Below, one piece after another: positions 1 through 64,000 of a stretch of DNA of 64,000 bases (positions are counted from its first letter, which is position 1; every line of letters begins with the position of its first letter). Source of the DNA: a phage; assembly GCA_031520405.1 (NCBI GenBank), contig GCA_031520405.1_4842.1; one strand, 5' to 3'. A program made the translations under genes and the position numbers. The notes beneath the pieces were generated by a model. That model was not told the origin of the DNA and ran no database searches. It was given only the letters and a program-made list of their open reading frames with translations.

Positions 1-473
1 GAAACTGGGCAACTCCTCAATGGCAAATGGCTCAAGCAATGCTTGTCCCCAAAGCAGCGCTGGTTTCTATTCGTCTCATTGATTATGTTTCCATGCAACA
101 ACGCCTGTCGGATATCACAAGCGTCTTAAATGTTCGCCGTAATTTTGTGTACAAGAAGTTCCAGCGACGCCTTTACCCGCAGTTTGCTGCCATTGTTGAT
201 GAAACTCTGGCTTTTCGTTGTTATCAAAATATCGACCCCGAATCGGAAGAAAACGCTGAAGCATGGAATGATATGTGGTTGAAAGCGTATGCGACTGCAT
301 TGGTCAAGCGCCGTTGGGCAGAGGTGCTTAAGAAGGCAAGAGGCATCCGTCTCCCTGGTGGTATCGAACTGGATGGTGATAGTATGTTCAGTGAGGCCGA
401 GACCGAGATAGAGCGGCTGGAGGAAGAATTGCGTACTGGTCAGCAATACCCTATCGATTTTATGATGGGATAA
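1..473 (+). CDS. neck/head-completion protein gp13-like, 5'-truncated at window edge (codon phase starts at nt 3)
   Basis: ORF open to window start; position immediately upstream of gp14/gp15/terminase in T4 order; intrinsic terminator follows. Confidence 0.45.
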   Translation, partial: NWATPQWQMAQAMLVPKAALVSIRLIDYVSMQQRLSDITSVLNVRRNFVYKKFQRRLYPQFAAIVDETLAFRCYQNIDPESEENAEAWNDMWLKAYATALVKRRWAEVLKKARGIRLPGGIELDGDSMFSEAETEIERLEEELRTGQQYPIDFMMG

Positions 474-476
474 GAG

Positions 477-503
477 AAGGCGGGTTATCCCGCCTTTCTT
501 TTT
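477..503. terminator. bidirectional rho-independent terminator
   Basis: 8-bp stem AAGGCGGG/CCCGCCTT with TTAT loop followed by T-run; sits between convergent stops of 1..473(+) and 502..714(-). Confidence 0.6.
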
Positions 504-714
504 ATAACTTGATGTCGCGTCCGGAAGGATCTGAATTTGCTAGAATATAACCATCAACCACGTTCTTTTCGTCCCACCATTCAATAAAATCATTATCCTT
601 TTCGCCTTTGATAAGACCCACAATGTTATATGAACCATCGGCGATTTTAGCATCTACACAGATAATTCTCACACGCCTTCCGTCACGAGTTTCTTTAATA
701 TCTTCAACCTTCAT
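502..714 (-). CDS. hypothetical protein (70 aa)
   Basis: reverse ORF in gap between gp13-like and gp14-like genes; GGA SD-like upstream; stop abuts the terminator hairpin. Confidence 0.4.
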   Translation of the reverse strand: MKVEDIKETRDGRRVRIICVDAKIADGSYNIVGLIKGEKDNDFIEWWDEKNVVDGYILANSDPSGRDIKL

Positions 715-775
715 TTATCAATTCCTCAAAAGAATTAATGATTGACTAAATACCTTCAAAATTGAGGGTAAAGTC

Positions 776-1417
776 ATGGCTACTTCAAAATATTTCAACT
801 ATACAGCACATCAAGGTACTCAAAAATTAATTGATGACTTGGTGGTCGAGATGATACAATTGCGTGGGATTGACGTCAAGTATATCCCACGTTCTATTGT
901 TGAAAAATACCCAATTTTAAACGAGGCCGAACACAAATTCGACCAAGCGTTTGACATCGAAGTGTATATGCAGGATTATCAAGGCTTCAACACACAGATG
1001 TGGGAAAAGTTCGGCGGTATCCAATTACAAGATGAAGTGACCTTCACTATTGCTCGTCGTCGTTTTTCAGAAGTTATTGGTAATGGTCCAGGCCTTGAAC
1101 AAATGCCTCAAGAAGGTGATTTGATATATCTGCCTATGGCTAACAAAATATTTAAAGTGAATAACCCGAACAACGATGAAGAATTCATGCAATTTGGGAA
1201 ATGGTACACATATTCCCTACCATGTACGTTGTTCCAATACGGTAACGAAGATTTCGATACAGGTGTATCTGAAATAGACGATATCGATAAACGGTTGCAG
1301 GATCTGGAAGGAGACGGTGTGTACAAAGACGCCAGCCTGCAAACGGATAACCAATTTGCGGACGAAATAGAGAAAGATCTTTCGCCCAATAAAATGAAGA
1401 TAGACTTCGGGGAATAA
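776..1417 (+). CDS. neck protein gp14-like
   Basis: synteny (between gp13-like and gp15-like); GAGGG RBS; ACTAAATAC motif 23 nt upstream. Confidence 0.5.
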   Translation: MATSKYFNYTAHQGTQKLIDDLVVEMIQLRGIDVKYIPRSIVEKYPILNEAEHKFDQAFDIEVYMQDYQGFNTQMWEKFGGIQLQDEVTFTIARRRFSEVIGNGPGLEQMPQEGDLIYLPMANKIFKVNNPNNDEEFMQFGKWYTYSLPCTLFQYGNEDFDTGVSEIDDIDKRLQDLEGDGVYKDASLQTDNQFADEIEKDLSPNKMKIDFGE

Positions 1418-1419
1418 TC

Positions 1420-2118
1420 ATGGCCAGACCATTTGAAAAATATTTCTACCATGAATCGTTGTTGAAATATATCCATGTTTTCAACGCTATCATGTCGGAT
1501 TTAAAAGTCAAAACCGAACGTGGCTTGATGGAAATCCCGCTGCATATGGCCATTGGCCGCCGTAATGACCTCAACAGGAACGTGCCAGCCAATATGCTGC
1601 CATTTGCAACAATGTCCTTTGGTCAGTTCGAAATCAATAAACAGGTGACCAAGTCGTATCATAATCAGATATCGACTGCAACTGCGCGGTCCAAACAACG
1701 AATTCCGATCATTATAGATTTTGAATATAACATCAGAACGAAGAAACTGGTCGAAATGCTACAGGTGTTGGAACAAATTTATTCTGTGTTCACTCCTTCT
1801 GTTGACTGTCAGATAAAGGACAACGACACTTTATCTCAAGATCAGAACGTGAAGATAATGTTGGTAAATCACACGATTTCTGACAACTGGGAAGGAGACG
1901 CAACAGAATCACCACACATAGATTGTTCATTCAATTTTCAATTACATGGTCACATCTATGGAGAAGATTATTGGGTTGATGATGGTTCGGGCGGTGGGGA
2001 TCCAAACGTCATCAAAGAGATAATTATTGAAATGTCTAATGATTTGAACATGCCATGGTCGGAACTTCCTGAATGGTTCCGAGTTGATAAAGACGGCATA
2101 CATCATCCGGAGGATTGA
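1420..2118 (+). CDS. tail sheath stabilizer/tail completion protein gp15-like
   Basis: synteny and loose similarity to T4 gp15; start abuts gp14 stop. Confidence 0.55.
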   Translation: MARPFEKYFYHESLLKYIHVFNAIMSDLKVKTERGLMEIPLHMAIGRRNDLNRNVPANMLPFATMSFGQFEINKQVTKSYHNQISTATARSKQRIPIIIDFEYNIRTKKLVEMLQVLEQIYSVFTPSVDCQIKDNDTLSQDQNVKIMLVNHTISDNWEGDATESPHIDCSFNFQLHGHIYGEDYWVDDGSGGGDPNVIKEIIIEMSNDLNMPWSELPEWFRVDKDGIHHPED

Positions 2119-2120
2119 TC

Positions 2121-2801
2121 ATGAGCAATATGTCAGAAAGGTTACTCGCCACACTTGATGCGGTGACTGCCCGAGACGAAGTTGGGAAGGAGGCAATGGA
2201 GGCTGTCGCCCCTCGTCCAGGTATTGACTTCGATGAAAATACAGGTGAATGGTTTGGTGAACGTCCGGAAGGGTATCAGCCGATTCCTGAACCGCCTTCA
2301 TTGGAGGATATTGCTTCCAAGGAATCCAAAGTACCTGAGTTTGCGGACACTGATGCTACAACGGATTACAAACGGATACGCGACACAACATATGCCATGC
2401 AAGAAGCCACAATGTTCATGATGGGACAAGCCGCTAAATTGGCTGCATCCACAGAAGCTCCGCGAGCATTTTCTGTTTTCCGTGAATTGGGTGAACTCAT
2501 GCGAGGTCTGAATAAAGACTTGATGGAAAACCAGAAAACCATCAAGGCGGTAACAGGTGATAAAGAACCACCTGTTGATGACACGACAGTGGATGTTACA
2601 ACTTCACCAGACGGAACAACAACAGTATCGGTTGGGAAAAAGGCGCGATCTTCTCGCGATTTATTGAAGACGATCGAAGATGCACGCCGCCGCGCTGAAG
2701 AAAGAGCACAAGCAAAGGCCGCACAACAACCAGAAGATGAAATCATTGATGGTGAAACAGTTGATGTGAAGGAAGAAGACGATGGCGTATCAGAAGCGTG
2801 A
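2121..2801 (+). CDS. terminase small subunit (gp16-like)
   Basis: ATG 2121 preceded by GGAGG (track start 2115 is TTG); central region resembles T4 gp16; overlaps start of large terminase. Confidence 0.6.
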   Translation: MSNMSERLLATLDAVTARDEVGKEAMEAVAPRPGIDFDENTGEWFGERPEGYQPIPEPPSLEDIASKESKVPEFADTDATTDYKRIRDTTYAMQEATMFMMGQAAKLAASTEAPRAFSVFRELGELMRGLNKDLMENQKTIKAVTGDKEPPVDDTTVDVTTSPDGTTTVSVGKKARSSRDLLKTIEDARRRAEERAQAKAAQQPEDEIIDGETVDVKEEDDGVSEA

Positions 2802-4992
2802 TATAGAATATGCCCCAATTAAAACGGGGTTCAAAATAGACGATGTGAAATTGCGTATGGACCAAACGTTCATGCGCAAACCTTCTGTGCGTGCTCCTCG
2901 AGTCGAGTTAATGCTGACAGATGAACAAGAAGACGAATTCGTTGAATGTTCTATGGATGCACACTACTTCGCCGCCAACTATTACAAGATAACCACGATC
3001 GATAAGGGCTTTATCCTTTTCGATATGCATGATTATCAGAAGCAGTTGTTCCACGACTTTCAGGACTATCGATTTAATGCGGTCGTCCAGGCTCGTCAGT
3101 CCGGAAAATGTGTAAAAGGCGACACGCTTGTCACAGTTTACGATACTCTCAGCCAAGAGGAGTTGCTCCTGACTATAGGGGAGCTTCACAGCCGCTTCGA
3201 GGACGTCAACCACGCTGTGCCGCTGAATACCATTGGCAACCATGACAAGTTCGTGGACAGCCGCTTCGGCAAACGTTACTTTGTACAATCCGATAGTGGC
3301 TGGGTTCCGGTTATCGCAGCGCATAAGACGAAGAAATATGCGGAATTCGTTATTGTCACCGTTACCGGAAGGCGAATTAACGTGGCTGATGAACATATGT
3401 TCTTCACTCCGGACATGAAGGAGATATTTGCCAAAGACCTGAATGCTGGGTCATACATCATGACGACAGAAGGTCCAGAAGAAATCCGTGAGATTTGGCA
3501 GACTGGTGAATATCACCATATGTACGATCTTCAGGTCAAATCTAGTGATCAACGTTATTACACGAATGGCTTTCTCAGTCATAACACGACCGTGGTGGCG
3601 GCGTTTCTTCTTTGGTATGCGATGTTCCATTCTGATAAGGAAATCGCAGTACTGGCAAACAAAGAGAAACAAGCGATAGAAATTCTTGACCGTATCAGAA
3701 AAGCATACCAAGACCTTCCATTCTTCCTTCAGCAGGGTTGTGAGAAGTTTGGTTCTACCCTGATAGAGTTTGAGAATGGTTCTAAGATATACGCTTATGC
3801 CACGTCTTCGGACTCCATCCGTGGTCGTTCTGTATCGCTCTTGTACGTTGACGAAGTCGCGTTTATCGAAAACGACTTTGAATTTTGGGAATCAACTTTC
3901 CCAGCCATTGCATCTGCCGATACATCACGCTGTATTTTGACAAGTACTCCGAAAGGCCAGCGAGGGTTGTTCTATGATATTGTCACCAAAGCAGATCCGC
4001 GCCATCCACAATACAACGACTTCCACCTAACTGAAGTCCCATGGTATAAGGTTCCGGCATATACCAAAGATCCAGATTGGGAAACCAAACAACGTGCCCG
4101 TCTGGGGGATGCTCGTTTCGATCAAGAATTTGGCATTAAGTTCCGTGGTTCCGTGGGTTCATTGATTCCGGCCAAATGCTTAGATAAAATGACGTCCAAG
4201 TTGTATCGGGAACCTAATGAATTCACCAAGATTTATAAGGAATACGACCCACAACGTCTCTACTTTGGGATTGCGGACACTGGGAAGGGGGTGGAAGGAG
4301 ATTATTCCGTCTTAACAATTCTGGATATAACTGAATATCCGCATGTCATAGCAGCCAAGTACAGGAATAATACGATACCTCCTATGATGTATGCATACAC
4401 GATAGCTGATATGTGCACCGAATACGGGGAATGTCCTGTCCTTGTTGAAACAAACAACGACGTCGGCGGTCAGGTTATTACAATTCTTTATCAAGAGATA
4501 GAATATCCAGAAATCATATTCACATCAACAGATAACAAAGGGACGGGGAAACGGATTGGTGGACGTAAACCGGAACCTGGTATCAATACCAACAGAAAAG
4601 TCCGATCTATCGGTTGTGCTAACCTGAAAGCGCTCATTGAGAAAGAAATGTTGGTGATAGAAGACCAGGACACGATAGATGAACTCAGTACATTTGTGTT
4701 CAAAGGCGCTCGGTATGAAGCCGATGACGGTTGTCACGATGACTGTGTCATGCCGTTGGTCTTATATTCATGGGCAGTAAAACAAGAATGGTTCAGTGAT
4801 TTGACATCTACAAGTATTTCTCAGGACATGAGAAACCGAATGTCTTCAACTGAATCTCAGCAGGTATTCCCATTTGGTGGTTTAGTCGTTGGAGACACCC
4901 CATCCGAAACTGAGCATTTGCCTGGTTTCGGGGGTATTCAAGTTTTCAACGAAATGTCAGGGATGACCATGGATGAGTGGGTTAAGAATTGA
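2782..4992 (+). CDS. terminase large subunit (gp17-like), intein-containing
   Basis: strong similarity to T4 gp17 around TTVVAAFL...YVDEVAF...TSTP; Walker A RQSGK|T interrupted by 159-aa insertion. Confidence 0.9.
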   Translation: MAYQKRDIEYAPIKTGFKIDDVKLRMDQTFMRKPSVRAPRVELMLTDEQEDEFVECSMDAHYFAANYYKITTIDKGFILFDMHDYQKQLFHDFQDYRFNAVVQARQSGKCVKGDTLVTVYDTLSQEELLLTIGELHSRFEDVNHAVPLNTIGNHDKFVDSRFGKRYFVQSDSGWVPVIAAHKTKKYAEFVIVTVTGRRINVADEHMFFTPDMKEIFAKDLNAGSYIMTTEGPEEIREIWQTGEYHHMYDLQVKSSDQRYYTNGFLSHNTTVVAAFLLWYAMFHSDKEIAVLANKEKQAIEILDRIRKAYQDLPFFLQQGCEKFGSTLIEFENGSKIYAYATSSDSIRGRSVSLLYVDEVAFIENDFEFWESTFPAIASADTSRCILTSTPKGQRGLFYDIVTKADPRHPQYNDFHLTEVPWYKVPAYTKDPDWETKQRARLGDARFDQEFGIKFRGSVGSLIPAKCLDKMTSKLYREPNEFTKIYKEYDPQRLYFGIADTGKGVEGDYSVLTILDITEYPHVIAAKYRNNTIPPMMYAYTIADMCTEYGECPVLVETNNDVGGQVITILYQEIEYPEIIFTSTDNKGTGKRIGGRKPEPGINTNRKVRSIGCANLKALIEKEMLVIEDQDTIDELSTFVFKGARYEADDGCHDDCVMPLVLYSWAVKQEWFSDLTSTSISQDMRNRMSSTESQQVFPFGGLVVGDTPSETEHLPGFGGIQVFNEMSGMTMDEWVKN
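3109..3585 (+). mobile_element. mini-intein (Hint domain only, no homing endonuclease domain) in terminase P-loop
   Basis: insert begins Cys (CVKGDTLV), ends His-Asn (FLSHN) followed by Thr +1; excision restores RQSGKT Walker A matching T4 SRQLGKT. Confidence 0.75.
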
Positions 4993-4993
4993 T

Positions 4994-5002
4994 CACTAAA
5001 TA
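4994..5002 (+). promoter_or_regulatory. putative late-promoter-like motif CACTAAATA upstream of tail sheath gene
   Basis: ACTAAATA-type box ~43 nt upstream of ATG 5045; same motif recurs upstream of other late genes. Confidence 0.3.
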
Positions 5003-5044
5003 TCTTTCAAATTGAGCGAAACTCTACCGAGAAGGAATGATATT

Positions 5045-6940
5045 ATGGCAACTCAAAGCTTCAGCGTTGCGCCGTCCGTTCAGTGGACTGAGCGTGATGC
5101 CACGCTTCAGACGTCCCCGTCCGTTGTTGTTCAGGGCGCGACCGTCGGCAAATTTCAATGGGGTGAAGTTGAACTTCCAGTGCTGGTGACTGGTGGTGAG
5201 ACAGGTTTGGTGAAGAAATTCTTCAAACCCAACGACAGTACTGCGACCGATTTTCTTGTAATCGCGGACTTTTTGTCTTACAGCTCTATGGCATGGGTGA
5301 CCCGTGTTGTTGGTCCTCTGGCCAAGAACTCTGTTACCAAAGGTCAGACAGCGATTGCGATCAAAAACAAACTGGATTTTGAAACAGCAAGTCCTTCGGC
5401 GTCCATCACTTGGACTGGTCGTTATCCAGGTTCCCTGGGTAATGATATTGCTATCAATGTTTGTGATGCTGCTGGATTCTCAACTTGGGAATTCCGTAAT
5501 AACTTTGCATACGCACCTCAGTCTGGTGAATTCCATGTAGTTGTCGTAGACAAAGTTGGTCGCATTACCGACTCTGCTGGCGCGGTCGGTCAGGTTGACC
5601 GTATCTCCGTTTCTGGTACGGCTACTGCTGCTGGCACCATCAGTGTGGCAGGTGAAGATATCGCATATCTGGATACTGATACTCCAGCCGATTTGGCAAC
5701 CAAAATCGGTACAGCACTAACTTCCCTGACAAGTGTTTATTCTTCTGTTGTCGTGAAGTCCAACACTGTCATCGTGACCCATAAAGCTATTGGTCCCCAG
5801 ACAGTTACTGCTATTGTTCCAGATGATAAGGGGCTGACTGCAACCGCCGTGATTACCACTGTTGGCGCATCTGGTTCTATTATCGAAAAATACGAACTCA
5901 TGCAGAACACACAGGGTTCCAAAAAGTCCGATGGCGCGAATGCGTACTTCAAAGATGTCATCAATGATACATCAAATTGGGTGTACACCTTCGCTACCGC
6001 TCTGGCCGCAGGTGTTGTTGAATTAGAAGGCGGCGTAGACGATTATAACATCAACCGCGTGGCAGCTATCCAAGTCTTGAACAATGCTGAAGCATATGAT
6101 GCGAAGCCAGTATTTGCGTACTGTGAAGAACTGATTGAGCAACAAGCATTGATCGACTTATCTACTGAGCGAAAAGATACGGTATCTTTCGTATCCCCGC
6201 TCCGTGATACGGTTGTTGGCAACCGTGGTCGTGAAATGGATGATGTCGTTGCTTGGCGTGAAAGCCTTGTTCGCGACTCTTCTTATTTCTTCATGGATGA
6301 TAACTGGGCATATGTGTACGACAAGTACAACGACAAAATGCGTTGGATTCCGGCTTGTGGTGGCACCGCAGGTGTTTGGGCGCGAAGCATTGAAATCGCG
6401 GGTATCTACAAATCTCCGGCGTTCCACAACCGTGGTAAATACAACAACTATAATCGAATGGCGTGGTCTGCTTCTTCTGATGAACGTGCTGTGTTGTACC
6501 GCAATCAGATCAACAGCATCGTAACCTTCTCCAATGAAGGCATCGTCCTGTATGGTGACAAAACTGGCCTGACCCGCCCGTCGGCGTTTGACCGCATCAA
6601 CGTTCGTGGTCTGTTCATCATGGCTGAGCAGAACATCGCCGCAATCGCCAAATACTATCTTGGTGAGAACAATGACGCGTTTACACGTGGTCTGTTCAGC
6701 AATGCGGTTCGTCCATATATTCGCCAGCTGGCAAATATGGGCGCGATTTACGATGGTAAAGTCAAATGTGATGAAGACAACAACACTGCTGATATCATTG
6801 CGGCAAACCAAATGGTTGCTGGTATCTGGTTGAAGCCTGAGTACAGCATAAATTGGGTGTATCTTGACTTTGCTGCAGTTCGACCAGATATGGAGTTCAG
6901 CGAAATCGAATCCGGTGGCGGCATCGTTGCTGCTTCATAA
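5045..6940 (+). CDS. tail sheath protein (gp18-like)
   Basis: GKFQWG and C-terminal GDKTG...FDRINVR similarity to T4 gp18; ATG 5045 with GAAGGAA RBS (track start 5012 is TTG). Confidence 0.9.
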   Translation: MATQSFSVAPSVQWTERDATLQTSPSVVVQGATVGKFQWGEVELPVLVTGGETGLVKKFFKPNDSTATDFLVIADFLSYSSMAWVTRVVGPLAKNSVTKGQTAIAIKNKLDFETASPSASITWTGRYPGSLGNDIAINVCDAAGFSTWEFRNNFAYAPQSGEFHVVVVDKVGRITDSAGAVGQVDRISVSGTATAAGTISVAGEDIAYLDTDTPADLATKIGTALTSLTSVYSSVVVKSNTVIVTHKAIGPQTVTAIVPDDKGLTATAVITTVGASGSIIEKYELMQNTQGSKKSDGANAYFKDVINDTSNWVYTFATALAAGVVELEGGVDDYNINRVAAIQVLNNAEAYDAKPVFAYCEELIEQQALIDLSTERKDTVSFVSPLRDTVVGNRGREMDDVVAWRESLVRDSSYFFMDDNWAYVYDKYNDKMRWIPACGGTAGVWARSIEIAGIYKSPAFHNRGKYNNYNRMAWSASSDERAVLYRNQINSIVTFSNEGIVLYGDKTGLTRPSAFDRINVRGLFIMAEQNIAAIAKYYLGENNDAFTRGLFSNAVRPYIRQLANMGAIYDGKVKCDEDNNTADIIAANQMVAGIWLKPEYSINWVYLDFAAVRPDMEFSEIESGGGIVAAS

Positions 6941-6946
6941 ATGACC

Positions 6947-6973
6947 AACCCCGCTTCGGCGGGGTTTTCCTTT
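6947..6973 (+). terminator. rho-independent terminator
   Basis: AACCCCGC-TTCG-GCGGGGTT hairpin followed by T-run. Confidence 0.7.
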
Positions 6974-6996
6974 GTCTTATTGATTTGAGTTATTGA

Positions 6997-7455
6997 ATGA
7001 TATACGCATACAAAATTGAAACGATAACTAATGGAAAGGTCTACATCGGTGTGACCAATGACCCACAACGAAGATATGATCAGCATTTTGCGAATGCTTT
7101 TCATCATGGAGTCCAAAGTGAATTGTATGATGCCATGCGTAAGTATGGAACATCTGGATTTACTTTCGTTGTAATTGCTCAGACCGATGAAGTCCATAAA
7201 TGGGAATTAGAGAAGCAACTCATCTCTCAATATAATTCTTATGAGATGGGTTACAACATGAATAAAGGCGGTAATGATGGAAGTCATATGCTGGGTAAAA
7301 CTGCAGCAAAATTGACATCCACAGGTGAACACATTGGTCTTGTTTCTCTCATAGATCCCCGTTGGGAATTGTGTGAAATCGAACCCGTTTTAAGCAATGT
7401 TGACCACGGATTTGATTTTTCTTCCATGAAGATTAAAAGATTGACGACTAATTAG
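6997..7455 (+). CDS. GIY-YIG endonuclease (putative free-standing homing endonuclease)
   Basis: N-terminal IYAYKIE...GKVYIGVT...RRYDQH, later Glu and Asn: GIY-YIG catalytic core; inserted between gp18 and gp19 after terminator. Confidence 0.65.
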   Translation: MIYAYKIETITNGKVYIGVTNDPQRRYDQHFANAFHHGVQSELYDAMRKYGTSGFTFVVIAQTDEVHKWELEKQLISQYNSYEMGYNMNKGGNDGSHMLGKTAAKLTSTGEHIGLVSLIDPRWELCEIEPVLSNVDHGFDFSSMKIKRLTTN

Positions 7456-7485
7456 AATTGTGTACTCTTATTTGGAGATATAAAA

Positions 7486-8019
7486 ATGGCGACAGTCAAT
7501 GAGTTTCGCGCAGCCATGTCACGAGGGGGCGGCGTACAACGCCAACACCGCTGGCGTGTGACTGTAAACTTTCCTTCTTTTGTTGCTGGTTCCGACACAA
7601 TTCGTGACGTGTCCTTGCTGGCTGTAACCACCAACACCCCAACAGGTCAGCTGGGCGAAATTCTGGTGCCCTGGGGTGGTCGTGAACTTCCGTTCCCAGG
7701 GGATCGTCGTTTCGAAGCGCTTCCTGTGACGTTCATTAACGTGGTGAACAACGCTCCATACAATGCTTTTGAAGTGTGGCAGCAATTCATCAACGGTAGT
7801 GAAAACAACCGCGCCAGCGCGAATCCAGATGATTATTTCCGTGATATCATCATGGAACTTCTGGACGCGAATGACAACGTGACTAAGACATGGACTTTAC
7901 AGGGCGGCTGGCCTCAAAACCTCGGCCAACTGGAACTCGATATGTCGGCAATGGACTCTTACACACAGTTCACTGTCGACTTGCGTTATTTCCAAGCCGT
8001 TTCTGACAAGTCATTGTAA
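7486..8019 (+). CDS. tail tube protein (gp19-like)
   Basis: C-terminal GGWPQNLGQLELD...FTVDLRYFQ resembles T4 gp19 GLWPTNVGELQLDW...EVTLALDYWE; GGAG RBS. Confidence 0.8.
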   Translation: MATVNEFRAAMSRGGGVQRQHRWRVTVNFPSFVAGSDTIRDVSLLAVTTNTPTGQLGEILVPWGGRELPFPGDRRFEALPVTFINVVNNAPYNAFEVWQQFINGSENNRASANPDDYFRDIIMELLDANDNVTKTWTLQGGWPQNLGQLELDMSAMDSYTQFTVDLRYFQAVSDKSL

Positions 8020-8086
8020 TGTCCTCGGTGCTGGGGGAATGTTATTCCCCCTCACTAATTACAAGAAAACGTTGAGGACTTAGATC

Positions 8087-9769
8087 ATGGCTGGATACGG
8101 CAGAGGGTTCTTCGGTTTGTTTGGTGGTGGCGGTTTAGTCAATGCCAAAGTCGACACCGATAAGTTAGCCCAAAAACAAGATGAATTGTTGCTCACCAAG
8201 GCGACAGTTGTTGCTCTGGACGATGCTCAAGACGGTTCTATAATCCTTCAGGGCGGTGCAAACACCTACAACTATGTTGGCGTTGAGAGTGAACTTCTCA
8301 GCGTTAAAACAGTTGTGGAAGAATATCAGTCCATGGCCCAGCAGCCAGAAATACGCAAAGCTGTGGACATCATTGTTAATGACGTTGTCACATGTGAGGA
8401 AGACGAAACTCCGGTGACAGTCAATCTTGACAAAGTTGATGGTATTTCTGAATCAGTCAAAGAATCTATCACCGAATGTTTCAAAGAAGTGATTCATTTG
8501 ATGGATTTTGAAAATACGGCGTATCAAAAGATTCGGAAATGGTATGTAGATGGTCGACAAGCGTATCATGTGATTGTTGACCCAACGAATAAGAAGGGCG
8601 GGATCAAGAAATTGGTCATGCTGGATTCTCGTTGTATTCGTCCTGTGTACATCGTTGAAAAGGCAATGCGTGAAGGTGGTATAGAAGCGATCGAATCTGT
8701 AACGCTGAAATACTATTACAATCCGAATTATAATCGAAACCAATTCACTGGTCAATCAGGTACTTCTCAAAACTTCCAACCTTCACAACAAGAACTCGTG
8801 TTTGATGACGAAAGTATCGTTTATATCGATAGTGGTGAAGAACCATTGGCTAACGGTATTGTCCCAGGGCTTTTAAATCCTGCAATCCGCCCGTTGAACA
8901 ACTTGGTTACGACTGAAGACGCAACAGTAATTTATGCCATCACTCGCGCCCCTGAGAAACGCGCATTCTATCTTGACGTCGGTACTCTCGGCAAGAAATC
9001 TGCTGAAGAATACATGACCATGATGATGGGTAAATTCAAAAACCGCAACGCATATGACCGCACCACTGGTAAGATAACAGGTAATGCCCATCTTATGGGT
9101 ATTGCAGAGGATTATTGGTTGCCGCGCCGCGAAGGTCAGAATGCTACAGAGATTGCGACTGTTGGGGGTGGGAATCAATTGGGCGAAATGGATCACGTGA
9201 ACTATTTCCGTGAAAAACTCTATGATGCTCTAATGATCCCTAAGAGCCGCCTCCAAGAGGAAGGATCTATTAACATTGGGGGTTCCAACCTCGCGGAGAT
9301 TACACAGGAAGAGCTGCGTTTCAGCAAGTTCTGTGCTGGGTTACGTCGTCGTTACTCCCATTTCTTTATGGAGTTTTTACGTCGCCAATTAATTTTGAAA
9401 GGCGTGACTGACGAAAAAGATTGGAATGAAAAAATCAAGCCGTTTATTAAGTTTGAATTCACTTCTGATAGCTATATTCGTGAGCAACAAGAAAACGCCA
9501 TATTAAATGATCGCCTGGCTTCTCTGAACACTGTTGAGCCTTTTGTTGGTTCTATATTCTCCATAGACTACGTCATGAGAAATGTATTGCGTATGTCTGA
9601 TGAAGAAGTTAAAGAACAACAAACGAAGATCGCGGAAGAGAAGAAGAAAGGTCTCTATCCGAAGGTTCAAGCAGATGAAACTGGCAATTATAGCGGTTCA
9701 GATGTTAGTCCGTTGAAGTTTAAACCTGAGACTATCCCATTCTCCGGTTCAACAGACGATAGTATTTAA
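8087..9769 (+). CDS. portal vertex protein (gp20-like)
   Basis: similarity to T4 gp20 (ITRAPE...YLD, EDYWLPRREG, NYFR); GAGGA RBS. Confidence 0.9.
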   Translation: MAGYGRGFFGLFGGGGLVNAKVDTDKLAQKQDELLLTKATVVALDDAQDGSIILQGGANTYNYVGVESELLSVKTVVEEYQSMAQQPEIRKAVDIIVNDVVTCEEDETPVTVNLDKVDGISESVKESITECFKEVIHLMDFENTAYQKIRKWYVDGRQAYHVIVDPTNKKGGIKKLVMLDSRCIRPVYIVEKAMREGGIEAIESVTLKYYYNPNYNRNQFTGQSGTSQNFQPSQQELVFDDESIVYIDSGEEPLANGIVPGLLNPAIRPLNNLVTTEDATVIYAITRAPEKRAFYLDVGTLGKKSAEEYMTMMMGKFKNRNAYDRTTGKITGNAHLMGIAEDYWLPRREGQNATEIATVGGGNQLGEMDHVNYFREKLYDALMIPKSRLQEEGSINIGGSNLAEITQEELRFSKFCAGLRRRYSHFFMEFLRRQLILKGVTDEKDWNEKIKPFIKFEFTSDSYIREQQENAILNDRLASLNTVEPFVGSIFSIDYVMRNVLRMSDEEVKEQQTKIAEEKKKGLYPKVQADETGNYSGSDVSPLKFKPETIPFSGSTDDSI

Positions 9770-9810
9770 AGTTCAACTAAATATAGAAAATTAATTCGGA
9801 GATCAAAATC

Positions 9811-9981
9811 ATGAGCGCAATTGATATCGTTCGTGCAGTAATTGACGGTGACACTGAAACTGCTGTTGCAGAATGCAACATGGAACTTGATGCACGTAGT
9901 CAAGAACTATTAAACCAAGGCACAGCATATGTTCTGGATTCTATCGCAGCTGATATGAATTCAAACAACAACGGCCAGTAA
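9811..9981 (+). CDS. small protein (56 aa), possible prohead core protein
   Basis: not in ORF track (<60 aa); ATG with GGAG RBS; position between portal and protease as gp67/68 in T4; AACTAAATAT motif upstream. Confidence 0.4.
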   Translation: MSAIDIVRAVIDGDTETAVAECNMELDARSQELLNQGTAYVLDSIAADMNSNNNGQ

Positions 9982-9989
9982 GGAGATGC

Positions 9990-10307
9990 ATGATGGAAAT
10001 CACAGAGATCGCCACGTTCGCTGATTTCCTGGCCTCTCGTATGGACGAGCAGCGAGTCATCGATAAAGTGAACGCTCGTGGTAAACGCCGCCGCCGTCTG
10101 AAATGTGCCCCTGGGTTCAAATTGTCGGCTGATGGTTCACGTTGTGAAGTCATGGATGCCAGCGAACGTCGTGTTCGCAAGATCGGCAACCGCAAAGCCC
10201 TCCGCTCTAAAAAGCGTATGGGAATGGGCTATCAACGTAAAATCGAGCGCCGCAAGAAAAAGGCTATGAAGTTCCGCAAAATGATGGGACTGAGTAAGAA
10301 CAAGTAA
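9990..10307 (+). CDS. highly basic small protein, possible prohead core/internal protein
   Basis: Arg/Lys-rich 105 aa; GGAG RBS; location between portal and prohead protease. Confidence 0.5.
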   Translation: MMEITEIATFADFLASRMDEQRVIDKVNARGKRRRRLKCAPGFKLSADGSRCEVMDASERRVRKIGNRKALRSKKRMGMGYQRKIERRKKKAMKFRKMMGLSKNK

Positions 10308-10314
10308 GGAGTTT

Positions 10315-10983
10315 ATGATGAAACTGTTGCGTGAGATCACAGCGATAGGGAAGGATCTTCTAATCGGTGAGGCCACAACCTCAACTGGTGGGAAGGCCAT
10401 GTTCATCGAAGGTCCGTTTGTGATGTGTAACCAAGTCAACCGTAACGGGCGTAACTATGATCTGCAGAAAGTGGGTATTCCTGCTGTCGAAGCATACGAC
10501 AAAGAGTATATCCAAGATCGTCGCGCAATCGGTGAAGTCACACATCCTGACTATCCTTTCCCTAATCTGGTGGAAGCAGCGCTCAAAACCGAATCCCTTC
10601 GCTGGGAAGGCACTAATGCCATCGGTCGGGCGCGAATTTTAAATACACCAAAAGGCCAAATCATACGTGCATTGGCTGAAGCAGACTTCAATCTGGCCGT
10701 GTCTACACGTGGCCTGGGTGAGACCAAGTCAGTAAACGGTTATGATGACGTTCAGCCTGGCTTTATGCTCACCGCTGTTGATGCAGTCGACCGTCCTTCT
10801 GGACAAGTTTGTTATGTTAAGGCTGTGAGTGAATCTGTTGAATGGCAGCTTGATGAGGCTTCGGGTATTTGGATGCCTCGTGATGTTAAAGGGAAAGTTG
10901 TAGACCAGTTGGTGAAAACCAATATCCAGGTTGAAGACGATTTCCTGCGCCGCCTTGATGCAGCATTGAATCATCTGGGCTGA
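10315..10983 (+). CDS. prohead core protease (gp21-like)
   Basis: similarity to T4 gp21 (GEVTHP, LAVSTRGLGE). Confidence 0.85.
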   Translation: MMKLLREITAIGKDLLIGEATTSTGGKAMFIEGPFVMCNQVNRNGRNYDLQKVGIPAVEAYDKEYIQDRRAIGEVTHPDYPFPNLVEAALKTESLRWEGTNAIGRARILNTPKGQIIRALAEADFNLAVSTRGLGETKSVNGYDDVQPGFMLTAVDAVDRPSGQVCYVKAVSESVEWQLDEASGIWMPRDVKGKVVDQLVKTNIQVEDDFLRRLDAALNHLG

Positions 10984-10992
10984 AATTCAGCT

Positions 10993-11002
10993 CACTAAAT
11001 AC
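10993..11002 (+). promoter_or_regulatory. putative late-promoter-like motif CACTAAATAC upstream of scaffold gene
   Basis: motif ~28 nt upstream of ATG 11030. Confidence 0.3.
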
Positions 11003-11029
11003 TGAAAAATCGTTCAGAAGGAAACTATC

Positions 11030-11869
11030 ATGAAACCTGAATTGCAAAAACTGTTTGAAGGCGTTAATGGCCTCAGCACCGATTTCTTGGACAAAGTATC
11101 TGGTCTGCTGGAATCTAAAGTTGAAGCCGCCCGTCTGCAAGCTATTCAAGAAACTGAAGCGGCTGGTAACGTTGAGCGCCTGACTCTGGTAGAAGCCCAC
11201 CAGAAAGAAGTCGCAGACCTTAAAGAAAATTTCACTCTTCAGTTGGCGGAAAAAGTTGATTCGTTCCTCAACGCGGTGGTTGAAGAATGGGCTAACAAAA
11301 ATGCTCCGGCTATTGACGCTCAGATCAAAACCGAAGCTGCTGAACGCTTCCTCACTGGTTTCTCTAATGTTCTGAAAGAAGCAGGTGTTAGTTTCGCCAC
11401 TGACCCAGACGGTCAGATTGCAGCTCTCACCAACCGCCTGGCTGAAGCAGAGCAACGCGCCAGCATTGCCAATACTGAATTGGCCCAGCTCAAAGAAAGT
11501 GAAACCAAACGCCAGCGCAATGATGTCATTGATCGTATTTGTGAAGGTATGGTTGACACCAAGAAAGACACTGTTGTCAACCTGCTGGAAGGTATTGAAT
11601 TCCAGACCGAGTCTGAATTTGAATCCCGTGTGCGCACCTTCCGTAACCTGGTAGAAGGCAAAGATGACTTCTCTGATAAAGTCGGCAAAGACAATGAAAA
11701 AGGCAAGCCGGATGGCGACAAGTCTGAAAAAGACATCAAAGAAGGTAAAAAACCGAAGAAAGAAGGTGAAGCCGACGATGATGACGATGACGATGATGAC
11801 AAAGACGAAGTTGGCAAAGAAGTCAACGAAGCCGTCCGTCGCCAGATCAGTGCTTTGCTGAACGGCTAA
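11030..11869 (+). CDS. prohead core scaffolding protein (gp22-like)
   Basis: coiled-coil acidic protein with poly-Asp tract, between protease and major capsid as in T4. Confidence 0.75.
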   Translation: MKPELQKLFEGVNGLSTDFLDKVSGLLESKVEAARLQAIQETEAAGNVERLTLVEAHQKEVADLKENFTLQLAEKVDSFLNAVVEEWANKNAPAIDAQIKTEAAERFLTGFSNVLKEAGVSFATDPDGQIAALTNRLAEAEQRASIANTELAQLKESETKRQRNDVIDRICEGMVDTKKDTVVNLLEGIEFQTESEFESRVRTFRNLVEGKDDFSDKVGKDNEKGKPDGDKSEKDIKEGKKPKKEGEADDDDDDDDDKDEVGKEVNEAVRRQISALLNG

Positions 11870-11960
11870 TTTTAGCAGCCACAGCCCTCGAAAGGGGGCT
11901 TGATTTTGAACTACTAAGTAATTTCAACTTAACTGAATATCAATGTAAGGAACGAGCATC

Positions 11961-13283
11961 ATGACTAAGAAACTTGTAACCGAAGAAATGCGCAAACAGT
12001 GGCTGCCAGTTCTCCAAAAAGAATCTGAAGCTATTCAACCTCTGTCTGCCGAAAACGTAACCATCCGTCTGATGCAGAACCAGGCTGAATGGAACGCAAA
12101 AAACCTGGGCGAATCTGACGCACCTGGTTCTGTGAACAGCACTGTCGGTAAATGGCAGCCAGTTCTGATCGACATGGCAAAACGTCTGGCGCCGATCAAC
12201 ATCGCGATGGACTTCTTCGGTGTTCAGCCGCTGTCTGGTCCTGACGGTCAGATCTTTGCACTGCGCGCTCGCCAGGGTGTTGGTGACAGTTCCAACACCG
12301 CACAGTCTCGTAAAGAACTGTTCATGCAGGAAGCCGATTCCGGCTATTCCGGTGATGGTACTGTACAGGCTGGCGACCCGTCAGGCTTTAGTCAGGCTGA
12401 GATCGAAGGTTCCGGCTCTGTCGTGACCACTATCGGTAAAGGTATGCCGTCAACCGACGCGGAACTGCTGGGTACTACCACCAATCCGTGGGCGCGTGTT
12501 GGTATCACCGTTCAGAAAGCGACCGTTACTGCCAAGTCTCGCGGCCTGTACGCTGATTACAGCCATGAACTGCGTCAGGACATGATGGCAATTCACGGCG
12601 AAGACGTGGACAATATCCTGTCTGACGTGATGGTAACTGAAATTCAGGCGGAAATGAACCGTGAATTCATCCGTACCATGAACTTCAGTGCTGTTCGCTT
12701 CAAAAAATTCGGCACCAACGGTGTTGTTGATATCGCGCAGGACATCTCCGGTCGTTGGGCGCTGGAAAAATGGAAGTTCCTAACTTTCATGCTGGAAGTT
12801 GAAGCGAACGGTATCGGTGTTGACACCCGTCGTGGTAAAGGCAACCGTGTTCTGTGTTCTCCGAACGTGGCATCCGCTCTGGCGATGTCTGGCATGCTGG
12901 ACTATGCTCCGGTTCTACAGGAAAACACTAAACTGGCTGTTGACCCGACTGGCCAGACCTTCGCTGGTGTTCTGTCCAACGGTATGCGCGTCTATGTTGA
13001 CCCGTATGCTGTAGCAGAATATATCACTCTGGCATACAAAGGCGCAACTGCGCTGGATGCCGGTATCTTCTTCGCGCCGTATGTGCCGCTGGAAATGTAC
13101 CGCACCCAGGGTGAAACCACCTTCGCTCCGCGTATGGCGTTCAAAACCCGTTACGGCATCTGTGCTAACCCGTTCGTACAGATTCCGGCTAACCAAGACC
13201 CGCAGGTTTACGTGACTGCTGACGGTATTGCTCAAGACAGCAACCCGTATTTCCGCAAAGGTCTGATCAAATCTCTGTTCTAA
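11961..13283 (+). CDS. major capsid protein (gp23-like)
   Basis: FFGVQPLSGPDGQIFALRA matches T4 gp23 ICGVQPMNSPTGQVFALRA; strongly biased codon usage. Confidence 0.9.
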   Translation: MTKKLVTEEMRKQWLPVLQKESEAIQPLSAENVTIRLMQNQAEWNAKNLGESDAPGSVNSTVGKWQPVLIDMAKRLAPINIAMDFFGVQPLSGPDGQIFALRARQGVGDSSNTAQSRKELFMQEADSGYSGDGTVQAGDPSGFSQAEIEGSGSVVTTIGKGMPSTDAELLGTTTNPWARVGITVQKATVTAKSRGLYADYSHELRQDMMAIHGEDVDNILSDVMVTEIQAEMNREFIRTMNFSAVRFKKFGTNGVVDIAQDISGRWALEKWKFLTFMLEVEANGIGVDTRRGKGNRVLCSPNVASALAMSGMLDYAPVLQENTKLAVDPTGQTFAGVLSNGMRVYVDPYAVAEYITLAYKGATALDAGIFFAPYVPLEMYRTQGETTFAPRMAFKTRYGICANPFVQIPANQDPQVYVTADGIAQDSNPYFRKGLIKSLF

Positions 13284-13301
13284 TCGACAGGTTTTGATAA
13301 C

Positions 13302-13329
13302 AAACCCCGCCGAAGCGGGGTTTTTCTTT
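13302..13329 (+). terminator. rho-independent terminator
   Basis: AAACCCCGC-CGAA-GCGGGGTTT hairpin plus T-run. Confidence 0.7.
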
Positions 13330-13377
13330 ATAGGGATATGTAAGATAATAAAGCCTCATTTATCAAAGGAGGTTAAA

Positions 13378-13614
13378 ATGTCTCATCAATTATCCGGCGG
13401 TGCCGTCGATACTCTATTCGTTCTTTTCTGGTTTGGACCTCGTGAAGCTGGGGAAATACCTGCTAAATCTGGAGAAGCCGAATTGGCCTCCCTGGGGTTT
13501 TGTAAACGAGTTGATGTTAAAAACGTACCAAAAGGTCGAGATACACATCTGTGTGTACTCACCGAGGAAGGTTACAAATACGCATATCTGAAATATGTTT
13601 CTCAAAATACGTGA
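13378..13614 (+). CDS. hypothetical protein
   Basis: ATG after AAAGGAGG RBS (track start 13294 spans the terminator). Confidence 0.4.
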   Translation: MSHQLSGGAVDTLFVLFWFGPREAGEIPAKSGEAELASLGFCKRVDVKNVPKGRDTHLCVLTEEGYKYAYLKYVSQNT

Positions 13615-13701
13615 TTGTTTATCGTAACGATTTAATACGCGAATAGTTCAATAACAATTCCTGTTGTACGATATAACTTTCTTACAACAGGAGTATCAGT
13701 C

Positions 13702-14016
13702 ATGACAACCCGAAATATTACCTCTGAACAATCCGTGTCACAAATCCTCATTAATTCCCGCACCCAAAAAGAACGTCTTTTTGACATCCTCACTAATGTG
13801 ATCAATATTCGTCGACAATTAGATGGTGAATTTCCCGAATCTGATTCTGAAGAAAAATCAACACACAATCCAGGTCTTGTTGGTGCTATCCTTAACATAC
13901 AAGGAGAGCAGGACGATATCATCGATAGAATCAATGCTCACATGGACGTCATCCATACTAAACTGGGAACGTTTTATCACCCAAATTGTGAAGACGAGTC
14001 TAAAGATAATTGTTAA
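13702..14016 (+). CDS. hypothetical protein
   Basis: ORF with AGGAG RBS. Confidence 0.5.
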   Translation: MTTRNITSEQSVSQILINSRTQKERLFDILTNVINIRRQLDGEFPESDSEEKSTHNPGLVGAILNIQGEQDDIIDRINAHMDVIHTKLGTFYHPNCEDESKDNC

Positions 14017-14077
14017 TGTTTTCAATAAATGGGTAATGAACCATCATTACCCAACTTTCACAATAGGAATACAACTC

Positions 14078-14272
14078 ATGGCAAAAGAAACTCTTAACAA
14101 TGAAAACTCCAACTTTGCAGAATGGCATACCGAATTAGAGCGCGTTGCCCGTTCTCAACATGGTTCTGCCGCTGATGCAGATGCTTGGCGTGAAGATTAT
14201 GAATCTGGAAAAACTCCACGTCAGGCTTGGGAAGACGAATGGGGGTGGGATGATGCCGACTCTAATCCGTAA
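14078..14272 (+). CDS. hypothetical protein (64 aa)
   Basis: in-frame ATG with AGGAA RBS inside longer track ORF. Confidence 0.4.
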   Translation: MAKETLNNENSNFAEWHTELERVARSQHGSAADADAWREDYESGKTPRQAWEDEWGWDDADSNP

Positions 14273-14483
14273 GATATATCTGGATAAGAACTATTTGGAA
14301 TCTAAAATCGAAGTTTTCACGGCTCAAAAAATATTTGAAGACGGTGAAACGAGATATTATCTGAATCCAGACCTTTATCTCCCAGGAAGTAATTTGAATC
14401 GCGACATATCCCAAATAGATGGCACAATCATTCGTTGGGAAATAGCGACGCAAGAAGACAACTGTCACAACATAACACTTTGA
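14250..14483 (+). CDS. hypothetical protein
   Basis: ATG preceded by G-rich RBS; overlaps upstream stop. Confidence 0.4.
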   Translation: MMPTLIRKIYLDKNYLESKIEVFTAQKIFEDGETRYYLNPDLYLPGSNLNRDISQIDGTIIRWEIATQEDNCHNITL

Positions 14484-14498
14484 AGAGAGAACTACATC

Positions 14499-14945
14499 AT
14501 GTCTAAACAAAATTATATCTTTATTAGTCCAGGACGTTCCCAGTTTTTTCGTAGCGACATCGATACACCTATCGAAGGTTTTCGCATTTTCAAATGCTAT
14601 AAATTGGCCAGCGGTGACATTGATTATCAAAGTCACGACAATGACCGCCAAGACTTGGTTGATAACGGTTGGGAAGAAATAGATTCTCCTCAATATCTGA
14701 CCGTCAACCTTTATTATATGAAGGAAAGCGGTAAATATTATTCGACTGGGGAGTTGAAAATCCGAGTTTCAGAAGCCCAATCCAATCCAGCAAAAAGTTG
14801 GTATGACACGCAAGAGTTAGTGCGTGATCTCCTGAAGAAAGGCGAACTGCCTGGCTTGGTTAAAGGTTCCCGTTTTGATACCTTCATGTCCTGCGAACAA
14901 CACCCGTGCTATGTTCCGACTTTATTTAAAATCAGCAACATGTGA
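14499..14945 (+). CDS. hypothetical protein
   Basis: ORF with GAGAGA RBS-like sequence. Confidence 0.5.
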   Translation: MSKQNYIFISPGRSQFFRSDIDTPIEGFRIFKCYKLASGDIDYQSHDNDRQDLVDNGWEEIDSPQYLTVNLYYMKESGKYYSTGELKIRVSEAQSNPAKSWYDTQELVRDLLKKGELPGLVKGSRFDTFMSCEQHPCYVPTLFKISNM

Positions 14946-14956
14946 GAGATTAATAT

Positions 14957-15331
14957 ATGAGCAATTTACCACTGCTTCAAGTCGGCGATGTGTTCGTTCT
15001 CACAGAAGAAATGACCATTGAAACTCAGGTGCCTAAGCATTTCTTGTATTCTAATTGCAAGGGAGATTGGCAAACGGACTCTGGTTATATCACCCCTGAG
15101 GGATTCTTCGGTTACATGCAAGGGCATTATGTCGTTACCAAAACAGCTCTACAAGGAGGTAGCGCTGGTCACGACCCATACCCAGACGGTCATCATGTTT
15201 GGGCACAGCATACCGAAAATGAACGCATCAGGATCTGTTTTTATCAGACAGGCAGCTTCAGAAACATGCACCGTAACGTTCCAGTAGTCGGAAAAGCCAA
15301 GGCGCAAACATGGACTTGGGAGAAATTATGA
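14957..15331 (+). CDS. hypothetical protein
   Basis: ORF closely following previous gene. Confidence 0.5.
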   Translation: MSNLPLLQVGDVFVLTEEMTIETQVPKHFLYSNCKGDWQTDSGYITPEGFFGYMQGHYVVTKTALQGGSAGHDPYPDGHHVWAQHTENERIRICFYQTGSFRNMHRNVPVVGKAKAQTWTWEKL

Positions 15332-15564
15332 GAATCAAAAAGATTGGAGCAAGCCCGTTGACGGGCACTATCTTCCAGGGCACTCTGAATACTAAGACCA
15401 GCATGTGGGTCGGTGAGAAGACTGATGTGACTAACGACTGTGTAGCGGCTACGGCTGAACACATGCGCCACATCAAGAAAGACTACTGCTTCCCTACTAA
15501 AGACGGCAAGTTCCTGGTGCTGAGCGCTGAGGTTCACGACACTCTTCCTGATCGCTTCAAATAA
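15328..15564 (+). CDS. hypothetical protein
   Basis: ATG with GGAG RBS, ATGA overlap with upstream stop. Confidence 0.45.
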   Translation: MRIKKIGASPLTGTIFQGTLNTKTSMWVGEKTDVTNDCVAATAEHMRHIKKDYCFPTKDGKFLVLSAEVHDTLPDRFK

Positions 15565-15583
15565 ATTTAAAATTTATTCAATA

Positions 15584-15618
15584 AACGGGGTTTACTTCTT
15601 CAATAAACCCCGTATACT
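15584..15618 (+). promoter_or_regulatory. early-promoter cassette: hairpin overlapping -35 GTTTAC, 17-nt spacer, -10 TATACT
   Basis: ACGGGGTTTA...TAAACCCCGT hairpin; GTTTAC(15590-15595)-N17-TATACT(15613-15618); conserved leader to ATG 15667. Confidence 0.45.
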
Positions 15619-15666
15619 TCATTCCATAAGCAGCACAACACTGACTCTGAAATGAAGGACTACACC

Positions 15667-15963
15667 ATGAACAACATGCCAACCACCAAAACTGCTCTGG
15701 AAATCGATTCTCGCTTTATCGTTGAAGCATGGGCCAACAGCCAAAACTCTTATGTGTATTCCCTTTATGTCGGTGACACTTATGTTTCTTGCCTCGGCAT
15801 CGACGGCTCCAAGAACGAGCACGGCGTGAACGAGCGCTATACCAAAAAGCAGGCTATCGCTGATGCTACCAAATTCGCGACCGACATTCTGGGTCGCATC
15901 AATGCGGGTAAACCGTACAAACGCGGTGAAAAGGGCTATGTCACCCAATTGCTTGGTGCTTGA
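15667..15963 (+). CDS. hypothetical protein (N-terminus MNNMPTTKT; member of recurring early gene module)
   Basis: AAGGA RBS; leader and N-terminus resemble those of genes at 51770 and 57644. Confidence 0.5.
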   Translation: MNNMPTTKTALEIDSRFIVEAWANSQNSYVYSLYVGDTYVSCLGIDGSKNEHGVNERYTKKQAIADATKFATDILGRINAGKPYKRGEKGYVTQLLGA

Positions 15964-16032
15964 TTTGTTCTAAACCTTTGAACGGGGTATGTTAACCGCA
16001 TACCCTATCCCCTACAAATAGAGGACTTTACC

Positions 16033-16377
16033 ATGACAGTCGACACCAAACTGAATAATTCCGTGGAGATCCCCCACATCGTCAAATTCGAAAAGCCGAG
16101 CGAGCGTAAGCCACGCAAAACGCGCCGCCTGGTCACCAAGCTGGATCTTCTGAAACAGAAGTTCGGCGATCACAGTGTGTTCACTCGCATCCGTAACGCA
16201 TTAAAGGAAGGGCGAACCGAGTTGGAGCTATATCGTCCAAACGGTTCCACTCGTGCGTATCAGACCACCGACGGCTTGCTGGAACTGATCCGCCTCTCGG
16301 GAATGAGCATAGAACCTCGTTCATCAGGGACTCCCTTGTGCAGCCTGTATGTAATCGGCAATCTTGGGGCGCTGTGA
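16033..16377 (+). CDS. hypothetical protein
   Basis: ORF with GAGGA RBS. Confidence 0.5.
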   Translation: MTVDTKLNNSVEIPHIVKFEKPSERKPRKTRRLVTKLDLLKQKFGDHSVFTRIRNALKEGRTELELYRPNGSTRAYQTTDGLLELIRLSGMSIEPRSSGTPLCSLYVIGNLGAL

Positions 16378-16382
16378 GTTCT

Positions 16383-16805
16383 ATGAAGAAGTATATCGTT
16401 CTTATAACGGGTTCCCGTTCTATAACTGAGCGGGATAAAATATTTGCCAAATTAGATGAACTCTTAATCCCTCACGAGATAGAGACGTTTATTGAAGGTG
16501 AAGCAGTAGGTGTGGATCTGATATCCCGTGATTGGTGTGAAATCAATTATGTGCATATTACACCAATGCCGATTCCTCAAAATTACCATACGTTATATGG
16601 GAAAGGTGCGGGCAATCAACGTAACAAAGATATGCTGGACAAGGCTCTAACATTGGCGAAGCAAAAAGATCTTGAGGTCTTTGGAATTGCATTATGGGAT
16701 GGTTCGTCTACTGGGACGCAAGACATGATCAAGCGCATGAAGAAAGCGGGAATAAATGTCAATATCACTCTCATGGGCAAACCCAAAACCAAACGATTGT
16801 TATAA
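16383..16805 (+). CDS. SLOG-like (DprA/LOG Rossmann-like, DUF2493-type) protein
   Basis: IVLITGSRS strand, GEAVGVDLISRDW, WDGSSTGTQDMI: motif pattern typical of SLOG nucleotide-binding domains. Confidence 0.45.
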   Translation: MKKYIVLITGSRSITERDKIFAKLDELLIPHEIETFIEGEAVGVDLISRDWCEINYVHITPMPIPQNYHTLYGKGAGNQRNKDMLDKALTLAKQKDLEVFGIALWDGSSTGTQDMIKRMKKAGINVNITLMGKPKTKRLL

Positions 16806-16808
16806 ATA
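16801..16808 (+). promoter_or_regulatory. T4-type late promoter box TATAAATA
   Basis: only perfect TATAAATA in the window; 28 nt upstream of ATG 16836. Confidence 0.3.
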
Positions 16809-16835
16809 AATTTGCCACCCATGAGGAGTTATACC

Positions 16836-17006
16836 ATGTTACAAATACTGTTGGTGCTTTGTGTCGCATTTACCATGTACTTCATGGCGCGCATCTGTTT
16901 TATTACTTTAGATGACATGAAGGGTATCCCACGTGACCACAAATTCATCTTTCTGAAGAAGTTTGCCAAAAAGTTCTCAGAAAACTTTATTTATCATCTA
17001 CCATGA
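16836..17006 (+). CDS. small hydrophobic protein (56 aa)
   Basis: ATG with GAGGAG RBS; hydrophobic N-terminal segment. Confidence 0.35.
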   Translation: MLQILLVLCVAFTMYFMARICFITLDDMKGIPRDHKFIFLKKFAKKFSENFIYHLP

Positions 17007-17036
17007 TTAAATACCCCCAAAATTGGGGGTATTTTT

Positions 17037-17765
17037 ATGAACGCACAAATCTACGATGTCCTTTCCTCTGGTAACGCATTTAGCAATCCGCTTCCGTCCC
17101 TCTCCGGTCCCTCACAGGATTTAATCACCAGTGGTAGTACCAATATACCATTGATAACTGCCAACGCGACTCCGGAAATGCAGGTGGCTATGTCAGCAGG
17201 TGGATTAACACCAGATAAACTTACAGCAGCCACAAACATGTATAGCTCTGCCAACACGGGGATAACGACACTGAACACATATGGCGACCAGAGCATAAAT
17301 GAAGCGTATTCAAGAATTGGGACTTCCGTTTCATATAAATCAGGTTTGAAAAGTATATCACGGGAACCAAACAATTGTGACCTGATCAACAAAGCATTCG
17401 GTGTTATTCAGGATCTAGGCCGCCAATGGTTAAACGCTATGGAAGGCGCTCTCCAGACTGTGACTAACAAGATATCGGAATTGTATGACATGATTATGGA
17501 AGGTGCCTCAGAAGGGATGGCAAAACTACAGCAATTGGCTGCTGAAGTAACAGGACATATCAATGAGGCAATAACCGCCGTCAATGGAGTTATAAATGAT
17601 ATCACCGATGGGATAGCTGCAGAACTTGCTCATATTGAAAGTATGATCAAAGAATGTCTAAACTTCTCTTTTGCGAATGTTCTTGGAGAATGGGCCAAAG
17701 ATCTCTGTGCTGGAGGCGTTATTGATAAAATAGGGACTCCAGAATTAAAAGAGTCCCTGAAATAA
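17037..17765 (+). CDS. hypothetical protein (242 aa)
   Basis: ORF starting just after a G/C hairpin; no recognisable domain. Confidence 0.5.
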   Translation: MNAQIYDVLSSGNAFSNPLPSLSGPSQDLITSGSTNIPLITANATPEMQVAMSAGGLTPDKLTAATNMYSSANTGITTLNTYGDQSINEAYSRIGTSVSYKSGLKSISREPNNCDLINKAFGVIQDLGRQWLNAMEGALQTVTNKISELYDMIMEGASEGMAKLQQLAAEVTGHINEAITAVNGVINDITDGIAAELAHIESMIKECLNFSFANVLGEWAKDLCAGGVIDKIGTPELKESLK

Positions 17766-18386
17766 TCAATGTCTAGCGGGGAGAACTCCCACTGGTTCGA
17801 TACCTTCCATCACCAGGGAGTTCACCCCAACATCACTCATTCGAATCCATACTTTACCGCCTGGTCTTATTTCATAGATGTTCATTTCATTACCCACAGC
17901 AGATCCATTAACGAAAACACCCTGAGTGGCAATTCGGATCGGAGATTTGGTGTTATTAACTATCTGAAATGATATTGCAACGTCTCTGGTGATTTCTACG
18001 TCCCTTGCTTGAGTATTCCTTCTGAGTTTGTCAAAGAAAGAAGGGTTGAAAGTCGCTATGATGCTATTATTCTGAGAGTAATAAATACTTGCGGATAGAT
18101 ATGGGATCTTTCCTTCGTCACCTTTCCTCAATAGGGGAATCGTGGTTTTCCAGTATGGTCTCAGTGACTGGTTGTTATCATCAAAACAACCAACAGCTTG
18201 AAGAGTCTGGAAGTTCTGAAAATCAGATACTACTTGATTCAGAATATTTTTATTGCATTTATCAATGTCGGCTGAGATGTTAACAGGTATGGTTCTGATT
18301 TCAGGATCCCAGAGGTCGGTTACAGAAATGACGGACGTGACAAAGATACGGCAACTTGTGAGTGCAAGCACCATTATCATCGTCAT
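17766..18386 (-). CDS. putative lipoprotein (reverse strand)
   Basis: N-terminus MTMIMVLALTSC with lipobox LTSC; long uninterrupted reverse ORF where forward frames are fragmented; stop abuts stop of convergent 17037..17765. Confidence 0.45.
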   Translation of the reverse strand: MTMIMVLALTSCRIFVTSVISVTDLWDPEIRTIPVNISADIDKCNKNILNQVVSDFQNFQTLQAVGCFDDNNQSLRPYWKTTIPLLRKGDEGKIPYLSASIYYSQNNSIIATFNPSFFDKLRRNTQARDVEITRDVAISFQIVNNTKSPIRIATQGVFVNGSAVGNEMNIYEIRPGGKVWIRMSDVGVNSLVMEGIEPVGVLPARH

Positions 18387-18449
18387 GATCCATTTTCTGA
18401 ATCCGCGTGTCAGGAACACTAAAACGTTCTCCACAGCAAAGGTGCTAAC

Positions 18450-18947
18450 ATGACAGGTGTACAATTCAAAAACGAAAATCCTAATTTCGCGGCTTCCGAT
18501 AAATGGCGCTTAACTATCGGAGACCTGATATTGCTTACTCGTTCAATACATGACTTCAGTATTCCTGGAGTGTATTCTGAAGGTATCGAGGGTCCATCCC
18601 CTGGCGATGTGCTCAACTCCATACCTTCAGAACGTCTCACGTATGACCCCATCGTATTTACGTTCGTTATCGATGAGAGTTGGTACAACTGGGAACAGAT
18701 TTACAATTGGATTGCGTCTAATGCTGGATCTGATTTAGCTGTTAGCCGCGACATCACCATCGACCTTCTTGATAACATGAATCGACCTATTGGTCTACAA
18801 TTGTTGTTGGAAGAAGCCCGTCCCACAGCTTTGGATAACGTATTGGTGGATGTGGATGCTGCGGTTCCCCAACTGGTCACGACTGTTACGTTCAAATATT
18901 TGAAACTGACTCCGACTCGCGTCACCCGCGAAATTGATAAACAATAA
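18450..18947 (+). CDS. hypothetical protein
   Basis: ORF with RBS-like AAGGTG upstream. Confidence 0.5.
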   Translation: MTGVQFKNENPNFAASDKWRLTIGDLILLTRSIHDFSIPGVYSEGIEGPSPGDVLNSIPSERLTYDPIVFTFVIDESWYNWEQIYNWIASNAGSDLAVSRDITIDLLDNMNRPIGLQLLLEEARPTALDNVLVDVDAAVPQLVTTVTFKYLKLTPTRVTREIDKQ

Positions 18948-18985
18948 GTTATAATACAGAGAGTTGAAACAGCAGGGAATAAATC

Positions 18986-19441
18986 ATGAGCGAAACAAAA
19001 CTTGAAACGATGAAAACCGAAGATATAATGGCAGAATTGGAACCTCTTATTTCGGTAAATCCTGAAGACATGAACTTGGACCAAATGTCATTGAAAATTG
19101 GTCGTTCGTGGATGACTGTGCAACGCCATTATATTCGTGAAGGAAGATATCTGGAGTATCTAACTGGCAAATTCCGCCAAATAGATCTCTATTTACGCCG
19201 ATTTTATGCAGGGGAATTGCCGCCCAACGTTTATGTTGAACGCCCATTAAAAGTTCGACCCCTGAAATCTGATATAGATGTATGGGTAAAAGCAGATGAT
19301 GATTATATCGAATTGTCTAGCATGCTTCAAGAGCAGAAAGCCAAAGTCAAGTTCATCGAAAGTTGCTTAGATCGTTTGAACAAACTCGGATATGAAGTGA
19401 AGAATGCTATTGATTGGCGAAAATATTTGGATGGGATGTAA
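18986..19441 (+). CDS. hypothetical protein, possibly UvsY-like recombination mediator
   Basis: weak resemblance of N- and C-terminal segments to T4 UvsY; adjacent to UvsW. Confidence 0.35.
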   Translation: MSETKLETMKTEDIMAELEPLISVNPEDMNLDQMSLKIGRSWMTVQRHYIREGRYLEYLTGKFRQIDLYLRRFYAGELPPNVYVERPLKVRPLKSDIDVWVKADDDYIELSSMLQEQKAKVKFIESCLDRLNKLGYEVKNAIDWRKYLDGM

Positions 19442-20187
19442 TGGTTTCTCTACAGGCTTTGCGCAAACTTAATGACTTTGAAAATCGTCATCATACATTT
19501 CAGCAATATTCCTTGCCGTTTAAGGAACTGACTTGCGTAACTACCGAAAATGGTCGTCACTATGTTTCTCCCACTGGAGTCAAACTGACTTCAGTGACGA
19601 CCATGTTAGGGCGTACTGGTGACCACACATGGTTAGAAGCCTGGCGGGACAAGTTGGGGCATGAAGCTGCTGATATAGAAACGCATCGTTGCGCAGACCG
19701 TGGGGAAAAACTTCATTTGGCTTGTGAGTTGTATCTCAAAAACAGACCAATGAAAGAAGTTCTGGAAGCTGCAGGGGAATACGTGTTTATGTTCAAACAG
19801 GTTTTCCCCTACCTTAACAAAATGAGCAAGATATATGCACAAGAGATTCCATTATATAGCGAAGTCCTGGGTCTTGCTGGTCGTGTTGACCTCATCGGGG
19901 TTTACGAAGGAATTCCAAGCATAATCGATTTCAAAACATCCAACACCCTAAAAACTCGAAGCATGATAGAAGATTATAGTATTCAATTGTGTCTATACTC
20001 AGTCATGTTTCAACAAATGTTTAATGTCAAGATAGAGCGTTTAATCAATATTATATCCAACGAAAATGCCCTTGTTCCCACCATAATCGAATTCGATCGC
20101 AAAGACGTTATTTCTAAAATGTTTGACCGTGTCCGTCTGTATCACAAAATGGACAAAGAACAGAAAGGAATCTGGGCGGATCGCTAA
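19441..20187 (+). CDS. PD-(D/E)xK family nuclease-like protein
   Basis: GRVDLIG...IIDFKTS matches D...(D/E)xK core; ATG overlaps upstream stop (TAATG). Confidence 0.5.
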   Translation: MVSLQALRKLNDFENRHHTFQQYSLPFKELTCVTTENGRHYVSPTGVKLTSVTTMLGRTGDHTWLEAWRDKLGHEAADIETHRCADRGEKLHLACELYLKNRPMKEVLEAAGEYVFMFKQVFPYLNKMSKIYAQEIPLYSEVLGLAGRVDLIGVYEGIPSIIDFKTSNTLKTRSMIEDYSIQLCLYSVMFQQMFNVKIERLINIISNENALVPTIIEFDRKDVISKMFDRVRLYHKMDKEQKGIWADR

Positions 20188-20216
20188 ATACTCCATAATA
20201 TTGGGGGAAATTAGTG

Positions 20217-21716
20217 ATGTCTGAGATCCAAATAGTCAAAGTGAACGAAGTTAGAATGCGGATCCTTGCCGAGGATTATATCCGTGAAGAACTCAACGAT
20301 TACTTCAAATTTGAAGATCCTAATTTCCAACCGAATCCGTTCAGTAAATGGGACGGCGTAGTGCGGTTGTTCACAAAGAGTTCTGGGCTTATCGACATCG
20401 GCCTGTTATTTGAGGTGTTCAAATTCTGTAAGATGAACGGTTACACCATCAAATTAGATCCGGCCTTAAAATATATTCAAGATATTCCGGATGAAGAAAT
20501 TCATGCGTTCATCGATACATTGAATGCGGTGTACCGAGACGAAAACAAACAATATCAAAAAGCGATTGTCCGCGATTATCAATTTGATTCTGTTGCCACA
20601 GCAATACGCCAAAGCAGATGTGTCCTCGAAGCTGCCACGAGTGCTGGCAAATCCTTTATTTTGTACATCATGGCGCGTTACTACAGGCAACGCAGAGATG
20701 CCCTCGAAAGTAATCTGAGGACGTTAATCGTTGTACCATCCATTCATTTGGTGACTCAGTTGTATGACAACTTCGAAGAATATAGCCACGGGACAGAATG
20801 GAAACCATTGATGAATGTCCAGACAATATACGAAGGGGCAACGAAAGAGATTTTCAAACCCATAGTTATTTCAACTTGGCAAGGTATCCAGAACCAACCC
20901 AAAGAGTGGTTCCATCAATTTGGAGATATCGTCGTCGACGAAGTACATACATCAAAATCAGATAAATTGTCTTACATCTTGAATAACTGTATTAACGCTG
21001 ATCAACGTTTGGGAGTAACCGGAACCCTGGCGAATACAAAGGTCGCAGGGTTACAAGTCGTTGCTCACTTTGGCGCATATCATAAAATTATTACAGCGCG
21101 CGATTTAATCGATCTAGGATATGCGGCAGACATCAATGTTAATATGATTGAAGTCATACATCCTATGGCAGACTGTATTGAAATGCACGGTGCTGAGTAT
21201 CAAAAGGAAATAGAATTCCTCATTGCTAACGAACGCCGCAATGAATTGATAGCTCGAATGGCTCTATCTTTGAAAGGGAACGTCGCAGTAATGTTCGAAC
21301 GTATCGATGCACACATGATGTTGGTTTATGAAATGCTATCGACAGTCAAGAAAAACGTATTCGTCATCAACGGGGAAGTCAAGACAGAAGTTCGTAAACA
21401 GATTCAGGCTGCTATGGAAGAAGGTGAAGATATAACACTGTTGGCTTCATACGGTACTATGCAACAGGGCGTATCTATCAAAAAACTCCATCATCTGATA
21501 TTGGCCCATCCCAGCAAATCTTATATCCGTGTTATACAGACATTGGGGCGTTTGATGCGTCAGCATTCCTCTAAGGATGTTGCGCGAATCTGGGACCTGG
21601 TAGACAACCTGCGTTACAACGGTTCCTACAACCATGCTCTCAGGCATTCTCATGAGAGATATAAATTTTATCTTATGGAGCGCCACCCTGTTAAAATGAA
21701 AAAAGTGGCGCTCTAA
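20217..21716 (+). CDS. uvsW: UvsW-like SF2 DNA helicase
   Basis: ATSAGKSFILYIMARYY and TWQGIQNQPKEWFHQFG...DEVH closely match T4 UvsW; similar length. Confidence 0.85.
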   Translation: MSEIQIVKVNEVRMRILAEDYIREELNDYFKFEDPNFQPNPFSKWDGVVRLFTKSSGLIDIGLLFEVFKFCKMNGYTIKLDPALKYIQDIPDEEIHAFIDTLNAVYRDENKQYQKAIVRDYQFDSVATAIRQSRCVLEAATSAGKSFILYIMARYYRQRRDALESNLRTLIVVPSIHLVTQLYDNFEEYSHGTEWKPLMNVQTIYEGATKEIFKPIVISTWQGIQNQPKEWFHQFGDIVVDEVHTSKSDKLSYILNNCINADQRLGVTGTLANTKVAGLQVVAHFGAYHKIITARDLIDLGYAADINVNMIEVIHPMADCIEMHGAEYQKEIEFLIANERRNELIARMALSLKGNVAVMFERIDAHMMLVYEMLSTVKKNVFVINGEVKTEVRKQIQAAMEEGEDITLLASYGTMQQGVSIKKLHHLILAHPSKSYIRVIQTLGRLMRQHSSKDVARIWDLVDNLRYNGSYNHALRHSHERYKFYLMERHPVKMKKVAL

Positions 21717-21721
21717 CTATT

Positions 21722-22087
21722 TCAAAGATCTTGGTTCACATAGGCGGGGGTTGCCTCGCCTTCTTTGTTGGAACCAAATAAACAGTCGATCGTGCCAATA
21801 CATTGTTGTAGCACTTTCGGCTCAAGAATCTGAGAAAACAATTCTTCATTAGATGCCAGCAATGGAACAACTTTCACTTCCCGCGCCTGGCCTTGTTGAA
21901 TAATGCCAACATACAGACCTTTGTTATTTGGGAGTAATGGTATCACCATCATCGGTGTCACAACAAACCCCGATGTACAGAAAAGGCTTTGTAAATAAAC
22001 GCCTTTTAATGACGAACGTTGTTCTGATATGGAAAGAATTGCTTCTTGGTCTTCCCCTACTGCGTATAAACCAACAAATTGCTTCAT
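21722..22087 (-). CDS. hypothetical protein (reverse strand)
   Basis: 121-aa reverse ORF with no competing forward ORF; convergent with uvsW. Confidence 0.45.
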   Translation of the reverse strand: MKQFVGLYAVGEDQEAILSISEQRSSLKGVYLQSLFCTSGFVVTPMMVIPLLPNNKGLYVGIIQQGQAREVKVVPLLASNEELFSQILEPKVLQQCIGTIDCLFGSNKEGEATPAYVNQDL

Positions 22088-22425
22088 ATGTATTTCTCGC
22101 GTGTTAGCAAACTTGGCTACATAATAATGTCATGCTCTGTTTAGACCAAATAAAATATTTTAATTGTTGAATAAAAATCGCTTTCTTGTTGAACAATCCG
22201 TGCGTAATATACGAGTTGTGAGCTTTGCGAGCAACGAGTATTATCACGAGCGAAGCGAGTAGACTGATAAAGAAAGGTTTTATTAAAACAGAATATTATA
22301 AATGCCGTCAGGCATTTATTTATCGCGCGTAGGGCAATTTATCACTTGTTCTATAACTACAAACACGCGATACTAATTTGCGTCAAATATGACTTGAACC
22401 CCACTATATTTTGAGGATACAACTA

Positions 22426-23094
22426 ATGCAAGAGATCACTCTCTCCGAACGCACTTTACAACTGCTGGCTAACTTTGAAACCATCTGCCCCTCTATCGTT
22501 CTGGCACCTGGTAAAAAGTTGCGCACTGTTAACGATTCCAGTACAGTTATCGCTATTGCCGACATTGACGAAGACTTCCCGTTCGAATTCCCGATTCTGG
22601 ATCTGACCAAATTGCTGGCAATCCAGCGTCTGCCGAGTTTTAAAGGCGGTAAAATTGAAATGTCGGAAGACCACATTTTGCTGAAAGGTGAAAACTCCCA
22701 ACTGCAATTCTGGCGTTCCGCTAAAGAACTGACTGTCGTTCCAGCAGACAGCATCGATCTTCCGTCTGTAGAATTTGAAGCAACAGTCACTCCTGAAAAA
22801 ATGAAAGAGCTGACTCGCGCCTGTTCTACTCTGGGCCACAAAACTGTACGCCTGGTGGCCAGCGGCGGTAAAACTCGTCTGGTGGGCACGACCACTACTA
22901 TCGACAATTCCAACGATTACACTGTTGAGTTGGGTGAAACAACTCTGGGTGATTTTGCTATGCCTGTTGATGTGGTCAACCTGAAAATGATCGAAGGCAA
23001 CTATGTGATCCGCGCCTGTGCCGAAATGCAACTGGTTAACTTCCAATCCGCAGATGGCACCATCAACTATTACGTCGGCATGCAGCTGGATTAA
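22426..23094 (+). CDS. sliding clamp (gp45-like)
   Basis: length, position before clamp loader, and loose similarity to T4 gp45; ATG 22426 (track start is alternative codon). Confidence 0.8.
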   Translation: MQEITLSERTLQLLANFETICPSIVLAPGKKLRTVNDSSTVIAIADIDEDFPFEFPILDLTKLLAIQRLPSFKGGKIEMSEDHILLKGENSQLQFWRSAKELTVVPADSIDLPSVEFEATVTPEKMKELTRACSTLGHKTVRLVASGGKTRLVGTTTTIDNSNDYTVELGETTLGDFAMPVDVVNLKMIEGNYVIRACAEMQLVNFQSADGTINYYVGMQLD

Positions 23095-23123
23095 TCAATA
23101 ACGATTCGGCGCTTTATTATCGG

Positions 23124-23146
23124 TGGCGGGGTTTCCCCGCCCTTTG
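23124..23146 (+). terminator. hairpin terminator-like element
   Basis: GGCGGGG-TTTC-CCCGCC hairpin with weak T-run. Confidence 0.45.
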
Positions 23147-23171
23147 AAACGTTTTATCTAAAGAGGCTGCA

Positions 23172-24161
23172 ATGTCTAACATCACTATCGTCACAGATCA
23201 ATACGCGTGGGAAAACAAATATCGCCCTGACAATCTGGATGAGATCGTCCTCCCTTCAGACGTCCGTGCAAAAATCCATGGCTATGTTACATCAGGCAAT
23301 GGAAACATCCCCTCAATGCTGTTCTATTCCCCTCAGCCTGGTACGGGCAAGACTACTTCTGCTCTGGCTGTTTGCAACGAAATCGGTTGTATCAAACCGT
23401 TGATGATCAATGCGTCACTGGATAACAGCATTGATGTCATCCGTGACCGTGTTATTCAATACGCAACTGGCGTCAGTGTTTTCGGTGGCCGCAAAGTCGT
23501 TATCCTCGATGAAGTTGAGCGACTTTCCATGGCGGCGCAGGAATCCCTGAAAGGCATCGTAGAGAAAGTCTCAAAAAACTGCTCCTTCATCCTGACGACT
23601 AATGCGAAACAGCGCGTTAACGAACCTCTGCGTTCCCGCTGTCGTGAAATTGATTTTATCTGGTCTGAAAAGGAAGCAGATGAAGTTAAACTTCAATTCA
23701 TGCGTCGTTGCGCAACTATCCTGACAGAGGAAGGCATTCCGTATGAAGCTGGTGTAATTGCTTCCATTGTGAAATCATATTTCCCAGATAATCGCAAAAT
23801 TATGGGAACTCTTCAGGATAATGCCACCACGTTTGGTAAAATCGATGAACGCGCTCTGGCACAGGTTAAAGCAGGGGAATTCCAAGCGTTGGTGGATTTC
23901 CTAAAAACCAATGATTGGGCTGGGATGAAGCAGTGGGTGACCGACAACCAAAACTACATCACTGAAGATTTTTATTCCCGTTTCTTCCATTTCTGCGTTC
24001 CCCAGAACAAGGAAAAGACTCCTTTGATTCAAAACGAGTCAATCCCTGATCTGGTATGCGTCTGTGGTCAGTCTCAGATTGAACATCGTTCCGTCGGCGA
24101 CGTCTGGTTACACGGCGTTTACTTCTTGACTAACGTCATGCTCAACATCAAATGGAAGTAA
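23172..24161 (+). CDS. clamp loader large subunit (gp44-like AAA+ ATPase)
   Basis: Walker A PQPGTGKTT, Walker B ILDEVE, SRC-like RSRC motif. Confidence 0.85.
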   Translation: MSNITIVTDQYAWENKYRPDNLDEIVLPSDVRAKIHGYVTSGNGNIPSMLFYSPQPGTGKTTSALAVCNEIGCIKPLMINASLDNSIDVIRDRVIQYATGVSVFGGRKVVILDEVERLSMAAQESLKGIVEKVSKNCSFILTTNAKQRVNEPLRSRCREIDFIWSEKEADEVKLQFMRRCATILTEEGIPYEAGVIASIVKSYFPDNRKIMGTLQDNATTFGKIDERALAQVKAGEFQALVDFLKTNDWAGMKQWVTDNQNYITEDFYSRFFHFCVPQNKEKTPLIQNESIPDLVCVCGQSQIEHRSVGDVWLHGVYFLTNVMLNIKWK

Positions 24162-24165
24162 TATT

Positions 24166-24588
24166 ATGGCCGCTCCGTCACTGTTCGATTACCTCGGTGC
24201 GTTGAATAGCACCAAAGAGAATCTGTTGATGACCGAAGACCCCGAAATCAGAAAGGCATTTGATCCTTTCATGACTCGGCGCGGCCTTGCTCAGAGTAAA
24301 GACACGCTTGTGGTTGCCGAACAAATGAACCGCTTCCATGCCATTACTCCTTGGATGCAATGGAACCTGGCGTTTCATAGCATTCCGGCAAAACGTCGCT
24401 ATGACAAGTGGTCTAAGAAGGGAGCTATGGATCCTGATGTGAAATTGATTTCTGAGTATTATTACATCAGTCCTGAAAAGGCTTCAGAATATGTTCGATT
24501 CCTGCCGAAAGAAGTCCTGGCTGAAATCAAGGCGAAGGTCGAACGTTCCAACAGCAACGAAAAAGCCAAACCGCGCAAGGCTAAGTAA
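24166..24588 (+). CDS. clamp loader small subunit (gp62-like)
   Basis: synteny directly after gp44-like gene and before regA. Confidence 0.6.
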   Translation: MAAPSLFDYLGALNSTKENLLMTEDPEIRKAFDPFMTRRGLAQSKDTLVVAEQMNRFHAITPWMQWNLAFHSIPAKRRYDKWSKKGAMDPDVKLISEYYYISPEKASEYVRFLPKEVLAEIKAKVERSNSNEKAKPRKAK

Positions 24589-24617
24589 TTCAAATAATTG
24601 TTAAAGGGGTATGAGTC

Positions 24618-25082
24618 ATGGCGCGTAATACGCTGGACATCTTAAAACTTTCAGCTGTCAACGATGAGGCCAGCATTGTTGACTGTATGGTTGAAGTCCA
24701 ATTGAACCAAGACAAACCAGGGATTTTCCTGGGTATCAAGGAAACGCTGAGTCGGATAGGGGTTAACACTCGTCAAGAGCCTAACACCTTGTATCAAACG
24801 TGCCATATCCTGCATAAATTTGGCAGATATCACATCGTGCATTTCAAGCATTTGTTCATGCTAGATGGGCACTACAACGGCTTTACGCGTGAAGATGTCC
24901 TGCGTATGAATCGGATTATACGGCTTCTGGAGCAATGGAATATGGTTAAGATCTTGCATCCGGAACAAATAACCGAAGTGGCTGACATGTCTCGGATCAA
25001 AGTTGTAAAACATGACCAAGTTTCTGAGTGGAAATTGGTTCCAAAATACACTATTCGCCCAAGTCGGGCAAAAAGCGAATAA
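24618..25082 (+). CDS. regA: translational repressor RegA
   Basis: LYQTCHILHKFGRYHIVHFKH and EWKLVPKYTI match T4 RegA. Confidence 0.85.
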   Translation: MARNTLDILKLSAVNDEASIVDCMVEVQLNQDKPGIFLGIKETLSRIGVNTRQEPNTLYQTCHILHKFGRYHIVHFKHLFMLDGHYNGFTREDVLRMNRIIRLLEQWNMVKILHPEQITEVADMSRIKVVKHDQVSEWKLVPKYTIRPSRAKSE

Positions 25083-25098
25083 CTGGAGTCGCTATATT

Positions 25099-25968
25099 AT
25101 GACAACTACATTTAATAAAAACGTGAGATTGAATTTGGCCTTTGGTAATGCGGCTGGAGATATTACAGCCCCTGACTTCGGTAAAATTCGCAATCAGGCC
25201 AAACTGGTTCTGGAAGAGACCCGCGAATTACTGGAAGCGGCTTATTTCGACCACGAGGTGAAAATTGAGTTCACTGCATCTCCGCGAGTCCTGAAAGAAC
25301 CTGCTGTTGTCGACATCAAAGACATTATGCGCCAGATTTTGGACGCTCAGGGCGACATCACAACAGTCAATGACGGCGTGGCACACATTGCTGGTTTCAA
25401 CGGCGATGAGTGCTTGCAGCGTGTTTATGCCTCCAACATGAGCAAATTTATTCGCTCAGAAGATGAAGTCGGTCCGGCACTGGAATATTATTATTCACGC
25501 GGTTTCCCAGTTGGCCAGTTACGCGTTGAAGGTGAATTCCCTCAGGCATGCATCAAAGTGAATGAGACTGTGATGTGGAATGGCAAAGAATATCCGAAAG
25601 GAAAATTCCTGAAAAACATGGCTGTGTTCAAAGAGCCTGATTTCTCTGATATGCTGACGAATACCCCTTCCCGTCAGATCAATGACATCGTTGTCAGCAT
25701 GGCAATTGAAGAAGGACAGGTATTTGTTGATGATCTGAACGGCGTGGCGTTGGTATCTCCAAAAACGTTGGAAGTAATTCTTTCTATGGCAGTTGAAAAA
25801 TCTTCTCGACCCGTAGATGTTAACGGCCAAATTGAAAGTTATGTGCCAGCGTATATCATTAACGATACCAATATGCCTAAGCTGTGTGGGGTGTGGGGTG
25901 CTAATGTTCGTGTATACGCGTGCGCACCTGTTCAAAACACTGTGACACACCTCTCTCGCTTCGATTAA
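25099..25968 (+). CDS. hypothetical protein (possible MazG-like NTP pyrophosphohydrolase N-terminal domain)
   Basis: ATG 25099 with GGAG RBS; LVLEETRELLEA helix reminiscent of MazG-type EExxE motif, weak. Confidence 0.5.
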   Translation: MTTTFNKNVRLNLAFGNAAGDITAPDFGKIRNQAKLVLEETRELLEAAYFDHEVKIEFTASPRVLKEPAVVDIKDIMRQILDAQGDITTVNDGVAHIAGFNGDECLQRVYASNMSKFIRSEDEVGPALEYYYSRGFPVGQLRVEGEFPQACIKVNETVMWNGKEYPKGKFLKNMAVFKEPDFSDMLTNTPSRQINDIVVSMAIEEGQVFVDDLNGVALVSPKTLEVILSMAVEKSSRPVDVNGQIESYVPAYIINDTNMPKLCGVWGANVRVYACAPVQNTVTHLSRFD

Positions 25969-25992
25969 TATAATCCGTTATTCACTAAACAA

Positions 25993-26019
25993 CAGAGGCT
26001 ATAATGGCCTCTGTTTTTT
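25993..26019 (+). terminator. rho-independent terminator
   Basis: CAGAGGC-TATAATG-GCCTCTG hairpin then T6. Confidence 0.6.
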
Positions 26020-26038
26020 GTATTCTAGAGAGGATACC

Positions 26039-27244
26039 ATGAAAGATAAACCGTGTGACATTCCTTATTGCGGTGTTCGGGAAGCTAAAATTAAATCTGC
26101 ACATCCCATGTTAAGCCCATTCCATAAACAACTCGCATACGAATGGATGAGCGAGCGTTATAAGATCCACGTGAGAAAGGACGTCCAGCGTCTTCCTGCT
26201 CCTTGGACGGATAATCCCATACTACGGCAGGTCAAGTTCTGTAACGTCCGGAGAGAGCACGATAGGCAGTCTCGAAATTTGATCAATAATATCATCCTCG
26301 ATCAGGATCTCACGCTATCTGACAAAATGTTTAACTGTGTATTGTTCCGCATGTACAACATGTGGGAACCTATACAGGCTTTGGGTGGTCCATGGACGAT
26401 CGAAGAATTCGGAAACATAAATCTTGAATGGTGTCGAGATGTTCTTCAGGAATTCGAATCTAAAGGTGGCAAAGTTTTCACCAATGCGTTTAATACAGGC
26501 GGTCTGAAACAATGCCTGGCTTTCCCTGAACTAGTTGTCAACCACAAGGAGCAACGCTTTGGCGGCATGAAGGTAAAAGTCCATCGGGTTGGCGGTGTTA
26601 TAGATGAAATGGATTACAAGGTTGCCAAGAAGCTGGCCGAAGATAATCCTGGTGAATACAAAATAGAAGGCTGGGAACCATACATGCCGATGCGAGTCAT
26701 CCGCTCTTTGAAGGCATTCGTCAACAAACACCCTCATTACTTTGATCGCCTCAGGGAATTTAGCCGTCCCGACTCTGTTTACCAGGCGATGTATGACGAC
26801 ATTGAGGGGCTTGGACCATTCTTGGCATACCAGATTTGGGTTGATTTTACATACATCGATGAATATCCATTCAGTGAAAACCACTTCACTATCGCTGGTC
26901 CAGGTTGCCGTGCTGGTATCGATCTGTTATTTTTGGACAAGGACGGCATGACGCATGAAGAATGCATATTCTGGGTTCGTGATCATCAAGATCAATTGTT
27001 CGCTCAGTACGGGTATAAACGTAATGAATTTTGGTCGGCAGAAGAACCGGAAGACCGTTGCATGAATGTTATGCAGTTGGAGAACATGTTCTGTGAACTT
27101 CAGAAATATACCCGCTGCGTTGAGGCGGTGATGCGCGGGGAGAAACCTCGAGGAAAGGTGGGGTATAATGGTGGTGAAGTTAATCAGCCATTACAGAAGA
27201 CTCCCGTTCGTTCTATTAATCTGTTAGAGAAGATGAAAAAATGA
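26039..27244 (+). CDS. hypothetical protein (401 aa)
   Basis: ATG with GAGAGGA RBS (track start 26018 is TTG); no domain confidently recognised. Confidence 0.5.
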   Translation: MKDKPCDIPYCGVREAKIKSAHPMLSPFHKQLAYEWMSERYKIHVRKDVQRLPAPWTDNPILRQVKFCNVRREHDRQSRNLINNIILDQDLTLSDKMFNCVLFRMYNMWEPIQALGGPWTIEEFGNINLEWCRDVLQEFESKGGKVFTNAFNTGGLKQCLAFPELVVNHKEQRFGGMKVKVHRVGGVIDEMDYKVAKKLAEDNPGEYKIEGWEPYMPMRVIRSLKAFVNKHPHYFDRLREFSRPDSVYQAMYDDIEGLGPFLAYQIWVDFTYIDEYPFSENHFTIAGPGCRAGIDLLFLDKDGMTHEECIFWVRDHQDQLFAQYGYKRNEFWSAEEPEDRCMNVMQLENMFCELQKYTRCVEAVMRGEKPRGKVGYNGGEVNQPLQKTPVRSINLLEKMKK

Positions 27245-27648
27245 AACCCGTAAAACATCATCGTTCATGGAAAGTATGCCCAGCGTGTTCAAGTCGGGCG
27301 ACAAAATTGTTCAACATGAATACTGGGAAATATGAATGTCAAGTCTGTCGGCATCATTATGATGATCCAAAATGTCGATCTTTGGTCGACAAAATTTATA
27401 AATTTATCATTTTGTTGGGTAATTGCGAGCAATATCAATATACCGTGTATGGTGATAGTTTAAGCCAGATCGATAAACATCTTTTGAAATTGATTTCGAA
27501 ATACGATAAAGAAAGCAAGCGCCCTGTGCGCGTTGTGAGTACTCCAAAGGGTTATCCAAAGGGAACAAGATCAGTTACGGTTGTTGGTTACACCAGTTAT
27601 GACGGGAAACGGTTCAGAAGTATTCGAGTAAACATGATTCCCGTTTAA
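27241..27648 (+). CDS. zinc-ribbon protein
   Basis: CPAC...CQVC pair near N-terminus; ATGA overlap with upstream gene. Confidence 0.45.
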   Translation: MKPVKHHRSWKVCPACSSRATKLFNMNTGKYECQVCRHHYDDPKCRSLVDKIYKFIILLGNCEQYQYTVYGDSLSQIDKHLLKLISKYDKESKRPVRVVSTPKGYPKGTRSVTVVGYTSYDGKRFRSIRVNMIPV

Positions 27649-27744
27649 ACTTTTCAATAAATCTTTTCAGCGTATATTGACCTCACTTTAACGACGCGCC
27701 CCGATAAGGGCGCTCACTTTGAACTGAAACAGGAAGACTATACC

Positions 27745-36330: not shown

Positions 36331-36780
36331 ATGTTCCTTACATCCTTTATTGACTGGATGAATATCATAAATGGCCTGAGGATTCCTGTTGGGAACCTCG
36401 GGCTTTCTCGTTCTTCTATGCCGCAAATCGATGCCGACAAACAAGAAGATTTTCACAAATATCTTGAAGACAACGGCGTGTCCATAGATGCTGCGCAAGT
36501 GCCCATCAAAATGCTTCGTCTTACCCAGAACGAAATCAATAAAATGAAGGTCTGGAAGATTATGAAGCAGATCAGAAATAAGAAGCCCATGGGTCGAGTT
36601 TGGGTGTCTTCTGACAATTACGTTGTTGACGGGTCTCACCGATTTGTCGCTGCGTTGAACATGGACGGCAAACAGCGCATGAAGGTCTACAAAGTTGATT
36701 TGCCAGCGATGGAATTTGTTAAACTCGCTAAACAGTTTCAGGGTGTGCGATACAGAACGGTCAGCGATACCCGTTTCTGA
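36331..36780 (+). CDS. ParB/Srx-like nuclease-domain protein
   Basis: YVVDGSHRFVAAL matches the DGxHR..AA core of ParB N-terminal domain; GAGGTG RBS. Confidence 0.5.
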   Translation: MFLTSFIDWMNIINGLRIPVGNLGLSRSSMPQIDADKQEDFHKYLEDNGVSIDAAQVPIKMLRLTQNEINKMKVWKIMKQIRNKKPMGRVWVSSDNYVVDGSHRFVAALNMDGKQRMKVYKVDLPAMEFVKLAKQFQGVRYRTVSDTRF

Positions 36781-36859
36781 ATACGATAGTTTATTGAAAC
36801 CCTTTACTCAACATGGTGACAGCCCTATCATTTTATCCAATGAAATAAGGAGAATCACC

Positions 36860-37549
36860 ATGAAACGTTTAATCATCGGGGTTGTGCTGGCTGGTCTGGC
36901 ACTTCCTGCCACCGCCAAGCTGAATCCCACAGGTGAAAAACTGTGGTCTGATCTTTCCTACTGTGCTGGGTTCTCCCAAGCCGTCGCTATAGACAAAACT
37001 GGTTCCATAGAGAACTTTGCTGAACTCTGGGCCACAGGTAATGTCACAGATGCCGTTGTAAACGCTGGTATTGAGTTTAATCGATATAAGCAAGGCGCGT
37101 TCAACCTGAAAGGATATATGAACGACAAAGAATTTAACCGAGGAGGTATGGAGGCTGGCGATCTCATCATGACTGGTCGTATGGGCACACAAGGACGAAT
37201 GACCGTAAGACAGTGCCGTTCTCTTCCTTCTCCAGCATTACAAAAAGGTGTGCAGGTTGGCCGACGTCAGCTGGATCTCATCAATGATGGCAACCAATGC
37301 ATCAAGGTGTTTGAATATAGTGCCGACCAAGAATCAGATCGACGTTTGAAAAAGGAATGGCGGACTCGCGCCCTTGGCCTGAGAGCATGGCTAGTGGAAA
37401 ATGATCATTATTATGAAGACCGTGTTCAGAATGGTTTGAAAGATCTTTCCACTAATTTGTCTGTCAATCTAGACGACCCAAGGCTTTCGCGTGAACTCAA
37501 GCAAACAAGAATTGACTGTGATAATATGATGAAGGAGAACGAAAGATGA
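36860..37549 (+). CDS. secreted protein (signal peptide)
   Basis: MKRLIIGVVLAGLALPATA|K signal peptide with AxA cleavage site; AAGGAG RBS. Confidence 0.5.
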   Translation: MKRLIIGVVLAGLALPATAKLNPTGEKLWSDLSYCAGFSQAVAIDKTGSIENFAELWATGNVTDAVVNAGIEFNRYKQGAFNLKGYMNDKEFNRGGMEAGDLIMTGRMGTQGRMTVRQCRSLPSPALQKGVQVGRRQLDLINDGNQCIKVFEYSADQESDRRLKKEWRTRALGLRAWLVENDHYYEDRVQNGLKDLSTNLSVNLDDPRLSRELKQTRIDCDNMMKENER

Positions 37550-37866
37550 AAATCAAAATCTTATTGTTATTCCTGTACGCTTTCATGTCTTCCCAAGTAT
37601 TGGCAGCTCCGGCCAGTAAGTTGAATATTTGTGCTGCTTGGTTGTCTACATATCAACAATTTCATCCGGATGATAAGGACACATCAATCCTTTTATCTGA
37701 TTATGAAGGTGAATTGAAACGCCTTGATCTCTATAGTGTGGACCAGATAGAGAATGCGCTTGATTTACCCATGATGGAATCTGCTGCAGACAACAGCAAA
37801 CAGACTATTAAAGATTTGACTATGTGCCGTGAAATTGCAACTAATTTCGTTGGAAATCAAAGATAG
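37546..37866 (+). CDS. small secreted protein (signal peptide)
   Basis: MKIKILLLFLYAFMSSQVLA|AP signal peptide; ATGA overlap with upstream gene. Confidence 0.5.
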   Translation: MKIKILLLFLYAFMSSQVLAAPASKLNICAAWLSTYQQFHPDDKDTSILLSDYEGELKRLDLYSVDQIENALDLPMMESAADNSKQTIKDLTMCREIATNFVGNQR

Positions 37867-37915
37867 TTTCAGGTTAAAATTTTATTCCCCATTGAACTGA
37901 AAGGTGTATTTCGTG

Positions 37916-38707
37916 ATGATCATTACCAAAAAGATCGCTGAGGCGATCGTTGAAAAGAATAAAATGTTCGCACCTAGCAAAGCAAAGGTTATTCTGATCC
38001 ATGATGATGGTCGCGTGGTCTTCGCTGAAAAATTTGAGCAAGGGTGTGCTTTCTGGTTTGCAGACACTATGCGTGAAAGCAAGCTACAGGGCATCATTTA
38101 CAAATTAACTCTGGTTGCCAAGCGCAACGATCAGGGTGACTGGGTTACGGTTTGTGATTTCAGCTCCAAGGTTGATACTCGACCAAAATCTCGCCAAGAG
38201 AGAATTCTGGAAGCTCAGGAAAAACTTGTTGCTGCTCGTACTTCACCAGTCATTAAGCCAGCAGTCATCTCCCCTTCTATTGATCTGCCGCCTGTCAGCC
38301 AAAAGGCTGTTGAGCAATATGCAGAAAAACGAAAAGAAGAACCCGTGAAGTCTCCGGTTGAGAATAAAGAAGAATCTGAATTTATTTCAATCAGGCAGTT
38401 ATGTCCGCAAGAAAGACGATTTTCTTCACCAAATGATTTATTCGTGTCTTTCCGGTCTAATGGGAAGATTATATTGTGCAAAACCCTACGGGAACAATTG
38501 CAGTGGACTAACATCAATATGATGGTGAGTCGGAACTTCAAACGATTCGCAATCGGTGAAGGTAAAGATTATCCTGTTAATAAGAGCGGAACATATGCAA
38601 ATCGTCATATGTGCGACAAATTGTCTTTCCCAAACGATTCTGGCACTATTCGTGTTCGTTTAGAATGGGATGAAAGTTTGAACATGTATGTCGGTGATAT
38701 AAAATAA
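37916..38707 (+). CDS. hypothetical protein
   Basis: ATG 37916 downstream of GAAAGGTG (track start is GTG). Confidence 0.5.
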   Translation: MIITKKIAEAIVEKNKMFAPSKAKVILIHDDGRVVFAEKFEQGCAFWFADTMRESKLQGIIYKLTLVAKRNDQGDWVTVCDFSSKVDTRPKSRQERILEAQEKLVAARTSPVIKPAVISPSIDLPPVSQKAVEQYAEKRKEEPVKSPVENKEESEFISIRQLCPQERRFSSPNDLFVSFRSNGKIILCKTLREQLQWTNINMMVSRNFKRFAIGEGKDYPVNKSGTYANRHMCDKLSFPNDSGTIRVRLEWDESLNMYVGDIK

Positions 38708-38721
38708 TTCTATAATACAAG

Positions 38722-38750
38722 GGCGGTTATTATTAAACCGCCTTTATTTG
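38722..38750 (+). terminator. rho-independent terminator
   Basis: GGCGGTT-ATTATTA-AACCGCC hairpin then TTTATTT. Confidence 0.55.
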
Positions 38751-38763
38751 AGAGATCTATATT

Positions 38764-39432
38764 ATGAACAACAAGAGCCGTATTATCATCGGGGCTGACC
38801 AGGGTAATTTATATTTTGAAAGATCTGGTGTTGTCGCCCACGCTATCCTTCCCACTGGAATTTCTGTTTATTGTGTGGAACATCCTGACCCTACAGTTAA
38901 ACGTCTTTGCTATGTCTCCCGTGAAAATGGACTAATTGTATTGCCAGAAGGCGCGATTATGCGTGCACGATTTTGGCCGATCGATTTTAATTCCATGAGC
39001 AATAGGGAGATCGACGCCCGTTTCTTCGCATATAATATGAACCGGACTCTGAAAAATGAAACTCAGAGAGTTGTTCATTTCGACAATGAAACTCATGGAG
39101 TGACGTTAGAATTCAGAACTCGTGGTGAAGCTCTTCAGGTGAAGAAATCAAGCTGGAAAACTGAAGGGACGTTCACACATGATTATGCGTTAATCGACAA
39201 ATTGTGCAATCAGTTTCGCATTAACCTGACTGCCAACGACGATTTAGGTCAGTATGTTGTATGGACAGCCCGTTCACCACATATGAACGGTATCATGGTG
39301 GAGAGTGAAACTCGTAATCGCGCTGTGCTCCAACTGCTGCTGTTAGACGCGTATTCTCGCAACCCGTTGGAATATCTGTCTCGGGAACAGATTGATAACG
39401 CGCTTTCTCATTGTAACCGTCTGGAGGTGTAA
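38764..39432 (+). CDS. hypothetical protein
   Basis: ORF following terminator. Confidence 0.5.
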   Translation: MNNKSRIIIGADQGNLYFERSGVVAHAILPTGISVYCVEHPDPTVKRLCYVSRENGLIVLPEGAIMRARFWPIDFNSMSNREIDARFFAYNMNRTLKNETQRVVHFDNETHGVTLEFRTRGEALQVKKSSWKTEGTFTHDYALIDKLCNQFRINLTANDDLGQYVVWTARSPHMNGIMVESETRNRAVLQLLLLDAYSRNPLEYLSREQIDNALSHCNRLEV

Positions 39433-39433
39433 T

Positions 39434-39721
39434 ATGTCCGGCGTATGGTGTGATGTATTGTTGGTAAGATTTTCAAACGGGATGGATAACCAGATTATTT
39501 CATTCTTTTATCCTGTTCCCTTTTCTTCTATGGGTCTGACTGTCAAGCGCGTTCTTGATATAGAAGAAAAACTCAACGCCATGCCGTATATGGCGCGACC
39601 ACATGTTCTGGGTTGTGAACTGTTAAACGAAATGATGATTGACGAGAACCTTGTTGAAACAATTATCACGCGTGAACAGATGAAAACCATACTGTCTCAG
39701 GGAGAACCCCATGTCGAATAA
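39434..39721 (+). CDS. hypothetical protein
   Basis: ATG with GGAGG RBS. Confidence 0.45.
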   Translation: MSGVWCDVLLVRFSNGMDNQIISFFYPVPFSSMGLTVKRVLDIEEKLNAMPYMARPHVLGCELLNEMMIDENLVETIITREQMKTILSQGEPHVE

Positions 39722-40031
39722 ACCGTTTGAACTTAAATTTCGCGTTTGGCATATTCCCCAGGTTCCTGGGATCGCTTTTCATGTTGAGGTTCCAACATTT
39801 GAAGAAGCGCAACGTCTGAAGAATACTCTGGCCGATTACGACCTGTTTCAGTATAACAATAACATCAAGCCGGATTATTGTAATGCTTCCGGCGTTCAAA
39901 TATACCAACATGATCTGACTGAAGAAGATCTAAATGATATGGGACTGGATGATCGTTGGGTTGATATCGAAGATATTGACGAACTCAACGATTATTTTGA
40001 TCATCTGCGTAGCACAGGGTGGGAAATATGA
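39711..40031 (+). CDS. hypothetical protein
   Basis: ORF with GGGAGAA RBS, overlapping neighbours. Confidence 0.45.
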   Translation: MSNKPFELKFRVWHIPQVPGIAFHVEVPTFEEAQRLKNTLADYDLFQYNNNIKPDYCNASGVQIYQHDLTEEDLNDMGLDDRWVDIEDIDELNDYFDHLRSTGWEI

Positions 40032-40237
40032 TCGGGTTAATCCGTTATCTGTTCATATTCGTAATAACAACATTCATTTTATTTTTCTTTTTCAAATACT
40101 TGAAAGAGACTAAAATCTACCGGAGTAAACGTTGGCGCAAACGGGTGAGAGTAACTTTCCTACTGCTGATTTCTTCGGTTACAATAACTGCACTCACGTT
40201 GGGTGCTTATATTTACATTTTTGAAGGAGTACATTGA
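40028..40237 (+). CDS. small membrane protein with two predicted TM helices
   Basis: two long hydrophobic stretches separated by RSKRWRKRVR basic loop; overlaps start of downstream lipoprotein gene. Confidence 0.45.
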   Translation: MIGLIRYLFIFVITTFILFFFFKYLKETKIYRSKRWRKRVRVTFLLLISSVTITALTLGAYIYIFEGVH

Positions 40238-41028
40238 TGTTCAAGAAACTGGTATTTGGCGCAATTATGGTCCTAGCAACAAGCCTTCTTTCAGGCTGCG
40301 GCGGTGTTATCGATGAAGGAAACGTCGGTGTTCGAACCCAATGGGGTGAAGTGGACATGAACCCTGTAACCGCAGGTATCTACACCAGTTTCGTTTCAAG
40401 TGTAGATGTCTATACGACTAAAGAAGCCGTCGTGAGTCTGACGAAAATGACGCCAAAGGCCAAAGACAACCTGACCTTGGAAGATCTGGATGTGGACGTT
40501 TATTACACACCGAACGTCGCGAAGGTTCCTTGGTTCCATACCAAATTTGCAGGTCAGAGCGCTGAACTCGGTGACGGCACGATAGCGGTGGGATTCAACC
40601 TGGTTAAAACCGCCGCAGCATCCTCAACGATGGACGCCGTTTCCTCTTTGGATTCTATGACAATTCACACCCAACGGGCTGAGTTAGAAAAGATGATCAA
40701 GGAACGCACCCAGCAGCAATTAGAAACAGCTGCGCCTGGCATGTTCACAATCACACGCGTGTTGGTCAAAAAGGCGCTGACAGATCCTTCGATTGAGCAA
40801 TCTATCCGTGATAATGTCATGGCCGACAAACGTTTGGATACAGCAAGAAAGAACGTTGAAATTCGCGACCAAGAAGCCAAGGCGAATCAGAAACTGACGA
40901 CATCTCTGACACCTGAATATTTACAACACGAATATAACATGGTGTTGCAATCTTGCGCCAACAGCGGGAAATGTACTCTGATTGTTGATGGTTCAGGCTC
41001 AAGTAAAATGCTAAACGTCGGCAAATAA
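40237..41028 (+). CDS. SPFH/band-7 domain lipoprotein
   Basis: lipobox LLSGC after hydrophobic leader; VGVRTQWGEV and PKAKDNLTLEDLDVDVYY match the SPFH core; GAAGGAG RBS. Confidence 0.55.
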   Translation: MFKKLVFGAIMVLATSLLSGCGGVIDEGNVGVRTQWGEVDMNPVTAGIYTSFVSSVDVYTTKEAVVSLTKMTPKAKDNLTLEDLDVDVYYTPNVAKVPWFHTKFAGQSAELGDGTIAVGFNLVKTAAASSTMDAVSSLDSMTIHTQRAELEKMIKERTQQQLETAAPGMFTITRVLVKKALTDPSIEQSIRDNVMADKRLDTARKNVEIRDQEAKANQKLTTSLTPEYLQHEYNMVLQSCANSGKCTLIVDGSGSSKMLNVGK

Positions 41029-41111
41029 ACGCTTTATTCAATAATATTTGTTAGGTAAGCTGTAGTCCTCTTGTAGTGAAACATTGTAAACAACTAACTG
41101 GAGTAATCCGA

Positions 41112-41390
41112 ATGAACCGTACTGATTTTATTGCTCACATCGCCCAGACTCAGGGTATGACCAAAGGCGAAGCTGAGAAAATCGTTGCATCTTTTATCAA
41201 TGGCGTGAAAACTGCAGTCGCGGCTGGCCAATCTGTCCAATTCGTAGGCTTCGGCGCGTTCGAAGTTAAACATCAGGAAGCGCGCACTGGCCGCAACCCG
41301 CTGAACGGACAACAGATCCAGATCGAAGCGAAAAATGTAGTTAAATTCAAAGTCGGTGAAGGTCTGAAAGCTGCTGCCAACGGCCAGTAA
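41112..41390 (+). CDS. HU/IHF-like DNA-binding protein
   Basis: MNRTDFIAHIA...VQFVGFGAFEVKHQEARTGRNPLNGQQIQI matches bacterial HU ([21 protein letters not shown]). Confidence 0.8.
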   Translation: MNRTDFIAHIAQTQGMTKGEAEKIVASFINGVKTAVAAGQSVQFVGFGAFEVKHQEARTGRNPLNGQQIQIEAKNVVKFKVGEGLKAAANGQ

Positions 41391-41450
41391 TCACACCAGG
41401 CGTCGGCCCAGCGCATGTCTGCAGTGCAGCGGCGCAAGGCTAAAAGGAGA

Positions 41451-41477
41451 AGCCGAGGTTAATGCCTCGGCTTTTTC
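41451..41477 (+). terminator. rho-independent terminator
   Basis: AGCCGAGG-TTAATG-CCTCGGCT hairpin followed by T5. Confidence 0.65.
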
Positions 41478-41525
41478 GTTGTTGGGATTCGGGTAAACTA
41501 TAACAGAATCCAAAGGAGGAACAAC

Positions 41526-43247
41526 GTGACAGCATTTAATCAACACCGAAAGGCGATTGACGCCATAGGCCGTAAGGTTCCTGTGGAAGAAATACAACGC
41601 CTTACCAAAGATGAATTCCCATATGACAAAGCGAACCCAGGCCAGATGGAATGCATCGTCGAAGCCATAGATGCGCTTATCAACAAAAAGGTTAAACATG
41701 TCATCATTGAAGCTCCGACAGGTGTCGGTAAATCTTTGATTGGCACTACCATTCATAAAGTGATTCGCCATCTAGTTTTACAGGCTGATCCTTATGGGCA
41801 ATTTCGCACTTCTATCAGCACCCCGACCAAAGGTCTGCAAGATCAGTATGCTGCTGAAAAGGCGGTGGCGATAGACATCCTAAAAGGCAAGAAGAACTAT
41901 CGTTGCCACGTACATCCAGATGTGTATTACAATGCTGTCCAATGCCGTATAGCATGCCGTGACGGGCATTGTAGCAAACGCCGCTGTCCTTATGTACAGG
42001 CGCGTAATTTGTGGACGGATATTTCATCATTGCGTTGTACTAATGCTGCCATGATGATCGAAATGTGTACAACCATCTGCATGAAGCCCGAAAACCGTTC
42101 CGATATGCTGATCCTTGACGAGTGCCATAAAATGCCCTCTACGCTCCTAGAGCACACGATCATGGAATACAATACAAAGGCCGTGGAGGGGCTGCGTTCT
42201 ATCCCTGAGGGAAAGGAGATCGTCTCTACCATTGGTGATATCGTAGAACGCACCAAGGACTATGTCCTGGGCAAGTTATATTCTTTGTCTGGTGAACTAC
42301 ATTCAATGTTTGAAGACCTCCATCTCAAAGTAGAAAATTTGTTGGAAGTCCTTGAAGAATTGGTCGAAGATGATCGCTTGAGTGAAAGCCAAGTGATGAA
42401 ACTCGCAGACATTATAGATGTCTTGCATAACTTGAGTGATTATTGCGGTATTATGTCACAAACCCAAGCAAGTACATTTATTGTGCAAGAAAAGGGGGAA
42501 GATTTTATCCGGTTTAAACCTGTTATGCCTTCTGATGTAAGTGAATTCGGGTTATTCCGAAAAGCTGATTATCACGTTCATATGTCAGCAACGATCTGTG
42601 GTATAGATTCGTATGCTCGTTCATTGGGTATTCGACAGGGGGATTATCATTCCATTCAGATCGGCAACCCTATCCCGATTGAAAACAGAAAAGTCAACTA
42701 TATGCCCATAGTGAAGATGACTAACAATATGGGTGACTATGAAATGAAAAGGTTGACGGAATATATTGATGAAATAATCGCGTTCCACCCAGGTCAGTCC
42801 GGCATTATCCATACAGTGAGTTATGATCGCGCCTTGGCAATACAAAAATTCAGCAAATATCAGAATTTTATCCATGTTCCGCGTACCCGAAAGGCGTTGA
42901 TGGATATTATGGAAAATGCTTTTAGAACAAAGTCCCCATGCGTCATTGCCAGTCCTGCCATGGAAGAAGGTTATGATTTCAAAGGGGATTACAGCCGTTT
43001 CCAAATACTGATCAAAGTCCCTTATGATTATCTGGGCGATCCACTGATAGCACATATCAATTCAGTGGATCCGTCGGCATATTTCCGCAATGCAGTACTG
43101 CGCATTGTTCAAATGTGTGGGCGTTCGGTCAGGGGTGTTGATGACTGGGCTGCGACATACATCATTGATTCATCCTTTGAATCTCTTATGATGCGCAACC
43201 CAGAATTCTTCCCAACCTGGTTCACCGATGCAGTGTTTGAGGTTTAA
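41526..43247 (+). CDS. DinG/XPD-like Fe-S SF2 DNA helicase
   Basis: GTG start 6 nt after AGGAGG; Walker A APTGVGKS, DECH box, Cys-rich insert between them. Confidence 0.6.
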   Translation: MTAFNQHRKAIDAIGRKVPVEEIQRLTKDEFPYDKANPGQMECIVEAIDALINKKVKHVIIEAPTGVGKSLIGTTIHKVIRHLVLQADPYGQFRTSISTPTKGLQDQYAAEKAVAIDILKGKKNYRCHVHPDVYYNAVQCRIACRDGHCSKRRCPYVQARNLWTDISSLRCTNAAMMIEMCTTICMKPENRSDMLILDECHKMPSTLLEHTIMEYNTKAVEGLRSIPEGKEIVSTIGDIVERTKDYVLGKLYSLSGELHSMFEDLHLKVENLLEVLEELVEDDRLSESQVMKLADIIDVLHNLSDYCGIMSQTQASTFIVQEKGEDFIRFKPVMPSDVSEFGLFRKADYHVHMSATICGIDSYARSLGIRQGDYHSIQIGNPIPIENRKVNYMPIVKMTNNMGDYEMKRLTEYIDEIIAFHPGQSGIIHTVSYDRALAIQKFSKYQNFIHVPRTRKALMDIMENAFRTKSPCVIASPAMEEGYDFKGDYSRFQILIKVPYDYLGDPLIAHINSVDPSAYFRNAVLRIVQMCGRSVRGVDDWAATYIIDSSFESLMMRNPEFFPTWFTDAVFEV

Positions 43248-44011
43248 TAACCCGCAATAAACGATAAATGACACTTGATATTTGGTTCAAGTGTCGTTAT
43301 CGTGATAATCATATTGTCCACATCTTGGCTGAAAGATATATTTGCGATCGGTTTGGTTTGAACATGATTATACAGGCTATAAATCAGATCTTCACCACGA
43401 TAACCGATTTTGCCATCAGTGTCCTGCCAATGACCGAGGGTAGACTCTCGAGCGTGTACTCGGAATTCGACCATATGAAACAATGCTTTTGGGATTGTCT
43501 TCAGTATGCTGGTCCCAACAACCGGAATATCAATAGAAGAGTCGTTGGAGTTTCCTTCATAAACAGATTCCCAACCAAATATTGGATCCCCGCCAGCTAC
43601 AGGAGTTCTTTTCCAGTATTGGAATTCTGGGTTTCCGGCGGAGTTCTTTTGTAGGAGTATTACTTCACCGCCTTCAAAATTGGAAGTGTCTATATCGTCC
43701 CTTGCTAATAAATCTGCCGGAGAACCAATAAATTTCCAAGTTTCGCGATCTAAAATAGACTTATAATGATCGGTGAATACGTTACTGTCGCCAGCTGAAT
43801 TAATTGCGTCTTTAAGACCTTCACCTGTGACCATCTCATTAAGTTTTAGCCACATGTTTTTGACAGCTGACGCAGCTGCGACTTGACCTTCAGTCCCACC
43901 CGCCGTGTAGTCATAAATGATGTCCAGCTTTTGTATGGAATCATTTATAGACAAGAGCAAACGCTCAATTTCTGGGGCGGTCAGACTGAAACGATATGCG
44001 CGTTCTGACAT
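43244..44011 (-). CDS. hypothetical protein (reverse strand)
   Basis: 255-aa reverse ORF with GAGG RBS; stop overlaps stop of convergent helicase gene. Confidence 0.45.
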   Translation of the reverse strand: MSERAYRFSLTAPEIERLLLSINDSIQKLDIIYDYTAGGTEGQVAAASAVKNMWLKLNEMVTGEGLKDAINSAGDSNVFTDHYKSILDRETWKFIGSPADLLARDDIDTSNFEGGEVILLQKNSAGNPEFQYWKRTPVAGGDPIFGWESVYEGNSNDSSIDIPVVGTSILKTIPKALFHMVEFRVHARESTLGHWQDTDGKIGYRGEDLIYSLYNHVQTKPIANISFSQDVDNMIITITTLEPNIKCHLSFIAGY

Positions 44012-44053
44012 GATTCGTTCCTCATCGATAAAACCAGTTTGGGATACTTATAC

Positions 44054-44581
44054 ATGATTGAAATATACACTGACGGGGCATCATCCCCTCAGAAGACACG
44101 AGCCGCTGGTTGGGCATTTGCCATCAGTCCAATCACTGGAGAGCAATGGAAAGTGTTTTATGGGTATTTACCCCCGCCGTCAACGAACAATATAGCTGAG
44201 TTACTCGGGGTTATAAACGCGATGAAGATCCTATGGAAATTCTCTAATTGCGGTGAACGCTGCATTCCCCCAGCCCGCATTATATCCGACAGCCAATATG
44301 TTATCAATAGCGTTTTGGAGTGGCGTCGTAAATGGGAATATGAAGGAATGCCGCCTAAGAACACAGAACTTCTGCTCGAGTTGTTCGATTATTATGACAA
44401 AGTTTGTTCAATTTGTGAACTTGAATTAAAATGGGTGAAAGGTCATGCAGGAACGATGGGCAACGAAATTGCGGATCAGTGGAGCGTTAGAGCCAAAGAA
44501 GATAGTTCAATGGTTCTTGAAAATAACCGTTTCTCGGTCAAGAAAGTCGTTGGTTCTTTCAATGAATTCATTGGTATTTGA
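44054..44581 (+). CDS. RNase HI-like ribonuclease H
   Basis: IEIYTDGAS, NNIAELLGVINA, DSQYVIN, WVKGHAG...NEIADQ match bacterial RNase HI catalytic motifs. Confidence 0.75.
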   Translation: MIEIYTDGASSPQKTRAAGWAFAISPITGEQWKVFYGYLPPPSTNNIAELLGVINAMKILWKFSNCGERCIPPARIISDSQYVINSVLEWRRKWEYEGMPPKNTELLLELFDYYDKVCSICELELKWVKGHAGTMGNEIADQWSVRAKEDSSMVLENNRFSVKKVVGSFNEFIGI

Positions 44582-44591
44582 GGATTATGCA

Positions 44592-45314
44592 ATGGGTATT
44601 CCATTCGTTTACTGTTTGGAAAGTAAGGATGGTCATTTGTATTTTGGTTCCAAGATTGGTGAAGAGTCTGATCCAAAGCAGCTCATGGAAACATATTTCA
44701 CTTCATCAAAATATGTAAAAGATTTGATGAAATCAAAAGGAAATGATTATTTTCAGGTAGTGGGTATAGAAATATTCCCCAACCAACCTGAAGAAGCGTT
44801 TTGGAAAGAACAACAATTGATAGAGTCCTTTTACGGCAACCCCATGCTACTAAACAAACATTATCAAACTGCTGGAACTAAACCGTGGACTCAATTAGGT
44901 AGAAAGGGGAATCAACAGTATTTGTTTGGCAATGGGCACCTCCGCGCTGGCAAAAACAATCCTATGTATGGCAAACAAGGAGCCATGAAAGGTATTACAG
45001 GGAAAGACCATCCTGCCTATGGCGCAGATCGTTCAGGTTCCAAAAATGGCATGTTTGGAAAATATGGAGAATTACATCACCATTATGGAACTCCTCCATG
45101 GGAAGTTCCAATAAGCAAGAAATTGGGAACTTCTAAACATTGGTTGGATGCAGAAGAAATACGTTTGGAATGGATTGCTGGCGCAAGGCAATGCGACTTG
45201 TCAAGAAAATATGGAATTAGCATAAAGACTATTGAAACTATGGTCGGCAAATTCCGTTCCGGTTGGATACCTTCACAAGACCCTCAGTGGATTAATTTTA
45301 AAGGTGGTGTATAA
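44592..45314 (+). CDS. Seg-like GIY-YIG homing endonuclease with NUMOD3-like repeats and C-terminal HTH
   Basis: FVYCLESKDGHLYFGSK GIY-YIG core; repeated G-x-N-P-x-Y-G-K linker motifs; HTH-like segment near C-terminus. Confidence 0.6.
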   Translation: MGIPFVYCLESKDGHLYFGSKIGEESDPKQLMETYFTSSKYVKDLMKSKGNDYFQVVGIEIFPNQPEEAFWKEQQLIESFYGNPMLLNKHYQTAGTKPWTQLGRKGNQQYLFGNGHLRAGKNNPMYGKQGAMKGITGKDHPAYGADRSGSKNGMFGKYGELHHHYGTPPWEVPISKKLGTSKHWLDAEEIRLEWIAGARQCDLSRKYGISIKTIETMVGKFRSGWIPSQDPQWINFKGGV

Positions 45315-46108
45315 TGTGCGCTATGAATTATGTGGACAGGGGTGATAATGTCACCAAATATTTCACTGACGAAGATAATGACCGTGTTGTTGGAATATTG
45401 AGAGATTGGATTCCGGCTCGCAAAAAGGCTTTGGCCGAAGGAACACCCCTACCAAGAATCCCCAATTATGTGGCCATGAATGTTCAGATGATTATTAAGA
45501 ACATGAGTATGCGCTACAACTATCGTGATTATCCATACCGCGAAGACATGGTCAGTGAGGCCGTTGTCAACATCCTTCGTTACCTCCATACATTTGACGT
45601 CAGTCATATCGGCAAGAAAGGAAAAATCAATTTCTTCTCTTGGGTAACGATGTGCGCCGATCGTTCATTCGCCAAGAAACTCACCAGTGAAGAAGAACAC
45701 AATTATATCAAGTTGCGTTCATTTGAAGAAGCAGGTGGTTTCGCTGCATTATCAGATGACCCAGACTTCCAGCAACAGACATTCGTAGACAGCACTGGTA
45801 TAACAATGGACTTTCGTGAGCGTATCGGAAATTTTGAAACTAAGAAAGAAGCCCAGCGCGAAAAGGAACGCCAAAAGCAAATCGCCATCAAAGAAGAGGA
45901 AAAGAATAAGAAAATTCCTCGCGGTATACTTCAATGTCTCACAAAGAGTGAAAATACCATTACCGCCGACGCCGAAGATAATTCAGACTATGACTTCGGC
46001 TCTACTCAATTCAATCTGGAAGACGAAATATGTTCTATGGAACCAGATTGGGAAGAAGCAAAGAAACGAGCATTAGAACGGGAGCAACAAAATAATGGCG
46101 ATTGCTAA
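45314..46108 (+). CDS. late sigma factor gp55-like, with extended acidic C-terminus
   Basis: VAMNVQMIIKNMSMRYNYRDYPYREDMVSEAVVNILRYLHTFD parallels T4 gp55 core; adjacent to gp47 as in T4. Confidence 0.6.
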   Translation: MCAMNYVDRGDNVTKYFTDEDNDRVVGILRDWIPARKKALAEGTPLPRIPNYVAMNVQMIIKNMSMRYNYRDYPYREDMVSEAVVNILRYLHTFDVSHIGKKGKINFFSWVTMCADRSFAKKLTSEEEHNYIKLRSFEEAGGFAALSDDPDFQQQTFVDSTGITMDFRERIGNFETKKEAQREKERQKQIAIKEEEKNKKIPRGILQCLTKSENTITADAEDNSDYDFGSTQFNLEDEICSMEPDWEEAKKRALEREQQNNGDC

Positions 46109-47210
46109 AATTGGCGATTTACATATCGGGAGCCGTAATGGTTCCCGTTACGTTCGAGAATTCATAAAGAATTATCTCATCAATTATTTTATTCCAGAAT
46201 TGGTTGACGCCGATATTAAAGAAGTGTGGCAATTTGGTGATACGTTTGATGTTCGCAAATTCATGTATGGTCGCGATAAAGATTGGTTGAAAGATGAATT
46301 GACGCCAGCGCTGCGCAAAGCAGGTATTAAATGGAATGGCATCGTCGGCAACCATGATATCACGTTAGAAGAGTCCAATCGTATTAACTGGCCTTCTTAT
46401 CTTAATGAATTGGCACCGGATGTTTATCATTATTACAGCGAACCAACTGAAGTAATGATTGAAGGTGTCAAGACCCTCCTACTGCCGTGGATTAACAAAG
46501 AGAACTATGATGCGTCCATTAAAGCGATACAAGATACAGACGCCAAGTACTGTTTTGCGCATCTGGAGTTGGCAGGGTTCAAAATGTACCAGTCCTCTGT
46601 ATGTGATAAAGGTCAGATCGACTTGGCGCTCCTTTCGAAATTCGAGCGCGTGGATACCGGACATTTCCATACCCGTTCGATGGAAGGTAACATTCAGTAT
46701 ATTGGGACTCCTTATCACCTTACCTGGGAAGACCACAAAGACGGGACGAACCGAGGATTCTATGTAGACGACATGAATGGCGGGGAATTGTTTATCCCCA
46801 ACAACGAACAACAAACGTTGTTCCGGTTCGTGGAATACGACTACACCCAAATGTCTTCTGATACTGAAGGTAATTGGATCGACCCCGATTGGTTAAACAA
46901 TGTTTTGGGTATTGAAGGGCAAATCGTTAAGGTGATTGTACAGAACCGTGACAATGCCAAGCATTATGAAAAGTTCTGTGACGCATTGAAGCGCTGTAAA
47001 TGCATCGATTACAACTTCATCGATCGGACGATTACTGTTGCTTCCGAGAAGGTAGAAGTCACTGAAGAGATGGTGGCTACTGATGCGGTGGAAGTCTTGA
47101 AGAAAGATATCCGCGCCGCCAATAATATCCAGCGCCCTGAAAATGTTTGCAAATTAGCAGAACAATTCTATAATGCTGCCCAACAACGCCTGAACACATT
47201 GGATGCATAA
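46095..47210 (+). CDS. recombination endonuclease subunit gp47-like (Mre11/SbcD family)
   Basis: N-terminal GDLHIG metallophosphatase motif, GNHD, GHFH. Confidence 0.8.
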   Translation: MAIAKIGDLHIGSRNGSRYVREFIKNYLINYFIPELVDADIKEVWQFGDTFDVRKFMYGRDKDWLKDELTPALRKAGIKWNGIVGNHDITLEESNRINWPSYLNELAPDVYHYYSEPTEVMIEGVKTLLLPWINKENYDASIKAIQDTDAKYCFAHLELAGFKMYQSSVCDKGQIDLALLSKFERVDTGHFHTRSMEGNIQYIGTPYHLTWEDHKDGTNRGFYVDDMNGGELFIPNNEQQTLFRFVEYDYTQMSSDTEGNWIDPDWLNNVLGIEGQIVKVIVQNRDNAKHYEKFCDALKRCKCIDYNFIDRTITVASEKVEVTEEMVATDAVEVLKKDIRAANNIQRPENVCKLAEQFYNAAQQRLNTLDA

Positions 47211-47212
47211 TA

Positions 47213-49546
47213 ATGAACAATGTAGACCTATTATCAAAATTTGGTTCGCTGTTGAAAGAAGCGGACACTCCTGTTTCTGTTGAAGCACCATTTGAAATCC
47301 GTGGGGAAATTACCCACAAACTGACATTCCATCGCGGTCGCGCTAAAAACTTCCGTTCCATCGGTAATGAATTCATGGAAATTGATTACCAACGCAATTC
47401 GGCAACCTTGGTTACATCCGATGACAATGGCGCTGGTAAATCCACCATGCTTGTCTGGCTGCTGTTCTTCGTTCTGTATAATGACACATATAGCAAGAAA
47501 GAAAAGAAAGCCGGATTAGTCAATTCCCAAAACAAAAAGGAATGCGTGGGTGAAGTTGAGTTCTCCACTCGAGGAAGTGAATGGAAAGTCCGTCGTGGTA
47601 TCAAACCTGATTTCGTAGAAGTCTATCAGATGGTAGACGGTGAGTGGAAGCAGGTCGTGAATGATGCGGCCAAAGCTGACATGAACAAATATATTGTGAA
47701 CCTGATTGGCGTAGACCAGAAGATGTTTGAGAACTCCCTGGTTCTAGGCAAAGAGAAGTTCATCCCATTCACGGAAATGTACACTGCCGACCGTCGCGCT
47801 ATGGTAGAGACAATCTGGGATTTGGGGTTCTTCAGTCTGATGAATGAAGATGTAAAAGCATCTATCAAGACAGTAACGAATGAACTCACGACGGTCACCA
47901 ATGATTACGCCTTTCATGATGTAAATTTAAAAGGCCAGCAAGCGCAGTTGGAACAGATCAATAATTCCAATGCGATGATCCAGCAACAATCTGCGGATAT
48001 CCTTGTCCAAGAGAAGGAACGTCTGAATAGCCTGAATTCAGATATCAACGCAGTGCAGGAACAACTGACAGAGTCCCGTGCTCAAGACTCTAAATTGGAA
48101 TCAGAATTATCAGAAGTCCGTAATCGCCTGAACGCTGAAATGAAGGTGGATATCGATTCCATCAATGACGAGTATTTTGCCAAAATTCAAGCGGTTCAGG
48201 ATGAGGCTGATACCAAGGCTGAAGACTATGAGCGTATCGAGGTGTCTGATGGCGAACGTTCATTACAAGAAATTCGGGAGAGAATGGCGGTAGTCGCGGA
48301 ACGTAAAAATGATCTGGTTAGCCAACGGAATGCTAACCTGGATGAACTGAACAAAGCATTAGCGCGGCGTCAGCAGGGTGAGAACTTCCGTATCAAATTC
48401 GTAACAGAAATGGAAGGACATGAATCTGCCATCAAACGTTTCCACGATATGGGCACTTGCCCTACGTGTACGCAATTAGTGTCGGACGATACCAAATCAC
48501 GCATTGAAAGTCAATATTATCCACAAATCAGTGAACTGACTGACAAGATTCTTCAGGTTGATACAGCCCTAGAAGAAGTGAATTCCCTGATTGAGAATTA
48601 CAATGTCAGAGATTCAGAATTATCTTCTCAGATTTCGGTTATTGACAAAGAACTGGATGCTTTGCGCAATGAAATCCGAGAAGCGGAATCGGCGATCGCT
48701 GCATTAAAACGCGACATCCAAGGATTCTATGATGTCGCTGCTGTTGAGAAAACATCTTTACAGCGGGAACAACAGTCCAAAATTAACGACGTCCTCAAGG
48801 CCGTAGACACCCGTTACGAAGATATCACGACGTCAATCCGTCAAGCGCGTGAGCAGCTCTCTAAGAGCATCAACGACACGGCTGATAAACTCACCAGCCT
48901 GAAATCACGCCGTGCCCCTCTGGAGGCATCCATTGCCGATTTAGAGCGTAAATTGGCGGTTAAGCCGACACCAACTGACGCCCTGGAAGAAGAGATCGCT
49001 CGCATCACGGCATTAATGGAAGATCTGAATGCGCGGCGCGTAGAATTGGATGAGAAATTGCAAGACCTGAACCATCTTCTGTTCTTCCTAAAAGATGATC
49101 AGACCAAGGCTCGAATTATCAGCCTGTATTTGCCTTTCCTCAATAGTAAAATAAACGAGTATCTTGAAGCACTCAATATGTTCTTGGATATTGCAGTTGA
49201 TGATACATTTGAAATCACCATGAGCGCTGCAGGTCGTAAAGGGCAAAGCATATTCTCGTTATCTACTGGTCAGCGTAGTCGCCTGAACCTGGCTGTGACA
49301 TTAGCTTTACGAGATGTTGCAAACCTCAAGGCGTCGGTGCAATGTAACCTGTTTGTGTTAGATGAAATCCTTGAGAACATGAGCGAGCGCGGCGTACAAG
49401 AATCGGTTGAGATGCTGAAGCATAAATTTGGCGGGAACAATCTGTTCGTTATCAGTCAACGCGAGCAGGAATTCCAAGAGTATTTCCAACACAACATCCG
49501 TTATGGTCTACGTAATGGCATGACTGAAGTGATTAAGAAGGATTGA
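47213..49546 (+). CDS. recombination endonuclease subunit gp46-like (Rad50/SbcC family ATPase)
   Basis: Walker A GAGKST, long coiled coil, CPTC zinc hook, C-terminal LSTGQRS signature and D-loop FVLDE. Confidence 0.8.
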   Translation: MNNVDLLSKFGSLLKEADTPVSVEAPFEIRGEITHKLTFHRGRAKNFRSIGNEFMEIDYQRNSATLVTSDDNGAGKSTMLVWLLFFVLYNDTYSKKEKKAGLVNSQNKKECVGEVEFSTRGSEWKVRRGIKPDFVEVYQMVDGEWKQVVNDAAKADMNKYIVNLIGVDQKMFENSLVLGKEKFIPFTEMYTADRRAMVETIWDLGFFSLMNEDVKASIKTVTNELTTVTNDYAFHDVNLKGQQAQLEQINNSNAMIQQQSADILVQEKERLNSLNSDINAVQEQLTESRAQDSKLESELSEVRNRLNAEMKVDIDSINDEYFAKIQAVQDEADTKAEDYERIEVSDGERSLQEIRERMAVVAERKNDLVSQRNANLDELNKALARRQQGENFRIKFVTEMEGHESAIKRFHDMGTCPTCTQLVSDDTKSRIESQYYPQISELTDKILQVDTALEEVNSLIENYNVRDSELSSQISVIDKELDALRNEIREAESAIAALKRDIQGFYDVAAVEKTSLQREQQSKINDVLKAVDTRYEDITTSIRQAREQLSKSINDTADKLTSLKSRRAPLEASIADLERKLAVKPTPTDALEEEIARITALMEDLNARRVELDEKLQDLNHLLFFLKDDQTKARIISLYLPFLNSKINEYLEALNMFLDIAVDDTFEITMSAAGRKGQSIFSLSTGQRSRLNLAVTLALRDVANLKASVQCNLFVLDEILENMSERGVQESVEMLKHKFGGNNLFVISQREQEFQEYFQHNIRYGLRNGMTEVIKKD

Positions 49547-49548
49547 TC

Positions 49549-49722
49549 ATGAACTGGGATCATCTGTGGTTGGCCATCAGTGTCTTTGTGTTCTTTGATG
49601 CGTTGTTGGGAACATACGAGATGAGCAGGGAGTCCAGAGTCGGGGTGATGGTTTGTTGCTCCCTTATCGGTGTGGTATCCCTTTACTTCGCGATTGGGTT
49701 TGCTGTAGAGATCTTCAAATGA
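49549..49722 (+). CDS. small hydrophobic protein (57 aa)
   Basis: not in ORF track; ATG 2 nt after gp46 stop; two hydrophobic segments. Confidence 0.35.
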   Translation: MNWDHLWLAISVFVFFDALLGTYEMSRESRVGVMVCCSLIGVVSLYFAIGFAVEIFK

Positions 49723-50048
49723 AAGTCGTCCACTTCAAGAAGGAGCCATACGACGTCTACATTGGGCGGCCTGGCAAATGGGGTAATGACTTCGAAGTCA
49801 AAGACCATGGGCGCGGCGTTTGTATCGAGTTGTTTGAAGACGACTTGTATGTGCGCCTGATTGAAGGGGCAATCACCGAGGATGAACTCCTTGAACTGGA
49901 CGGGAAGATTCTAGGGTGCTGGTGTAAACCACGCCCCTGCCACGGGGATGTTTACGTCAAAGTGATCGGTCGTATTAAACTATTCCGTAAGTTGGGTAAA
50001 TCTTTTACTGAATATTTGAGACAAACATATGTCAGAAGAGAAAGATGA
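49719..50048 (+). CDS. DUF4326-like protein
   Basis: GKWGNDF...CWCKPRPCHGDV motif pattern; ATGA overlap with upstream small ORF. Confidence 0.4.
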   Translation: MKVVHFKKEPYDVYIGRPGKWGNDFEVKDHGRGVCIELFEDDLYVRLIEGAITEDELLELDGKILGCWCKPRPCHGDVYVKVIGRIKLFRKLGKSFTEYLRQTYVRRER

Positions 50049-50313
50049 AATACAGATTGCTTGTGATATCGCTGTGGAATTATGGAATCAGCGAAATAAA
50101 CATCATCAGGTAGCATTGACACCAAAACGTTACCTAGAGCAAGGTGGGTTGATCGTTGTTGACGCCGTCTTGGGTTTCAACAAGTACACAGATATGCAAA
50201 TCCTCCAAGGGGATTTCATAGTGGCATCAAAATCAGCATGGGACGATCCTATGGAGTTTGTCTACGGCTGGTTAGAGTGCATTGAGGAATCATACCATCT
50301 GATCTACGAATAA
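50029..50313 (+). CDS. hypothetical protein
   Basis: ORF overlapping upstream gene end. Confidence 0.4.
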   Translation: MSEEKDEIQIACDIAVELWNQRNKHHQVALTPKRYLEQGGLIVVDAVLGFNKYTDMQILQGDFIVASKSAWDDPMEFVYGWLECIEESYHLIYE

Positions 50314-50317
50314 GGTG

Positions 50318-50351
50318 AAGGGCACTAAATATCACGTGCCCTTTATCTTTT
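50318..50351 (+). terminator. hairpin terminator-like element
   Basis: AGGGCAC...GTGCCCT stem with large loop, then T-rich run. Confidence 0.4.
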
Positions 50352-50409
50352 AACCCTGTCAGGAGGCTCCAGCGAGCTGCAAGTCGACAAATACATAAGG
50401 AACGCCATC

Positions 50410-51027
50410 ATGACGATGACAACGTTGAAGGCCATGGCCTTGTCTGTGACCTTTACCATTGCCAGCGGGAGTGTGCACGCTTCCCAAAGTACCACCCAAT
50501 GTGATTACGAATTTTCTGATCAGCAACTTTCAACTATGGCCACTGCCTATCACATAGGCAAACAGCAAGACCTTGGTTTCACCCTCGCCGCGATATCATG
50601 GAGGGAAAGCCGCGCCGGAGAAGATGTTGTATCCATGCGGAATAACCTGAAATCGGCTAACATGGGGGCATTTCAAAATCGCGTCCAAACCGTCGGGAAA
50701 CGGGAGGGATGCAAAACACAGAAGTGTTACGCCAACGTGGCGATTAAATTGCTGGTCAATCAAGAGTACGCAGCCAATGCAGCCCTTGATGAAATGAATT
50801 TCTGGCTAGAATATCATAACCAAAACATCCGCAAATCGCTCTCCTCTTACAATGCCGGTTTCAGTCGTAACCAAAAATCCAATTCATACGCTGCTGATGT
50901 CGTGAAGAAGGCTAAATATCTTCAACGATGTGTGTCTTTCAAAGGCATGGCAATAAACCCAAAGGTCGACCCAGGAGTGATCGCCATGAATAAGCGCACG
51001 ATTGAGAAACTCAAGAGGACCAGATAA
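50410..51027 (+). CDS. secreted lytic transglycosylase (SLT)-like protein
   Basis: signal peptide ...SGSVHA|SQ; AISWRESRAG...ANMGAFQ resembles SLT catalytic-Glu motif; AAGGA RBS. Confidence 0.45.
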   Translation: MTMTTLKAMALSVTFTIASGSVHASQSTTQCDYEFSDQQLSTMATAYHIGKQQDLGFTLAAISWRESRAGEDVVSMRNNLKSANMGAFQNRVQTVGKREGCKTQKCYANVAIKLLVNQEYAANAALDEMNFWLEYHNQNIRKSLSSYNAGFSRNQKSNSYAADVVKKAKYLQRCVSFKGMAINPKVDPGVIAMNKRTIEKLKRTR

Positions 51028-51665
51028 TGAATATCACTCCATCTCAGACCGGATACGAACATTTAATGGTGTTTATTGCGATTCAGGGGGCAAAAGAAGG
51101 CATCATCAGTTCTGAATATTCTGGAACGATGCGCCTGGCTGATTATGTTGCTTCCGAAGCGTTTATCAAGAAATGTATCGACGCATGGTGCCTTTATGCT
51201 ATCGGCACGTATCCTACTCCTCCGGCAGGTGAGCTACTGTTTACCGTTCCGACCCCAGCCGCTGGCGACACAGACGCGATCTTTGCTGATATGTTGGCCA
51301 AAGGTTATCTGGCATATGATAGTGCTCACAATGTCTATGACTTCTCGGCGTTGAATCGTATCTTCGGATACACCATAACATCCGAAGCCAATATTCCAGA
51401 CTATGGAATTCTGGCATGGGGTATTGACGGTCTCGGCGCAACATATGCGTCTTCTGATGTTGGTCCTGTATTGATTGACCCAGGTGTGACAATGGAGCAA
51501 TACATGTCACAATTCCCTCAGCATAATGTTACCGGAAGCGACATCATTATTGTCTATCCTGGTTCTAATGCGTTGTCTCGCCTGGTGGACGGCTGGAAGC
51601 CTCAGCTGAAGGACATCGTTGCTGGAATCAGATTTCACATCCATGTCGTCAATCCCACACCTTAA
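51027..51665 (+). CDS. hypothetical protein
   Basis: TAATG-coupled ORF downstream of SLT-like gene. Confidence 0.5.
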   Translation: MNITPSQTGYEHLMVFIAIQGAKEGIISSEYSGTMRLADYVASEAFIKKCIDAWCLYAIGTYPTPPAGELLFTVPTPAAGDTDAIFADMLAKGYLAYDSAHNVYDFSALNRIFGYTITSEANIPDYGILAWGIDGLGATYASSDVGPVLIDPGVTMEQYMSQFPQHNVTGSDIIIVYPGSNALSRLVDGWKPQLKDIVAGIRFHIHVVNPTP

Positions 51666-51678
51666 ATTATTCAATAAA

Positions 51679-51721
51679 AGGGGCGTTTGCCCCTTTACTT
51701 CTTCAATAATCCACGTATAAT
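51679..51721 (+). promoter_or_regulatory. early-promoter cassette: hairpin, -35 CTTTAC, 17-nt spacer, -10 TATAAT
   Basis: AGGGGC-GTTT-GCCCCT hairpin overlapping CTTTAC(51693-51698)-N17-TATAAT(51716-51721). Confidence 0.45.
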
Positions 51722-51769
51722 TCTAAACATAAGCAGTACGACACCAACTTGAAACGAAGGAACTATATT

Positions 51770-52129
51770 ATGGCTATCACCACAAAAACTGAATTGAACG
51801 CGATCCTGAAAGAAGCTGGCTTCGGTAGTATCAAACGCCAGGGCAAGGTTTTACGCGATGGCGGTAAAATTGTAAAGGGCATCATGTTGGGAAGTACTGG
51901 CCCGTTGAGCATCAGCTCCCCTCAGTATGACAATCTTCGTAAACTGGCGCGTGAACTTCTCCAAGAAGACCTCCATATCACGACGCAAGAAACCAATTAT
52001 GTGGTTTTGGAATGCAACAAATTCATCGTCAGCCTTTACATCTGCAGCACCCGCTCATATCCGGTGTCTGAAGGTTATGACCCAATGTATCTGACCCATT
52101 ATGCTCAGGTTACTGTCAAAGCAAAATAA
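51770..52129 (+). CDS. hypothetical protein (N-terminus MAITTKT; recurring early gene module)
   Basis: leader GAAACGAAGGAACTATATTATG; N-terminus resembles 15667 and 57644 genes. Confidence 0.5.
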   Translation: MAITTKTELNAILKEAGFGSIKRQGKVLRDGGKIVKGIMLGSTGPLSISSPQYDNLRKLARELLQEDLHITTQETNYVVLECNKFIVSLYICSTRSYPVSEGYDPMYLTHYAQVTVKAK

Positions 52130-52140
52130 TCAAATTCAAC

Positions 52141-52166
52141 GGGGAGCTTCGGCTCCCTTTTGGTTT
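52141..52166 (+). terminator. rho-independent terminator
   Basis: GGGAGC-TTCG-GCTCCC hairpin then T-run. Confidence 0.55.
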
Positions 52167-52213
52167 CGCTAATTAAGGGAAACCGCACCGATTTTATAAT
52201 CAGGAGAATTACA

Positions 52214-54196
52214 ATGGCCATCCCATCTTTCTTGAACTTTCTTGAAGAGTCTAAACAATTAGACGAAGCGTTTAACTCATCCCCATATGAATTGACATTC
52301 GGCAAGAAGAACGCTGGCGACATTTTCTTCACATTTGTTGATGAAGACGAAAAAGAATTCCGTATTCAATTCTATACCCCACAAGGTCTAGGCAAGAATG
52401 TTCGCCAAGTCTTTATCGGTCAGAAGCGTGGTTCCACATATCCCGATGCCATCGGTCGCTTTAAGAATCCGATGCGTGTTATCGCATCCATGATTGAAGC
52501 AACAAAGCAATTCATGGCGACGCCTTTGGGGAAAACCATTGACGGCTTTGCAATTAACTTCTCCAAGAAAGCATTGGAGCGTGGTGTTACCCTCCTGCCG
52601 AAGATTATCCGTCAGTCTGGACTGAAGCAAAAGCTCAATGTCATGGACCTGACGTATACCCCTATCCCTGATCGTGCATTCGTATGGGTTGTGCGTAAAG
52701 GCAAGGATCCTGCTCAGGTATTCGATGGCCCGAAAATGAAAGGTGTCACATGGGATGATCCAGACAAGGTCGGCGACGTTCCGGTTCAGAACAGCGTTGA
52801 TGGCGTTGTGGGTGGAACTGGCCAAACCATTGTTGTTGGTGTTGATTTCCGTTCTGAAATGGAAGACTTGGATATTTCGGTTTCTGGAAATGATATCGCA
52901 GTGATGGATGGGCGTAAACTCGTAGTGTCTTTCACTGATCCCGAGACAGCTAGAATCATTTCTGGGATGAAAACCCCTTCTGCTGCAATTACCAATTTCA
53001 TGCAAAAAACGAATCCAGGAAGATACACTGGAAACATCAAAGTTAACAGCACGAGTACCCGCAGTGGCAAGAAATATGAATTTATTGCTTCCGACTCATC
53101 TGGGAAACAATTGTTCAATCTAAACGTAGAAGATTCCAGAAAAACAAACTTGGGAACCGGGGATGGTTCTTCATCTTCTGTTGATGATTCCAACGGATGG
53201 AAATTAACTTCAAACGGGGATCAGCCCATGTTGATCTGGGCTGGCAAGGAGAGAGGCCGCATGAACACGGCAAATATCGCTCCCCACTATAATGAACCGG
53301 GCGTGTATGTTGGTGCTTACATGAATGAGAAATCTGTGCGTGGGCAAAGTGCTGATTTCATTGCTCGTCAGTTGAAATTACCGCAAGTCCCTATCAGTAT
53401 CCTGAATGATTTCACCACGGCGTCCACAAAATTTTGGAAAGGTTCTCAGCAGAAGTCCGCGCCAGCTGACTCCAACACCCTCAGTTCTAACGACCTAAAA
53501 ATCCCGCGCAACGCCGACGTGTTTGGTGAAACTAGTAGTGGTTTCTCCGTTCGGTGGGCTGTCAATTTCCCCGAAACGGGAAAATATGCCGGTACTTCTA
53601 TGATAACCAACGTAACCTATTATCATGACAAAGGCAAAGTTGCATTCACCCCAATTGTCTCCCAGAAAGGGCGTACCCTGAACAATCCGAAGACCTATGA
53701 ACTCCCTTTGAACAAAGATTTGGTCCAGAGTGTGATTGATGAGATTTCATCAAAAATGGAATATCTTTCCAGAAACCTCCAACAGTTGAAAAGTCAGACA
53801 TACAACCCAAACCAGGTTTTCTTGAATGATATAACCATCACGGATAAAGGTGAAGTGATTTGGAACGATTACTACTTGTCTGACGGCAAAGTTACACAAA
53901 TTATGCTGTCCATGATAAGCGCAGAAAATAAACGCTTGGAGAAAGTGACAAACAAGCCGGATATCACATTACCAAAGAAACAAGCCGAAGTAGTAGAATT
54001 TATAAACCGGATGATTGATATTGATCTCGGACCTTATTTGAGAGAACCCAAAAAACGTGATGTGGTATTATTTGACTCTTCTGAATTGTCGATAAACCAA
54101 CTCAACAACATAGAACGCCTGGGAAGAGAAACAGGAAAATGGTCTCTTCAGCCAAACGGTGGTATGGGCCATGCACTATTTCTGAATGTTTGGTGA
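52214..54196 (+). CDS. hypothetical protein (660 aa)
   Basis: ATG 52214 with AGGAG RBS; bracketed by terminators. Confidence 0.55.
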   Translation: MAIPSFLNFLEESKQLDEAFNSSPYELTFGKKNAGDIFFTFVDEDEKEFRIQFYTPQGLGKNVRQVFIGQKRGSTYPDAIGRFKNPMRVIASMIEATKQFMATPLGKTIDGFAINFSKKALERGVTLLPKIIRQSGLKQKLNVMDLTYTPIPDRAFVWVVRKGKDPAQVFDGPKMKGVTWDDPDKVGDVPVQNSVDGVVGGTGQTIVVGVDFRSEMEDLDISVSGNDIAVMDGRKLVVSFTDPETARIISGMKTPSAAITNFMQKTNPGRYTGNIKVNSTSTRSGKKYEFIASDSSGKQLFNLNVEDSRKTNLGTGDGSSSSVDDSNGWKLTSNGDQPMLIWAGKERGRMNTANIAPHYNEPGVYVGAYMNEKSVRGQSADFIARQLKLPQVPISILNDFTTASTKFWKGSQQKSAPADSNTLSSNDLKIPRNADVFGETSSGFSVRWAVNFPETGKYAGTSMITNVTYYHDKGKVAFTPIVSQKGRTLNNPKTYELPLNKDLVQSVIDEISSKMEYLSRNLQQLKSQTYNPNQVFLNDITITDKGEVIWNDYYLSDGKVTQIMLSMISAENKRLEKVTNKPDITLPKKQAEVVEFINRMIDIDLGPYLREPKKRDVVLFDSSELSINQLNNIERLGRETGKWSLQPNGGMGHALFLNVW

Positions 54197-54268
54197 AACT
54201 AGCTGGGCTTGAACAGAACAAAGCCCCTTCGGGGGCTAATTACATCTAAATCCCCGAGGAGAGATCCA

Positions 54269-54838
54269 ATGAAACCTTTTATCGAATATTTTAAAGAGCA
54301 AGCTGCACAGCCTCAGACCCATGCTGGTGTCCAGGGTAAGACCGTATCCATCACCAAGCAAGCTGACGGAACTCAATGGTGTACTGGTACCACCGTGACC
54401 CAGATCACTCCAGATAATCAGGCCGACATCTATAATCTGGAATTGACTAATGGCAACACCACCAAAGTAAAACTCACACCAGACCAGGTTCATGCAGTTT
54501 CTGTCGGTAAAGATGTGGTTGCCGTTCATGACGGTTTTGAGTTCTTCTTTGGGAAAGATGCCAGCAAAGGTCAGGTCACAGAATCCTATGCCCAAGAATT
54601 GGCGAACATGGATAAGATGATCGGTAAAGCGCTGGGCGTTGGCAAATCTCGTAAAAGCGGTCGTACAGAGTTTGAATATTCCGGTATTCCTGGTATTGGA
54701 AAACCTGTCGCAATCGACTTCGGCGGAGAAGACGATCCATATGTAATTGTCACAGTCGCTGGCAAACAGCATGACATCAGTAAGGGGAAAACCCTAGCTG
54801 CGGACATTGCCAAATATATCGGCGTTAAACCTGTCTAA
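54269..54838 (+). CDS. hypothetical protein
   Basis: ATG with GAGGAG RBS. Confidence 0.5.
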   Translation: MKPFIEYFKEQAAQPQTHAGVQGKTVSITKQADGTQWCTGTTVTQITPDNQADIYNLELTNGNTTKVKLTPDQVHAVSVGKDVVAVHDGFEFFFGKDASKGQVTESYAQELANMDKMIGKALGVGKSRKSGRTEFEYSGIPGIGKPVAIDFGGEDDPYVIVTVAGKQHDISKGKTLAADIAKYIGVKPV

Positions 54839-54847
54839 GGAGGTTGT

Positions 54848-55090
54848 ATGAAAGGATTCCAGGACTTCCTCTTGAAGGAAGCAAAGGTTGACCATCGCCG
54901 TCTTGGACAGCAGGGCATGTATGACATCACCGATGTTGGCCGCCCAACCAAAGGCGAACTGATCGATTACTACAATCGCAACGGTGATAAGCGGCAGGGG
55001 AAAGTGAAGTCCGTGAACGCGCAAGACATCATGACCCTGACAGACACCGACACGGGTGAAACCGTCAAGATGACTCTGGTCAAGCCGTGA
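54848..55090 (+). CDS. hypothetical protein
   Basis: ATG with AAGGAGG RBS. Confidence 0.45.
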   Translation: MKGFQDFLLKEAKVDHRRLGQQGMYDITDVGRPTKGELIDYYNRNGDKRQGKVKSVNAQDIMTLTDTDTGETVKMTLVKP

Positions 55091-55095
55091 TTACA

Positions 55096-55126
55096 ATCCC
55101 CCTAAATACAGGGGGATTTTCTTTTT
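55096..55126 (+). terminator. rho-independent terminator
   Basis: ATCCCCC-TAAATAC-AGGGGGAT hairpin followed by T-run. Confidence 0.65.
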
Positions 55127-55139
55127 AGGGGTAAATATC

Positions 55140-55493
55140 ATGGTCAATGCGAGTATATTCATCAACCGTGGACTGCTTGCTATAGCCCACTCTCATGCCC
55201 TCCACTTCGTTACAACGTCCTATGCCAAGCACAAGGCACTCGGGGAGTTCTACGGGGAACTGGAGGACTTGCTGGACACCTTTACGGAAGCGTATATTGG
55301 TGCGGGTGGTATATACATTCCAGGATTCGAGAACATCAAATTATACAATCCTGAACCGATATCGTATATCAACAGCGTGGTCATCGACGTTAATGGGATC
55401 TACAATCAGTGTGATAGCCATTTACAAAACACGCTTGACGAAATCAAAACTTTGTGCTATCAAACGATTTACAAACTGAAGCAATTGTCCTAA
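55140..55493 (+). CDS. hypothetical protein
   Basis: ORF immediately after terminator. Confidence 0.45.
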   Translation: MVNASIFINRGLLAIAHSHALHFVTTSYAKHKALGEFYGELEDLLDTFTEAYIGAGGIYIPGFENIKLYNPEPISYINSVVIDVNGIYNQCDSHLQNTLDEIKTLCYQTIYKLKQLS

Positions 55494-55556
55494 CTCAATA
55501 GGATCATCATCAGGTTATAATTTTGCCCATTCGTCATCAATAGGATACAGATAACA

Positions 55557-56174
55557 ATGGGCAAAATCTTTATACCTTCTCACTCAGAAGGTTGTCAAAT
55601 CGCTGCAAAATTTCTACACAAACAAATGAATTGTGGTGCTGTGTTCGTAGAACCAAATTCATTCGATAATCGTGAATCCCCTGACGCCATCGGGTTCAGA
55701 CCTGGAGGTTGTTCTATATTAATGGAAGTTAAAGTCTCCCGCGCCGACTTCCTGACAGACAAAAAGAAACCTCATCGCATGAATCCTTCCATAGGCATGG
55801 GGGCATATCGTTTCTATGTTTGCCCAGCAGATGTTATTAAAATTGAAGACCTCCCTCCCAAATGGGGTTTGTTGTACTTCACCCCTAGAAAATCTTTGAA
55901 GCCCGTTCACGTTCCGAATATGCAATATTCCTCTTTGTCTTCACCGGAACATTATGCATCATATTTGTCTAAATCTTTGGACAAAAGAAGACCTACAGAT
56001 ATCCCTCATTATCTATTAGGGTACAAACAGATGCTGGAAGAATTCGCCCACTTTGAACGCAATCAGGTTGCGGAACAAAATATTCTGTATGGGGCTTGGC
56101 GACAGCTTTGCATAGCTCAAAGTCGCGGGGTGGATTATAATGTGACAGAAGTGTTCCAGAGGCCAAATATCTAA
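55557..56174 (+). CDS. PD-(D/E)xK nuclease-like protein
   Basis: ESPDAIGF...ILMEVKVSRADF matches D...(D/E)xK core. Confidence 0.4.
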   Translation: MGKIFIPSHSEGCQIAAKFLHKQMNCGAVFVEPNSFDNRESPDAIGFRPGGCSILMEVKVSRADFLTDKKKPHRMNPSIGMGAYRFYVCPADVIKIEDLPPKWGLLYFTPRKSLKPVHVPNMQYSSLSSPEHYASYLSKSLDKRRPTDIPHYLLGYKQMLEEFAHFERNQVAEQNILYGAWRQLCIAQSRGVDYNVTEVFQRPNI

Positions 56175-57238
56175 TGAAATTCTTGGACGAACAATACATC
56201 AATTTTCTCGCCCCCCGACTTGATAAATTCAGCTGGGAACGTGTTGGCGCTGTCGCCAAATTTCGTTGCCCATTATGCGGGGATTCTAAGAAGAGTGCCA
56301 ACAAGCGTCGTGGTCACTTCTTTTATGATCGTGATGACGATGTGTTTCGTTTCAAGTGCCACAACTGTAATGAAATGAGCGGTTGGGCGTTTGAATTCTG
56401 GTTGAAGAAGTTTGACGAGCGTCTGTATAATGAATACAACCTTGAAAAATTCAGGATCATGGGGGATACCAGTTCCCGCCCGTTACAAAAACTCAAACCA
56501 CTACAGCGCCTGACCCAGACAGCGCGTATCGGTTCTCAGGTCGCCAAACGGGATGAAGAGCACCTTGGGAATATGATACGCCTTGATCTTCTTGACCGTG
56601 ATCATATCGCCCGTCGTTACGTTGAAGGCAGGGGAATGCCGGAGAGCACGTTATCTTTGTTGTATTACAGCAGGAATTTTCGTCAAGATCTTCTGAGTTT
56701 CGAAACGGATGTTGAGAAGCAAAAGAAGATACCCGAAGATGAGCGGCTGGTAATCCCATTCTGGACCCAAGACGGGCGCATGAAGATAGTTCAGGGGCGC
56801 GCATTCGGCGATAACCTTCCTGATGGGGTATTACGGTATGCCACTGTCAAGCCTAAGAACGAAGATACTAAGATCTACGGGGAAGAGCGCATCATTTGGA
56901 ACAAAACAAAGTTGGTGGTAGAAGGTCCAATTGATAGCTTGTTTCTACCCAATTGTCTTGCGACTGCCGATGCCGACTTATTAAGTGCTAAGGGAGACAT
57001 CTATATCCCCGATAACCAATACAGGAACAAACAAGTTTGTGACGGTATACAGAAGATGATAGACAGCGGAGTCAAAGTCGTTCTGTTTCCACCGGAAATA
57101 CCGTGGAAGGATATCAATGATATGGTTCGCCCCGACAAGGGAAATATCCCGATACGGGATCTGCTTCAGATCATAGCCAAGAACGTATATCAGGGACTGT
57201 CGGCGTCCTTACGATTTTCTGACTTGAGGAAGATATGA
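56174..57238 (+). CDS. DNA primase (gp61-like)
   Basis: FRCPLCGDSKKSANKRRG...FKCHNCN zinc ribbon and LYNEY match T4 gp61; TOPRIM-like EGPIDSLF. Confidence 0.8.
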   Translation: MKFLDEQYINFLAPRLDKFSWERVGAVAKFRCPLCGDSKKSANKRRGHFFYDRDDDVFRFKCHNCNEMSGWAFEFWLKKFDERLYNEYNLEKFRIMGDTSSRPLQKLKPLQRLTQTARIGSQVAKRDEEHLGNMIRLDLLDRDHIARRYVEGRGMPESTLSLLYYSRNFRQDLLSFETDVEKQKKIPEDERLVIPFWTQDGRMKIVQGRAFGDNLPDGVLRYATVKPKNEDTKIYGEERIIWNKTKLVVEGPIDSLFLPNCLATADADLLSAKGDIYIPDNQYRNKQVCDGIQKMIDSGVKVVLFPPEIPWKDINDMVRPDKGNIPIRDLLQIIAKNVYQGLSASLRFSDLRKI

Positions 57239-57444
57239 TGGATTTAAAAGAACTGAATAGTATGGACGATGAAGAGATTCTTCGCGGGTATATGCAAGCC
57301 CGTGAAGGATATGTTCTATCTGGTTTAGAATCTAAGAGTTTCATCCATGGTTGGAGGAACGGAATGGTGGACTTCGGCGGTTGTCCTATCACTGAAGAAC
57401 AAATGAATTTGGCTCGCCAGTATTTGAAAAAGAAGCCGACCTAA
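57235..57444 (+). CDS. hypothetical protein (69 aa)
   Basis: ORF coupled to primase stop, GAGGA RBS. Confidence 0.4.
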   Translation: MMDLKELNSMDDEEILRGYMQAREGYVLSGLESKSFIHGWRNGMVDFGGCPITEEQMNLARQYLKKKPT

Positions 57445-57473
57445 AACTTTTTAACTCAAAAACCTTCTCTCTA

Positions 57474-57498
57474 GGCCTCATTCTACGAGGCCTTTTAA
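57474..57498 (+). terminator. rho-independent terminator
   Basis: AGGCCTC-ATTCTAC-GAGGCCT hairpin then TTTT. Confidence 0.5.
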
Positions 57499-57536
57499 AA
57501 TACTTCAAAAATAATTTAAAAATTTATTGAAAAAGA

Positions 57537-57566
57537 CTTTACTCTTCAATAATCATGCACTATTAT
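57537..57566 (+). promoter_or_regulatory. early promoter: -35 CTTTAC, 18-nt spacer, -10 TATTAT
   Basis: same -35/-10 architecture as cassettes at 15590 and 51693. Confidence 0.4.
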
Positions 57567-57643
57567 AGTTCACATAGGGCGGTACACAACACCCCGCCGA
57601 ATGAAAAGTGAAACGACCCAACTACATTATGAGGAATTACATC

Positions 57644-58132
57644 ATGGCTACTACCAAAACTCTGATCACCAACGGCACCATCTCTTTTGAACTGAACACC
57701 GAAGTTGCAAAAGTTGAAATGTTCCGCATCGCTCAGGCAGCTGGCTTCACTGGTGGCAAAACTTCCTTCATGAATCTGCTGAACGGCAAAGTGAAAGCGA
57801 CCAACGGCTTCACCCTGGTAGAGCAGGTTGTCGTAGACAAAGCTGTAGTTGCCAAGACTGCTGACAAGGTTGGCATGCTGAAAGACCTGGGTCATGACAT
57901 CCACGTTGTCGAAGCGAATACTGAAACTTACGGCACCATCGTAGTCGGCAAAGGCCGCATTCAGCTGAACCCGCTGAACAACGGAACCTTCTCCGTGATG
58001 GTATTCCCGAAAAAGGGTTATGACAACAGTGATATCGTGAAAGCCGCTGGCGGTGAAGCGAAATCCCAGTATGTCAAAATGGGTAAACTGAGCGCCGACG
58101 CAGTAGAAACTCTGGTGAACAAACTGGCTTAA
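57644..58132 (+). CDS. hypothetical protein (N-terminus MATTKT; recurring early gene module)
   Basis: GAGGAA RBS; strongly biased codon usage; followed by terminator. Confidence 0.55.
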   Translation: MATTKTLITNGTISFELNTEVAKVEMFRIAQAAGFTGGKTSFMNLLNGKVKATNGFTLVEQVVVDKAVVAKTADKVGMLKDLGHDIHVVEANTETYGTIVVGKGRIQLNPLNNGTFSVMVFPKKGYDNSDIVKAAGGEAKSQYVKMGKLSADAVETLVNKLA

Positions 58133-58138
58133 TTGAAA

Positions 58139-58162
58139 GGGGGAGGTTTCTCCCCTCTTTTT
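58139..58162 (+). terminator. rho-independent terminator
   Basis: GGGGAG-GTTT-CTCCCC hairpin then TCTTTTT. Confidence 0.6.
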
Positions 58163-58187
58163 CAAAGTTTTGGTAGGAGAATGAGAC

Positions 58188-58376
58188 ATGAGTAGAGCAA
58201 TTATCCAAGCCTCTCCTGGCGCTCTATGGGTTGCCGACCGAATTCCCAACGCGCACTTTCCTCAGTTCCAAGAGGAACTGGAACAAGCGATGTTGAAAAT
58301 ATTTGAAAAATATGGGTATGATTCCGAAGTTAGGACTTCCTTCAAAGAAATCATGCCTATCGTCGTAGTCAGATAA
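58188..58376 (+). CDS. hypothetical protein (62 aa)
   Basis: ORF with AGGAGAA RBS. Confidence 0.4.
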   Translation: MSRAIIQASPGALWVADRIPNAHFPQFQEELEQAMLKIFEKYGYDSEVRTSFKEIMPIVVVR

Positions 58377-58445
58377 TCAACACTAAATCCTCAAGTTCGA
58401 CTTTCACTTTAAATACCTTTGCATACATTGCGGAGGTATTTTCTT

Positions 58446-59240
58446 ATGGCCATTCTAAAACTTGGCAACCGAGGTTTTGAAGTCAAAGCACTTCAACAAA
58501 GCCTCAACAAAATCGGTTTCTCTATTACAGCCGATGGCATATTTGGTAAGGCAACAGAGAATGCTGTCAAATCCGTTCAGGCAGGTGCTGGATTGGTTAT
58601 TGATGGTATTGCTGGGCCAAAGACCTTCTATGCTATCCGCAACGCTGGAGACGCTCATCAGGAACATCTGACCGAAGCGGACTTGGTTGACGCAGCACGT
58701 GAACTTGGTGTTGAGCTGGCCAGTATGAAAGCTGTGAATCAGGTAGAATCCCGTGGCACGGGTTTTACCAAAACTGGCAAGATCAAAACTCTGTTTGAGC
58801 GCCACATCATGTACAAAAAGGTGACGGCCAAATTCGGGCAAGCAAGAGCCAATGCTCTGTACCAACTCTACCCAACATTGGTTAACCCCAATTCTGGCGG
58901 GTATATCGGCGGAGACGCGGAGTTGGAACGCCTTCAGGGTGCAATCGCCCTTGACGAGGACTGCGCTTACGAGAGTGCTTCCTACGGCCTATTCCAGATC
59001 ATGGGGTTCAACTGCCAAATCTGTGGCTATTCAAATGCCAAAGAGATGTTCACTGATTTCCTGACTGGTGAACGCGCTCATCTTCTGGCATTTGTCAAGT
59101 TCATCAAGGCTGATGCCAATATGTGGAAAGCCCTGAAGAACAAGAATTGGGCCGAGTTTGCTCGTCGGTACAATGGTCCGGCATATGCGAAAAACCAGTA
59201 TGATACTAAACTGGCGGCAGCATACAAGAGTTTCTGTTAA
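58446..59240 (+). CDS. endolysin: N-terminal peptidoglycan-binding domain plus C-terminal muramidase-like domain
   Basis: LQQSLNKIGF...DGIFGKATENAVKSVQ PG-binding repeat; C-terminal domain with conserved Glu (VNQVESRGTGF); GGAGG RBS. Confidence 0.7.
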   Translation: MAILKLGNRGFEVKALQQSLNKIGFSITADGIFGKATENAVKSVQAGAGLVIDGIAGPKTFYAIRNAGDAHQEHLTEADLVDAARELGVELASMKAVNQVESRGTGFTKTGKIKTLFERHIMYKKVTAKFGQARANALYQLYPTLVNPNSGGYIGGDAELERLQGAIALDEDCAYESASYGLFQIMGFNCQICGYSNAKEMFTDFLTGERAHLLAFVKFIKADANMWKALKNKNWAEFARRYNGPAYAKNQYDTKLAAAYKSFC

Positions 59241-59347
59241 TTCTCAAGGCCGGAAACGGCCTTTTTCTTTATCTGATATACAGGTATGCTGGGCGTGTCG
59301 CTTAATTAAAGGTGTCGACAACCCCTGTAGATATAGGAAGGTTCAAC

Positions 59348-60187
59348 ATGCAATCTGCGTCTAAAGTTGTATCCATGAAGCCAGCGAAGACAAAATCTGC
59401 TCGTAAGAAAGACACCATCCAGAAGGAAGAAGACTGGATGAAGTTTTCCAAAGGCGATTTCAAAATTGCTCCGTTCAATGGCCTCTCAGAAAATCAGAAC
59501 CTCGCATATCAATCCGCACTCAATGAACATCTCACTATCGCTATCGGTCCGGCAGGTACAGGCAAATCCTATTGTGGTGCATCTGCTGCAGCAAAACATC
59601 TGATTGACAAAACCATCAACAAGATTATCATCACGCGTTCTCCCCTTCCAACTGGCACCACAGCAGGGTTCCGGCCTGGTGATACATATGAAAAGTTGAT
59701 GCCTTATTTGATGCCGCTCATACAGACATTCAAAAAGGTTCTCAAAACAGATACGGGTTCCGACGGTTTCTTCAACTATCTGTGGGAGAAACGCATCATA
59801 GAAATTCAAGACCTTGAAACTGTAAAGGGAATGACCTTCGATGATTGTTTCCTGATTATCGAAGAGGCGCAGGAATGCGATATGGAGCAGCTGAAAAACT
59901 TGTTGACTCGCGCTTCAGATTCTTCGTACATCTTCGTGAATGGAGATATCAAACAGTCTAACAAGCGACTGCGTGATAGTGCGTTACAGACGTATGTGGA
60001 TTCCTTTAAAGACTTCAACAACAAGCTGGAAACAGGTTCCTTGCAAATTGACGGTGTAGAAATCGGAGATGAATATCCAGAGTGGGTTCAACCATTCAGC
60101 ATCATCGAATTCGATAAGTCTGATCGTAATGGTCGCGGCAACTTCACCCGCCTGATGTTAGAAATTAACGACCTGTACAACATTTAA
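59348..60187 (+). CDS. phoH: PhoH-like ATPase
   Basis: Walker A GPAGTGKS and overall PhoH-like architecture. Confidence 0.8.
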   Translation: MQSASKVVSMKPAKTKSARKKDTIQKEEDWMKFSKGDFKIAPFNGLSENQNLAYQSALNEHLTIAIGPAGTGKSYCGASAAAKHLIDKTINKIIITRSPLPTGTTAGFRPGDTYEKLMPYLMPLIQTFKKVLKTDTGSDGFFNYLWEKRIIEIQDLETVKGMTFDDCFLIIEEAQECDMEQLKNLLTRASDSSYIFVNGDIKQSNKRLRDSALQTYVDSFKDFNNKLETGSLQIDGVEIGDEYPEWVQPFSIIEFDKSDRNGRGNFTRLMLEINDLYNI

Positions 60188-60271
60188 ATACCACACGAAC
60201 TTCCCCGTCGCCTTCAATCCATGGAGGCGACGTATAATAACAGCCTGCATAAACACAAACCGAGGATCGCT

Positions 60272-62554
60272 ATGATTAACATCATAAAGCGGGACGGATC
60301 TTCTGTCCCCTTTGACATTGAAAAACTCCATACCGTTATTGAACGAGCATGTGACGGCCTTGAAGGAGTATCGGTGTCTGAGGTGGAAGCCGCATCGAAG
60401 ATTCAATTCACCGATAACATGAAAACCGAACGCATTCAGGATATCATTATCCAAGCTGCGGCCACCTTAATTTCTGTTGATAAACCCAACTATCAATATG
60501 TTGCTGCCCGCCTGAAGTCGTATGACCTGCGCAAGGTTGTCTATGGTCAGTACAAGCCACCTCATTTGCTGGATATTTTTGCAAAGAACACCAAGCTGGG
60601 TGTTTATGACCGCGAATTCCTCGAACTTTACTCTAAAGAAGAATTCGAAGAACTTAACACAGTCATCAACCACAAACGCGACAAGAATTTCACTTGGGCA
60701 GCAATGGGCCAGCTGACTCAAAAATATCTTTTGCGTGATCGTTCTTCTGACAGCAAAGTGTATTATGAAACCCCTCAAGTCATGTACATGGCAATCGCTA
60801 TGGCATTATTCTCAGCGTGGGATAAAGAAAGCAGACTGACAATGGTGAAGAAGTTCTATGAATACGCCAGTACAGGCAAATTCAGTCTTCCAACACCTAT
60901 TATGTCCGGCGTCCGCACCCCGACCCGACAGTTCAGCTCTTGTGTATTGATCAAAACTGGTGATACATTGGACTCAATTAATGCCACTGCGAAAAGCATC
61001 GTGGATTATGTTTCCAAACGTGCTGGCATCGGATTCGATGTTGGGGCAATTCGTGGCATCGGTAGCCCTATCCGTAAAGGGGAAATGGTCCATACAGGTC
61101 TGGTTCCATTCATCAAGTATTTGACTGGTGCCCTGAAGTCTTGCTCTCAAGGCGGTATCCGTGGTGGATCGGCAACATGCTATGTTCCCATCTGGCATTA
61201 TCAATTTGATGATGTCGTTGTTCTCAAAAACAACCGTGGATTGGAAGAGAACCGTGAACGCCGTATCGACTATGGGATTCAGATTAACCGCGTTATGTTC
61301 GAGCGCCTGGTGAACAAACAGCCTCTATACCTGTTTGATCCAAAAGACAACCGCGAAATGTATGAAGCATTTTTCGCAGACGTCAATAAATTCCGAGAAA
61401 TGTACGACAATATGATCAAGGCCGCCGACGCCGGATTATGTCGTTCCAAAAAGCTGCAAGCTGAAGAAGTGTTCCAAATGCTACTAGACCAGCGTTCTGA
61501 CACTGGACGGATCTACATCGCATTCGTTGATCACATGAACGAGTATAGTCCGTTCAATTTGGACACGATTTATAGCTCTAATCTGTGTTTAGAAATCGCG
61601 CTTCCGACTCGTGAGTTCCAACAGTATGATGATGAAGATGGTCGCATTGCCCTGTGTACACTCGCATCATTTAACCTGACGGCATTTGAAGATCCAACAG
61701 AAATGGAAGATGTTGCTTTCGTTCTGGTTTCAGCTTTGGATATGTTGTTGGAATATCAGGACTACCCAGCTCGCCAAGCCCGTTTGGCCGTAGAAGAATA
61801 TCGTCCTCTGGGTATCGGTATCGTCAACGTCGCACATTTCCTGGCCAAGAATTTCACGGGTTATGGATCGCCTATCGGATTAGAACTTCTAGACAAGTGG
61901 ATGGCGCATCTTCATTTCTACTTGGTCAAAGCGTCCAACCGTCTGGCCATGCGTTTCGGATCTTGTAAGAAGTCAACTATCCATGATTCCGGATTTGTGA
62001 CAGCCGACCTTCAGCCTCTCCCGCTGGACATCCTACCCAATGGCAAAAAGCCTGTTGGGCAAGCCTATGGTCTTGACTGGGAAGGTCTTAAGCAGAACCT
62101 ATCCGAGTATGGGATCCGTAACGCCACGTTGTTAGCCGTAGCACCAACTGAAAGCTCCTCTCAGGTGCTGAACGCAACGAACGGTATAGAGCCACCAAAA
62201 GGTCTCATCAGCATCAAAGGCAGCAAGGACGGCGTCTATAAACAGATCGTTCCGGATGTAGAAACCCTTGGTCCTCTATATGACCTGAAATGGAATCTGG
62301 ATTGTATTGAATACCTGAAGACGGCTGCGGTCATACAACGTTGGGTAGATCAATCTATCAGCACCAACACATGGTATGACCCAGAGAAATATCCAGAAGG
62401 CAAGATCCCGCGCTCTCTTATGATGCAGGATATTCTGTCTTTCTACATGTGGGGTGGTAAAACTCTGTATTACAACACCAACAAAGACTCCAAGGAAGAC
62501 GAGGAGTTGAAACAAATTGAAGATCCGAATCACTGCGACACCTGTGTTGTCTGA
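60272..62554 (+). CDS. nrdA: ribonucleoside-diphosphate reductase alpha subunit (class Ia NrdA)
   Basis: extensive identity to E. coli NrdA (IKRDGS, PTPIMSGVRTPTRQFSSCVLI, SNLCLEIALPT, C-terminal Cys pair). Confidence 0.9.
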   Translation: MINIIKRDGSSVPFDIEKLHTVIERACDGLEGVSVSEVEAASKIQFTDNMKTERIQDIIIQAAATLISVDKPNYQYVAARLKSYDLRKVVYGQYKPPHLLDIFAKNTKLGVYDREFLELYSKEEFEELNTVINHKRDKNFTWAAMGQLTQKYLLRDRSSDSKVYYETPQVMYMAIAMALFSAWDKESRLTMVKKFYEYASTGKFSLPTPIMSGVRTPTRQFSSCVLIKTGDTLDSINATAKSIVDYVSKRAGIGFDVGAIRGIGSPIRKGEMVHTGLVPFIKYLTGALKSCSQGGIRGGSATCYVPIWHYQFDDVVVLKNNRGLEENRERRIDYGIQINRVMFERLVNKQPLYLFDPKDNREMYEAFFADVNKFREMYDNMIKAADAGLCRSKKLQAEEVFQMLLDQRSDTGRIYIAFVDHMNEYSPFNLDTIYSSNLCLEIALPTREFQQYDDEDGRIALCTLASFNLTAFEDPTEMEDVAFVLVSALDMLLEYQDYPARQARLAVEEYRPLGIGIVNVAHFLAKNFTGYGSPIGLELLDKWMAHLHFYLVKASNRLAMRFGSCKKSTIHDSGFVTADLQPLPLDILPNGKKPVGQAYGLDWEGLKQNLSEYGIRNATLLAVAPTESSSQVLNATNGIEPPKGLISIKGSKDGVYKQIVPDVETLGPLYDLKWNLDCIEYLKTAAVIQRWVDQSISTNTWYDPEKYPEGKIPRSLMMQDILSFYMWGGKTLYYNTNKDSKEDEELKQIEDPNHCDTCVV

Positions 62555-62586
62555 TTAGGTCTATACAACACAAACGTTTAATATCA

Positions 62587-62610
62587 GGGGTGATTCGTCA
62601 CCCCTTATTC
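62587..62610 (+). terminator. hairpin terminator-like element
   Basis: GGGGTGA-TTCG-TCACCCC hairpin followed by T-rich run. Confidence 0.5.
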
Positions 62611-62624
62611 ATCAGGAAAGAAAC

Positions 62625-63728
62625 ATGAACGAACAAAAGCAATTTTCAGTATTTGACCCATCTTCAGATAATACAGGTTTGCCGTTCTTTGGCGACCCTG
62701 TGAGCATTCAGCGCTATGACAAAGTCGCATGGCCTTTTGTACAGAAATGGTATGAAAAAGGTCTTAGTCAATTCTGGCGTCCGGAAGAAGTGGATGTCAC
62801 CAAAGACAAAGCAGACTTTGCCACTCTATCCGCTGCGGAACAACACATCTACTTCAGCAACCTGAAACGCCAAACCATGCTGGACTCTATTCAGGGCGCT
62901 GCTCCGTTCGAAGCGTTTGGCCCATGGGCATCAACACCAGAAGCGCAATTTGCTATTCTGGAGTGGACGCGCCAAGAAGCCATCCACTCACTATCCTACA
63001 CGCATATCCTTCGTAACACAGTGAATGATCCTGGTATCGTTTTTGACCATGTTCTGGACGTTGAGGAGATCGTAGATTGCGCCGGACAGATCAGCGTATA
63101 CTACGACGACATGGTGCGTTACAGCGGGATGCGTATGGCTGGACGCGCGTTCACCCGTGAAGACATCATGAACGCCAAGCGTGCATTCTGGCGTGCTCTG
63201 TTTGCCGCCAACTCCCTCGAAGGCGTCCGTTTCTATGTTTCATTTGCGTGTTCTTGGGCATTCATGCAATTCCTCAACAAAATGGAAGGCAATGCCAAGA
63301 TTATTCGCCAGATCGCTCGTGACGAGCAAGATCACCTCATTCTGACACAGACTTTCCTGAATCGTCTTCCGTTGTTGGACCCTGATTTTGGTATCATCCG
63401 TGAAGAACTGCGCGGCGAAATGACCCAGATGTATGTCGACGTTGTCAACCAAGAAAAAGAATGGGCGAATTATCTGTTCAAAGACGGCTCAATGCTGGGA
63501 CTGAATGCCAATATCCTTCATCAAATGGTGGACTGGTTGGCAACACATCGTATGGGAGCTATTGGCCACCCATATCCAGGACAAGCCCGTAAAGACAATC
63601 CGGTGCCATGGATAAATGAGTGGCTAGATAATAAAACAATGCAATATGCATTACAGGAAGCGGAAGCCCCTGATTATCTGACTGGTGTCCTTACTGGATC
63701 AGTCTCCGACGGTCTGAAATTTGCCTAA
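62625..63728 (+). CDS. nrdB: ribonucleoside-diphosphate reductase beta subunit (NrdB)
   Basis: strong similarity to E. coli NrdB (FWRPEEVDV, LDSIQG, RFYVSFACS, NAKIIRQIARDE, PWINEWL). Confidence 0.9.
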   Translation: MNEQKQFSVFDPSSDNTGLPFFGDPVSIQRYDKVAWPFVQKWYEKGLSQFWRPEEVDVTKDKADFATLSAAEQHIYFSNLKRQTMLDSIQGAAPFEAFGPWASTPEAQFAILEWTRQEAIHSLSYTHILRNTVNDPGIVFDHVLDVEEIVDCAGQISVYYDDMVRYSGMRMAGRAFTREDIMNAKRAFWRALFAANSLEGVRFYVSFACSWAFMQFLNKMEGNAKIIRQIARDEQDHLILTQTFLNRLPLLDPDFGIIREELRGEMTQMYVDVVNQEKEWANYLFKDGSMLGLNANILHQMVDWLATHRMGAIGHPYPGQARKDNPVPWINEWLDNKTMQYALQEAEAPDYLTGVLTGSVSDGLKFA

Positions 63729-63737
63729 AGGTGAGAA

Positions 63738-63962
63738 ATGATTACGATTTATTCCAAACAAGGTTGTGCGCAATGTTTACAAGCTGAAAACATCTGTCGC
63801 ATTCGCGGTATTGAACACCAAATTCTGAAGCTAGACAAAGATTACAAGCTGGAAGAATTACAGAAAATCACTGGTAAGCAACGCATGTCTATGCCCGTGA
63901 TTGTTCTGGCTGACCAAACCGTGACCGACGTTACTGGACTCGCCGCAAGTTTGAAACGCTGA
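63738..63962 (+). CDS. glutaredoxin-like protein (NrdH/NrdC-type)
   Basis: CAQC redox motif near N-terminus, ~74 aa, directly downstream of nrdAB. Confidence 0.7.
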   Translation: MITIYSKQGCAQCLQAENICRIRGIEHQILKLDKDYKLEELQKITGKQRMSMPVIVLADQTVTDVTGLAASLKR

Positions 63963-63970
63963 CCTTTCAA

Positions 63971-64000
63971 AGCCCCCATTATACGGGGGCTTTACTTTTC
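63971..64000 (+). terminator. rho-independent terminator
   Basis: AGCCCCC-ATTATAC-GGGGGCT hairpin then T-rich run. Confidence 0.6.

What the first reader, a model, noticed from the sequence alone, without database searches (positions are those of the whole stretch)
3109..3585. Mini-intein interrupting the Walker A P-loop of the large terminase
The terminase ORF is ~126 aa longer than T4 gp17. The extra segment starts with Cys, ends with His-Asn, is followed by Thr, and sits exactly between GK and T of the ATPase P-loop. Removing it restores RQSGKT, matching T4 SRQLGKT. At 159 aa it has no room for a homing endonuclease domain, so it is a Hint-only mini-intein. Packaging ATPase activity would depend on protein splicing.
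Basis: partly seen in the sequence, partly recalled or inferred. Interest (0 to 1): 0.6.

Follow-up and report, generated by a model that had tools for sequence, protein, structure and literature searches.

The report
Known mini-intein in phage large terminase
The large terminase gene of this Cba120/Vi01-like (Kuttervirus) phage really is interrupted, in the middle of its ATP-binding loop, by a 159-residue self-splicing mini-intein, but this was published and annotated for the same phage genus in 2013, so the finding is correct and ordinary.

Summary
Both the observation and the interpretation hold. ORF 2782-4992 (+) encodes a 736-aa T4 gp17-type large terminase. Nucleotides 3109-3585 encode a 159-aa insert that begins with Cys, ends with His-Asn and is followed by Thr. 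It sits between the Lys and Thr of the Walker A motif (RQSGK|TT).

The insert passes the curated cut-offs of two intein models. A profile of its relatives matches solved inteins (VidaL 1e-13, gp41-1 1e-11, Cat 4e-9). An AlphaFold model (pLDDT 92.6) is a pure HINT fold, and all 50 listed PDB matches are inteins or intein-like (BIL) domains. No endonuclease domain is present.

Related terminases without the insert read RQSGK-TTVVAAF (T4-type RB14: RQLGK-TTVVAIF) with no gap. These are Erwinia phage phiEa2809, several Vibrio phages and RB14.

It is not new. The window is 99.6% identical to phage Cba120. RefSeq records of phages Marshall and Magnus annotate "intein from Cys110 to Asn268", the same residues, and two genome announcements state it. 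The GK|T P-loop site is the "classic" intein insertion site.

What this work adds:
- The intein is a contiguous member of the family that includes the atypically split TerL inteins (AceL-TerL/GOS-TerL/Cat).
- Its alleles appear mosaic between Ackermannviridae genera.

Splicing itself was not tested here, and I found no report of it for this intein.

The parts
2782..4992 (+). terL: large terminase precursor ORF (736 aa plus stop), T4 gp17 type
   Evidence: Pfam Terminase_6N 2.8e-16; a sub-threshold match to Terminase_6C (20.9 bits, cut-off 22.6). 99.6% nt identity to the Cba120/SPTD1 terminase large subunit.
2782..3108 (+). N-extein (109 aa), ending in the first half of Walker A (RQSGK, nt 3094-3108)
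   Evidence: Aligned with RQSGK/RQLGK of intein-free terminases.
3109..3585 (+). Mini-intein, 159 aa (Cys110-Asn268 of the precursor), HINT fold only
   Evidence: The same residues are annotated as a mat_peptide 'intein' in the Marshall and Magnus RefSeq records.
3109..3132 (+). Block A (CVKGDTLV) with the Cys1 nucleophile
   Evidence: C1 is invariant in 27 relatives and V2 is conserved in at least 90%. Coordinates.
3199..3246 (+). Variable loop (EDVNHAVPLNTIGNHD, intein aa 31-46). Relatives are naturally split here or carry longer inserts here.
   Evidence: This stretch holds the model's only pLDDT<50 segment (aa 34-36; 10-residue block means 55 and 76). It varies in length in alignment A4. 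104 of 150 relatives start with Met, mostly at the equivalent of aa 35-46.
3367..3405 (+). Block B (GRRINVADEHMFF). His96 is invariant. Ala93 occupies the usual Thr position of TxxH.
   Evidence: A93, D94 and H96 are invariant in 27 relatives. VidaL reads CAFNH and Cat reads CSDNH at the aligned position.
3514..3543 (+). Block F (HHMYDLQVKS) with invariant Met138 and Asp140
3556..3588 (+). Block G (YYTNGFLSHN) plus the +1 Thr nucleophile
   Evidence: L156, S157, H158 and N159 are invariant. The +1 residue is T in 94 and S in 54 of 150 relatives.
3586..4989 (+). C-extein (468 aa): the rest of Walker A (TT), the remainder of the ATPase domain and the nuclease domain
2115..2801 (+). Context: small terminase gene overlapping the terL start. 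No free-standing homing endonuclease gene lies between them in this window.
   Evidence: The gene order matches Marshall and Magnus. Contrast with phages 'barely' and XF4.

Best explanation
Nucleotides 3109-3585 encode a class 1, endonuclease-free mini-intein. It is inserted between Lys109 and Thr of the Walker A P-loop of the T4-type large terminase of a Kuttervirus (Ackermannviridae) phage.

Inferred mechanism, following the canonical class 1 pathway:
1. The 84.5-kDa precursor folds its HINT domain.
2. Cys1 makes an N-S acyl shift at the Lys109-Cys110 bond.
3. The hydroxyl of Thr+1 attacks the thioester, giving a branched intermediate.
4. Asn159 cyclises and releases the 18.3-kDa intein.
5. 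An O-N shift leaves a normal peptide bond, giving a 66.2-kDa terminase with an intact RQSGKTT P-loop.

Before splicing, the two halves of the P-loop are separated by a 159-residue domain. The precursor should therefore be unable to bind or hydrolyse ATP, or to package DNA.

The intein has no endonuclease, so it cannot home on its own. It most likely persists because only a precise deletion restores function.

Shown here: sequence blocks, fold, insertion site, distribution among relatives. Inferred: splicing chemistry, inactivity of the precursor, reason for persistence.
For: - Coordinates and junction residues are read directly from the sequence.
- Pfam Intein_splicing and TIGR01445 both score above their curated cut-offs.
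- A profile of 27 relatives hits only solved inteins with a matched stretch that passes on its own. These include inteins the literature cites as active in trans-splicing: Cat 4e-9 and gp41-1 1e-11 (uses described in PMC11766414). VidaL scores 1e-13. Other hits are the NrdJ-1, CDC21, DnaX, PolB and TFIIB inteins.
- The AlphaFold2 model has pLDDT 92.6 and pTM 0.86. All 50 listed Foldseek PDB hits are inteins or BIL domains; the best is VidaL (TM 0.77/0.84, E 7.7e-11).
- C1, A93-D94-x-H96, M138, D140 and L156-S157-H158-N159 are invariant over relatives with only about 30-40% overall identity.
- Intein-free terminases are contiguous exactly at the junction: Erwinia phage phiEa2809 (78% identical), Vibrio phages K352 and Bakedbeans, and RB14 gp17.
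- Contiguous relatives from metagenomes share the same RQxGK|C...SHN|[ST]T site.
- Independent annotation exists: Marshall CDS note 'intein from Cys110 to Asn268' with mat_peptide features, Magnus likewise, and the papers PMC3853055 and PMC6763660.
- Kelley et al. 2016 (PMC5050341) call Lys|Thr of the P-loop the 'classic' intein site. They showed that the five other TerL-type inteins they tested splice efficiently (the GK|T-site TerL1-a intein was not among them).
- Cys1/Thr+1 is a known nucleophile pair, reported for 12% of inteins (PMC11766414).
Against: - There is no experimental evidence of splicing for this intein or any Ackermannviridae ortholog. I found none in the literature held.
- Block B has Ala where the canonical TxxH has Thr, although VidaL also reads Ala there.
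- The scores against the curated models are only just above the cut-offs (36.3 vs 35.8; 24.9 vs 24.5).
- The high-confidence model depended on a 46-row alignment. A two-row alignment gave pLDDT 45.
Confidence: 0.93

Rival explanations
1. A domesticated, regulatory intein. It is retained in this branch of Ackermannviridae because conditional splicing (dependent on redox state, temperature, or the timing of TerS or prohead availability) gates terminase activation after translation, rather than as a purely selfish remnant.
For: - In the phage collection, 284 records have exteins at least 60% identical to this one and 285 records hold at least 80% of the intein. Among the intein-free junctions listed, only the Erwinia phages phiEa2809 and Bue1 belong to such close relatives. 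So the intein is near-universal in this branch although it lacks an endonuclease.
- The catalytic residues are invariant.
- Kelley et al. discuss possible regulatory roles of P-loop inteins (PMC5050341).
Against: - The intein has a single Cys (Cys1), so no intramolecular disulfide trap is possible.
- The intein evolves much faster than the exteins: dN 0.162 against 0.009 between two Kutterviruses. That fits a requirement to splice only.
- Intein-free relatives, including the Ackermannviridae phages phiEa2809 and Bue1, are viable.
- Persistence is explained more simply by the need for a precise deletion.
Confidence: 0.05
2. A degenerate HINT insertion that no longer splices and is tolerated as an extra terminase subdomain.
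For: - Block B Thr is replaced by Ala.
- Curated-model scores are only marginally above threshold.
- No splicing data exist.
Against: - The insert separates the Lys and Thr of the Walker A motif. These are conserved in every gp17-type terminase aligned here and are, from general knowledge of P-loop NTPases, needed for nucleotide binding and hydrolysis. An unspliced protein should be dead, yet hundreds of viable isolates carry the insert.
- All nucleophiles and assisting residues are invariant across distant relatives.
- The Ala at block B is shared with VidaL.
Confidence: 0.02

Closest known systems
The terminase large-subunit intein already annotated in Salmonella phage Marshall (NC_022772, Kuttervirus) and Klebsiella phage Magnus (NC_049462, Taipeivirus)
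   Same: Same gene, same site, same length and the same residue numbers (Cys110-Asn268). Published in PMC3853055 and PMC6763660. The Cba120, PhiSH19 and S118 records carry a 100% identical intein, though it is not annotated as such there.
   Different: The window carries the Cba120-type allele, which is only 78.6% identical in protein to the Marshall/Vi01-type allele, while the exteins are 98.8% identical.
Atypically split TerL inteins from phage metagenomes (AceL-TerL, GOS-TerL, the engineered consensus Cat) and VidaL
   Same: - The closest matches by sequence and by structure: PDB 6vgv VidaL and 6dsl Cat.
- Same host protein (T4-type TerL) among the relatives found here.
- The low-confidence loop of the model (aa 31-46) coincides with the point where 104 of 150 relatives begin, mostly at the equivalent of aa 35-46.
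   Different: - This intein is contiguous (cis-splicing), not split.
- It uses Cys1/Thr+1, whereas GOS-TerL uses Ser1/Cys+1 (PMC11766414).
- I could not read the original AceL-TerL and GOS-TerL papers, so their exact insertion site was not checked.
Mycobacteriophage TerL1-a inteins (Kelley et al. 2016, PMC5050341)
   Same: [quoted passage not shown] They infer that splicing is required for the active site and for pentamer assembly.
   Different: The host terminase family differs (Terminase_1, against Terminase_6 here), and no close sequence relationship was tested or shown. In that study, the Terminase_6 inteins of mycobacteriophages sat at a different site (the C-motif).
gp41-1 and other 'fractured gene' phage inteins in P-loop NTPases
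   Same: Homologous HINT domain: E = 1e-11 with the profile. Some relatives sit at a GK|S/T site followed by C-extein sequences unlike TerL; I judge these to be helicase- or clamp-loader-like, which was not tested.
   Different: The host protein differs, and gp41-1 is naturally split at the canonical site.

Membership tests
Intein (class 1) | HINT fold | tested here: met
   AF2 model with pLDDT 92.6. All 50 listed Foldseek PDB hits are inteins or BIL domains; the best TM-score is 0.77/0.84 to VidaL.
Intein (class 1) | N-terminal nucleophile (Cys/Ser) in block A | tested here: met
   Cys1 (TGT, nt 3109-3111), invariant in 27 relatives.
Intein (class 1) | Block B TxxH motif | tested here: inconclusive
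   His96 is present and invariant. The Thr position is Ala93 (ADEH). The solved intein VidaL also reads Ala there. So this is a variant of the motif, not a loss of the His.
Intein (class 1) | Block F Asp and block G penultimate His plus terminal Asn | tested here: met
   D140, H158 and N159 are invariant.
Intein (class 1) | +1 nucleophile (Cys/Ser/Thr) on the C-extein | tested here: met
   Thr at nt 3586-3588. Relatives have T (94) or S (54) among 150.
Intein (class 1) | In-frame insertion in a conserved host-protein motif, absent from orthologs, whose removal restores the motif | tested here: met
   RQSGK|TTVVAAF is contiguous in phiEa2809, K352 and Bakedbeans, and RB14 reads RQLGK|TTVVAIF.
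Intein (class 1) | Autocatalytic protein splicing that yields ligated exteins and a free intein | not testable with these tools
   No experiment was possible, and no published splicing assay for this intein was found.
Mini-intein (no homing endonuclease) | Absence of a LAGLIDADG, HNH or other endonuclease domain between blocks B and F or elsewhere | tested here: met
   Only Intein_splicing is found by Pfam. The 159-aa model is strands of the HINT fold plus one short helix and a 16-aa loop.
Class 3 intein | No N-terminal nucleophile is used; Trp (block B), Cys (block F) and Thr (block G) form the WCT triplet | tested here: not met
   Cys1 is present. Block F position 4 is Asp140, not Cys, and the intein has no Cys other than Cys1.
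Atypically split intein (AceL-TerL/Cat type) | Intein encoded as two separate polypeptides with a short IntN of about 25-37 aa | tested here: not met
   A single uninterrupted ORF runs across the whole intein. It is homologous to that family but contiguous.

The most novel reading that the evidence does not exclude
The endonuclease-less intein is not an inert remnant. It is kept as a post-translational switch on DNA packaging, and its alleles are shuffled between Ackermannviridae genera. The shuffling might occur by recombination started by the free-standing F-LimIX-type homing endonuclease gene that sits sporadically between terS and terL, a form of 'collaborative homing' for an intein.
Probability: 0.07. 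Interest if true: 0.55.

Novelty: already known. Interest (0 to 1): 0.12.

Why it matters
For this window it is mainly an annotation point. The terL product should be described as a precursor with an intein (aa 110-268) and a mature 577-aa terminase. Phylogenies or protein clustering that use TerL should remove the intein first.

More widely, the Ackermannviridae intein is a readily available, cultivable, cis-splicing relative of the atypically split TerL inteins used in protein engineering. It could serve to study how such splits arise. None of this changes current understanding of inteins or of DNA packaging.

Tried and rejected
- The search for homologous proteins with the intein alone returned only two proteins, so it was useless for building an alignment.
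- The two-row alignment gave an unusable model with pLDDT 45. A 46-row alignment of whole proteins from the representatives search was accepted and worked.
- The original papers on GOS-TerL (PMC4661395) and Cat (PMC7232844) are not held. The exact insertion site of AceL-TerL and GOS-TerL therefore could not be confirmed from the literature.
- Literature searches for intein + terminase + Kuttervirus found nothing, and 'atypical split intein' + terminase found nothing.
- Readings considered and rejected:
  - Class 3 intein: Cys1 is present and there is no WCT triplet.
  - BIL domain: the insert sits in a conserved motif and has a +1 nucleophile.
  - A hidden endonuclease: none by Pfam or in the model.
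  - A conserved non-splicing terminase subdomain: the insert is absent from phiEa2809, Vibrio phages and T4-type phages, and the catalytic residues are invariant.
- The 395-483-aa 'large' relatives at the same site have low-complexity inserts that may be gene-calling read-through. They were not pursued.

Full report
**1. What is in the sequence**

ORF 2782..4992 (+) encodes 736 aa. It matches Pfam Terminase_6N (2.8e-16), and more weakly Terminase_6C, just below that model's cut-off. Codon 110 is TGT (nt 3109-3111). Codons 267-268 are CAT AAC (3580-3585), and the next codon is ACG, Thr.

The segment is 477 nt, or 159 aa. The N-extein ends ARQSGK and the C-extein starts TTVVAAFLLWYA. Excision gives a 577-aa protein with RQSGKTT. 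The calculated masses are 84.5, 66.2 and 18.3 kDa. T4-type gp17 (RB14) is 610 aa and reads SRQLGKTTVVAIF at the aligned position.

**2. Identity of the window**

The terL gene is 99.6% identical in nucleotides to Salmonella phage SPTD1 and Escherichia phage Cba120. These belong to Kuttervirus (Ackermannviridae), the genus given in the taxonomy of the Marshall record. The gene order is tail sheath stabiliser, terS, terL, tail sheath, as in the annotated relatives.

**3. Is the insert an intein?**

- *Sequence models.* The isolated segment passes the curated cut-offs of Pfam Intein_splicing (36.3 against 35.8 bits) and NCBIfam TIGR01445, the intein N-terminal region (24.9 against 24.5).
- *Solved structures, single sequence.* It weakly matches solved inteins: Cat, VidaL, the CDC21 intein and gp41-1.
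- *Wider relatives.* A search of 1.84 billion representative proteins found 701 relatives with E up to 1e-3.
- *Solved structures, profile.* A profile of 27 contiguous relatives (alignment A4) matches VidaL at 1.3e-13, gp41-1 at 1.2e-11 and Cat at 4e-9. It also matches the DnaX, CDC21, NrdJ-1, PolB and TFIIB inteins. Nothing other than inteins has a matched stretch that passes on its own.
- *Conserved residues.* Across these relatives, which are about 30-40% identical overall, the invariant positions include C1, A93-D94-x-H96 (block B), M138 and D140 (block F) and L156-S157-H158-N159 (block G). The block B Thr is Ala here, as it is in VidaL.
- *Predicted structure.* An AlphaFold2 model built on a 46-row alignment has pLDDT 92.6 and pTM 0.86. 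The only low-confidence stretch lies in the loop at aa 31-46. All 50 listed Foldseek matches in the PDB are inteins or BIL domains. The best is VidaL (E 7.7e-11, TM 0.77/0.84).
- *No endonuclease.* No endonuclease domain is seen by Pfam or in the model. "Hint-only mini-intein" is correct.

**4. Intein-free alleles**

A 36-aa peptide spanning the spliced junction finds uninterrupted matches in two groups. One is the Erwinia phages phiEa2809 and Bue1; phiEa2809 is classified in Ackermannviridae, genus Nezavisimistyvirus. The other is many Vibrio phages.

In the full-length alignment, phiEa2809 (78% identical), Bakedbeans and K352 read RQSGK-TTVVAAF with no gap, and RB14 reads RQLGK-TTVVAIF. The window and Vibrio phage Kuja carry an intein at exactly that point.

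In the phage collection, 284 records have exteins at least 60% identical to this one, and 285 records hold at least 80% of the intein. The intein is therefore near-universal in the Enterobacterales-infecting branch of the family, but not in the whole family.

**5. How it most likely works**

The mechanism is the canonical class 1 pathway, and it is inferred from the conserved residues, not measured:
1. N-S acyl shift at Cys1.
2. Trans-esterification to Thr+1.
3. Cyclisation of Asn159.
4. O-N shift, leaving a normal peptide bond.

Cys1/Thr+1 is a documented nucleophile pair (PMC11766414). The HINT domain separates the Walker A Lys from the following Thr, so the precursor should be inactive. For mycobacteriophage TerL inteins at the same Lys|Thr site, Kelley et al. 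reached the same conclusion. They showed that the five other TerL-type inteins they tested splice efficiently (the GK|T-site TerL1-a intein was not among them), and they call this the "classic" P-loop insertion (PMC5050341). I found no splicing experiment for the Ackermannviridae intein itself.

**6. Prior knowledge**

- The RefSeq record of Salmonella phage Marshall (Kuttervirus) carries the CDS note "intein from Cys110 to Asn268", with mat_peptide features for the intein and the joined terminase.
- Klebsiella phage Magnus is annotated in the same way.
- The Magnus announcement (2019) says the same of its large terminase gene (PMC6763660).

The finding is therefore already known, down to the residue numbers.

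**7. What this work adds**

(a) *Family placement.* Of the 150 best representative relatives, 104 are proteins that start with Met, mostly at the equivalent of intein aa 35-46. They run through ...SHN|[T/S] into a C-extein. 107 of the 150 relatives have a TerL-like C-extein start, and the 43 others begin with different sequences, which I take to be other P-loop NTPases. This is the architecture of the naturally, atypically split TerL inteins AceL-TerL and GOS-TerL and of their consensus Cat, with an IntN of 25-37 aa (PMC11766414). The other 46 relatives carry the intein internally. 36 of them show the same RQxGK|C...SHN|[ST] junction; 29 of these are 150-200 aa long, and a few are much longer. 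The split point coincides with the length-variable, low-confidence loop of the model. The window's intein is thus a contiguous member of that family.

(b) *Mosaic alleles.*

| Comparison | Exteins, aa identity | Intein, aa identity | Intein aa 71-135 |
|---|---|---|---|
| Window vs Marshall (same genus) | 98.8% (dN 0.009) | 78.6% (dN 0.162) | 66% |
| Marshall vs Magnus (different genera) | 88.7% | 84% | 86% |

This incongruence suggests recombination between intein alleles. It rests on five sequences, and no formal test was run.

(c) *Nearby endonuclease gene.* Some relatives (phage 'barely', Dickeya phage XF4) carry a free-standing F-LimIX-type homing endonuclease gene between terS and terL. 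The window does not. The intein of 'barely' is of the Marshall type (99.4%), not the XF4 type. This gives no support for co-transfer of that gene with the intein.

**8. Verdict**

Novelty: already known. Interest is low. The residual novel reading (a regulatory role, or endonuclease-assisted allele exchange) is possible but has no support so far.

Noticed in passing
window 3109-3585, compared with L001 2501-2977 (Marshall) and L009 2501-2977 (Magnus): The intein and exteins tell different histories. The window and Marshall share 98.8% extein but only 78.6% intein identity (66% over intein aa 71-135). Marshall and Magnus, from different genera, share 86% over that same segment. Nucleotide identity drops from about 90% to 57-68% inside the intein. 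This suggests recombination between intein alleles.
   Followed up: partly
L013 1630-2511 (Salmonella phage barely); L010 1309-2187 (Dickeya phage XF4): A free-standing homing endonuclease gene (F-LimIX type) lies between terS and terL in some Ackermannviridae but not in this window. The intein of 'barely' is 99.4% identical to Marshall's and only 72% to XF4's, so there is no sign that the endonuclease gene and the intein moved together.
   Followed up: partly
window 3199-3246 (intein aa 31-46): This loop is the only low-confidence part of the model and varies in length among relatives: Kuja and SD25 carry 14-20 extra residues there. In 104 of 150 metagenomic relatives the protein begins, mostly at the equivalent of aa 35-46 (atypically split TerL inteins).
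   Followed up: yes
L007 1102-3216 (Vibrio phage vB_VmeM-32 terL): This terminase carries two inteins, one at the P-loop and a second at the Walker B motif (YVDE|C...SHN|CAF). Its annotated start lies inside the first intein, probably because the record begins near there. Metagenomic TerLs also show inteins next to Walker B (...SHN|CLYLDEF) and at ...SHN|CFLGSS.
   Followed up: no
L006 about 2250-2840 (Campylobacter phage CP21 terminase): A related intein sits three residues earlier in the same P-loop (PRQ|C...SHN|SSKST), so this is a distinct insertion point.
   Followed up: no
L008 1911-3182 (Pseudomonas phage Deifobo 'UvsX-like recombinase'): The ORF starts with an IntC-like segment ending ...SSHN|SGKS, directly after stop codons, and a homing endonuclease gene follows. 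It looks like a split intein in UvsX of the VidaL type.
   Followed up: no
P0005, P0074, P0079, P0099 (metagenomic TerL proteins): These are inteins of 395-483 aa at the same GK|C site. Their inserts, at the loop position, are low-complexity sequence and not a recognisable endonuclease. They may be read-through of an intervening element or a gene-calling artefact.
   Followed up: no

Follow-up and report, generated by a model that had tools for sequence, protein, structure and literature searches.

The window analysed here, a 64,000-nucleotide stretch of phage DNA, belongs to a Kuttervirus (family Ackermannviridae, formerly 'ViI-like'); it shares approximately 98% identity over 10 kb with Escherichia phage CBA120 and many Salmonella phages, and its gp55 protein and the gp55 of Salmonella phage rabagast are 100% identical. 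By transferring the CBA120 annotation (BLAST and gene order), 87 genes were mapped, nearly all of them on the plus strand and in the order gp13/gp14, head and tail cluster, uvsY/uvsW, gp45/44/62, RNase H, gp55, gp47/46, primase, endolysin and nrdAB. Two small minus-strand genes (502-714 and 21722-22087) were left out of this gene model, by which the intergenic fraction is slightly overstated and the enrichment test described below is conservative.

Several features of this map differ from the annotation of CBA120. The minus-strand ORF at 502-714 encodes 70 aa and matches PHROG 4466 (E=4e-43); it is unannotated in CBA120, an equally long minus-strand ORF is annotated at the corresponding position of AG3, and its presence in the window turns the gp14 promoter region into a short divergent spacer. 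The 709 nt between uvsW and gp45 (21717-22425) are also unannotated in CBA120 and harbor the second minus-strand ORF (21722-22087; 121 aa), which matches PHROG 4255 (E=3.6e-62). The RNase H ORF (44445-45314) comprises 289 aa in the window compared to the 142-aa product annotated in CBA120, and since ORF 44054-44581 overlaps it, the RNase H start is ambiguous. Coordinate arithmetic indicated that CBA120 orf136 (162 nt) and its flanks are apparently missing from the window at 36781-36859, between orf137 and orf135, an apparent deletion of about 270 nt. Further, the Kuttervirus DNA of the window shares 97-98% identity with the sequences deposited as Enterococcus phage Efm 3-10 (OR844942) and Pseudomonas phage Pa-sanjiao (MN871475); probably, either the host labels of these records are wrong or the samples were contaminated.

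A short box with the sequence CTAAATA, or a close variant of it, recurs upstream of many genes in the window (Table 1). All 8 copies of CTAAATA are on the gene-sense strand, and 7 of them lie 23-78 nt upstream of a start codon. A first-pass annotation had proposed this box as a non-canonical late promoter. The copies that it described before gp14, gp18, the small gene at 9811 (orf192), gp22 and uvsW were found where it had placed them, at 23, 42, 27, 28 and 26 nt from the respective start codons, as were the ACTAATTA variants before gp19 (7448-7454) and portal (8055-8061). Its statement that the perfect T4-type sequence TATAAATA occurs once in the window (16801-16808) also held. Sites absent from its list were CTAAATA at 50325, 55102 and 50912, CTAATTA at 52169 and 54236, and CTAAGTA at 11914 and 24581. 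The copy at 50912, the only CTAAATA fully within a gene, could be either a chance occurrence or an internal promoter. CTAACTA, a candidate fourth variant with weaker evidence, is present twice in the window (36295, and 21713-21719 over the uvsW stop codon), in both cases in the sense orientation and in intergenic DNA or at a gene end.

Table 1. Box copies and late-factor genes in the window (distances are to the start codon of the downstream gene).
Feature	Position	Strand	Context
CTAAATA	746..752	+	23 nt before gp14 (neck); heads contiguous run gp14-gp15-gp16-gp17
CTAAATA	4996..5002	+	42 nt before gp18 (tail sheath), ATG at 5045
CTAATTA	7448..7454	+	31 nt before gp19 (tail tube); overlaps stop codon of SegD homing endonuclease
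CTAATTA	8055..8061	+	25 nt before gp20 (portal); directly 3' of hairpin
CTAAATA	9777..9783	+	27 nt before orf192; heads orf192-gp68-gp21 (prohead core, protease)
CTAAATA	10995..11001	+	28 nt before gp22 (scaffold)
CTAAGTA	11914..11920	+	40 nt before gp23 (major capsid protein); 3' of terminator hairpin
TATAAATA	16801..16808	+	27 nt before orf173; sole perfect T4-type copy
TTAAATA	17007-17013	+	23 nt before orf171
CTAAATA	20184..20190	+	26 nt before uvsW; overlaps stop codon of exonuclease gene
gp45 homologue	22426..23094	+	sliding clamp; maps to CBA120 orf163 'gp45 sliding clamp protein'
CTAAGTA	24581..24587	+	30 nt before orf160 (RegA-like translation repressor); inside gp62 3' end
CTAACTA	36295..36301	+	29 nt before orf137; candidate fourth variant
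gp55 homologue	45314..46108	+	264 aa
CTAAATA	50325..50331	+	78 nt before vs.1-like orf114; apex of 12-bp terminator-like hairpin; also in CBA120
CTAAATA	50912..50918	+	inside vs.1-like orf114, 108 nt before orf113
CTAATTA	52169..52175	+	38 nt before orf111; 3' of terminator
CTAATTA	54236..54242	+	26 nt before orf109; directly 3' of hairpin
CTAAATA	55102..55108	+	31 nt before orf108; apex of terminator hairpin, stem AATCCCCCT/AGGGGGATT then T-run
CACTAAATCC	58381..58390	+	one mismatch to motif; not conserved in relatives
TTTAAATA	58408..58415	+	30 nt before endolysin (PHROG 'endolysin'), ATG at 58446

The endolysin gene was the one case in which the box had been misplaced. The sequence at 58381-58390, to which the first-pass annotation had assigned it, reads CACTAAATCC and falls outside the conserved block, and it is probably not the endolysin promoter. 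The conserved element is TTTAAATA at 58408-58415, invariant in five phages of four genera, which we regard as the candidate promoter of this gene.

With regard to the genes downstream of the less obvious sites, the product of orf160 matched PHROG 242 'translation repressor' (E=3e-53) and the C-terminal part of orf111 resembles an internal head protein. CBA120 carries CTAAATA upstream of its orf109 (L002 13268-13274), a site matched to the CTAATTA of the window by gene order rather than by alignment. Between gp18 and gp19, a SegD-type homing endonuclease gene occupies 6997-7455 and its stop codon lies inside the palindromic box CTAATTAG; the box before gp19 is retained in relatives that are devoid of this endonuclease.

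We then compared the occurrence of the box with random expectation. Over the whole window, neither CTAAATA (8 copies vs. 6.1 expected) nor CTAANTA (17 vs. 19 expected) was enriched, and hence the signal resides in placement and not in abundance. Sixteen of the 17 CTAANTA copies are gene-sense, the sole minus-strand match being the mirror image of the palindrome CTAATTAG, and 13 of the 14 sense copies of CTAA[A/T/G]TA are located 23-78 nt upstream of a start codon. Intergenic DNA makes up 7.3% of the window, with a GC content of 0.386 compared to 0.447; however, 7 of the 8 CTAAATA copies lie in it or at its edge, as against 0.81 expected under a first-order Markov model of intergenic DNA (P=2e-5). 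For the three variants CTAA[A/T/G]TA taken together, 11 intergenic copies were found where 1.9 were expected (P=4.5e-6), and no antisense copies were detected in the intergenic DNA of the window. Approximately 15,700 heptamers were also ranked by their enrichment in the sense windows from -70 to -12 upstream of the 87 genes, relative to all remaining sequence on the two strands. The top rank was shared by CTAAATA and CACTAAA, which overlaps it (6 of 8 copies, P=4.8e-8, Bonferroni-corrected 7.5e-4); CTAATTA ranked sixth, and the remaining top words corresponded to terminator stems.

Within genes, the box was found 4 times on the two strands, compared to 11.8 expected after synonymous-codon shuffling within each gene (P=0.005), and three of these four copies are accounted for by boxes located at the 3' ends of genes (that at 7448, counted together with its palindromic mirror at 7449, and that at 24581). 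This depletion means that the motif is not equally frequent in coding regions; equal frequency there was what the first-pass annotation had named as grounds for refuting its own proposal.

To determine the conservation of the box, the 80-90 nt that precede each of seven structural genes and uvsW were aligned with the corresponding regions of Taipeivirus, Agtrevirus, Limestonevirus, Miltonvirus and Vibrio phage D493. The box was retained before gp14, gp18, gp19, gp20, orf192, gp22, gp23 and uvsW in the comparison with these five other lineages while the flanks diverged, most clearly in Miltonvirus and Vibrio phage D493, in which little besides the box aligned. The gp18 box was kept in all six lineages compared, and the gp19 box was also kept in AG3, which is devoid of SegD and carries unrelated DNA upstream.

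The identity of the fifth base varied among orthologous sites. The gp14 box reads CTAAATA in Agtrevirus and Limestonevirus and CTAAGTA in Miltonvirus, and the gp22 box is CTAAATA in five lineages and CTAAGTA in Vibrio phage D493. The gp19 and portal boxes, CTAATTA here as in a total of four lineages, are CTAAATA in Miltonvirus and, in the case of portal, also in Vibrio phage D493. Before gp23, CTAAGTA is present in four genera and CTAAATA in Miltonvirus, and before orf192 the columns C-T-A-A-x-T-A are invariant in six lineages, with CTAAGTA in Agtrevirus and Limestonevirus. These exchanges of A, G and T at orthologous sites indicate a functional consensus C-T-A-A-N-T-A. Conservation is confounded at three sites: the uvsW box, invariant in four lineages, overlaps a stop codon, and the whole leaders of gp18 and endolysin are conserved in four genera. 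The latter leaders (5003-5044 and 58390-58445) are near-identical across the four genera and more conserved than the adjoining coding DNA, which suggests that they have an extra function beyond that of a promoter box, e.g., translational control or an RNA structure.

The analysis was also extended to the whole CBA120 genome, whose copies were classified against the annotation of its own record. There, 18 of 25 CTAAATA copies are sense-oriented and lie 23-78 nt upstream of a start codon; for CTAA[A/G/T]TA, 25 of 40 are in the sense orientation 14-80 nt upstream of a start, where approximately 4.5% would be expected (binomial P ~4e-24). Box orientation followed the gene in the case of minus-strand genes. 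The CBA120 boxes beyond the region covered by the window precede gp48 (baseplate), gp6 (baseplate wedge), orf213/orf212/orf211 (tailspike/tail-fibre), orf209, a RuvC-like resolvase gene and a few genes of unknown function; across this genome, the genes that follow a box are mostly virion genes. The leader 3' of the CTAAATA of the RuvC-like gene (CBA120 44205-44270, minus strand) contains, by eye, a hairpin (ACCCATAAC...GTTATGGGT) with a T-run ending at the start codon, which would represent a terminator-like structure within a 5' leader.

CTAANTA was absent before the late genes gp3, gp4, gp2, gp5 and gp26, where A- or T-first variants or nothing obvious were found instead; the consensus is therefore looser than one heptamer. 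In CBA120, A-first boxes of the (T)ATAAATA type precede further baseplate genes, with TATAAATA before gp26 and the tube-like orf081 and CATAAATA before gp5, and T-first boxes precede gp2 and gp4. Thus, the sites constitute a family of boxes in which C is preferred at the first position rather than one rigid heptamer.

The surroundings of the box were inspected in a set of 19 sites, numbered relative to the predicted transcription start. A was present at -13 in 12 of the 19 and C or G at -14 in 14, and an A-rich patch covered the predicted -1 to +3 positions (A at +1 in 11 and at +2 in 14 sites). No -35 element was detected, positions -27 to -15 being compositionally flat in the 19 sites. Regarding the C-rich 3' extension (cCcc), C was the commonest base at -5, -4 and -2, yet it was present in just 7-9 of the 19 sites (9 at -5); some copies do carry the C-rich tail, such as the CBA120 tailspike sites CTAAATACCCC. 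In a scan of positions 600-12100 with a sigma70-like consensus, none of the 31 matches placed its -10 hexamer on a box, and the box ends in A rather than in the T of a TATAAT-like -10.

Sigma70-like elements were observed elsewhere. A near-identical cassette of about 75 nt, composed of a hairpin terminator followed by TTTACT-N17-TATTAT, is present at 34678-34798 and 35030-35156, and modules of the form 'TTCAATAA ... TATAAT' were identified in early-region spacers at 15565-15651, 27649-27744, 41029-41111, 51666-51769 and 57445-57643. By sequence, both look like the published early-type motif TTCAAT[N14]TATAAT.

Boxes directly 3' of a terminator hairpin were found before portal, gp23, orf111 and orf109. 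At two sites only, 50325 (-18.6 kcal/mol, z -6.1) and 55102 (-14.7 kcal/mol, z -3.2), the box occupies the hairpin apex. Being part of an intrinsic terminator is thus not a general property of the box, as the other copies lie 3' of hairpins or have no hairpin. A transcript starting a few bases 3' of an apex box would begin in the 3' arm of the hairpin and would consequently escape that terminator.

The window encodes a candidate factor for reading the box. Its gp55 homologue (264 aa, compared to 185 aa in T4) matched PHROG 234 'late sigma transcription factor' (E=1.6e-53) over residues 13-208, beyond which an acidic C-terminal tail of about 56 aa exceeds the end of the family profile. Similarity to T4 gp55 itself was low (BLASTP E=0.004, ~18% identity); a sequence search of the PDB returned nothing relevant, T4 gp55 included, and Pfam gave no match. 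In T4, the sigma-region-2-like domain of gp55 flips A-12, A-9 and A-8 into pockets formed by N13, L54, R57, F86, H95, Y97 and T99 (PMC7892883). According to our alignment, the window protein retains R57, F86, T99 and probably N13 and differs from T4 by L54 to M, H95 to F and Y97 to W (Trp110) and by a 5-residue insertion before the segment equivalent to NPHAY.

The first-pass annotation had linked the extended C-terminus of gp55 to an altered promoter specificity. The extension is real, but it does not constitute evidence for altered specificity: the C-terminal region of T4 gp55, which carries the clamp-binding motif, is dispensable for promoter recognition and opening and for basal transcription (PMC7892883), and Vibrio Ackermannviridae with the same box have a 218-aa gp55 without the tail. 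Two pocket changes were likewise considered. The Y97-to-W exchange was ruled out as the cause of the preference for C at -12, since Vibrio phages D493 and 207E48.1 keep CTAAATA/CTAAGTA yet have Tyr, and H95-to-F is not an Ackermannviridae-specific change, as Phe is also common in cyanophage and other gp55 proteins. The segment N-[F/A]-F-S-[W/Y], common to Ackermannviridae gp55, compared to N-P-[H/F]-[A/G]-[Y/F] elsewhere, is a lead only.

Taken together, these results make it very likely that the CTAANTA box is the core of a gp55-dependent late promoter in this phage. This reading is supported by the orientation and position of the box, its upstream enrichment and in-gene depletion, its cross-genus conservation and the T4-late-gene homologues that follow it, as well as by the location of sigma70 -10 matches off the boxes in the structural cluster, the presence of gp55 and gp45, and the agreement with predictions for the family and for Aeromonas phage Aeh1. 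In T4, uvsW is itself a late gene. The box before uvsW, confirmed here, is no anomaly, given its conservation in four lineages and its annotation as 'putative late promoter' in LIMEstone1. Weighing against a late promoter, the genes downstream of several boxes have no known function or are not evidently late (regA-like, the regulator-like orf108, vs.1-like).

In T4, gp45 is an activator of late transcription. By analogy, we propose that the gp55 homologue would replace the host sigma factor on the core RNA polymerase and recognise the box, assisted by gp33 (annotated as CBA120 orf084, outside the window) and by the sliding clamp gp45 loaded on replicating DNA. The box would act as a -10-like element without a -35 partner, with the consensus (A)CTAA-N-TA, equivalent to positions -12 to -6 of T4 TATAAATA. 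Transcription would start approximately 5-8 nt 3' of the box, in the A-rich patch, generating leaders of about 15-35 nt that carry the ribosome-binding site. The boxes stand at the head of transcription units that encode the neck proteins and terminase, the sheath, the tube, the portal, the prohead core proteins and protease, the scaffold and the capsid, and they also precede uvsW, the regA-like gene and several genes of unknown function. Often they lie directly 3' of the terminator that closes the upstream unit, or in its apex. Binding of gp55, the start site and late timing at the boxes are predictions, late timing being derived from homology to T4.

Other explanations were weighed against a gp55-dependent promoter. 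It is quite improbable that the box is read by a different factor, i.e., the host sigma70, with TAAATA as a weak -10, or another phage factor in a middle or other promoter class. TAAATA does loosely resemble a -10 hexamer and boxes also precede non-structural genes (uvsW, regA-like, orf108); however, the box ends in A where sigma70 needs T, it is accompanied by neither a -35 element nor a TG extension (-27 to -15 being flat), and none of the 31 sigma70 consensus matches in 600-12100 coincided with a box. Moreover, a separate sigma70-like class (TTCAAT...TATAAT) is present in early regions (PMC7283392), and the box is one position off the T4 gp55 site in a phage that encodes the gp55-gp33-gp45 set.

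We consider it very improbable that the box acts in RNA, as a processing site or translational operator in intercistronic transcripts, rather than as a DNA promoter. Its strand specificity, its location in leaders near ribosome-binding sites, the conservation of the whole gp18 and endolysin leaders and the presence of a RegA-like repressor would fit such a role. In contrast, many boxes lie 3' of strong terminators (gp23, orf111, portal, orf109) or in a divergent spacer (CBA120 gp48), where little upstream RNA is expected and yet the downstream genes, including that of the major capsid protein, need a promoter; further, the distance to the start codon ranges from 23 to 78 nt, and the likeness to gp55-type promoters would have to be a coincidence. 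As for a chance by-product of A+T-rich intergenic DNA, the window totals at expectation (8 vs. 6.1 and 17 vs. 19) and the lower intergenic GC content (0.386 vs. 0.447) would be in line with it. This origin is, however, effectively refuted by the heptamer test, the intergenic counts and the alignments: a composition-matched expectation of 0.8 CTAAATA copies contrasts with the 7 found, and one of 1.9 with the 11 of the three variants, intergenic antisense copies amount to 0, the heptamer ties for the top rank, and the box is conserved across genera within otherwise diverged DNA.

Within the framework of a gp55-dependent promoter, a more specific and, in our opinion, unlikely idea is that the promoter code of Ackermannviridae gp55 is shifted: C would take the place of A at -12, every base would be accepted at -8, and the template would be replicated DNA with hydroxymethyl-dU or 5-NeOmdU at the invariant thymine positions -11 and -7. 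If so, the bare heptamer would suffice as a promoter, its use would be coupled to replication and modification, and it would be strong enough to be eliminated from ORFs and to function inside the loop of the preceding terminator.

Since the motif has already been predicted for the ViI-like/Ackermannviridae family and for Aeh1, the late-promoter box is not new and its discovery here adds little. Our own additions are small: the degenerate fifth position, the mix of C-, A- and T-first boxes, the in-gene avoidance, the terminator-apex boxes and the corrected endolysin site, together with the rejection of the C-terminal-extension and Y97W ideas. A known late promoter would nevertheless allow the late transcription units of Kuttervirus and other Ackermannviridae to be delimited and payload genes to be placed under late control in phages that are widely used in biocontrol, reporter-phage and therapy work. 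The refinements (free fifth base, C/A/T at the first position, in-gene avoidance and apex boxes) may serve as templates for testing how gp55-type sigma factors read promoters.

The motifs CTAAATAcCcc and TTCAAT[N14]TATAAT reportedly originate from the 'Viunalikevirus' genus paper of Adriaenssens and colleagues (Arch Virol, 2012). Both are listed as the two regulatory motifs of Ackermannviridae ('Viunalikevirus') (PMC7283392). Before that, Kutter et al. (2011) had described the late promoter of the ViI family as not yet identified (PMC3184105), and Anany et al. (2011) had scanned AG3 for TATAAATA with up to one mismatch (PMC3121705). In the LIMEstone paper, 33 late promoters were described (PMC3296691), and in the record of LIMEstone1, a Dickeya phage (HE600015 / NC_019925), TAAATA within CTAAATA is annotated as the -10 of a 'putative late promoter' before gp18, gp22 and uvsW. 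In the literature searched, no start-site, timing, gp55-dependence or transcriptome studies of Ackermannviridae were found; the words promoter, transcription, sigma and regulatory are all absent from a 2024 family review, and no statement on a free fifth base or on A- or T-first boxes was found in the family literature examined.

The box described here shares with CTAAATAcCcc and the LIMEstone1 sites the family, the heptamer and the orthologous positions upstream of morphogenesis genes. It differs in that the C-rich tail is weak in the window set, the fifth base is free (A, T, G and perhaps C) and A- and T-first boxes occur as well.

Compared to T4 TATAAATA, both are short A/T-rich -10-like elements without a -35, upstream of virion and lysis genes, with 6 of 7 core positions identical (xTAAATA), in phages encoding gp55, gp33 and gp45 homologues. 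The exact T4 consensus is nevertheless confined to one copy in the window: most sites have C in place of the T4 A-12, which T4 gp55 flips into a deep pocket, and position -8 (the fifth base), pocketed in T4, is variable here. The template also differs from that of T4, as the DNA of ViI and CBA120 carries the hypermodified thymidine 5-NeOmdU, which is made on newly replicated hmdU DNA (PMC5889632); the two invariant T's of the box would therefore be modified to some extent on late templates.

A counterpart outside the family is Aeromonas phage Aeh1, for which Nolan et al. (2006) predicted CTAAATA, with C at -12, as the late promoter (PMC1524935). The gp55 gene of Aeh1 was not located in our scans (NC_005260 48-78 kb; PHROG scans of ten candidate ORFs). 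The heptamer in both phages is identical, including the C at -12, and that of Aeh1 likewise came from a motif search in the regions preceding orthologues of T4 late genes and was ascribed to a divergent gp55 (PMC1524935); unlike the phage studied here, Aeh1 belongs to another family (Straboviridae, Cinqassovirus).

Follow-up and report, generated by a model that had tools for sequence, protein, structure and literature searches.

What keeps a short GIY-YIG endonuclease gene in place where the tail sheath gene of a phage is followed by the tail tube gene, and does it still move, serve its carrier or decay there? The question is raised by a locus in the window (the whole stretch of 64,000 nucleotides of phage DNA analysed here, one strand, 5' to 3'), about which the original prediction had made several claims from the letters alone: that a free-standing gene of this kind lies just behind the sheath terminator, that its position and organisation are those of a homing endonuclease, that the protein may lack a DNA-binding domain, and that it could be a decaying or minimal nuclease. 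Two known types of enzyme are relevant here. I-TevI is an intron-encoded endonuclease of 245 aa with a zinc-finger linker, a minor-groove helix and a C-terminal helix-turn-helix. The Seg proteins of phage T4 are free-standing GIY-YIG endonucleases of ~200–225 aa with C-terminal DNA-binding regions, which drive intronless homing and marker exclusion and for several of which cleavage and homing have been demonstrated.

The endonuclease gene and its surroundings

The window comes from a Salmonella phage of the genus Kuttervirus (Ackermannviridae; ViI/CBA120 group), and the region is at least 99% identical at the DNA level to many Salmonella and Escherichia phages of that genus. In most of the near-identical Kuttervirus records the 152-aa gene is annotated as a GIY-YIG or homing endonuclease, and the Kuttervirus copies, found at the same gene position, share 94–100% protein identity with it. 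The gene is already known: its orthologue in phage CBA120, orf195 (PHROG 5123), which lies between gp18 and gp19 in RefSeq, is the same gene with no difference at the sequence level, and was published, as an annotation only, among two putative homing endonucleases and as a homolog of T4 segD (Kutter et al., 2011; PMC3184105). As a gene call, nothing is added here to that report of 2011 and to the annotations that well over a hundred GenBank records carry. The modest additions concern the loss of a domain, a truncated form that is apparently immobile next to full-length ones that are mobile, and a DPRW repeat that is not catalogued. No experimental work on the 152-aa protein or its orthologues was found in the papers searched, nor a description of domain loss, hot-spot turnover or selection pattern in the orf195 family, and on the Kuttervirus sheath-tube junction nothing was found past the genome papers of 2011 and 2012.

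The 152-aa ORF is a genuine GIY-YIG nuclease gene of the I-TevI/Seg type. Its product scores 45.1 bits against Pfam PF01541 over residues 2–87 (E 1.3e-11; cut-off 22.6) and matches PHROG 5123, "homing endonuclease with GIY-YIG motif", over its whole length (1e-93), and a PDB sequence search with E values up to 10 returned I-TevI catalytic domains only. An AlphaFold model built from 72 sequences, with pLDDT above 90 at residues 1–95, is matched by Foldseek to the I-TevI catalytic domain (1MK0/1LN0) with an E value of 1.5e-5, a TM score of 0.82–0.84 and an rmsd of ~2 Å, at a sequence identity of 25–26%. The catalytic residues Y5, Y16, R26, H30, E72 and N87 are invariant in the 72-sequence alignment and correspond to Y6, Y17, R27, H31, E75 and N90 of I-TevI, so that the protein has the Pfam score, the catalytic residues and the alpha/beta fold of the I-TevI domain by which the GIY-YIG superfamily is recognised. 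A chance ORF or a pseudogene is ruled out by the Pfam and PHROG scores and by the dN/dS values given below. An identity like that of T4 EndoII (DenA) was also considered and rejected, the PDB sequence search having found only I-TevI and EndoII being absent from the best 50 Foldseek matches. Proteins labelled SegD are among the tblastn matches of the gene (31–39% identity), and no paralogue of the junction endonucleases was found in the window by tblastn with five endonuclease types from the sheath-tube site.

Table 1. Features at and around the endonuclease gene (positions of the window)
Feature	Position	Strand	Evidence or remark
Tail sheath gene, gp18 type, left flank	5012..6940	+	Pfam Phage_sheath_1C, 1.4e-12
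Intrinsic-terminator-like hairpin AACCCCGCTTCGGCGGGGTT and T-rich run	6947..6966	+	G+C-rich, six bases after the sheath stop codon
Endonuclease ORF, 152 aa	6997..7455	+	ORF listing of the window; ATG start
GIY-YIG catalytic domain, I-TevI-like, codons 1–97	6997..7287	+	Pfam, model, alignments
DPRW repeat, single ~34-aa copy, codons 98–131	7288..7389	+	Model, pLDDT ~87
Low-confidence tail, codons 132–152	7390..7452	+	pLDDT 51–66; aligns with the NUMOD3-like helix region of relatives
Late-promoter-like motif ACTAATTAG	7447..7455	+	Overlaps the endonuclease stop codon; resembles ACTAAATA
Ribosome-binding site of the tube gene, GGAG	7474..7477		
Tail tube gene, gp19 type, right flank	7486..8019	+	Mainly GenBank annotation of near-identical records
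Portal gene	8087..9769		Downstream of the tube gene

The ORF listing, the Pfam and PHROG matches and the hairpin (Table 1) bear out the predicted arrangement of a free-standing gene between sheath and tube and behind a terminator. In the GenBank records of near-identical phages the sheath gene starts at an ATG at 5045, and the tube gene scores 25.0 bits against Pfam Phage_T4_gp19, under the cut-off of 28.2 bits. The hairpin is separated from the endonuclease ATG by a gap of 30 nt, and neither a ACTAAATA-type motif nor a sigma-70-like site was found between the terminator and this ATG; the Shine-Dalgarno sequence of the endonuclease gene is weak (GAG).

The late genes of the window are preceded by ACTAAATA or ACTAATTA, unlike the T4 late promoter consensus TATAAATA, which was tried and set aside (one match in 64 kb, away from the locus). 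Five copies of the octamer ACTAAATA are present on the + strand (at 745, 4995, 9776, 10994 and 50324; 1.8 copies expected in the window), each at most about 90 nt upstream of the start of a + strand ORF; among the genes so preceded are the sheath gene, a 56-aa ORF that follows the portal gene, and the gene behind the protease. ACTAATTAC is located before the portal gene, and in LIMEstone1 the equivalent upstream of the sheath gene, CTAAAT, is annotated as a putative late promoter. The motif ACTAATTAG is contained in a block, CTAATTAGAATTGTGTA, that is near-invariant in eight of the ten aligned junction types; in phiMAM1 and in the empty site of the distant contig L026 the variant ACTAAATAG stands in its place, and L026 diverges past it. 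These elements delimit the slot in which the gene lies. The sheath terminator hairpin is its left edge, and in the alignment the empty-site relatives have a hairpin at the equivalent place after the sheath gene. The right edge would be the tube late promoter; all the endonuclease ORFs of the sheath-tube site end inside the late-promoter-like block.

The sheath-tube junction as an endonuclease hot spot

The comparison of this junction among relatives, which had been proposed together with the original prediction, was run on 30 related loci from GenBank and IMG/VR, in which the sheath and tube genes were located and the content between them was listed (Table 2; "A-type" is the label for the 152-aa form of the gene at this junction, and B- and C-type those for its full-length relatives). 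Presence and absence were both found, as well as replacement, with empty sites in P46FS4 (78 nt) and L026 (80 nt), and the alternative occupants besides A-type are at least five endonuclease genes or tandems. The gene thus lies where a mobile element is expected, in an intergenic position between two conserved genes and with presence/absence polymorphism among relatives; the homing-type position and organisation read from the sequence are upheld by a junction that in relatives is empty or holds other endonucleases. The sheath-tube junction of the Ackermannviridae is a sharp-edged hot spot of homing endonucleases.

Table 2. Content of the sheath-tube junction in related phages
Junction length (nt)	Content	Phages or loci
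78–81	Empty	Agtrevirus P46FS4 (L019/L029), more distant 164-kb contig L026
548–561	A-type alone	Kuttervirus, Taipeivirus, Serratia phage 3M
787–817	Single full-length GIY-YIG gene, 230–237 aa	B-type: barely, ChubbyThor, L020; C-type: Menlow, BRM 13314
1233–1264	B-type and A-type in tandem	L009, L015, L022, L027
1375	262-aa GIY-YIG gene on the minus strand and A-type	PhaxI
903	Related minus-strand GIY-YIG gene, alone	Se-I
2110–2381	~600-aa Hef-like endonuclease, minus strand	LIMEstone1 (F-LimVIII; PMC3296691), Kuttervirus KE31
902	100-aa hypothetical ORF before the A-type gene	Magnus
1257	Small ORFs only, one apparently a fragment of a Hef-like gene	L018

In GenBank, where the counts of records include RefSeq/GenBank duplicates, a tube protein at least 80% identical to that of the window is found in 279 records, about 206 of which have an A-type gene at least 60% identical; presence in all relatives, which had been named beforehand as the finding that would speak against a homing endonuclease, is therefore not what is observed. 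When the tube protein is at least 99% identical (173 records), an A-type gene at least 90% identical is present in 153. The frequency of the A-type gene is ~74% of the related records and ~88% of the Kuttervirus records, and the B-type gene is found in about 49 GenBank records.

The empty junctions were considered as deletion scars. The ending "ALIRIV*" in P46FS4 was first taken as a remnant of the C-terminus of a full-length gene, a reading that was dropped, since the conserved block falls at the same place as the late-promoter-like motif, which stands before other late genes as well. A true remnant is present in LIMEstone1, in which ~37 codons of the C-terminus of a full-length gene survive.

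The full-length genes of this site appear to be currently mobile elements, which would insert beside the A-type gene or replace it. The C-type genes of Kuttervirus BRM 13314 and Taipeivirus Menlow are 99.1% identical (dN 0.004, dS 0.057), and the flanks of the same two phages have a dS of 1.21 for the sheath and 1.61 for the tube gene. The cassette is sharp-edged, with 95–100% identity to Menlow over positions 2439–3239 of locus L030 and 70–90% in its flanks. The full-length C-type enzyme has thus crossed between genera into the sheath-tube slot very recently, which the A-type has apparently not done. In relatives with an extra or different endonuclease, a sliding window gives a sheath gene that is ~100% identical over 5000–6350 and 77–96% identical over 6350–6950; the diverged 3' tract, ~600 nt long and found in genomes whose A-type gene is 98–99% identical, is the pattern expected from co-conversion by incoming endonucleases. 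The hot spot accounts for much of the small-scale mosaicism at the 3' end of the sheath gene among therapeutic Kuttervirus isolates.

As a separate observation, A-type-bearing lineages have been invaded by other endonucleases (tandems; BRM 13314 and "barely", in which the gene was replaced), and no site protection is obvious. Occupancy of the site as an immunity against other endonucleases was considered and is disfavoured by the tandems and the replacement in A-type-bearing lineages.

The locus has much in common with those of T4 SegA–G: the gene is free-standing, sits in an intergenic slot between conserved genes, is co-oriented with late genes and varies in occupancy among relatives, and diverged flanking tracts accompany endonuclease insertions. 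In contrast with the Seg proteins, the A-type protein is truncated, its nuclease activity is predicted, and it gives no sign of between-genus transfer. Turnover of homing endonucleases near essential phage genes has been described under the name of "HEG islands" (Barth et al., 2023; PMC10448857); in the parts of that article considered here, endonuclease classes are stacked beside essential structural genes, replacement occurs and recombination boundaries fall at nuclease genes, as at the present junction, whereas the genes concerned are mainly T5orf172 and HNH genes of ICP1-like vibriophages and the Ackermannviridae sheath-tube site is not described.

The short form, its selection and its descent

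The 152-aa protein aligns over its whole length with residues 1 to ~150 of the 230–237-aa relatives from the same site (51–57% identity to C-type and 36–40% to B-type), which run ~85 residues past its end. The C-type protein, modelled at pLDDT 89, has a helix at 139–150, with a weak NUMOD3 signal, and after it a folded domain at 163–229 with a helix-turn-helix, and the region that is missing from A-type is well folded (pLDDT 89–95); A-type, which ends at residue 152, has neither this helix nor this domain. Foldseek with the C-type model returned I-TevI for the catalytic part and I-HmuI (1U3E; E 8.8e-3, probability 0.99, 97 columns, residue range not given), and, as I-HmuI itself lacks a GIY-YIG domain, the latter match was assigned to the DNA-binding region. 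Against NCBIfam TIGR01453, "group I intron endonuclease", A-type scores 49.1 bits, below the cut-off of 56.05, and covers model positions 5–93 of 215, while the full-length relative P0010 passes with 57.6 bits. Two features of I-TevI/Seg-type enzymes, a full-length match to TIGR01453 and a C-terminal DNA-binding domain, are thus missing from the A-type protein, and the earlier suspicion of an absent DNA-binding domain proved correct, since it is the helix-turn-helix domain of the relatives that the short form does not have. In the alignment the three genera end the tail (residues 132–152) in three reading frames.

We infer that the A-type gene descends from a full-length endonuclease of the same site by a C-terminal deletion; that the domain was lost and not gained rests on parsimony, deletion being the parsimonious direction because the broader family is full-length. 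B-type (barely, ChubbyThor, phiMAM1) and C-type share with A-type the slot, the ending in the promoter block, and a catalytic domain followed by a DPRW module, with ~40% and 57% identity, respectively, over ~130–140 aa; they differ in having kept the NUMOD3-like helix and the folded helix-turn-helix, and C-type also in its recent transfer. With I-TevI, the A-type protein has in common the N-terminal GIY-YIG fold, with the equivalent Tyr, Tyr, Arg, His, Glu and Asn, and an organisation as "beads on a string" in which a linker comes after the catalytic domain. The differences are that A-type is free-standing, is 152 aa long, has a DPRW hairpin where I-TevI has its zinc finger, and is without a helix-turn-helix.

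Whether the short form is in decay can be read from its substitution pattern. Pairwise Nei-Gojobori estimates between Kuttervirus and Taipeivirus give for the A-type gene a dN of 0.12 and a dS of 1.3–1.4 (omega ~0.09), for the sheath gene 0.06 and 1.2–1.4 (omega ~0.05), and for the tube gene 0.03 and 1.2–1.6 (omega ~0.02); an omega of 0.12 is obtained for A-type in a less saturated pair, Klebsiella phage May (L016) and Serratia phage IME250 (L028). Constraint is seen in the catalytic part as well as in the tail, and the gene is intact, with 151–156 aa, in all of the 14 copies examined from three genera. The A-type gene is under purifying selection and is not decaying. Of the two words "decaying or minimal", the second therefore holds and the first does not, with a dN/dS of ~0.09–0.12 and catalytic residues invariant over three genera.

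That the gene is a dead, pseudogene-like relic, whose disabling mutations have merely not yet accumulated, is accordingly very improbable: dN/dS is 0.09–0.12 at a dS of 0.6–1.4, the six catalytic residues are invariant at 58–60% overall identity, and 14 of 14 copies are intact, where neutral decay at such divergence would have broken the frame. The points that agree with such a relic are the loss of one domain, the low-confidence tail with its three endings, the weak ribosome-binding site and the lack of a promoter of its own.

The descent of the gene was followed by dN, because the between-genus dS is near saturation (1.2–1.6); equal dS values are by themselves no proof that A-type and its flanks have diverged together, and the argument for vertical descent rests on the dN ratios. 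The ratio of A-type dN to sheath dN is 1.8–2.5 for every genus pair, including those with the Serratia lineage (58–60% identity), and this steadiness points to vertical descent between genera. Within Kuttervirus the picture is another one: the maximum dS is 0.15 for A-type, 0.6 for the sheath and 0.38 for the tube gene, and A-type exists as two alleles that are distributed independently of the flanks, as in L007 and L009, which differ by a dS of 0.011 in A-type versus 0.44 in the sheath and 0.27 in the tube gene. There may thus be exchange of the gene within the genus, by residual homing or by ordinary recombination.

It is at this point that active homing has to be weighed, i.e. that the catalytic domain and the DPRW module suffice to cut the endonuclease-free sheath-tube junction and that the gene has spread by double-strand-break repair in mixed infections. 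The near-identical alleles in diverged backgrounds (L007/L009) and the low divergence of the Kuttervirus A-type relative to its flanks speak for it, as do the intact active site under purifying selection, the empty sites of related genera, and a G+C content (0.381) below that of the flanking genes (0.482 and 0.513). Both the cutting and the spread are nevertheless quite unlikely, as A-type is without the helix-turn-helix that anchors I-TevI-type enzymes, its between-genus divergence scales with that of the flanks, in contrast to the clear recent transfer of the full-length relative (dS 0.057 versus 1.2–1.6 for the flanks), and no Kuttervirus with an empty junction was seen among the loci compared, so that no current target population is evident in the genus. 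To our knowledge, none of the Seg and I-Tev enzymes so far characterised is shorter than ~200 aa or lacks a DNA-binding domain, which also counts against homing by the short form.

The reading preferred here, with a probability of roughly 0.6, is that the A-type gene encodes an immobilised and selectively retained endonuclease, which has lost its helix-turn-helix anchor, is inherited vertically and is of advantage to its carrier. A full-length ancestor (~230 aa) at the same site would have lost the NUMOD3-like helix and the helix-turn-helix DNA-binding domain, so that a catalytic domain and a single DPRW hairpin module remain. Deprived of the DNA anchor, the A-type gene apparently no longer moves between phage lineages and would have been passed on vertically since before the split of Kuttervirus, Taipeivirus and the Serratia phage lineage (phiMAM1, 3M). 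As the gene has no late-promoter motif of its own and a weak Shine-Dalgarno sequence, probably little of the protein is made, from transcripts that read through the sheath terminator. It is probably still a metal-dependent nicking or cleaving enzyme, of low affinity or relaxed specificity, and the gene would be retained because it favours the carrier phage, or its own locus, in competition, for example with co-infecting relatives, and not because it still copies itself. A mobile full-length form and an immobile conserved homologue at one locus would amount to a natural experiment on the fate of an endonuclease after fixation, be it degeneration or retention, and their contrast bears on which domains are required for endonuclease mobility.

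The advantage to the carrier could also be of another kind, in that the A-type enzyme has been domesticated for a phage function other than homing, such as the oligomeric nicking of unmodified DNA of the host or of competitors; by analogy with T4 endonuclease II, the hypermodified thymidine DNA of the phage itself would be spared. T4 EndoII (136 aa) and Hpy188I are small stand-alone GIY-YIG enzymes that function as oligomers, and bases derived from 5-hmdU are present in ViI-like phages. The CBA120 genome paper (PMC3184105) discusses base substitution in this phage group. The long vertical retention under purifying selection, although the targeting domain is lost, would be accounted for by such a function, as would the frequency of the gene among related and Kuttervirus records given above, and ~10% of the best 150 relatives in a library of 1.84 billion proteins are no longer than 160 aa. 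Domestication, and with it the sparing of the phage's own DNA, is however unlikely: the searches described above gave no similarity to EndoII in sequence or fold, the gene is dispensable, having been lost or replaced in Kutterviruses "barely", Se-I, KE31 and BRM 13314, and it lies downstream of a terminator, in the midst of late structural genes and lacking an early promoter, which is a poor place for an enzyme of host shutoff.

The DPRW repeat

The module that follows the catalytic domain in the retained enzyme is a repeat of ~34 aa with the consensus GKxAAxLxSTGExIGxVSLxDPRWxxxEI, which the model folds into a beta-hairpin, then a short helix located at DPRW, and finally a strand. When 1.84 billion representative proteins were searched exhaustively with HMMER, the unit was found in tandem arrays of four to seven copies behind HNH and SegE-like nuclease domains (P0011, P0013, P0044, P0059 and P0123), and in some of these array proteins the repeats are the sole part that is not nuclease. 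This company suggests that the DPRW repeat is a nuclease-associated DNA-binding module. The copy in the 152-aa protein is net acidic (charge –2), with WELCEI where the consensus has WKTGEI, which argues against strong DNA binding by this copy.

No counterpart of the repeat was found in Pfam and NCBIfam scans or in PDB profile searches, and a search with a four-repeat query gave no match at E ≤ 0.001. If it does bind DNA, the repeat may constitute a new modular DNA-binding unit for nuclease engineering. The joint proposal that the A-type protein is a domesticated enzyme of benefit to the phage, with nicking of, for instance, unmodified DNA of the host or the DNA of co-infecting relatives, and that its DPRW unit is the first example of a DNA-binding repeat associated with nucleases and not described before, whose arrays occur in metagenomic proteins, is unlikely. 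The repeat also has a weak match to NCBIfam YlmC/YmxH, at 24 bits and below the cut-off of 44 bits.

Endonuclease genes and their remnants at the sheath-tube junction

Among the genes occupying the junction between the tail sheath and tail tube genes, a full-length GIY-YIG endonuclease gene (230 aa) shows 99.1% identity between the Kuttervirus BRM 13314 and the Taipeivirus Menlow, with a dS of 0.057, and the sheath and tube genes flanking it differ between the same two phages with a dS of 1.2-1.6. This divergence pattern points clearly to a recent inter-genus transfer of the gene into the same sheath-tube slot.

Relatives whose junction holds an extra endonuclease, or another one than the window's, have a sheath 3' end (window ~6350-6950) that is 77-96% identical to that of the window, and outside this terminal stretch of ~600 nt the same relatives are ~100% identical to it. 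The diverged patch looks like a co-conversion tract, and it may hold the cleavage sites of those extra or different endonucleases.

Other loci appear to document further turnover at this site. In LIMEstone1, an unannotated remnant codes for the final ~37 residues of a full-length GIY-YIG endonuclease (...INSHIDSGPIPEVGIYQRKRATDLRLKTTGWQLIRIV*), and an earlier resident was apparently displaced by F-LimVIII, the Hef-like endonuclease of this phage. In PhaxI, the sheath gene is separated from the 152-aa gene by a 262-aa ORF; the match of this ORF to the Pfam GIY-YIG model (E 0.0066, 17.2 bits) falls below the cut-off of 22.6, the equivalent minus-strand ORF of two identically arranged loci (L010 and L014) matches the 152-aa protein with 32% identity in tblastn, and the PhaxI ORF is similar in size and position to the 264-aa gene of the Kuttervirus Se-I, which passes the Pfam cut-off. 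The PhaxI ORF tentatively looks like another GIY-YIG endonuclease, encoded on the opposite strand. Some endonuclease cassettes are accompanied by small ORFs, one of 125-127 aa (MKRRNYIMTKTEINAILKEIGL...) and one of 100 aa (MKSFSQFLAEAGLKGD...), which had no match in Pfam.

Two records with 99-100% identity to Salmonella Kutterviruses in this region, OR844942.1 ("Enterococcus phage Efm 3-10") and MN871475.1 ("Pseudomonas phage Pa-sanjiao"), probably bear mistaken host labels or are contaminated.

Features in the window and in related sheath-tube loci (L, locus-own coordinates)
Feature	Location	Strand	Remarks
230-aa GIY-YIG endonuclease gene, full-length	L030 2501-3193		Salmonella phage BRM 13314
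230-aa GIY-YIG endonuclease gene, full-length	L017 4284-4973		Klebsiella phage Menlow
Endonuclease remnant	L003 ~4401-4517		Dickeya phage LIMEstone1, between F-LimVIII and tube gene
262-aa ORF	L001 2469-3257	minus	Escherichia phage PhaxI, AEW24400.1 "hypothetical protein"
Small cassette-associated ORFs	L004 2235-2618; L018 4202-4579; L006 5483-5785
DPRW repeat, ~34 aa	window 7288-7389	+	residues 98-131 of 152-aa endonuclease
Large terminase gene	window 2782-4992	+
Terminase mini-intein	window 3109-3585	+	159 aa, residues 110-268
ACTAAATA octamer	window 745, 4995, 9776, 10994, 50324	+
ACTAATTAG variant	window 7447	+
ACTAATTAC variant	window 8054	+

The DPRW repeat and the terminase intein

The 152-aa endonuclease contains one "DPRW" repeat (consensus GKxAAxLxSTGExLGxVSxxDPRWxTGEI), which is found in tandem arrays of 4-7 copies, C-terminal to HNH and SegE-like nuclease domains, in metagenomic proteins (P0011, P0013, P0044, P0059 and P0123). 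The repeat had no match in Pfam, NCBIfam or PDB, and may represent an uncatalogued nuclease-associated DNA-binding module.

In the large terminase subunit, the ATPase P-loop region is interrupted by a mini-intein with the borders ...QSGK/CVKGDTL...FLSHN/TTVV...; its Pfam Intein_splicing match (E 6.8e-7) is below the Pfam cut-off. The annotation of Klebsiella phage Magnus also names this terminase feature an intein.

A motif resembling a late promoter

According to the 2011 CBA120 paper (PMC3184105), no late promoter had been identified for ViI-like phages. On the + strand of the window, the motif ACTAA(A/T)TA is followed by an ORF start within ~90 nt downstream at every site listed in the table, and the exact octamer ACTAAATA occurs in 5 copies against 1.8 expected, a number reached in 2 of 100 shuffles; the T4 late promoter consensus TATAAATA is present in a single copy. 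ACTAA(A/T)TA is a late-promoter-like motif, the equivalent of which, CTAAAT, is included in the LIMEstone1 annotation.

Follow-up and report, generated by a model that had tools for sequence, protein, structure and literature searches.

The gene at 16383-16805 of the phage DNA analysed here (64,000 nt of contig GCA_031520405.1_4842.1, assembly GCA_031520405.1; the whole stretch is called the window below) encodes a stand-alone, single-domain SLOG protein of the YAcAr family (PF10686) with a small Rossmann-like alpha/beta fold. The explanation that we tentatively prefer, though we put it somewhat below an even chance, is that this protein may be a non-catalytic, DprA-like binder of ssDNA or of a nucleotide, docked via a basic C-terminal tail and serving in an accessory role. 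Judged by its conserved residues, it would not be a LOG-type enzyme.

Identification of the gene and its source phage

The window is assigned to a Vi01-like Kuttervirus (Ackermannviridae). Escherichia phage vB_EcoM_JN03 shares 99.7% identity with the region and many Salmonella Kuttervirus phages share 94-99%, and dozens of deposited genomes encode a 99-100% identical SLOG protein, including Vi01 (gene Vi01_144c). Near-identical proteins are named "hypothetical", "GTP-binding domain", "YspA", or "DUF2493 domain-containing protein" in GenBank, and close relatives bear the UniRef name "YspA cpYpsA-related SLOG domain-containing protein". The SLOG/YAcAr assignment is already known from UniProt, some GenBank records, and a 2022 survey, and the classification as such is nothing new.

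Translation of the window gives an uninterrupted ORF of 140 aa plus a stop codon.

16383..16805, plus strand: stand-alone SLOG-fold CDS, 140 aa (Pfam PF10686 YAcAr), stop codon at 16803-16805

The three motifs quoted in the original prediction are all present in this translation as given: IVLITGSRS at residues 5-13, GEAVGVDLISRDW at residues 38-51, and WDGSSTGTQDMI at residues 105-116. The longest ORF in the same frame has a GTG start at 16338, and the ATG at 16383 is the right start because the homologues (28/28) all align from there and begin at the same Met; the coordinates predicted earlier are correct. The protein is conserved over its full length down to 44% identity among the Ackermannviridae relatives, and 16383-16805 is a real, conserved gene.

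Fold and family assignment

A Pfam search with the SLOG protein gave one match, PF10686 YAcAr (formerly DUF2493, SLOG clan), with a score of 32.6 bits (E=7e-8), which exceeds the curated gathering cut-off of 28.2 bits; this model spans only residues 5-56 of the protein. PHROG_289 was matched at E=2e-42, and the family signal lies well beyond what chance would give. The protein itself shows no Pfam match to PF02481 (DprA) or PF03641 (LOG), no match in NCBIfam or in a single-sequence PDB search, and no match in PADLOC, even at E<=10. A sequence-level match to the YpsA or ThsA families was likewise missing in Pfam and PADLOC.

A family profile built from 29 Ackermannviridae homologues matches 18,567 clusters (50% identity) at E<=1e-3, and only 10 of the clusters at this identity, which constitute the Ackermannviridae clade, reach E<=1e-30. 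In a diverse alignment of 85 relatives (26-100% identity), every sequence matches PF10686 (best E=3e-21), and 34 also match the DprA model PF02481, although weakly (best E=5e-10). The cpYpsA and LDcluster4 models are matched by four and three of the 85, respectively, and the LOG model PF03641 by none at E<=0.01. DprA chains rank first in the PDB profile search (E=0.005-0.012), with GSR, GxAxGxD, and DGxSxGT aligned, and by sequence DprA is the nearest characterised family. Longer relatives are tandem YAcAr duplications or carry extensions without a Pfam match, and no informative domain fusion emerged among the close relatives.

The AlphaFold2 model computed on the 85-sequence alignment has a pLDDT of 94.2 and a pTM of 0.86; its strands alternate with helices, and it is poorly defined only at residues 131-140. 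The predicted structure has the three-layer alpha/beta architecture of Rossmannoid folds, built of repeated strand-helix units, and among solved structures those of SLOG proteins are the closest to it; a Foldseek search against viral models retrieved DUF2493/YspA proteins of many phages and giant viruses. The SLOG fold proposed from the sequence alone is confirmed by the PF10686 match above threshold, the DprA-first PDB profile search, and the SLOG-like AlphaFold2 model, and the profile searches did not place the protein in an unrelated fold.

Conserved residues of the pocket

G10, R12, G39, G43, D45, G77, R80, N81, and G111 are invariant across the 85 relatives, and A41, G73, A76, M84, W105, D106, G107, S109, and T112 are nearly so. 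The residues that are invariant in the family group together in the long helix (residues 66-94) and in the loops that follow strands 1, 2, and 4.

16407..16421, plus strand: strand-1 loop T-G-S-R-S (residues 9-13); G10 and R12 in 85/85; equivalent to G-S/T/A-R of DprA
16497..16517, plus strand: G-E-A-V-G-V-D (residues 39-45) after strand 2; G39, G43, and D45 invariant; aligns with SGxAxGID of DprA
16608..16625, plus strand: A-G-N-Q-R-N (residues 76-81) in helix 66-94; G77, R80, and N81 in 85/85
16695..16730, plus strand: W-D-G-S-S-T-G-T-Q-D-M-I (residues 105-116) after strand 4; G111 in 85/85, T112 in 83/85

Two motifs, G-S/T/A-R and F/L/Y-x-x-R-N/D, mark the ssDNA-binding domain of DprA (Wang et al., 2014; PMC3950713). 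In the H. pylori protein, Arg52 of the first motif is a switch, and the R52E substitution costs about 315-fold in affinity; Arg143 and Asn144 of the second motif orient the inserted base, and R143E costs about 173-fold. The same study set the LOG signature PGGxGTxxE against the DprA motifs (PMC3950713). The first motif is complete in the phage protein (G10-S11-R12, with the Gly and the Arg in all 85 relatives) and aligns to GSR/GTR of DprA in the profile search. The second motif is incomplete: R80-N81, which by motif alignment would be the counterpart of DprA Arg143-Asn144, is invariant, but the platform position three residues before the Arg is the invariant Gly77, and an aromatic residue is common in the relatives two residues before the Arg, instead of at the platform position of DprA.

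The position of the Glu shared by LOG and ThsA (G-T-x-x-E, four residues after G111) is occupied by Met115, and among the 85 relatives it is Met in 70 and Glu in none. In ThsA, E403 contacts the ribose hydroxyls of 3'cADPR, and S290, R371, K388, G289, and G399 lie on the diphosphate; G399...E403 of ThsA would correspond to G111...M115 of the phage protein, an equivalence that, like the others given for the pocket, comes from motif alignment and not from coordinate superposition. We infer that the pocket is DprA-like and is without the residue with which LOG and ThsA engage the ribose.

A conserved basic tail in Ackermannviridae

16776..16802, plus strand: clade-specific C-terminal peptide G-K-P-K-T-K-R-L-L (residues 132-140), invariant in five Ackermannviridae lineages

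All Ackermannviridae homologues end with L-[ML]-G-K-P-K-[TS]-K-R-L-[LI], even at 44% overall identity. The codons of the tail show synonymous variation at almost every position across seven phages (GGC/GGT; AAA/AAG; CCC/CCT/CCA/CCG; CGA/CGT/CGC; TTG/CTG/CTT; TTA/ATA/CTG/TTG), while the peptide stays constant, indicating that selection acts on the peptide and not on a DNA element; an overlapping DNA signal as the reason for the retention of the tail is ruled out on the same grounds. The tail is predicted to be disordered in the AlphaFold2 model and has a charge of about +3.5, and the core is otherwise neutral (pI 6.8). It is missing from the rest of PF10686, where profile matches stop near residue 128. 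In appearance the tail resembles a short motif for docking or an arm that binds nucleic acid; possible leads are an AT-hook-like G-K-P core and a ClpX signal of the MuA type. The conservation of this tail is previously unreported.

The sole TATAAATA in the window, where 1.8 are expected by chance, overlaps the SLOG stop codon; it is found there in Kuttervirus only and is not kept in other genera. A motif apparently shared between KPKTKRLL of the tail and KPRKTRRLV of the N-terminal arm of the upstream ORF product was rejected as a coincidence, and the KPRKTRRLV stretch is variable and does not occur in the homologues from the Klebsiella and Serratia phages.

The gene lies in a unit of small genes

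16033..16377, plus strand: upstream 114-aa ORF (phrog_4663, no Pfam match), with its stop 5 nt before the SLOG ATG
16839..17006, plus strand: 55-aa ORF downstream of SLOG, hydrophobic at its N-terminus (phrog_4845), closing the unit, syntenic in all genera
17009..17034, plus strand: terminator-like hairpin and U-run (dG -19.8 kcal/mol, z -4.9), before the DUF7217 start at 17037
17037-17765: DUF7217 virion protein gene, downstream of the SLOG unit

Another terminator lies after the capsid gene (13302-13323), and between the two terminators, after the capsid gene and before DUF7217, the small genes form a unit of their own in which the SLOG gene is the last but one. The depositors of phages Mutine, Maynard, and Mooltan annotated a terminator in the same stretch as the hairpin at 17009..17034. 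The pairing of the upstream ORF with the SLOG gene is kept in every genus examined, with a start/stop overlap in the Klebsiella and Serratia phages, and the 5-nt gap in the window suggests translational coupling. It is possible that the 114-aa product is a partner of the SLOG protein; its predicted structure is of moderate quality (pLDDT 71), and searches with it gave no Pfam match and no meaningful fold match.

The gene order of the region is kept in Kuttervirus, Agtrevirus, Limestonevirus, a Klebsiella phage, and Miltonvirus. In these relatives, the prohead genes and the major capsid gene are followed by about eight small uncharacterised ORFs, a 90-115-aa ORF, and the SLOG gene, and then by the 55-aa hydrophobic ORF, DUF7217, a reverse-strand lipoprotein gene, and the tail-completion gene, beyond which lie UvsY, an exonuclease, a UvsW-type helicase, the clamp, and the clamp loader. 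DUF7217 is annotated as a "structural protein" and, according to the depositors' notes, is found in Limestone virions. The SLOG gene is on the same strand as the late genes (major capsid, DUF7217, and tail completion), and the T4-type early block, with rIIA/rIIB, topoisomerase, DNA polymerase, and many small genes, is far off on the opposite strand. The placement of the gene in an "early region", as had been stated for this DNA, is not supported: it has the major capsid gene on one side and virion/tail genes on the other, and shares their strand. A literature search found no transcriptome or promoter study of Ackermannviridae, and a sigma-70 consensus scan gave 22 promoter-like sites compared to 14.9 +/- 4.3 in shuffled sequence, a result with no bearing on timing.

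Gene context across the wider family

In distant annotated phages, the gene abuts replication genes in five of six cases. It overlaps the end of the DNA polymerase gene in KpV52; lies between a clamp-type "polymerase beta subunit" gene and the DNA polymerase gene, beside 7-deazaguanine genes, in Vibrio BA3; follows DnaB and primase genes and precedes a RecB-type exonuclease gene in Bacillus pW4; stands ahead of a Dda-like helicase gene in Vibrio D481; and is found about 0.9 kb downstream of a DnaC-type gene in Pseudomonas IME307. In Seurat it lies among unlabelled small genes. In ICP1, the Dda-like SF1B helicase HelB carries a DUF2493 domain at its C-terminus. Ten metagenomic relatives show mixed contexts, with DUF4326 plus a primase-helicase, NAPRTase, RNA ligase, Thg1, radical SAM, HD, or no recognisable neighbour.

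We scanned IMG/VR with a degenerate DNA pattern for A-F-W-D-G-x-S-x-G-T and obtained 120 loci, 115 of which encode true family members, giving 80 representatives at 60% identity. Of the 326 neighbour ORFs (>=100 aa, within 2 kb, from crude ORF calls), 300 were scanned, and neighbour families were taken as the 25 commonest per batch, so that counts of singletons are lower bounds. Recurrent neighbours are Metallophos (at least six), SF2 helicase (at least four), DnaB_C (at least three), 5'-3' exonuclease (two to four), and HNH, together with UvsY, anaerobic ribonucleotide reductase, dCTP deaminase, and ParB_N (at least two each), and no single dominant partner emerges among the neighbours of the 80 loci. 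NAD synthase, NAPRTase, NADAR, and Tpt1/KptA occur as single cases, together in about 4 of the 80 loci (about 5%). The control, 150 ORFs at least 4 kb off in the same loci, contains DNA polymerase A, ThyX, SSB, and topoisomerase in addition to structural and lysis genes. The results show that the family is associated with the DNA/nucleotide-metabolism module in general and with no specific partner. In the Ackermannviridae, by contrast, the gene is flanked directly by small ORFs without characterisation and by virion genes instead of replication genes.

Proposed role and alternative explanations

In the DprA-like reading, G10-S11-R12, D45, R80-N81, and G111-T112 would line a pocket for a base and phosphate of ssDNA or of a free nucleotide, working as the equivalent DprA residues do (in H. 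pylori, Arg52, Arg143, and Asn144). In the Ackermannviridae, the disordered basic GKPKTKRLL tail would tether the domain to a partner protein or nucleic acid. An accessory role in phage DNA replication, recombination, or nucleotide metabolism is proposed, the module that holds most relatives.

Several observations weigh against the DprA-like reading. The protein has an invariant Gly at the position of the aromatic platform, no PF02481 match of its own, and no SAM or winged-helix domain. The genomic context holds at the level of the module only, and distant ORFs are also rich in DNA-metabolism genes. Some relatives lie beside DUF4326, NAPRTase, NADAR, NAD synthase, or Tpt1, and a published in silico prediction has viral SLOG domains processing ADP-ribose-derived signals (PMC9503650).

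The main rival, which we consider unlikely but the strongest of the alternatives, is a counter-defence protein that acts as a sponge or degrader of an immune nucleotide derived from NAD+ or ADP-ribose, for example 2'/3'cADPR or His-ADPR of Thoeris, bound in a ThsA-type SLOG pocket. It agrees with what has been predicted in print for SLOG domains of viruses: Iyer, Burroughs, Anantharaman, and Aravind (2022) found SLOG in 7% of small phages, 19% of medium phages, and 31% of jumbo phages, mostly of the YpsA-like clade, and predicted in silico that these experimentally uncharacterised domains sense or degrade cADPR-type immune signals (PMC9503650). The viral fusions in that survey join SLOG to HTH, HNH, 3'-5' exonuclease, SF1 helicase, and guanylate kinase domains (PMC9503650). 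Against it, the Glu that contacts the ribose diol in ThsA (E403) is Met here and Glu in 0/85 relatives, NAD/ADP-ribose genes neighbour only about 4 of the 80 dereplicated viral loci, PADLOC gives no match, and the recent anti-Thoeris and sponge papers checked feature no SLOG or DUF2493 protein. In the close relative moki, whose genome is 158 kb long, 119 kb (27,980-147,000) contain no annotated Macro, NADAR, Nudix, or NAD-salvage gene, a weak negative given that many of moki's genes are without annotation. Sensing or processing of a nucleotide signal, as the original prediction had suggested for this protein, stands as one possible option that the pocket does not favour, with the Glu replaced by Met115 and the GSR and RN of DprA invariant.

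A related explanation, which we regard as less probable still, is a decoy: a mini SLOG receptor that would soak up or destroy a host immune nucleotide (cADPR isomers or another) and whose tail would target a host factor. As regards this decoy, the fold similarity to ThsA-SLOG equals that to DprA, and a few relatives neighbour NAD/ADP-ribose genes; on the other side, the ribose-binding Glu is missing, and the contexts are mostly of the replication type. If the decoy explanation were true, the family would be among the most widespread anti-signalling families, as about a fifth of medium-sized phages carry such domains.

A LOG-type N-glycosidase or transglycosylase acting on a nucleotide or nucleoside, which could reshape the nucleotide pool or take part in the DNA base hypermodification of this phage group, seems improbable. 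PGGxGTxxE is missing, the position of the catalytic Glu is Met115 (Glu in 0/85), neither the protein nor any of the 85 relatives matches PF03641 (for the relatives at E<=0.01), and D45 and the D-G motif are found in non-catalytic DprA as well. Even less credit is due to the speculative view that the protein mimics DprA or the DprA-like antitoxin ShosA, engaging ssDNA or RecA in the place of ShosA and disturbing host RecA-linked processes or the Shosta toxin-antitoxin defence; PADLOC shows no match even at E<=10, and the protein is a Rossmann core only, of 140 aa compared to 308 aa for ShosA.

The weakest alternative, a GTP-binding protein as named in many GenBank/RefSeq records and in PHROG_289, is effectively excluded: its sole support is the inherited label ("GTP-binding domain" or "putative GTP-binding protein"), the fold is SLOG and not that of a P-loop GTPase, and the SLOG protein has no Walker A (GxxxxGK[ST]), NKxD, or DxxG motif, which leaves the label without sequence or fold support.

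Origin of the GTP-binding label in PHROG_289

The label is carried by a contaminated profile. PHROG_289 ("GTP-binding domain") has 500 columns; the SLOG protein aligns to columns 20-146, and columns 259-500 correspond to the downstream virion protein DUF7217 (17037-17765), which is unrelated to SLOG. The top BFVD match is a 475-aa fused ORF of Salmonella phage 38 (KR296692.1). Aligned to the window, KR296692.1 has lost single bases from homopolymer runs at 16742, 16968, 17018-17019, and 17032, and the fusion of the three genes in KR296692.1 is caused by these deletions. The same record also splits the DNA polymerase, terminase, sheath, capsid, and UvsW helicase genes. On this alignment, the phage 38 fusion is identified as a sequencing artefact, and the merging of SLOG and DUF7217 in PHROG_289 is attributed to the frameshift-fused ORF. 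A SLOG-DUF7217 fusion as a Rosetta stone is ruled out as the KR296692.1 frameshift artefact. Moreover, from genus to genus the three genes change in reading frame, indicating that there is no programmed read-through between SLOG and DUF7217. The strong hairpin stands between the SLOG unit and DUF7217, an observation against a fused SLOG-DUF7217 gene.

Significance

The YAcAr family deserves attention, with more than 18,000 clusters at 50% identity, a common occurrence in phages, and functions that are only predicted. A 2021 review of jumbo phages names YAcAr domains explicitly, and our literature search turned up no experiments on a YAcAr protein from a phage. The predictions that compete are DprA-like DNA handling and the interception of NAD-derived immune signals. 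Nothing in the present case is surprising to a specialist, and three by-products may be of use: the common "GTP-binding domain" label is baseless in sequence and fold and its carrier PHROG is contaminated, the conserved residues point to a pocket of the DprA type rather than the LOG/ThsA type, and the conserved Ackermannviridae tail offers an experimental handle for finding a partner.

Comparison with known systems

The protein is like the PF10686 YAcAr family in that all conserved loops match, its length falls in the range usual for members that stand alone, about 115-150 aa, and the family occurs widely in phages; what sets the clade of the Ackermannviridae, with about 10 clusters at 50% identity, apart from the rest of PF10686 is its invariant basic C-terminal GKPKTKRLL. 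In the LOG enzymes (PF03641), which are cytokinin-riboside 5'-monophosphate phosphoribohydrolases, the Glu is catalytic, whereas the phage protein is without PGGxGTxxE and has D-G-S-S-T-G-T-Q-D-M. The fold-level similarity to ThsA-SLOG is as high as that to DprA; in ThsA, the type I Thoeris receptor for 3'cADPR, the SLOG domain is fused to an effector (SIR2 or TM), whereas the phage protein is stand-alone and has no effector domain. D45 and the D-G motif are common to the phage protein and to non-catalytic DprA. Compared to DprA/Smf proteins, bacterial RecA loaders that bind ssDNA and combine a SAM domain and a Rossmann fold with or without a winged helix in about 220-370 aa, the phage protein is a single Rossmann core of about half the length, without the SAM or winged-helix domains.

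Family and host labels

The stand-alone YAcAr SLOG protein and the virion protein DUF7217 belong to unrelated families, but both are lumped in PHROG_289, whose name ('GTP-binding domain') has the same wording as the label on RefSeq phage records. The two families were merged because homopolymer-run deletions in Salmonella phage 38 join three genes into one ORF of 475 aa; its record (KR296692.1) also has broken-up genes for the polymerase, terminase, sheath, capsid and helicase.

Window 17037-17765, + strand: DUF7217 virion-protein gene, sharing PHROG_289 with the YAcAr SLOG protein
KR296692.1 59288-60715 (5289-6716 of region L029): 475-aa fused ORF of Salmonella phage 38
Window 14499-14945, + strand: 148-aa ORF, phrog_4181

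The 148-aa ORF carries the label 'nucleotide-binding protein' in the annotated relative moki; in Vi01 it is called 'phage associated protein'. A Pfam search with its protein gave no match. The 'nucleotide-binding protein' label may be another inherited name without visible basis. As for host names, OR844942.1 (Enterococcus phage Efm 3-10) and MN871475.1 (Pseudomonas phage Pa-sanjiao) show 96% and 90% identity, respectively, to the Salmonella/E. coli Kuttervirus region of the window, and these records likely reflect host mislabelling or contamination.

Surroundings of the SLOG gene

The SLOG gene is directly preceded by a small ORF.

Window 15984-16006, + strand: 9-bp stem-loop (GGGGUAUGU...GCAUACCCU), intergenic, before the ORF at 16033
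Window 16033-16377, + strand: 114-aa ORF, phrog_4663, directly 5' of the SLOG gene
Window 16801-16808, + strand: exact T4-type late-promoter consensus TATAAATA, overlapping the SLOG stop codon

The phrog_4663 ORF adjoins the SLOG gene upstream in all Ackermannviridae genera examined, with a start/stop overlap between them in two genera. The encoded protein combines a disordered N-terminal arm of basic character (pI 10) with a small alpha/beta core, for which no fold match could be recognised; a partnership with the SLOG protein is possible. The stem-loop lies in the 69-nt gap 5' of the pair and is not followed by a U-run; folding of the 76-nt region containing it gives a z of -2.9, and the hairpin may serve in processing or regulation. 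Exact matches to TATAAATA in the 64-kb window show no above-chance signal (1 observed versus 1.8 expected), and the match at the SLOG stop codon is not kept outside Kuttervirus. A single occurrence in a window rich in late genes implies that the T4 late-promoter consensus is not in use in this phage family.

The YAcAr family in other phages

In Vibrio phage BA3 (Queuovirinae; MN175679.1 16971-23312), the DUF2493 gene is flanked by genes for a polymerase accessory subunit and DNA polymerase, immediately following a 7-deazaguanine DNA-modification cluster that includes GTP cyclohydrolase I and a DpdA-type ribosyltransferase. A QueC-like gene is also present in moki. A connection of YAcAr with the modification of DNA bases is conceivable.

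Some metagenomic relatives (P0122, P0123 and P0237) carry a tandem YAcAr duplication within a single polypeptide of about 260-270 aa, an arrangement consistent with a domain that would act as a dimer. The dimer is the working form of DprA and ThsA-SLOG.

Follow-up and report, generated by a model that had tools for sequence, protein, structure and literature searches.

Results

Gene neighbourhood and start codon of the lipoprotein gene

In the window, i.e., the whole 64-kb stretch of phage DNA that was analysed, a DUF7424 prolipoprotein is encoded on the minus strand at positions 17766–18419 (GTG start, 217 aa, TGA at 17768–17766), as supported by matches to Pfam DUF7424 and phrog_3832, by a conserved start and N-terminus and by the dN/dS values given below. 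The surrounding bases 16000–20500 match Escherichia phage vB_EcoM_JN03 (Kuttervirus, Ackermannviridae) at 100% identity and many Salmonella Kuttervirus genomes at 95–99.6%. The gene is flanked by two plus-strand genes. The convergent neighbour (17037–17765) encodes a virion-associated DUF7217 ‘structural protein’ (Pfam DUF7217, E 1.9e-102) whose TAA adjoins the lipoprotein TGA, while the divergent neighbour (18450–18947) encodes a gp3-like tail tube terminator or tail completion protein (phrog_45; similar to the T4-type gp3 structures 9mkb and 9mof) and is followed on its 3′ side by uvsY, a PD-(D/E)XK exonuclease and a helicase. The lipoprotein gene is thus embedded among forward genes, since, of the ~85 genes of the window, only 3 supported ones lie on the minus strand (the lipoprotein gene itself, 21722–22087 and 43244–44011), and the forward frames across the region hold only short ORFs of 64–67 aa, as the preliminary description had indicated. 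The divergent linkage between the lipoprotein gene and the gp3-like gene is kept even in Vibrio phage 1.244.A, whereas linkage to the DUF7217 gene is confined to the enteric genera, the Vibrio phage having an unrelated NUMOD3 protein at that place. Note that the ‘ferrojan horse operon’ of Kuttervirus Sajous1 (gp214–217; PMC10892097) was also considered as the corresponding locus and was ruled out, given that the homologue in the deposited record is gp167, between gp166 and gp168.

The minus-strand frame remains open from 17766 to 18464 and offers more than one start. It had been read as a 206-aa ORF starting MTMIMVLALTSC at ATG 18386; the peptide with its lipobox is indeed present, while this start is most likely 11 codons short, the sequence pointing to GTG 18419 as the true start of a 217-aa product. 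A Shine-Dalgarno GGAG lies 9 nt 5′ of this GTG on the minus strand (18429–18432, read 18432–18429), as indicated by the sequence and its cross-genus conservation, and the arrangement GGAGA-N8-9-GTG is kept in five genera (Kuttervirus, Taipeivirus, Limestonevirus, Agtrevirus and Miltonvirus). The 11 added residues (MFLTRGFRKWI) follow a pattern, MxLxRGIxR, which is kept in the alignment of 20 homologues, and the database homologues are mostly 213–219 aa long and span 100% of the 217-aa query. In addition, the GTG start supplies the positively charged n-region (MFLTRGFRK) that the signal peptide requires, while the signal peptide read from ATG 18386 is left without a positive n-region. Public start annotations are discordant, the product being given as 217 aa for moki, 203 aa for Magnus, 202 aa for JN03 and, in truncated form, 135 aa for RPN242. 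The moki record carries the identical 217-aa CDS under the label ‘putative lipoprotein’, which is also used for pertopsoe.

Lipoprotein signals and predicted structure

Translation, alignment and a lipobox scan delimit a signal peptide over residues 1–22 (18354–18419, minus strand), composed of the n-region MFLTRGFRK, the h-region WIMTMIMVLA and a lipobox L-T-S in front of Cys23. The codon of this cysteine, the predicted lipid-modified +1 residue, occupies 18351–18353 (read 18353–18351), and Cys23 is invariant across the 62-sequence alignment. The lipobox pattern tested was [LVI][ASTVI][GAS]C with the cysteine conserved at +1; the window protein reads LTSC and its homologues L-[TVNAS]-[SG]-C. 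Such a combination of signal peptide and lipobox was found at just 2 genes among the 1662 candidate starts of the window, namely the lipoprotein gene and 40237–41028, and the signal clearly exceeds what chance would give. The latter is an SPFH/Band-7 lipoprotein gene.

According to the Lol rule of E. coli, the residue at +2 governs the sorting of lipoproteins and an Arg at this position predicts the outer membrane. The +2 residue of the window protein is Arg, as in 49/49 members of the Ackermannviridae type, and by this rule the lipoprotein is probably sorted to the outer membrane. Its mature part, of ~195 aa, contains Cys55 and Cys78, neither of which varies among Ackermannviridae (across the whole family, Cys78 is nearly invariant), a pattern consistent with a disulfide that the two residues probably form in the periplasm. 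A C-terminal transmembrane segment was sought and not found, the protein end ...GIEPVGVLPARH being not of that kind.

Based on the same 62-sequence alignment, AlphaFold2 returned a confident model (pLDDT 92.8, pTM 0.86), in which a predicted N-terminal alpha/beta domain (~25–137) is followed by a predicted C-terminal beta-sandwich (~147–212). Sequence searches of PDB, NCBIfam and PADLOC with the lipoprotein gave no match, and the PADLOC defence-system models gave 0 matches at E ≤ 0.1 when queried with the window protein and with four relatives from bacteria. The predicted structure therefore assigns no function to the protein, the model appearing to have no known structural relative.

Convergent junction and terminator-like hairpin

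The lipoprotein TGA (complement of 17766–17768) directly touches the TAA (17763–17765) of the forward DUF7217 gene with zero spacer, just as had been reported, and stops that abut or lie 1 nt apart were also found in other Kuttervirus, in Taipeivirus, Limestonevirus and Agtrevirus, and in RPN242. The accompanying statement that no terminator separates the two genes is correct as regards the spacer and needs to be amended as regards the sequence beyond it, since a terminator-like hairpin (17733–17757) followed by UAUUUUAUC lies inside the last 11 codons of the neighbour. This feature of the minus-strand mRNA (17724–17757 in total) starts 8 nt past the lipoprotein stop and has the form GGGACTC-N11-GAGTCCC, with a stem of 17751–17757 paired to 17733–17739, an 11-nt loop and then the U-rich UAUUUUAUC (17732–17724). 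Its fold has a dG of −18.3 kcal/mol and a z of −4.65, which was reached in 0/200 shuffles. In Sajous1 the stem is preserved via a C-to-U wobble change, and in the Magnus record a terminator is annotated at the equivalent place. As an example of another arrangement, Serratia phage 2050H1 and Vibrio phage 1.244.A have a gap of 29–32 nt between the genes, which holds a canonical GC-rich hairpin with a T-run, and relative to them the spacer of the window appears to be lost. On the plus strand, the hairpin has no U-tract and lies before the stop codon; thus, we infer that it plausibly acts as a one-way terminator for the lipoprotein mRNA. An own terminator, which is one of the marks of a moron gene, is found in the form of the hairpin and U-tract of the window, of the Serratia and Vibrio terminators and of terminators after the prophage copies described below.

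The 5′ side, promoters and timing

The divergent starts (GTG 18419 and ATG 18450) are 30 nt apart and both Shine-Dalgarno sequences fall within this gap, so that the promoter of each gene must lie inside the other gene. A scan for sigma-70-type promoters on the minus strand upstream of the lipoprotein gene found nothing convincing. Of the candidates, TTGAAT-N16-TAGCAC came closest, but its −10 is poor, and the FKNEN codons and the Shine-Dalgarno sequence of the neighbour account for its conservation. Sigma-70 scans upstream of the Serratia and Vibrio orthologues likewise gave nothing convincing; promoter-like sites were found 5′ of two prophage DUF7424 copies.

The T4 late promoter TATAAATA was tried as a motif and rejected, with one match in the window, which is no more than chance. 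Another motif, CTAAATA, occurs 8 times in the window, in 8/8 cases on the plus strand and mostly a few tens of nt 5′ of an ORF start, and is likely the late-promoter motif of the phage. It was not found on the minus strand of the window, hence not 5′ of the lipoprotein gene, which consequently does not look late; for the related query TAAATAC, the closest match on the minus strand lies at 18654–18660, 235 nt 5′ of the gene. Literature searches on DUF7424 and on Ackermannviridae or Kuttervirus transcriptomics gave nothing usable. Late plus-strand read-through from 5′ of 17037 into the gp3-like gene would be fully antisense to the lipoprotein gene and could plausibly contribute to its shut-off. 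Taken as a whole, the opposite strand, the own Shine-Dalgarno sequence and GTG and the own terminator-like hairpin suggest that the lipoprotein gene would form an independently transcribed minus-strand unit.

Conservation and virion status

The protein matches Pfam DUF7424 (PF24199) with an E-value of 9.5e-61 and 205.4 bits, compared to a gathering cutoff of 27, the match spanning residues 15–205 of the 206-aa reading and positions 2–195 of the 196 of the model; its match to phrog_3832 has an E-value of 2e-109. By tblastn, the lipoprotein gene was found in 346 phage records and the adjacent gp3-like gene in 359. The counts are equal for both genes in phages of Salmonella, Klebsiella, Escherichia, Dickeya, Serratia, Shigella, Erwinia, Enterobacter and Aeromonas, and amount to 61 vs 70 in the Vibrio phage records. 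The lipoprotein gene thus belongs to the core genes of the family. Nei-Gojobori dN/dS was 0.04–0.15 vs five other genera or lineages and 0.27 vs the most distant one. The gene gave no evidence of having diversified in any special way among the lineages of Kuttervirus, as the divergence of Sajous1 (75–86% nt identity) resembles that of the flanks. With its DUF7424 match, the conserved lipobox and cysteine, purifying selection and a lipobox in 208 of 221 family members, the reverse-strand ORF is almost certainly a real lipoprotein gene, in line with what had been proposed for it.

An export signal of the Sec/lipobox type is incompatible with cytoplasmic virion assembly. In the deposited record of Sajous1, the homologues of the three genes are gp166 (DUF7217), gp167 (lipoprotein) and gp168 (tail completion). 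LC-MS/MS of CsCl-purified Sajous1 virions detected gp166 and gp168 with 8 spectra each, while gp167 is absent from the virion protein list (PMC10892097, Table 6). Tryptic MS often misses lipoproteins, so that a missing entry in one virion proteome counts as weak negative evidence. Even so, we consider it quite probable that the lipoprotein is a non-structural protein acting in the envelope.

The wider DUF7424 family and its genomic contexts

When 1.84 billion representative proteins were searched with a profile, 92 relatives were identified, nearly all of 190–230 aa, and a second search added 88 members of bacterial type, all with PF24199; a profile search of a word-indexed database with the 62-sequence alignment returned mostly Ackermannviridae again. 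The bacterial-type members come from Photorhabdus, Castellaniella, Alcaligenes, Pectobacterium, Pasteurellaceae, Orbus and Enterobacter. Among the full-length members of the family, the lipobox is present in 208/221 (~94%). The +2 residue is Lys in most bacterial members and Asp in ~16, indicating that membrane sorting is not uniform across DUF7424.

Several of these genes are located in prophages. Three copies lie in unrelated prophage tail modules, in the orders tape measure, DUF7424 and Dit-like (Pasteurellaceae prophage), tape measure, DUF7424 and DNA-circulation protein (Mu-like prophage of Enterobacter sp. FY-07) and Baseplate_J, DUF7424 and wedge protein (Pectobacterium polaris prophage). 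All three copies have an intrinsic terminator of their own behind them, and in two cases a promoter-like site lies in front. In a 186-like prophage of Phytobacter, the CI repressor, DUF7424 and the integrase follow each other on one strand, with CII adjoining the repressor; in a Halomonas element DUF7424 comes after an S24/HTH repressor, and in Paracandidimonas it lies in a prophage region. In addition, stand-alone chromosomal genes without phage context were found in Photorhabdus, Alcaligenes, Orbus and two Enterobacteriaceae (including 4M9), and these orphans indicate that the family is not exclusively phage-borne. These contexts are typical of a moron or an accessory gene that would be expressed independently of the surrounding phage operon, lysogeny operons included. 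Such an architecture resembles that of known exclusion genes, namely ltp of phage TP-J34, located in a lysogeny module (PMC3952083), and llp of T5, located beside a tail gene (PMC9586334).

Discussion

The gene described here is already annotated (‘putative lipoprotein’, DUF7424), and phages often carry lipoproteins. What is new is its corrected start, the embedded terminator-like hairpin and its status as a core gene, as well as a confident model without known structural relative and the recurring prophage tail- or lysogeny-module context of DUF7424.

We propose that translation would begin at GTG 18419 and that the Sec machinery would export the precursor, which Lgt, LspA and Lnt would acylate and cleave at Cys23, after which Lol would carry the lipoprotein, with its Arg at +2, probably to the inner leaflet of the outer membrane. 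The ~195-aa mature part, with its alpha/beta domain and beta-sandwich, would then face the periplasm and remodel the envelope of the infected cell (‘lytic conversion’), such that further phage particles could not productively inject; the lipoprotein might also lower the number of progeny lost on debris. Instead of one specific receptor, it would target a step that does not depend on the host, such as tail-tip, tape-measure or cell-wall/peptidoglycan penetration. To the whole statement, covering the gene, its export and its function in lytic conversion or exclusion, we attach a probability of roughly 45%; the function itself, i.e., superinfection exclusion or lytic conversion by the lipoprotein, is put forward a little more tentatively still. 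Three considerations lead to it. Phage genes that are independently transcribed, envelope-targeted and non-structural, and that lie in lysogeny or tail modules, usually act in this way (e.g., Ltp and T5 Llp); it is not obvious what a virulent phage family would gain from a host-fitness factor; and the gene is conserved along with the tail machinery and not with host-specific tailspikes.

Two known systems resemble such a function without being related to the window protein. In Streptococcus thermophilus phage TP-J34, the lysogeny module encodes the lipoprotein Ltp, which acts via the tape measure protein to block the injection of DNA (PMC3952083). Similarly, bacterial DUF7424 members occur between repressor and integrase genes or immediately behind a tape measure gene, and they would be lipid-anchored outside the cytoplasm; the DUF7424 protein showed, though, no sequence or fold similarity to Ltp. 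T4 has two exclusion proteins in the envelope that are conserved in its virulent myovirus lineage. Of these, Spackle (Sp) is a soluble periplasmic protein and Imm an inner-membrane protein, neither being a lipoprotein, and no sequence or fold similarity of either to the window protein was detected. The likeness lies elsewhere, in that the lipoprotein gene is also a conserved gene of a large family of virulent myoviruses with T4-like replication and late-transcription genes, whose product would be exported and not found in the virion. This likeness would support an action on the conserved penetration machinery of the phage itself and not on a receptor.

The preliminary description had pointed to receptor masking or superinfection exclusion as frequent roles of outer-membrane lipoproteins encoded by phages, and of these two the former has lost ground. 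Masking would mean that the protein binds one outer-membrane receptor from the periplasmic side and inactivates it, as T5 Llp does with FhuA. Like T5 Llp and the Cor proteins of T1, phi80 and N15, the window protein is a lipoprotein encoded by a phage, which would face the periplasm and contain a Cys pair within the molecule, is probably non-structural, lies beside tail genes and belongs to a virulent phage (PMC9586334). Its probable location in the outer membrane, the conservation of the two cysteines and the position of its gene on the opposite strand beside tail genes also speak for such a role, recalling T5 llp and the adjoining pb5 gene (PMC9586334). Against it stands, above all, that the gene belongs to the core of phages infecting Salmonella, Klebsiella, Dickeya, Serratia, Vibrio and Aeromonas, whose receptors differ; its conservation along with the tail machinery and not with tailspikes makes the masking of a single receptor unlikely, its neighbours are the DUF7217 and tube terminator genes with no tailspike or receptor-binding gene adjoining, and relatives occur in prophages with unrelated tail types. 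Moreover, mature Llp and Cor have a size of ~60 aa, compared to which the window protein of ~195 aa is about three times larger and predicted to consist of two domains, and the Pfam scan matched DUF7424 alone, with no sequence similarity to Llp or Cor. Llp has been described as ‘small’ (PMC9586334). For these reasons, receptor masking appears very unlikely, while exclusion by another, host-independent step remains plausible.

Other roles of the lipoprotein have to be weighed against exclusion. The outer-membrane lipoproteins of virulent phages are classically o-spanins, and since the window protein shares with Rz1-type o-spanins a lipobox without Asp at +2, and no o-spanin candidate was found elsewhere in the 64-kb window, a component resembling an o- or u-spanin, or else a periplasmic regulator of lysis timing, might be envisaged. 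Yet there is no i-spanin partner, holin or endolysin gene adjoining or overlapping it and no lysis cassette nearby, the C-terminal transmembrane segment that a u-spanin needs was not found, and a globular protein of 217 aa with two predicted folded domains is much larger than a short proline-rich peptide; relatives also occur within lysogeny modules or at loci on the chromosome, and a spanin would make no sense there, and a separate pair (Rz-like spanin and i-spanin) is annotated in Kuttervirus genomes (PMC10892097, table). A role in lysis is thus a poor fit to this gene. Somewhat less improbable, though still unlikely, is a general factor of the host envelope or of host fitness without any anti-phage role (e.g., stress or serum resistance, adhesion or envelope maintenance), in the manner of the lambda moron Bor. 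Several members stand alone on chromosomes among ordinary metabolic and transport genes, which would suit such a factor, as would the lack of a match in the defence database searched; but a strictly virulent family keeps the gene in its core under strong purifying selection, which is difficult to account for by any advantage to a host dying within one cycle. Finally, the two virion proteins that flank the lipoprotein, together with the relatives inside prophage tail modules, might suggest a virion or tail assembly protein with an unused lipobox, similar to both neighbours. This can hardly be reconciled with the signal peptide and Cys conserved family-wide, with the opposite strand of the gene and its lack of a late-promoter-like motif, with the own terminator that the prophage copies carry inside a tail operon, or with CsCl-purified Sajous1 virions, in which both neighbours were detected and the lipoprotein was not, and we consider it extremely improbable.

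The exclusion reading could be extended to the family, although we regard this extension as rather doubtful. In that case, DUF7424 would represent an unrecognised family of lipoproteins, widespread in phages and prophages of Gram-negative bacteria, that face the periplasm and block infection independently of the receptor, e.g., when contractile-tailed phages penetrate with tail tip or tape measure or pass the cell wall. With a fold unlike solved structures, it would be fixed in the core of all Ackermannviridae for self-exclusion and would spread as a moron to prophage tail and lysogeny modules.

At present, the gene has the status of an annotated conserved hypothetical gene, and the immediate value of our analysis lies in the corrected gene model and the family-wide context. 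Phages of the Ackermannviridae (Kuttervirus, Limestonevirus, Taipeivirus and others) find wide use, or have been suggested, as biocontrol and therapeutic agents for Salmonella, E. coli O157, Klebsiella and Dickeya, and a core envelope lipoprotein that alters the surface of the infected cell would affect the design of cocktails (through mutual exclusion), lysis and yield. If exclusion holds true, DUF7424 would be a structurally new and easily testable addition to the few exclusion proteins of Gram-negative phages, and its prophage and chromosomal copies would be unrecognised determinants of phage resistance.

Annotation and surroundings of the lipoprotein gene

The start and extent of the DUF7424 lipoprotein gene (17766-18419, minus strand) differ among public records, and the conserved GTG start is used only by those of moki, pertopsoe, Sajous1 and Coodle. 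In JN03 and Magnus, the annotated start lies at internal ATGs, so that the positively charged n-region of the signal peptide is lost, while in RPN242 (OL656110.1, locus L019, 966-2145) the gp3-like gene is annotated with 774 nt, running over the lipoprotein N-terminus, and the lipoprotein gene is shortened to 408 nt. Besides this gene, only two minus-strand genes are supported in the 64-kb window, namely the phrog_4255 gene at 21722-22087 (a 'clamp loader subunit' according to the moki annotation) and the phrog_3833 gene at 43244-44011, which encodes a 255-aa protein without assigned function or Pfam match. A plus-strand terminator-like site (TTCCTCAATAGGGGAA followed by TCGTGGTTTT) lies antisense within the lipoprotein gene at 18124-18149; since such sites are no more numerous in the surrounding region than in shuffled sequences, it may be a chance occurrence.

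The neighbouring DUF7217 virion protein gene (17037-17765, plus strand) is preceded by TTAAATAC at 17007-17014, and its product gave weak PHROG matches to tape measure and baseplate-hub segments (E-values of 7e-4 to 6e-3), with no relative found in the PDB. Further upstream, nucleotide identity to Sajous1 falls sharply to 41-55% at ~15600-16100, between a left flank at 98-100% and a right flank climbing from 69-97% to 98-100%, which indicates that one or two small genes preceding the SLOG/YspA-like gene have been replaced in a mosaic fashion. The Kuttervirus region is also 97% identical in DNA to a 111-kb GenBank entry named 'Enterococcus phage Efm 3-10' (OR844942.1), with two proteins 99.5-100% identical between that record and the window; its host label is Enterococcus faecium, and the record is probably mislabelled or contaminated.

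Further lipoproteins and a putative late-promoter motif

A second phage lipoprotein gene is located at 40237-41028 (plus strand); its 263-aa product begins MFKKLVFGAIMVLATSLLSGC, is assigned to phrog_200 ('lipoprotein') and carries an SPFH/Band-7 domain (Pfam E-value 1.2e-12). In Vibrio phage 1.244.A (MG592609.1), a member of the Vibrio Ackermannviridae, an additional, distant DUF7424-like gene annotated 'membrane lipoprotein' was found at 88722-89084, far away from the syntenic DUF7424 copy, and the bacterial family members P0113 and P0110 match it with E-values of 2e-4 to 3e-5.

The heptamer CTAAATA occurs eight times in the window (746, 4996, 9777, 10995, 20184, 50325, 50912 and 55102), always on the plus strand and mostly with an ORF start a few tens of nt downstream. 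Its signal relies on this strand and position bias and not on the total count, which shows no excess over chance (6.1 +/- 2.4). The T4-type TATAAATA is present only once, at 16801. CTAAATA is the likely late-promoter motif of this phage, in which it would replace the TATAAATA of T4.
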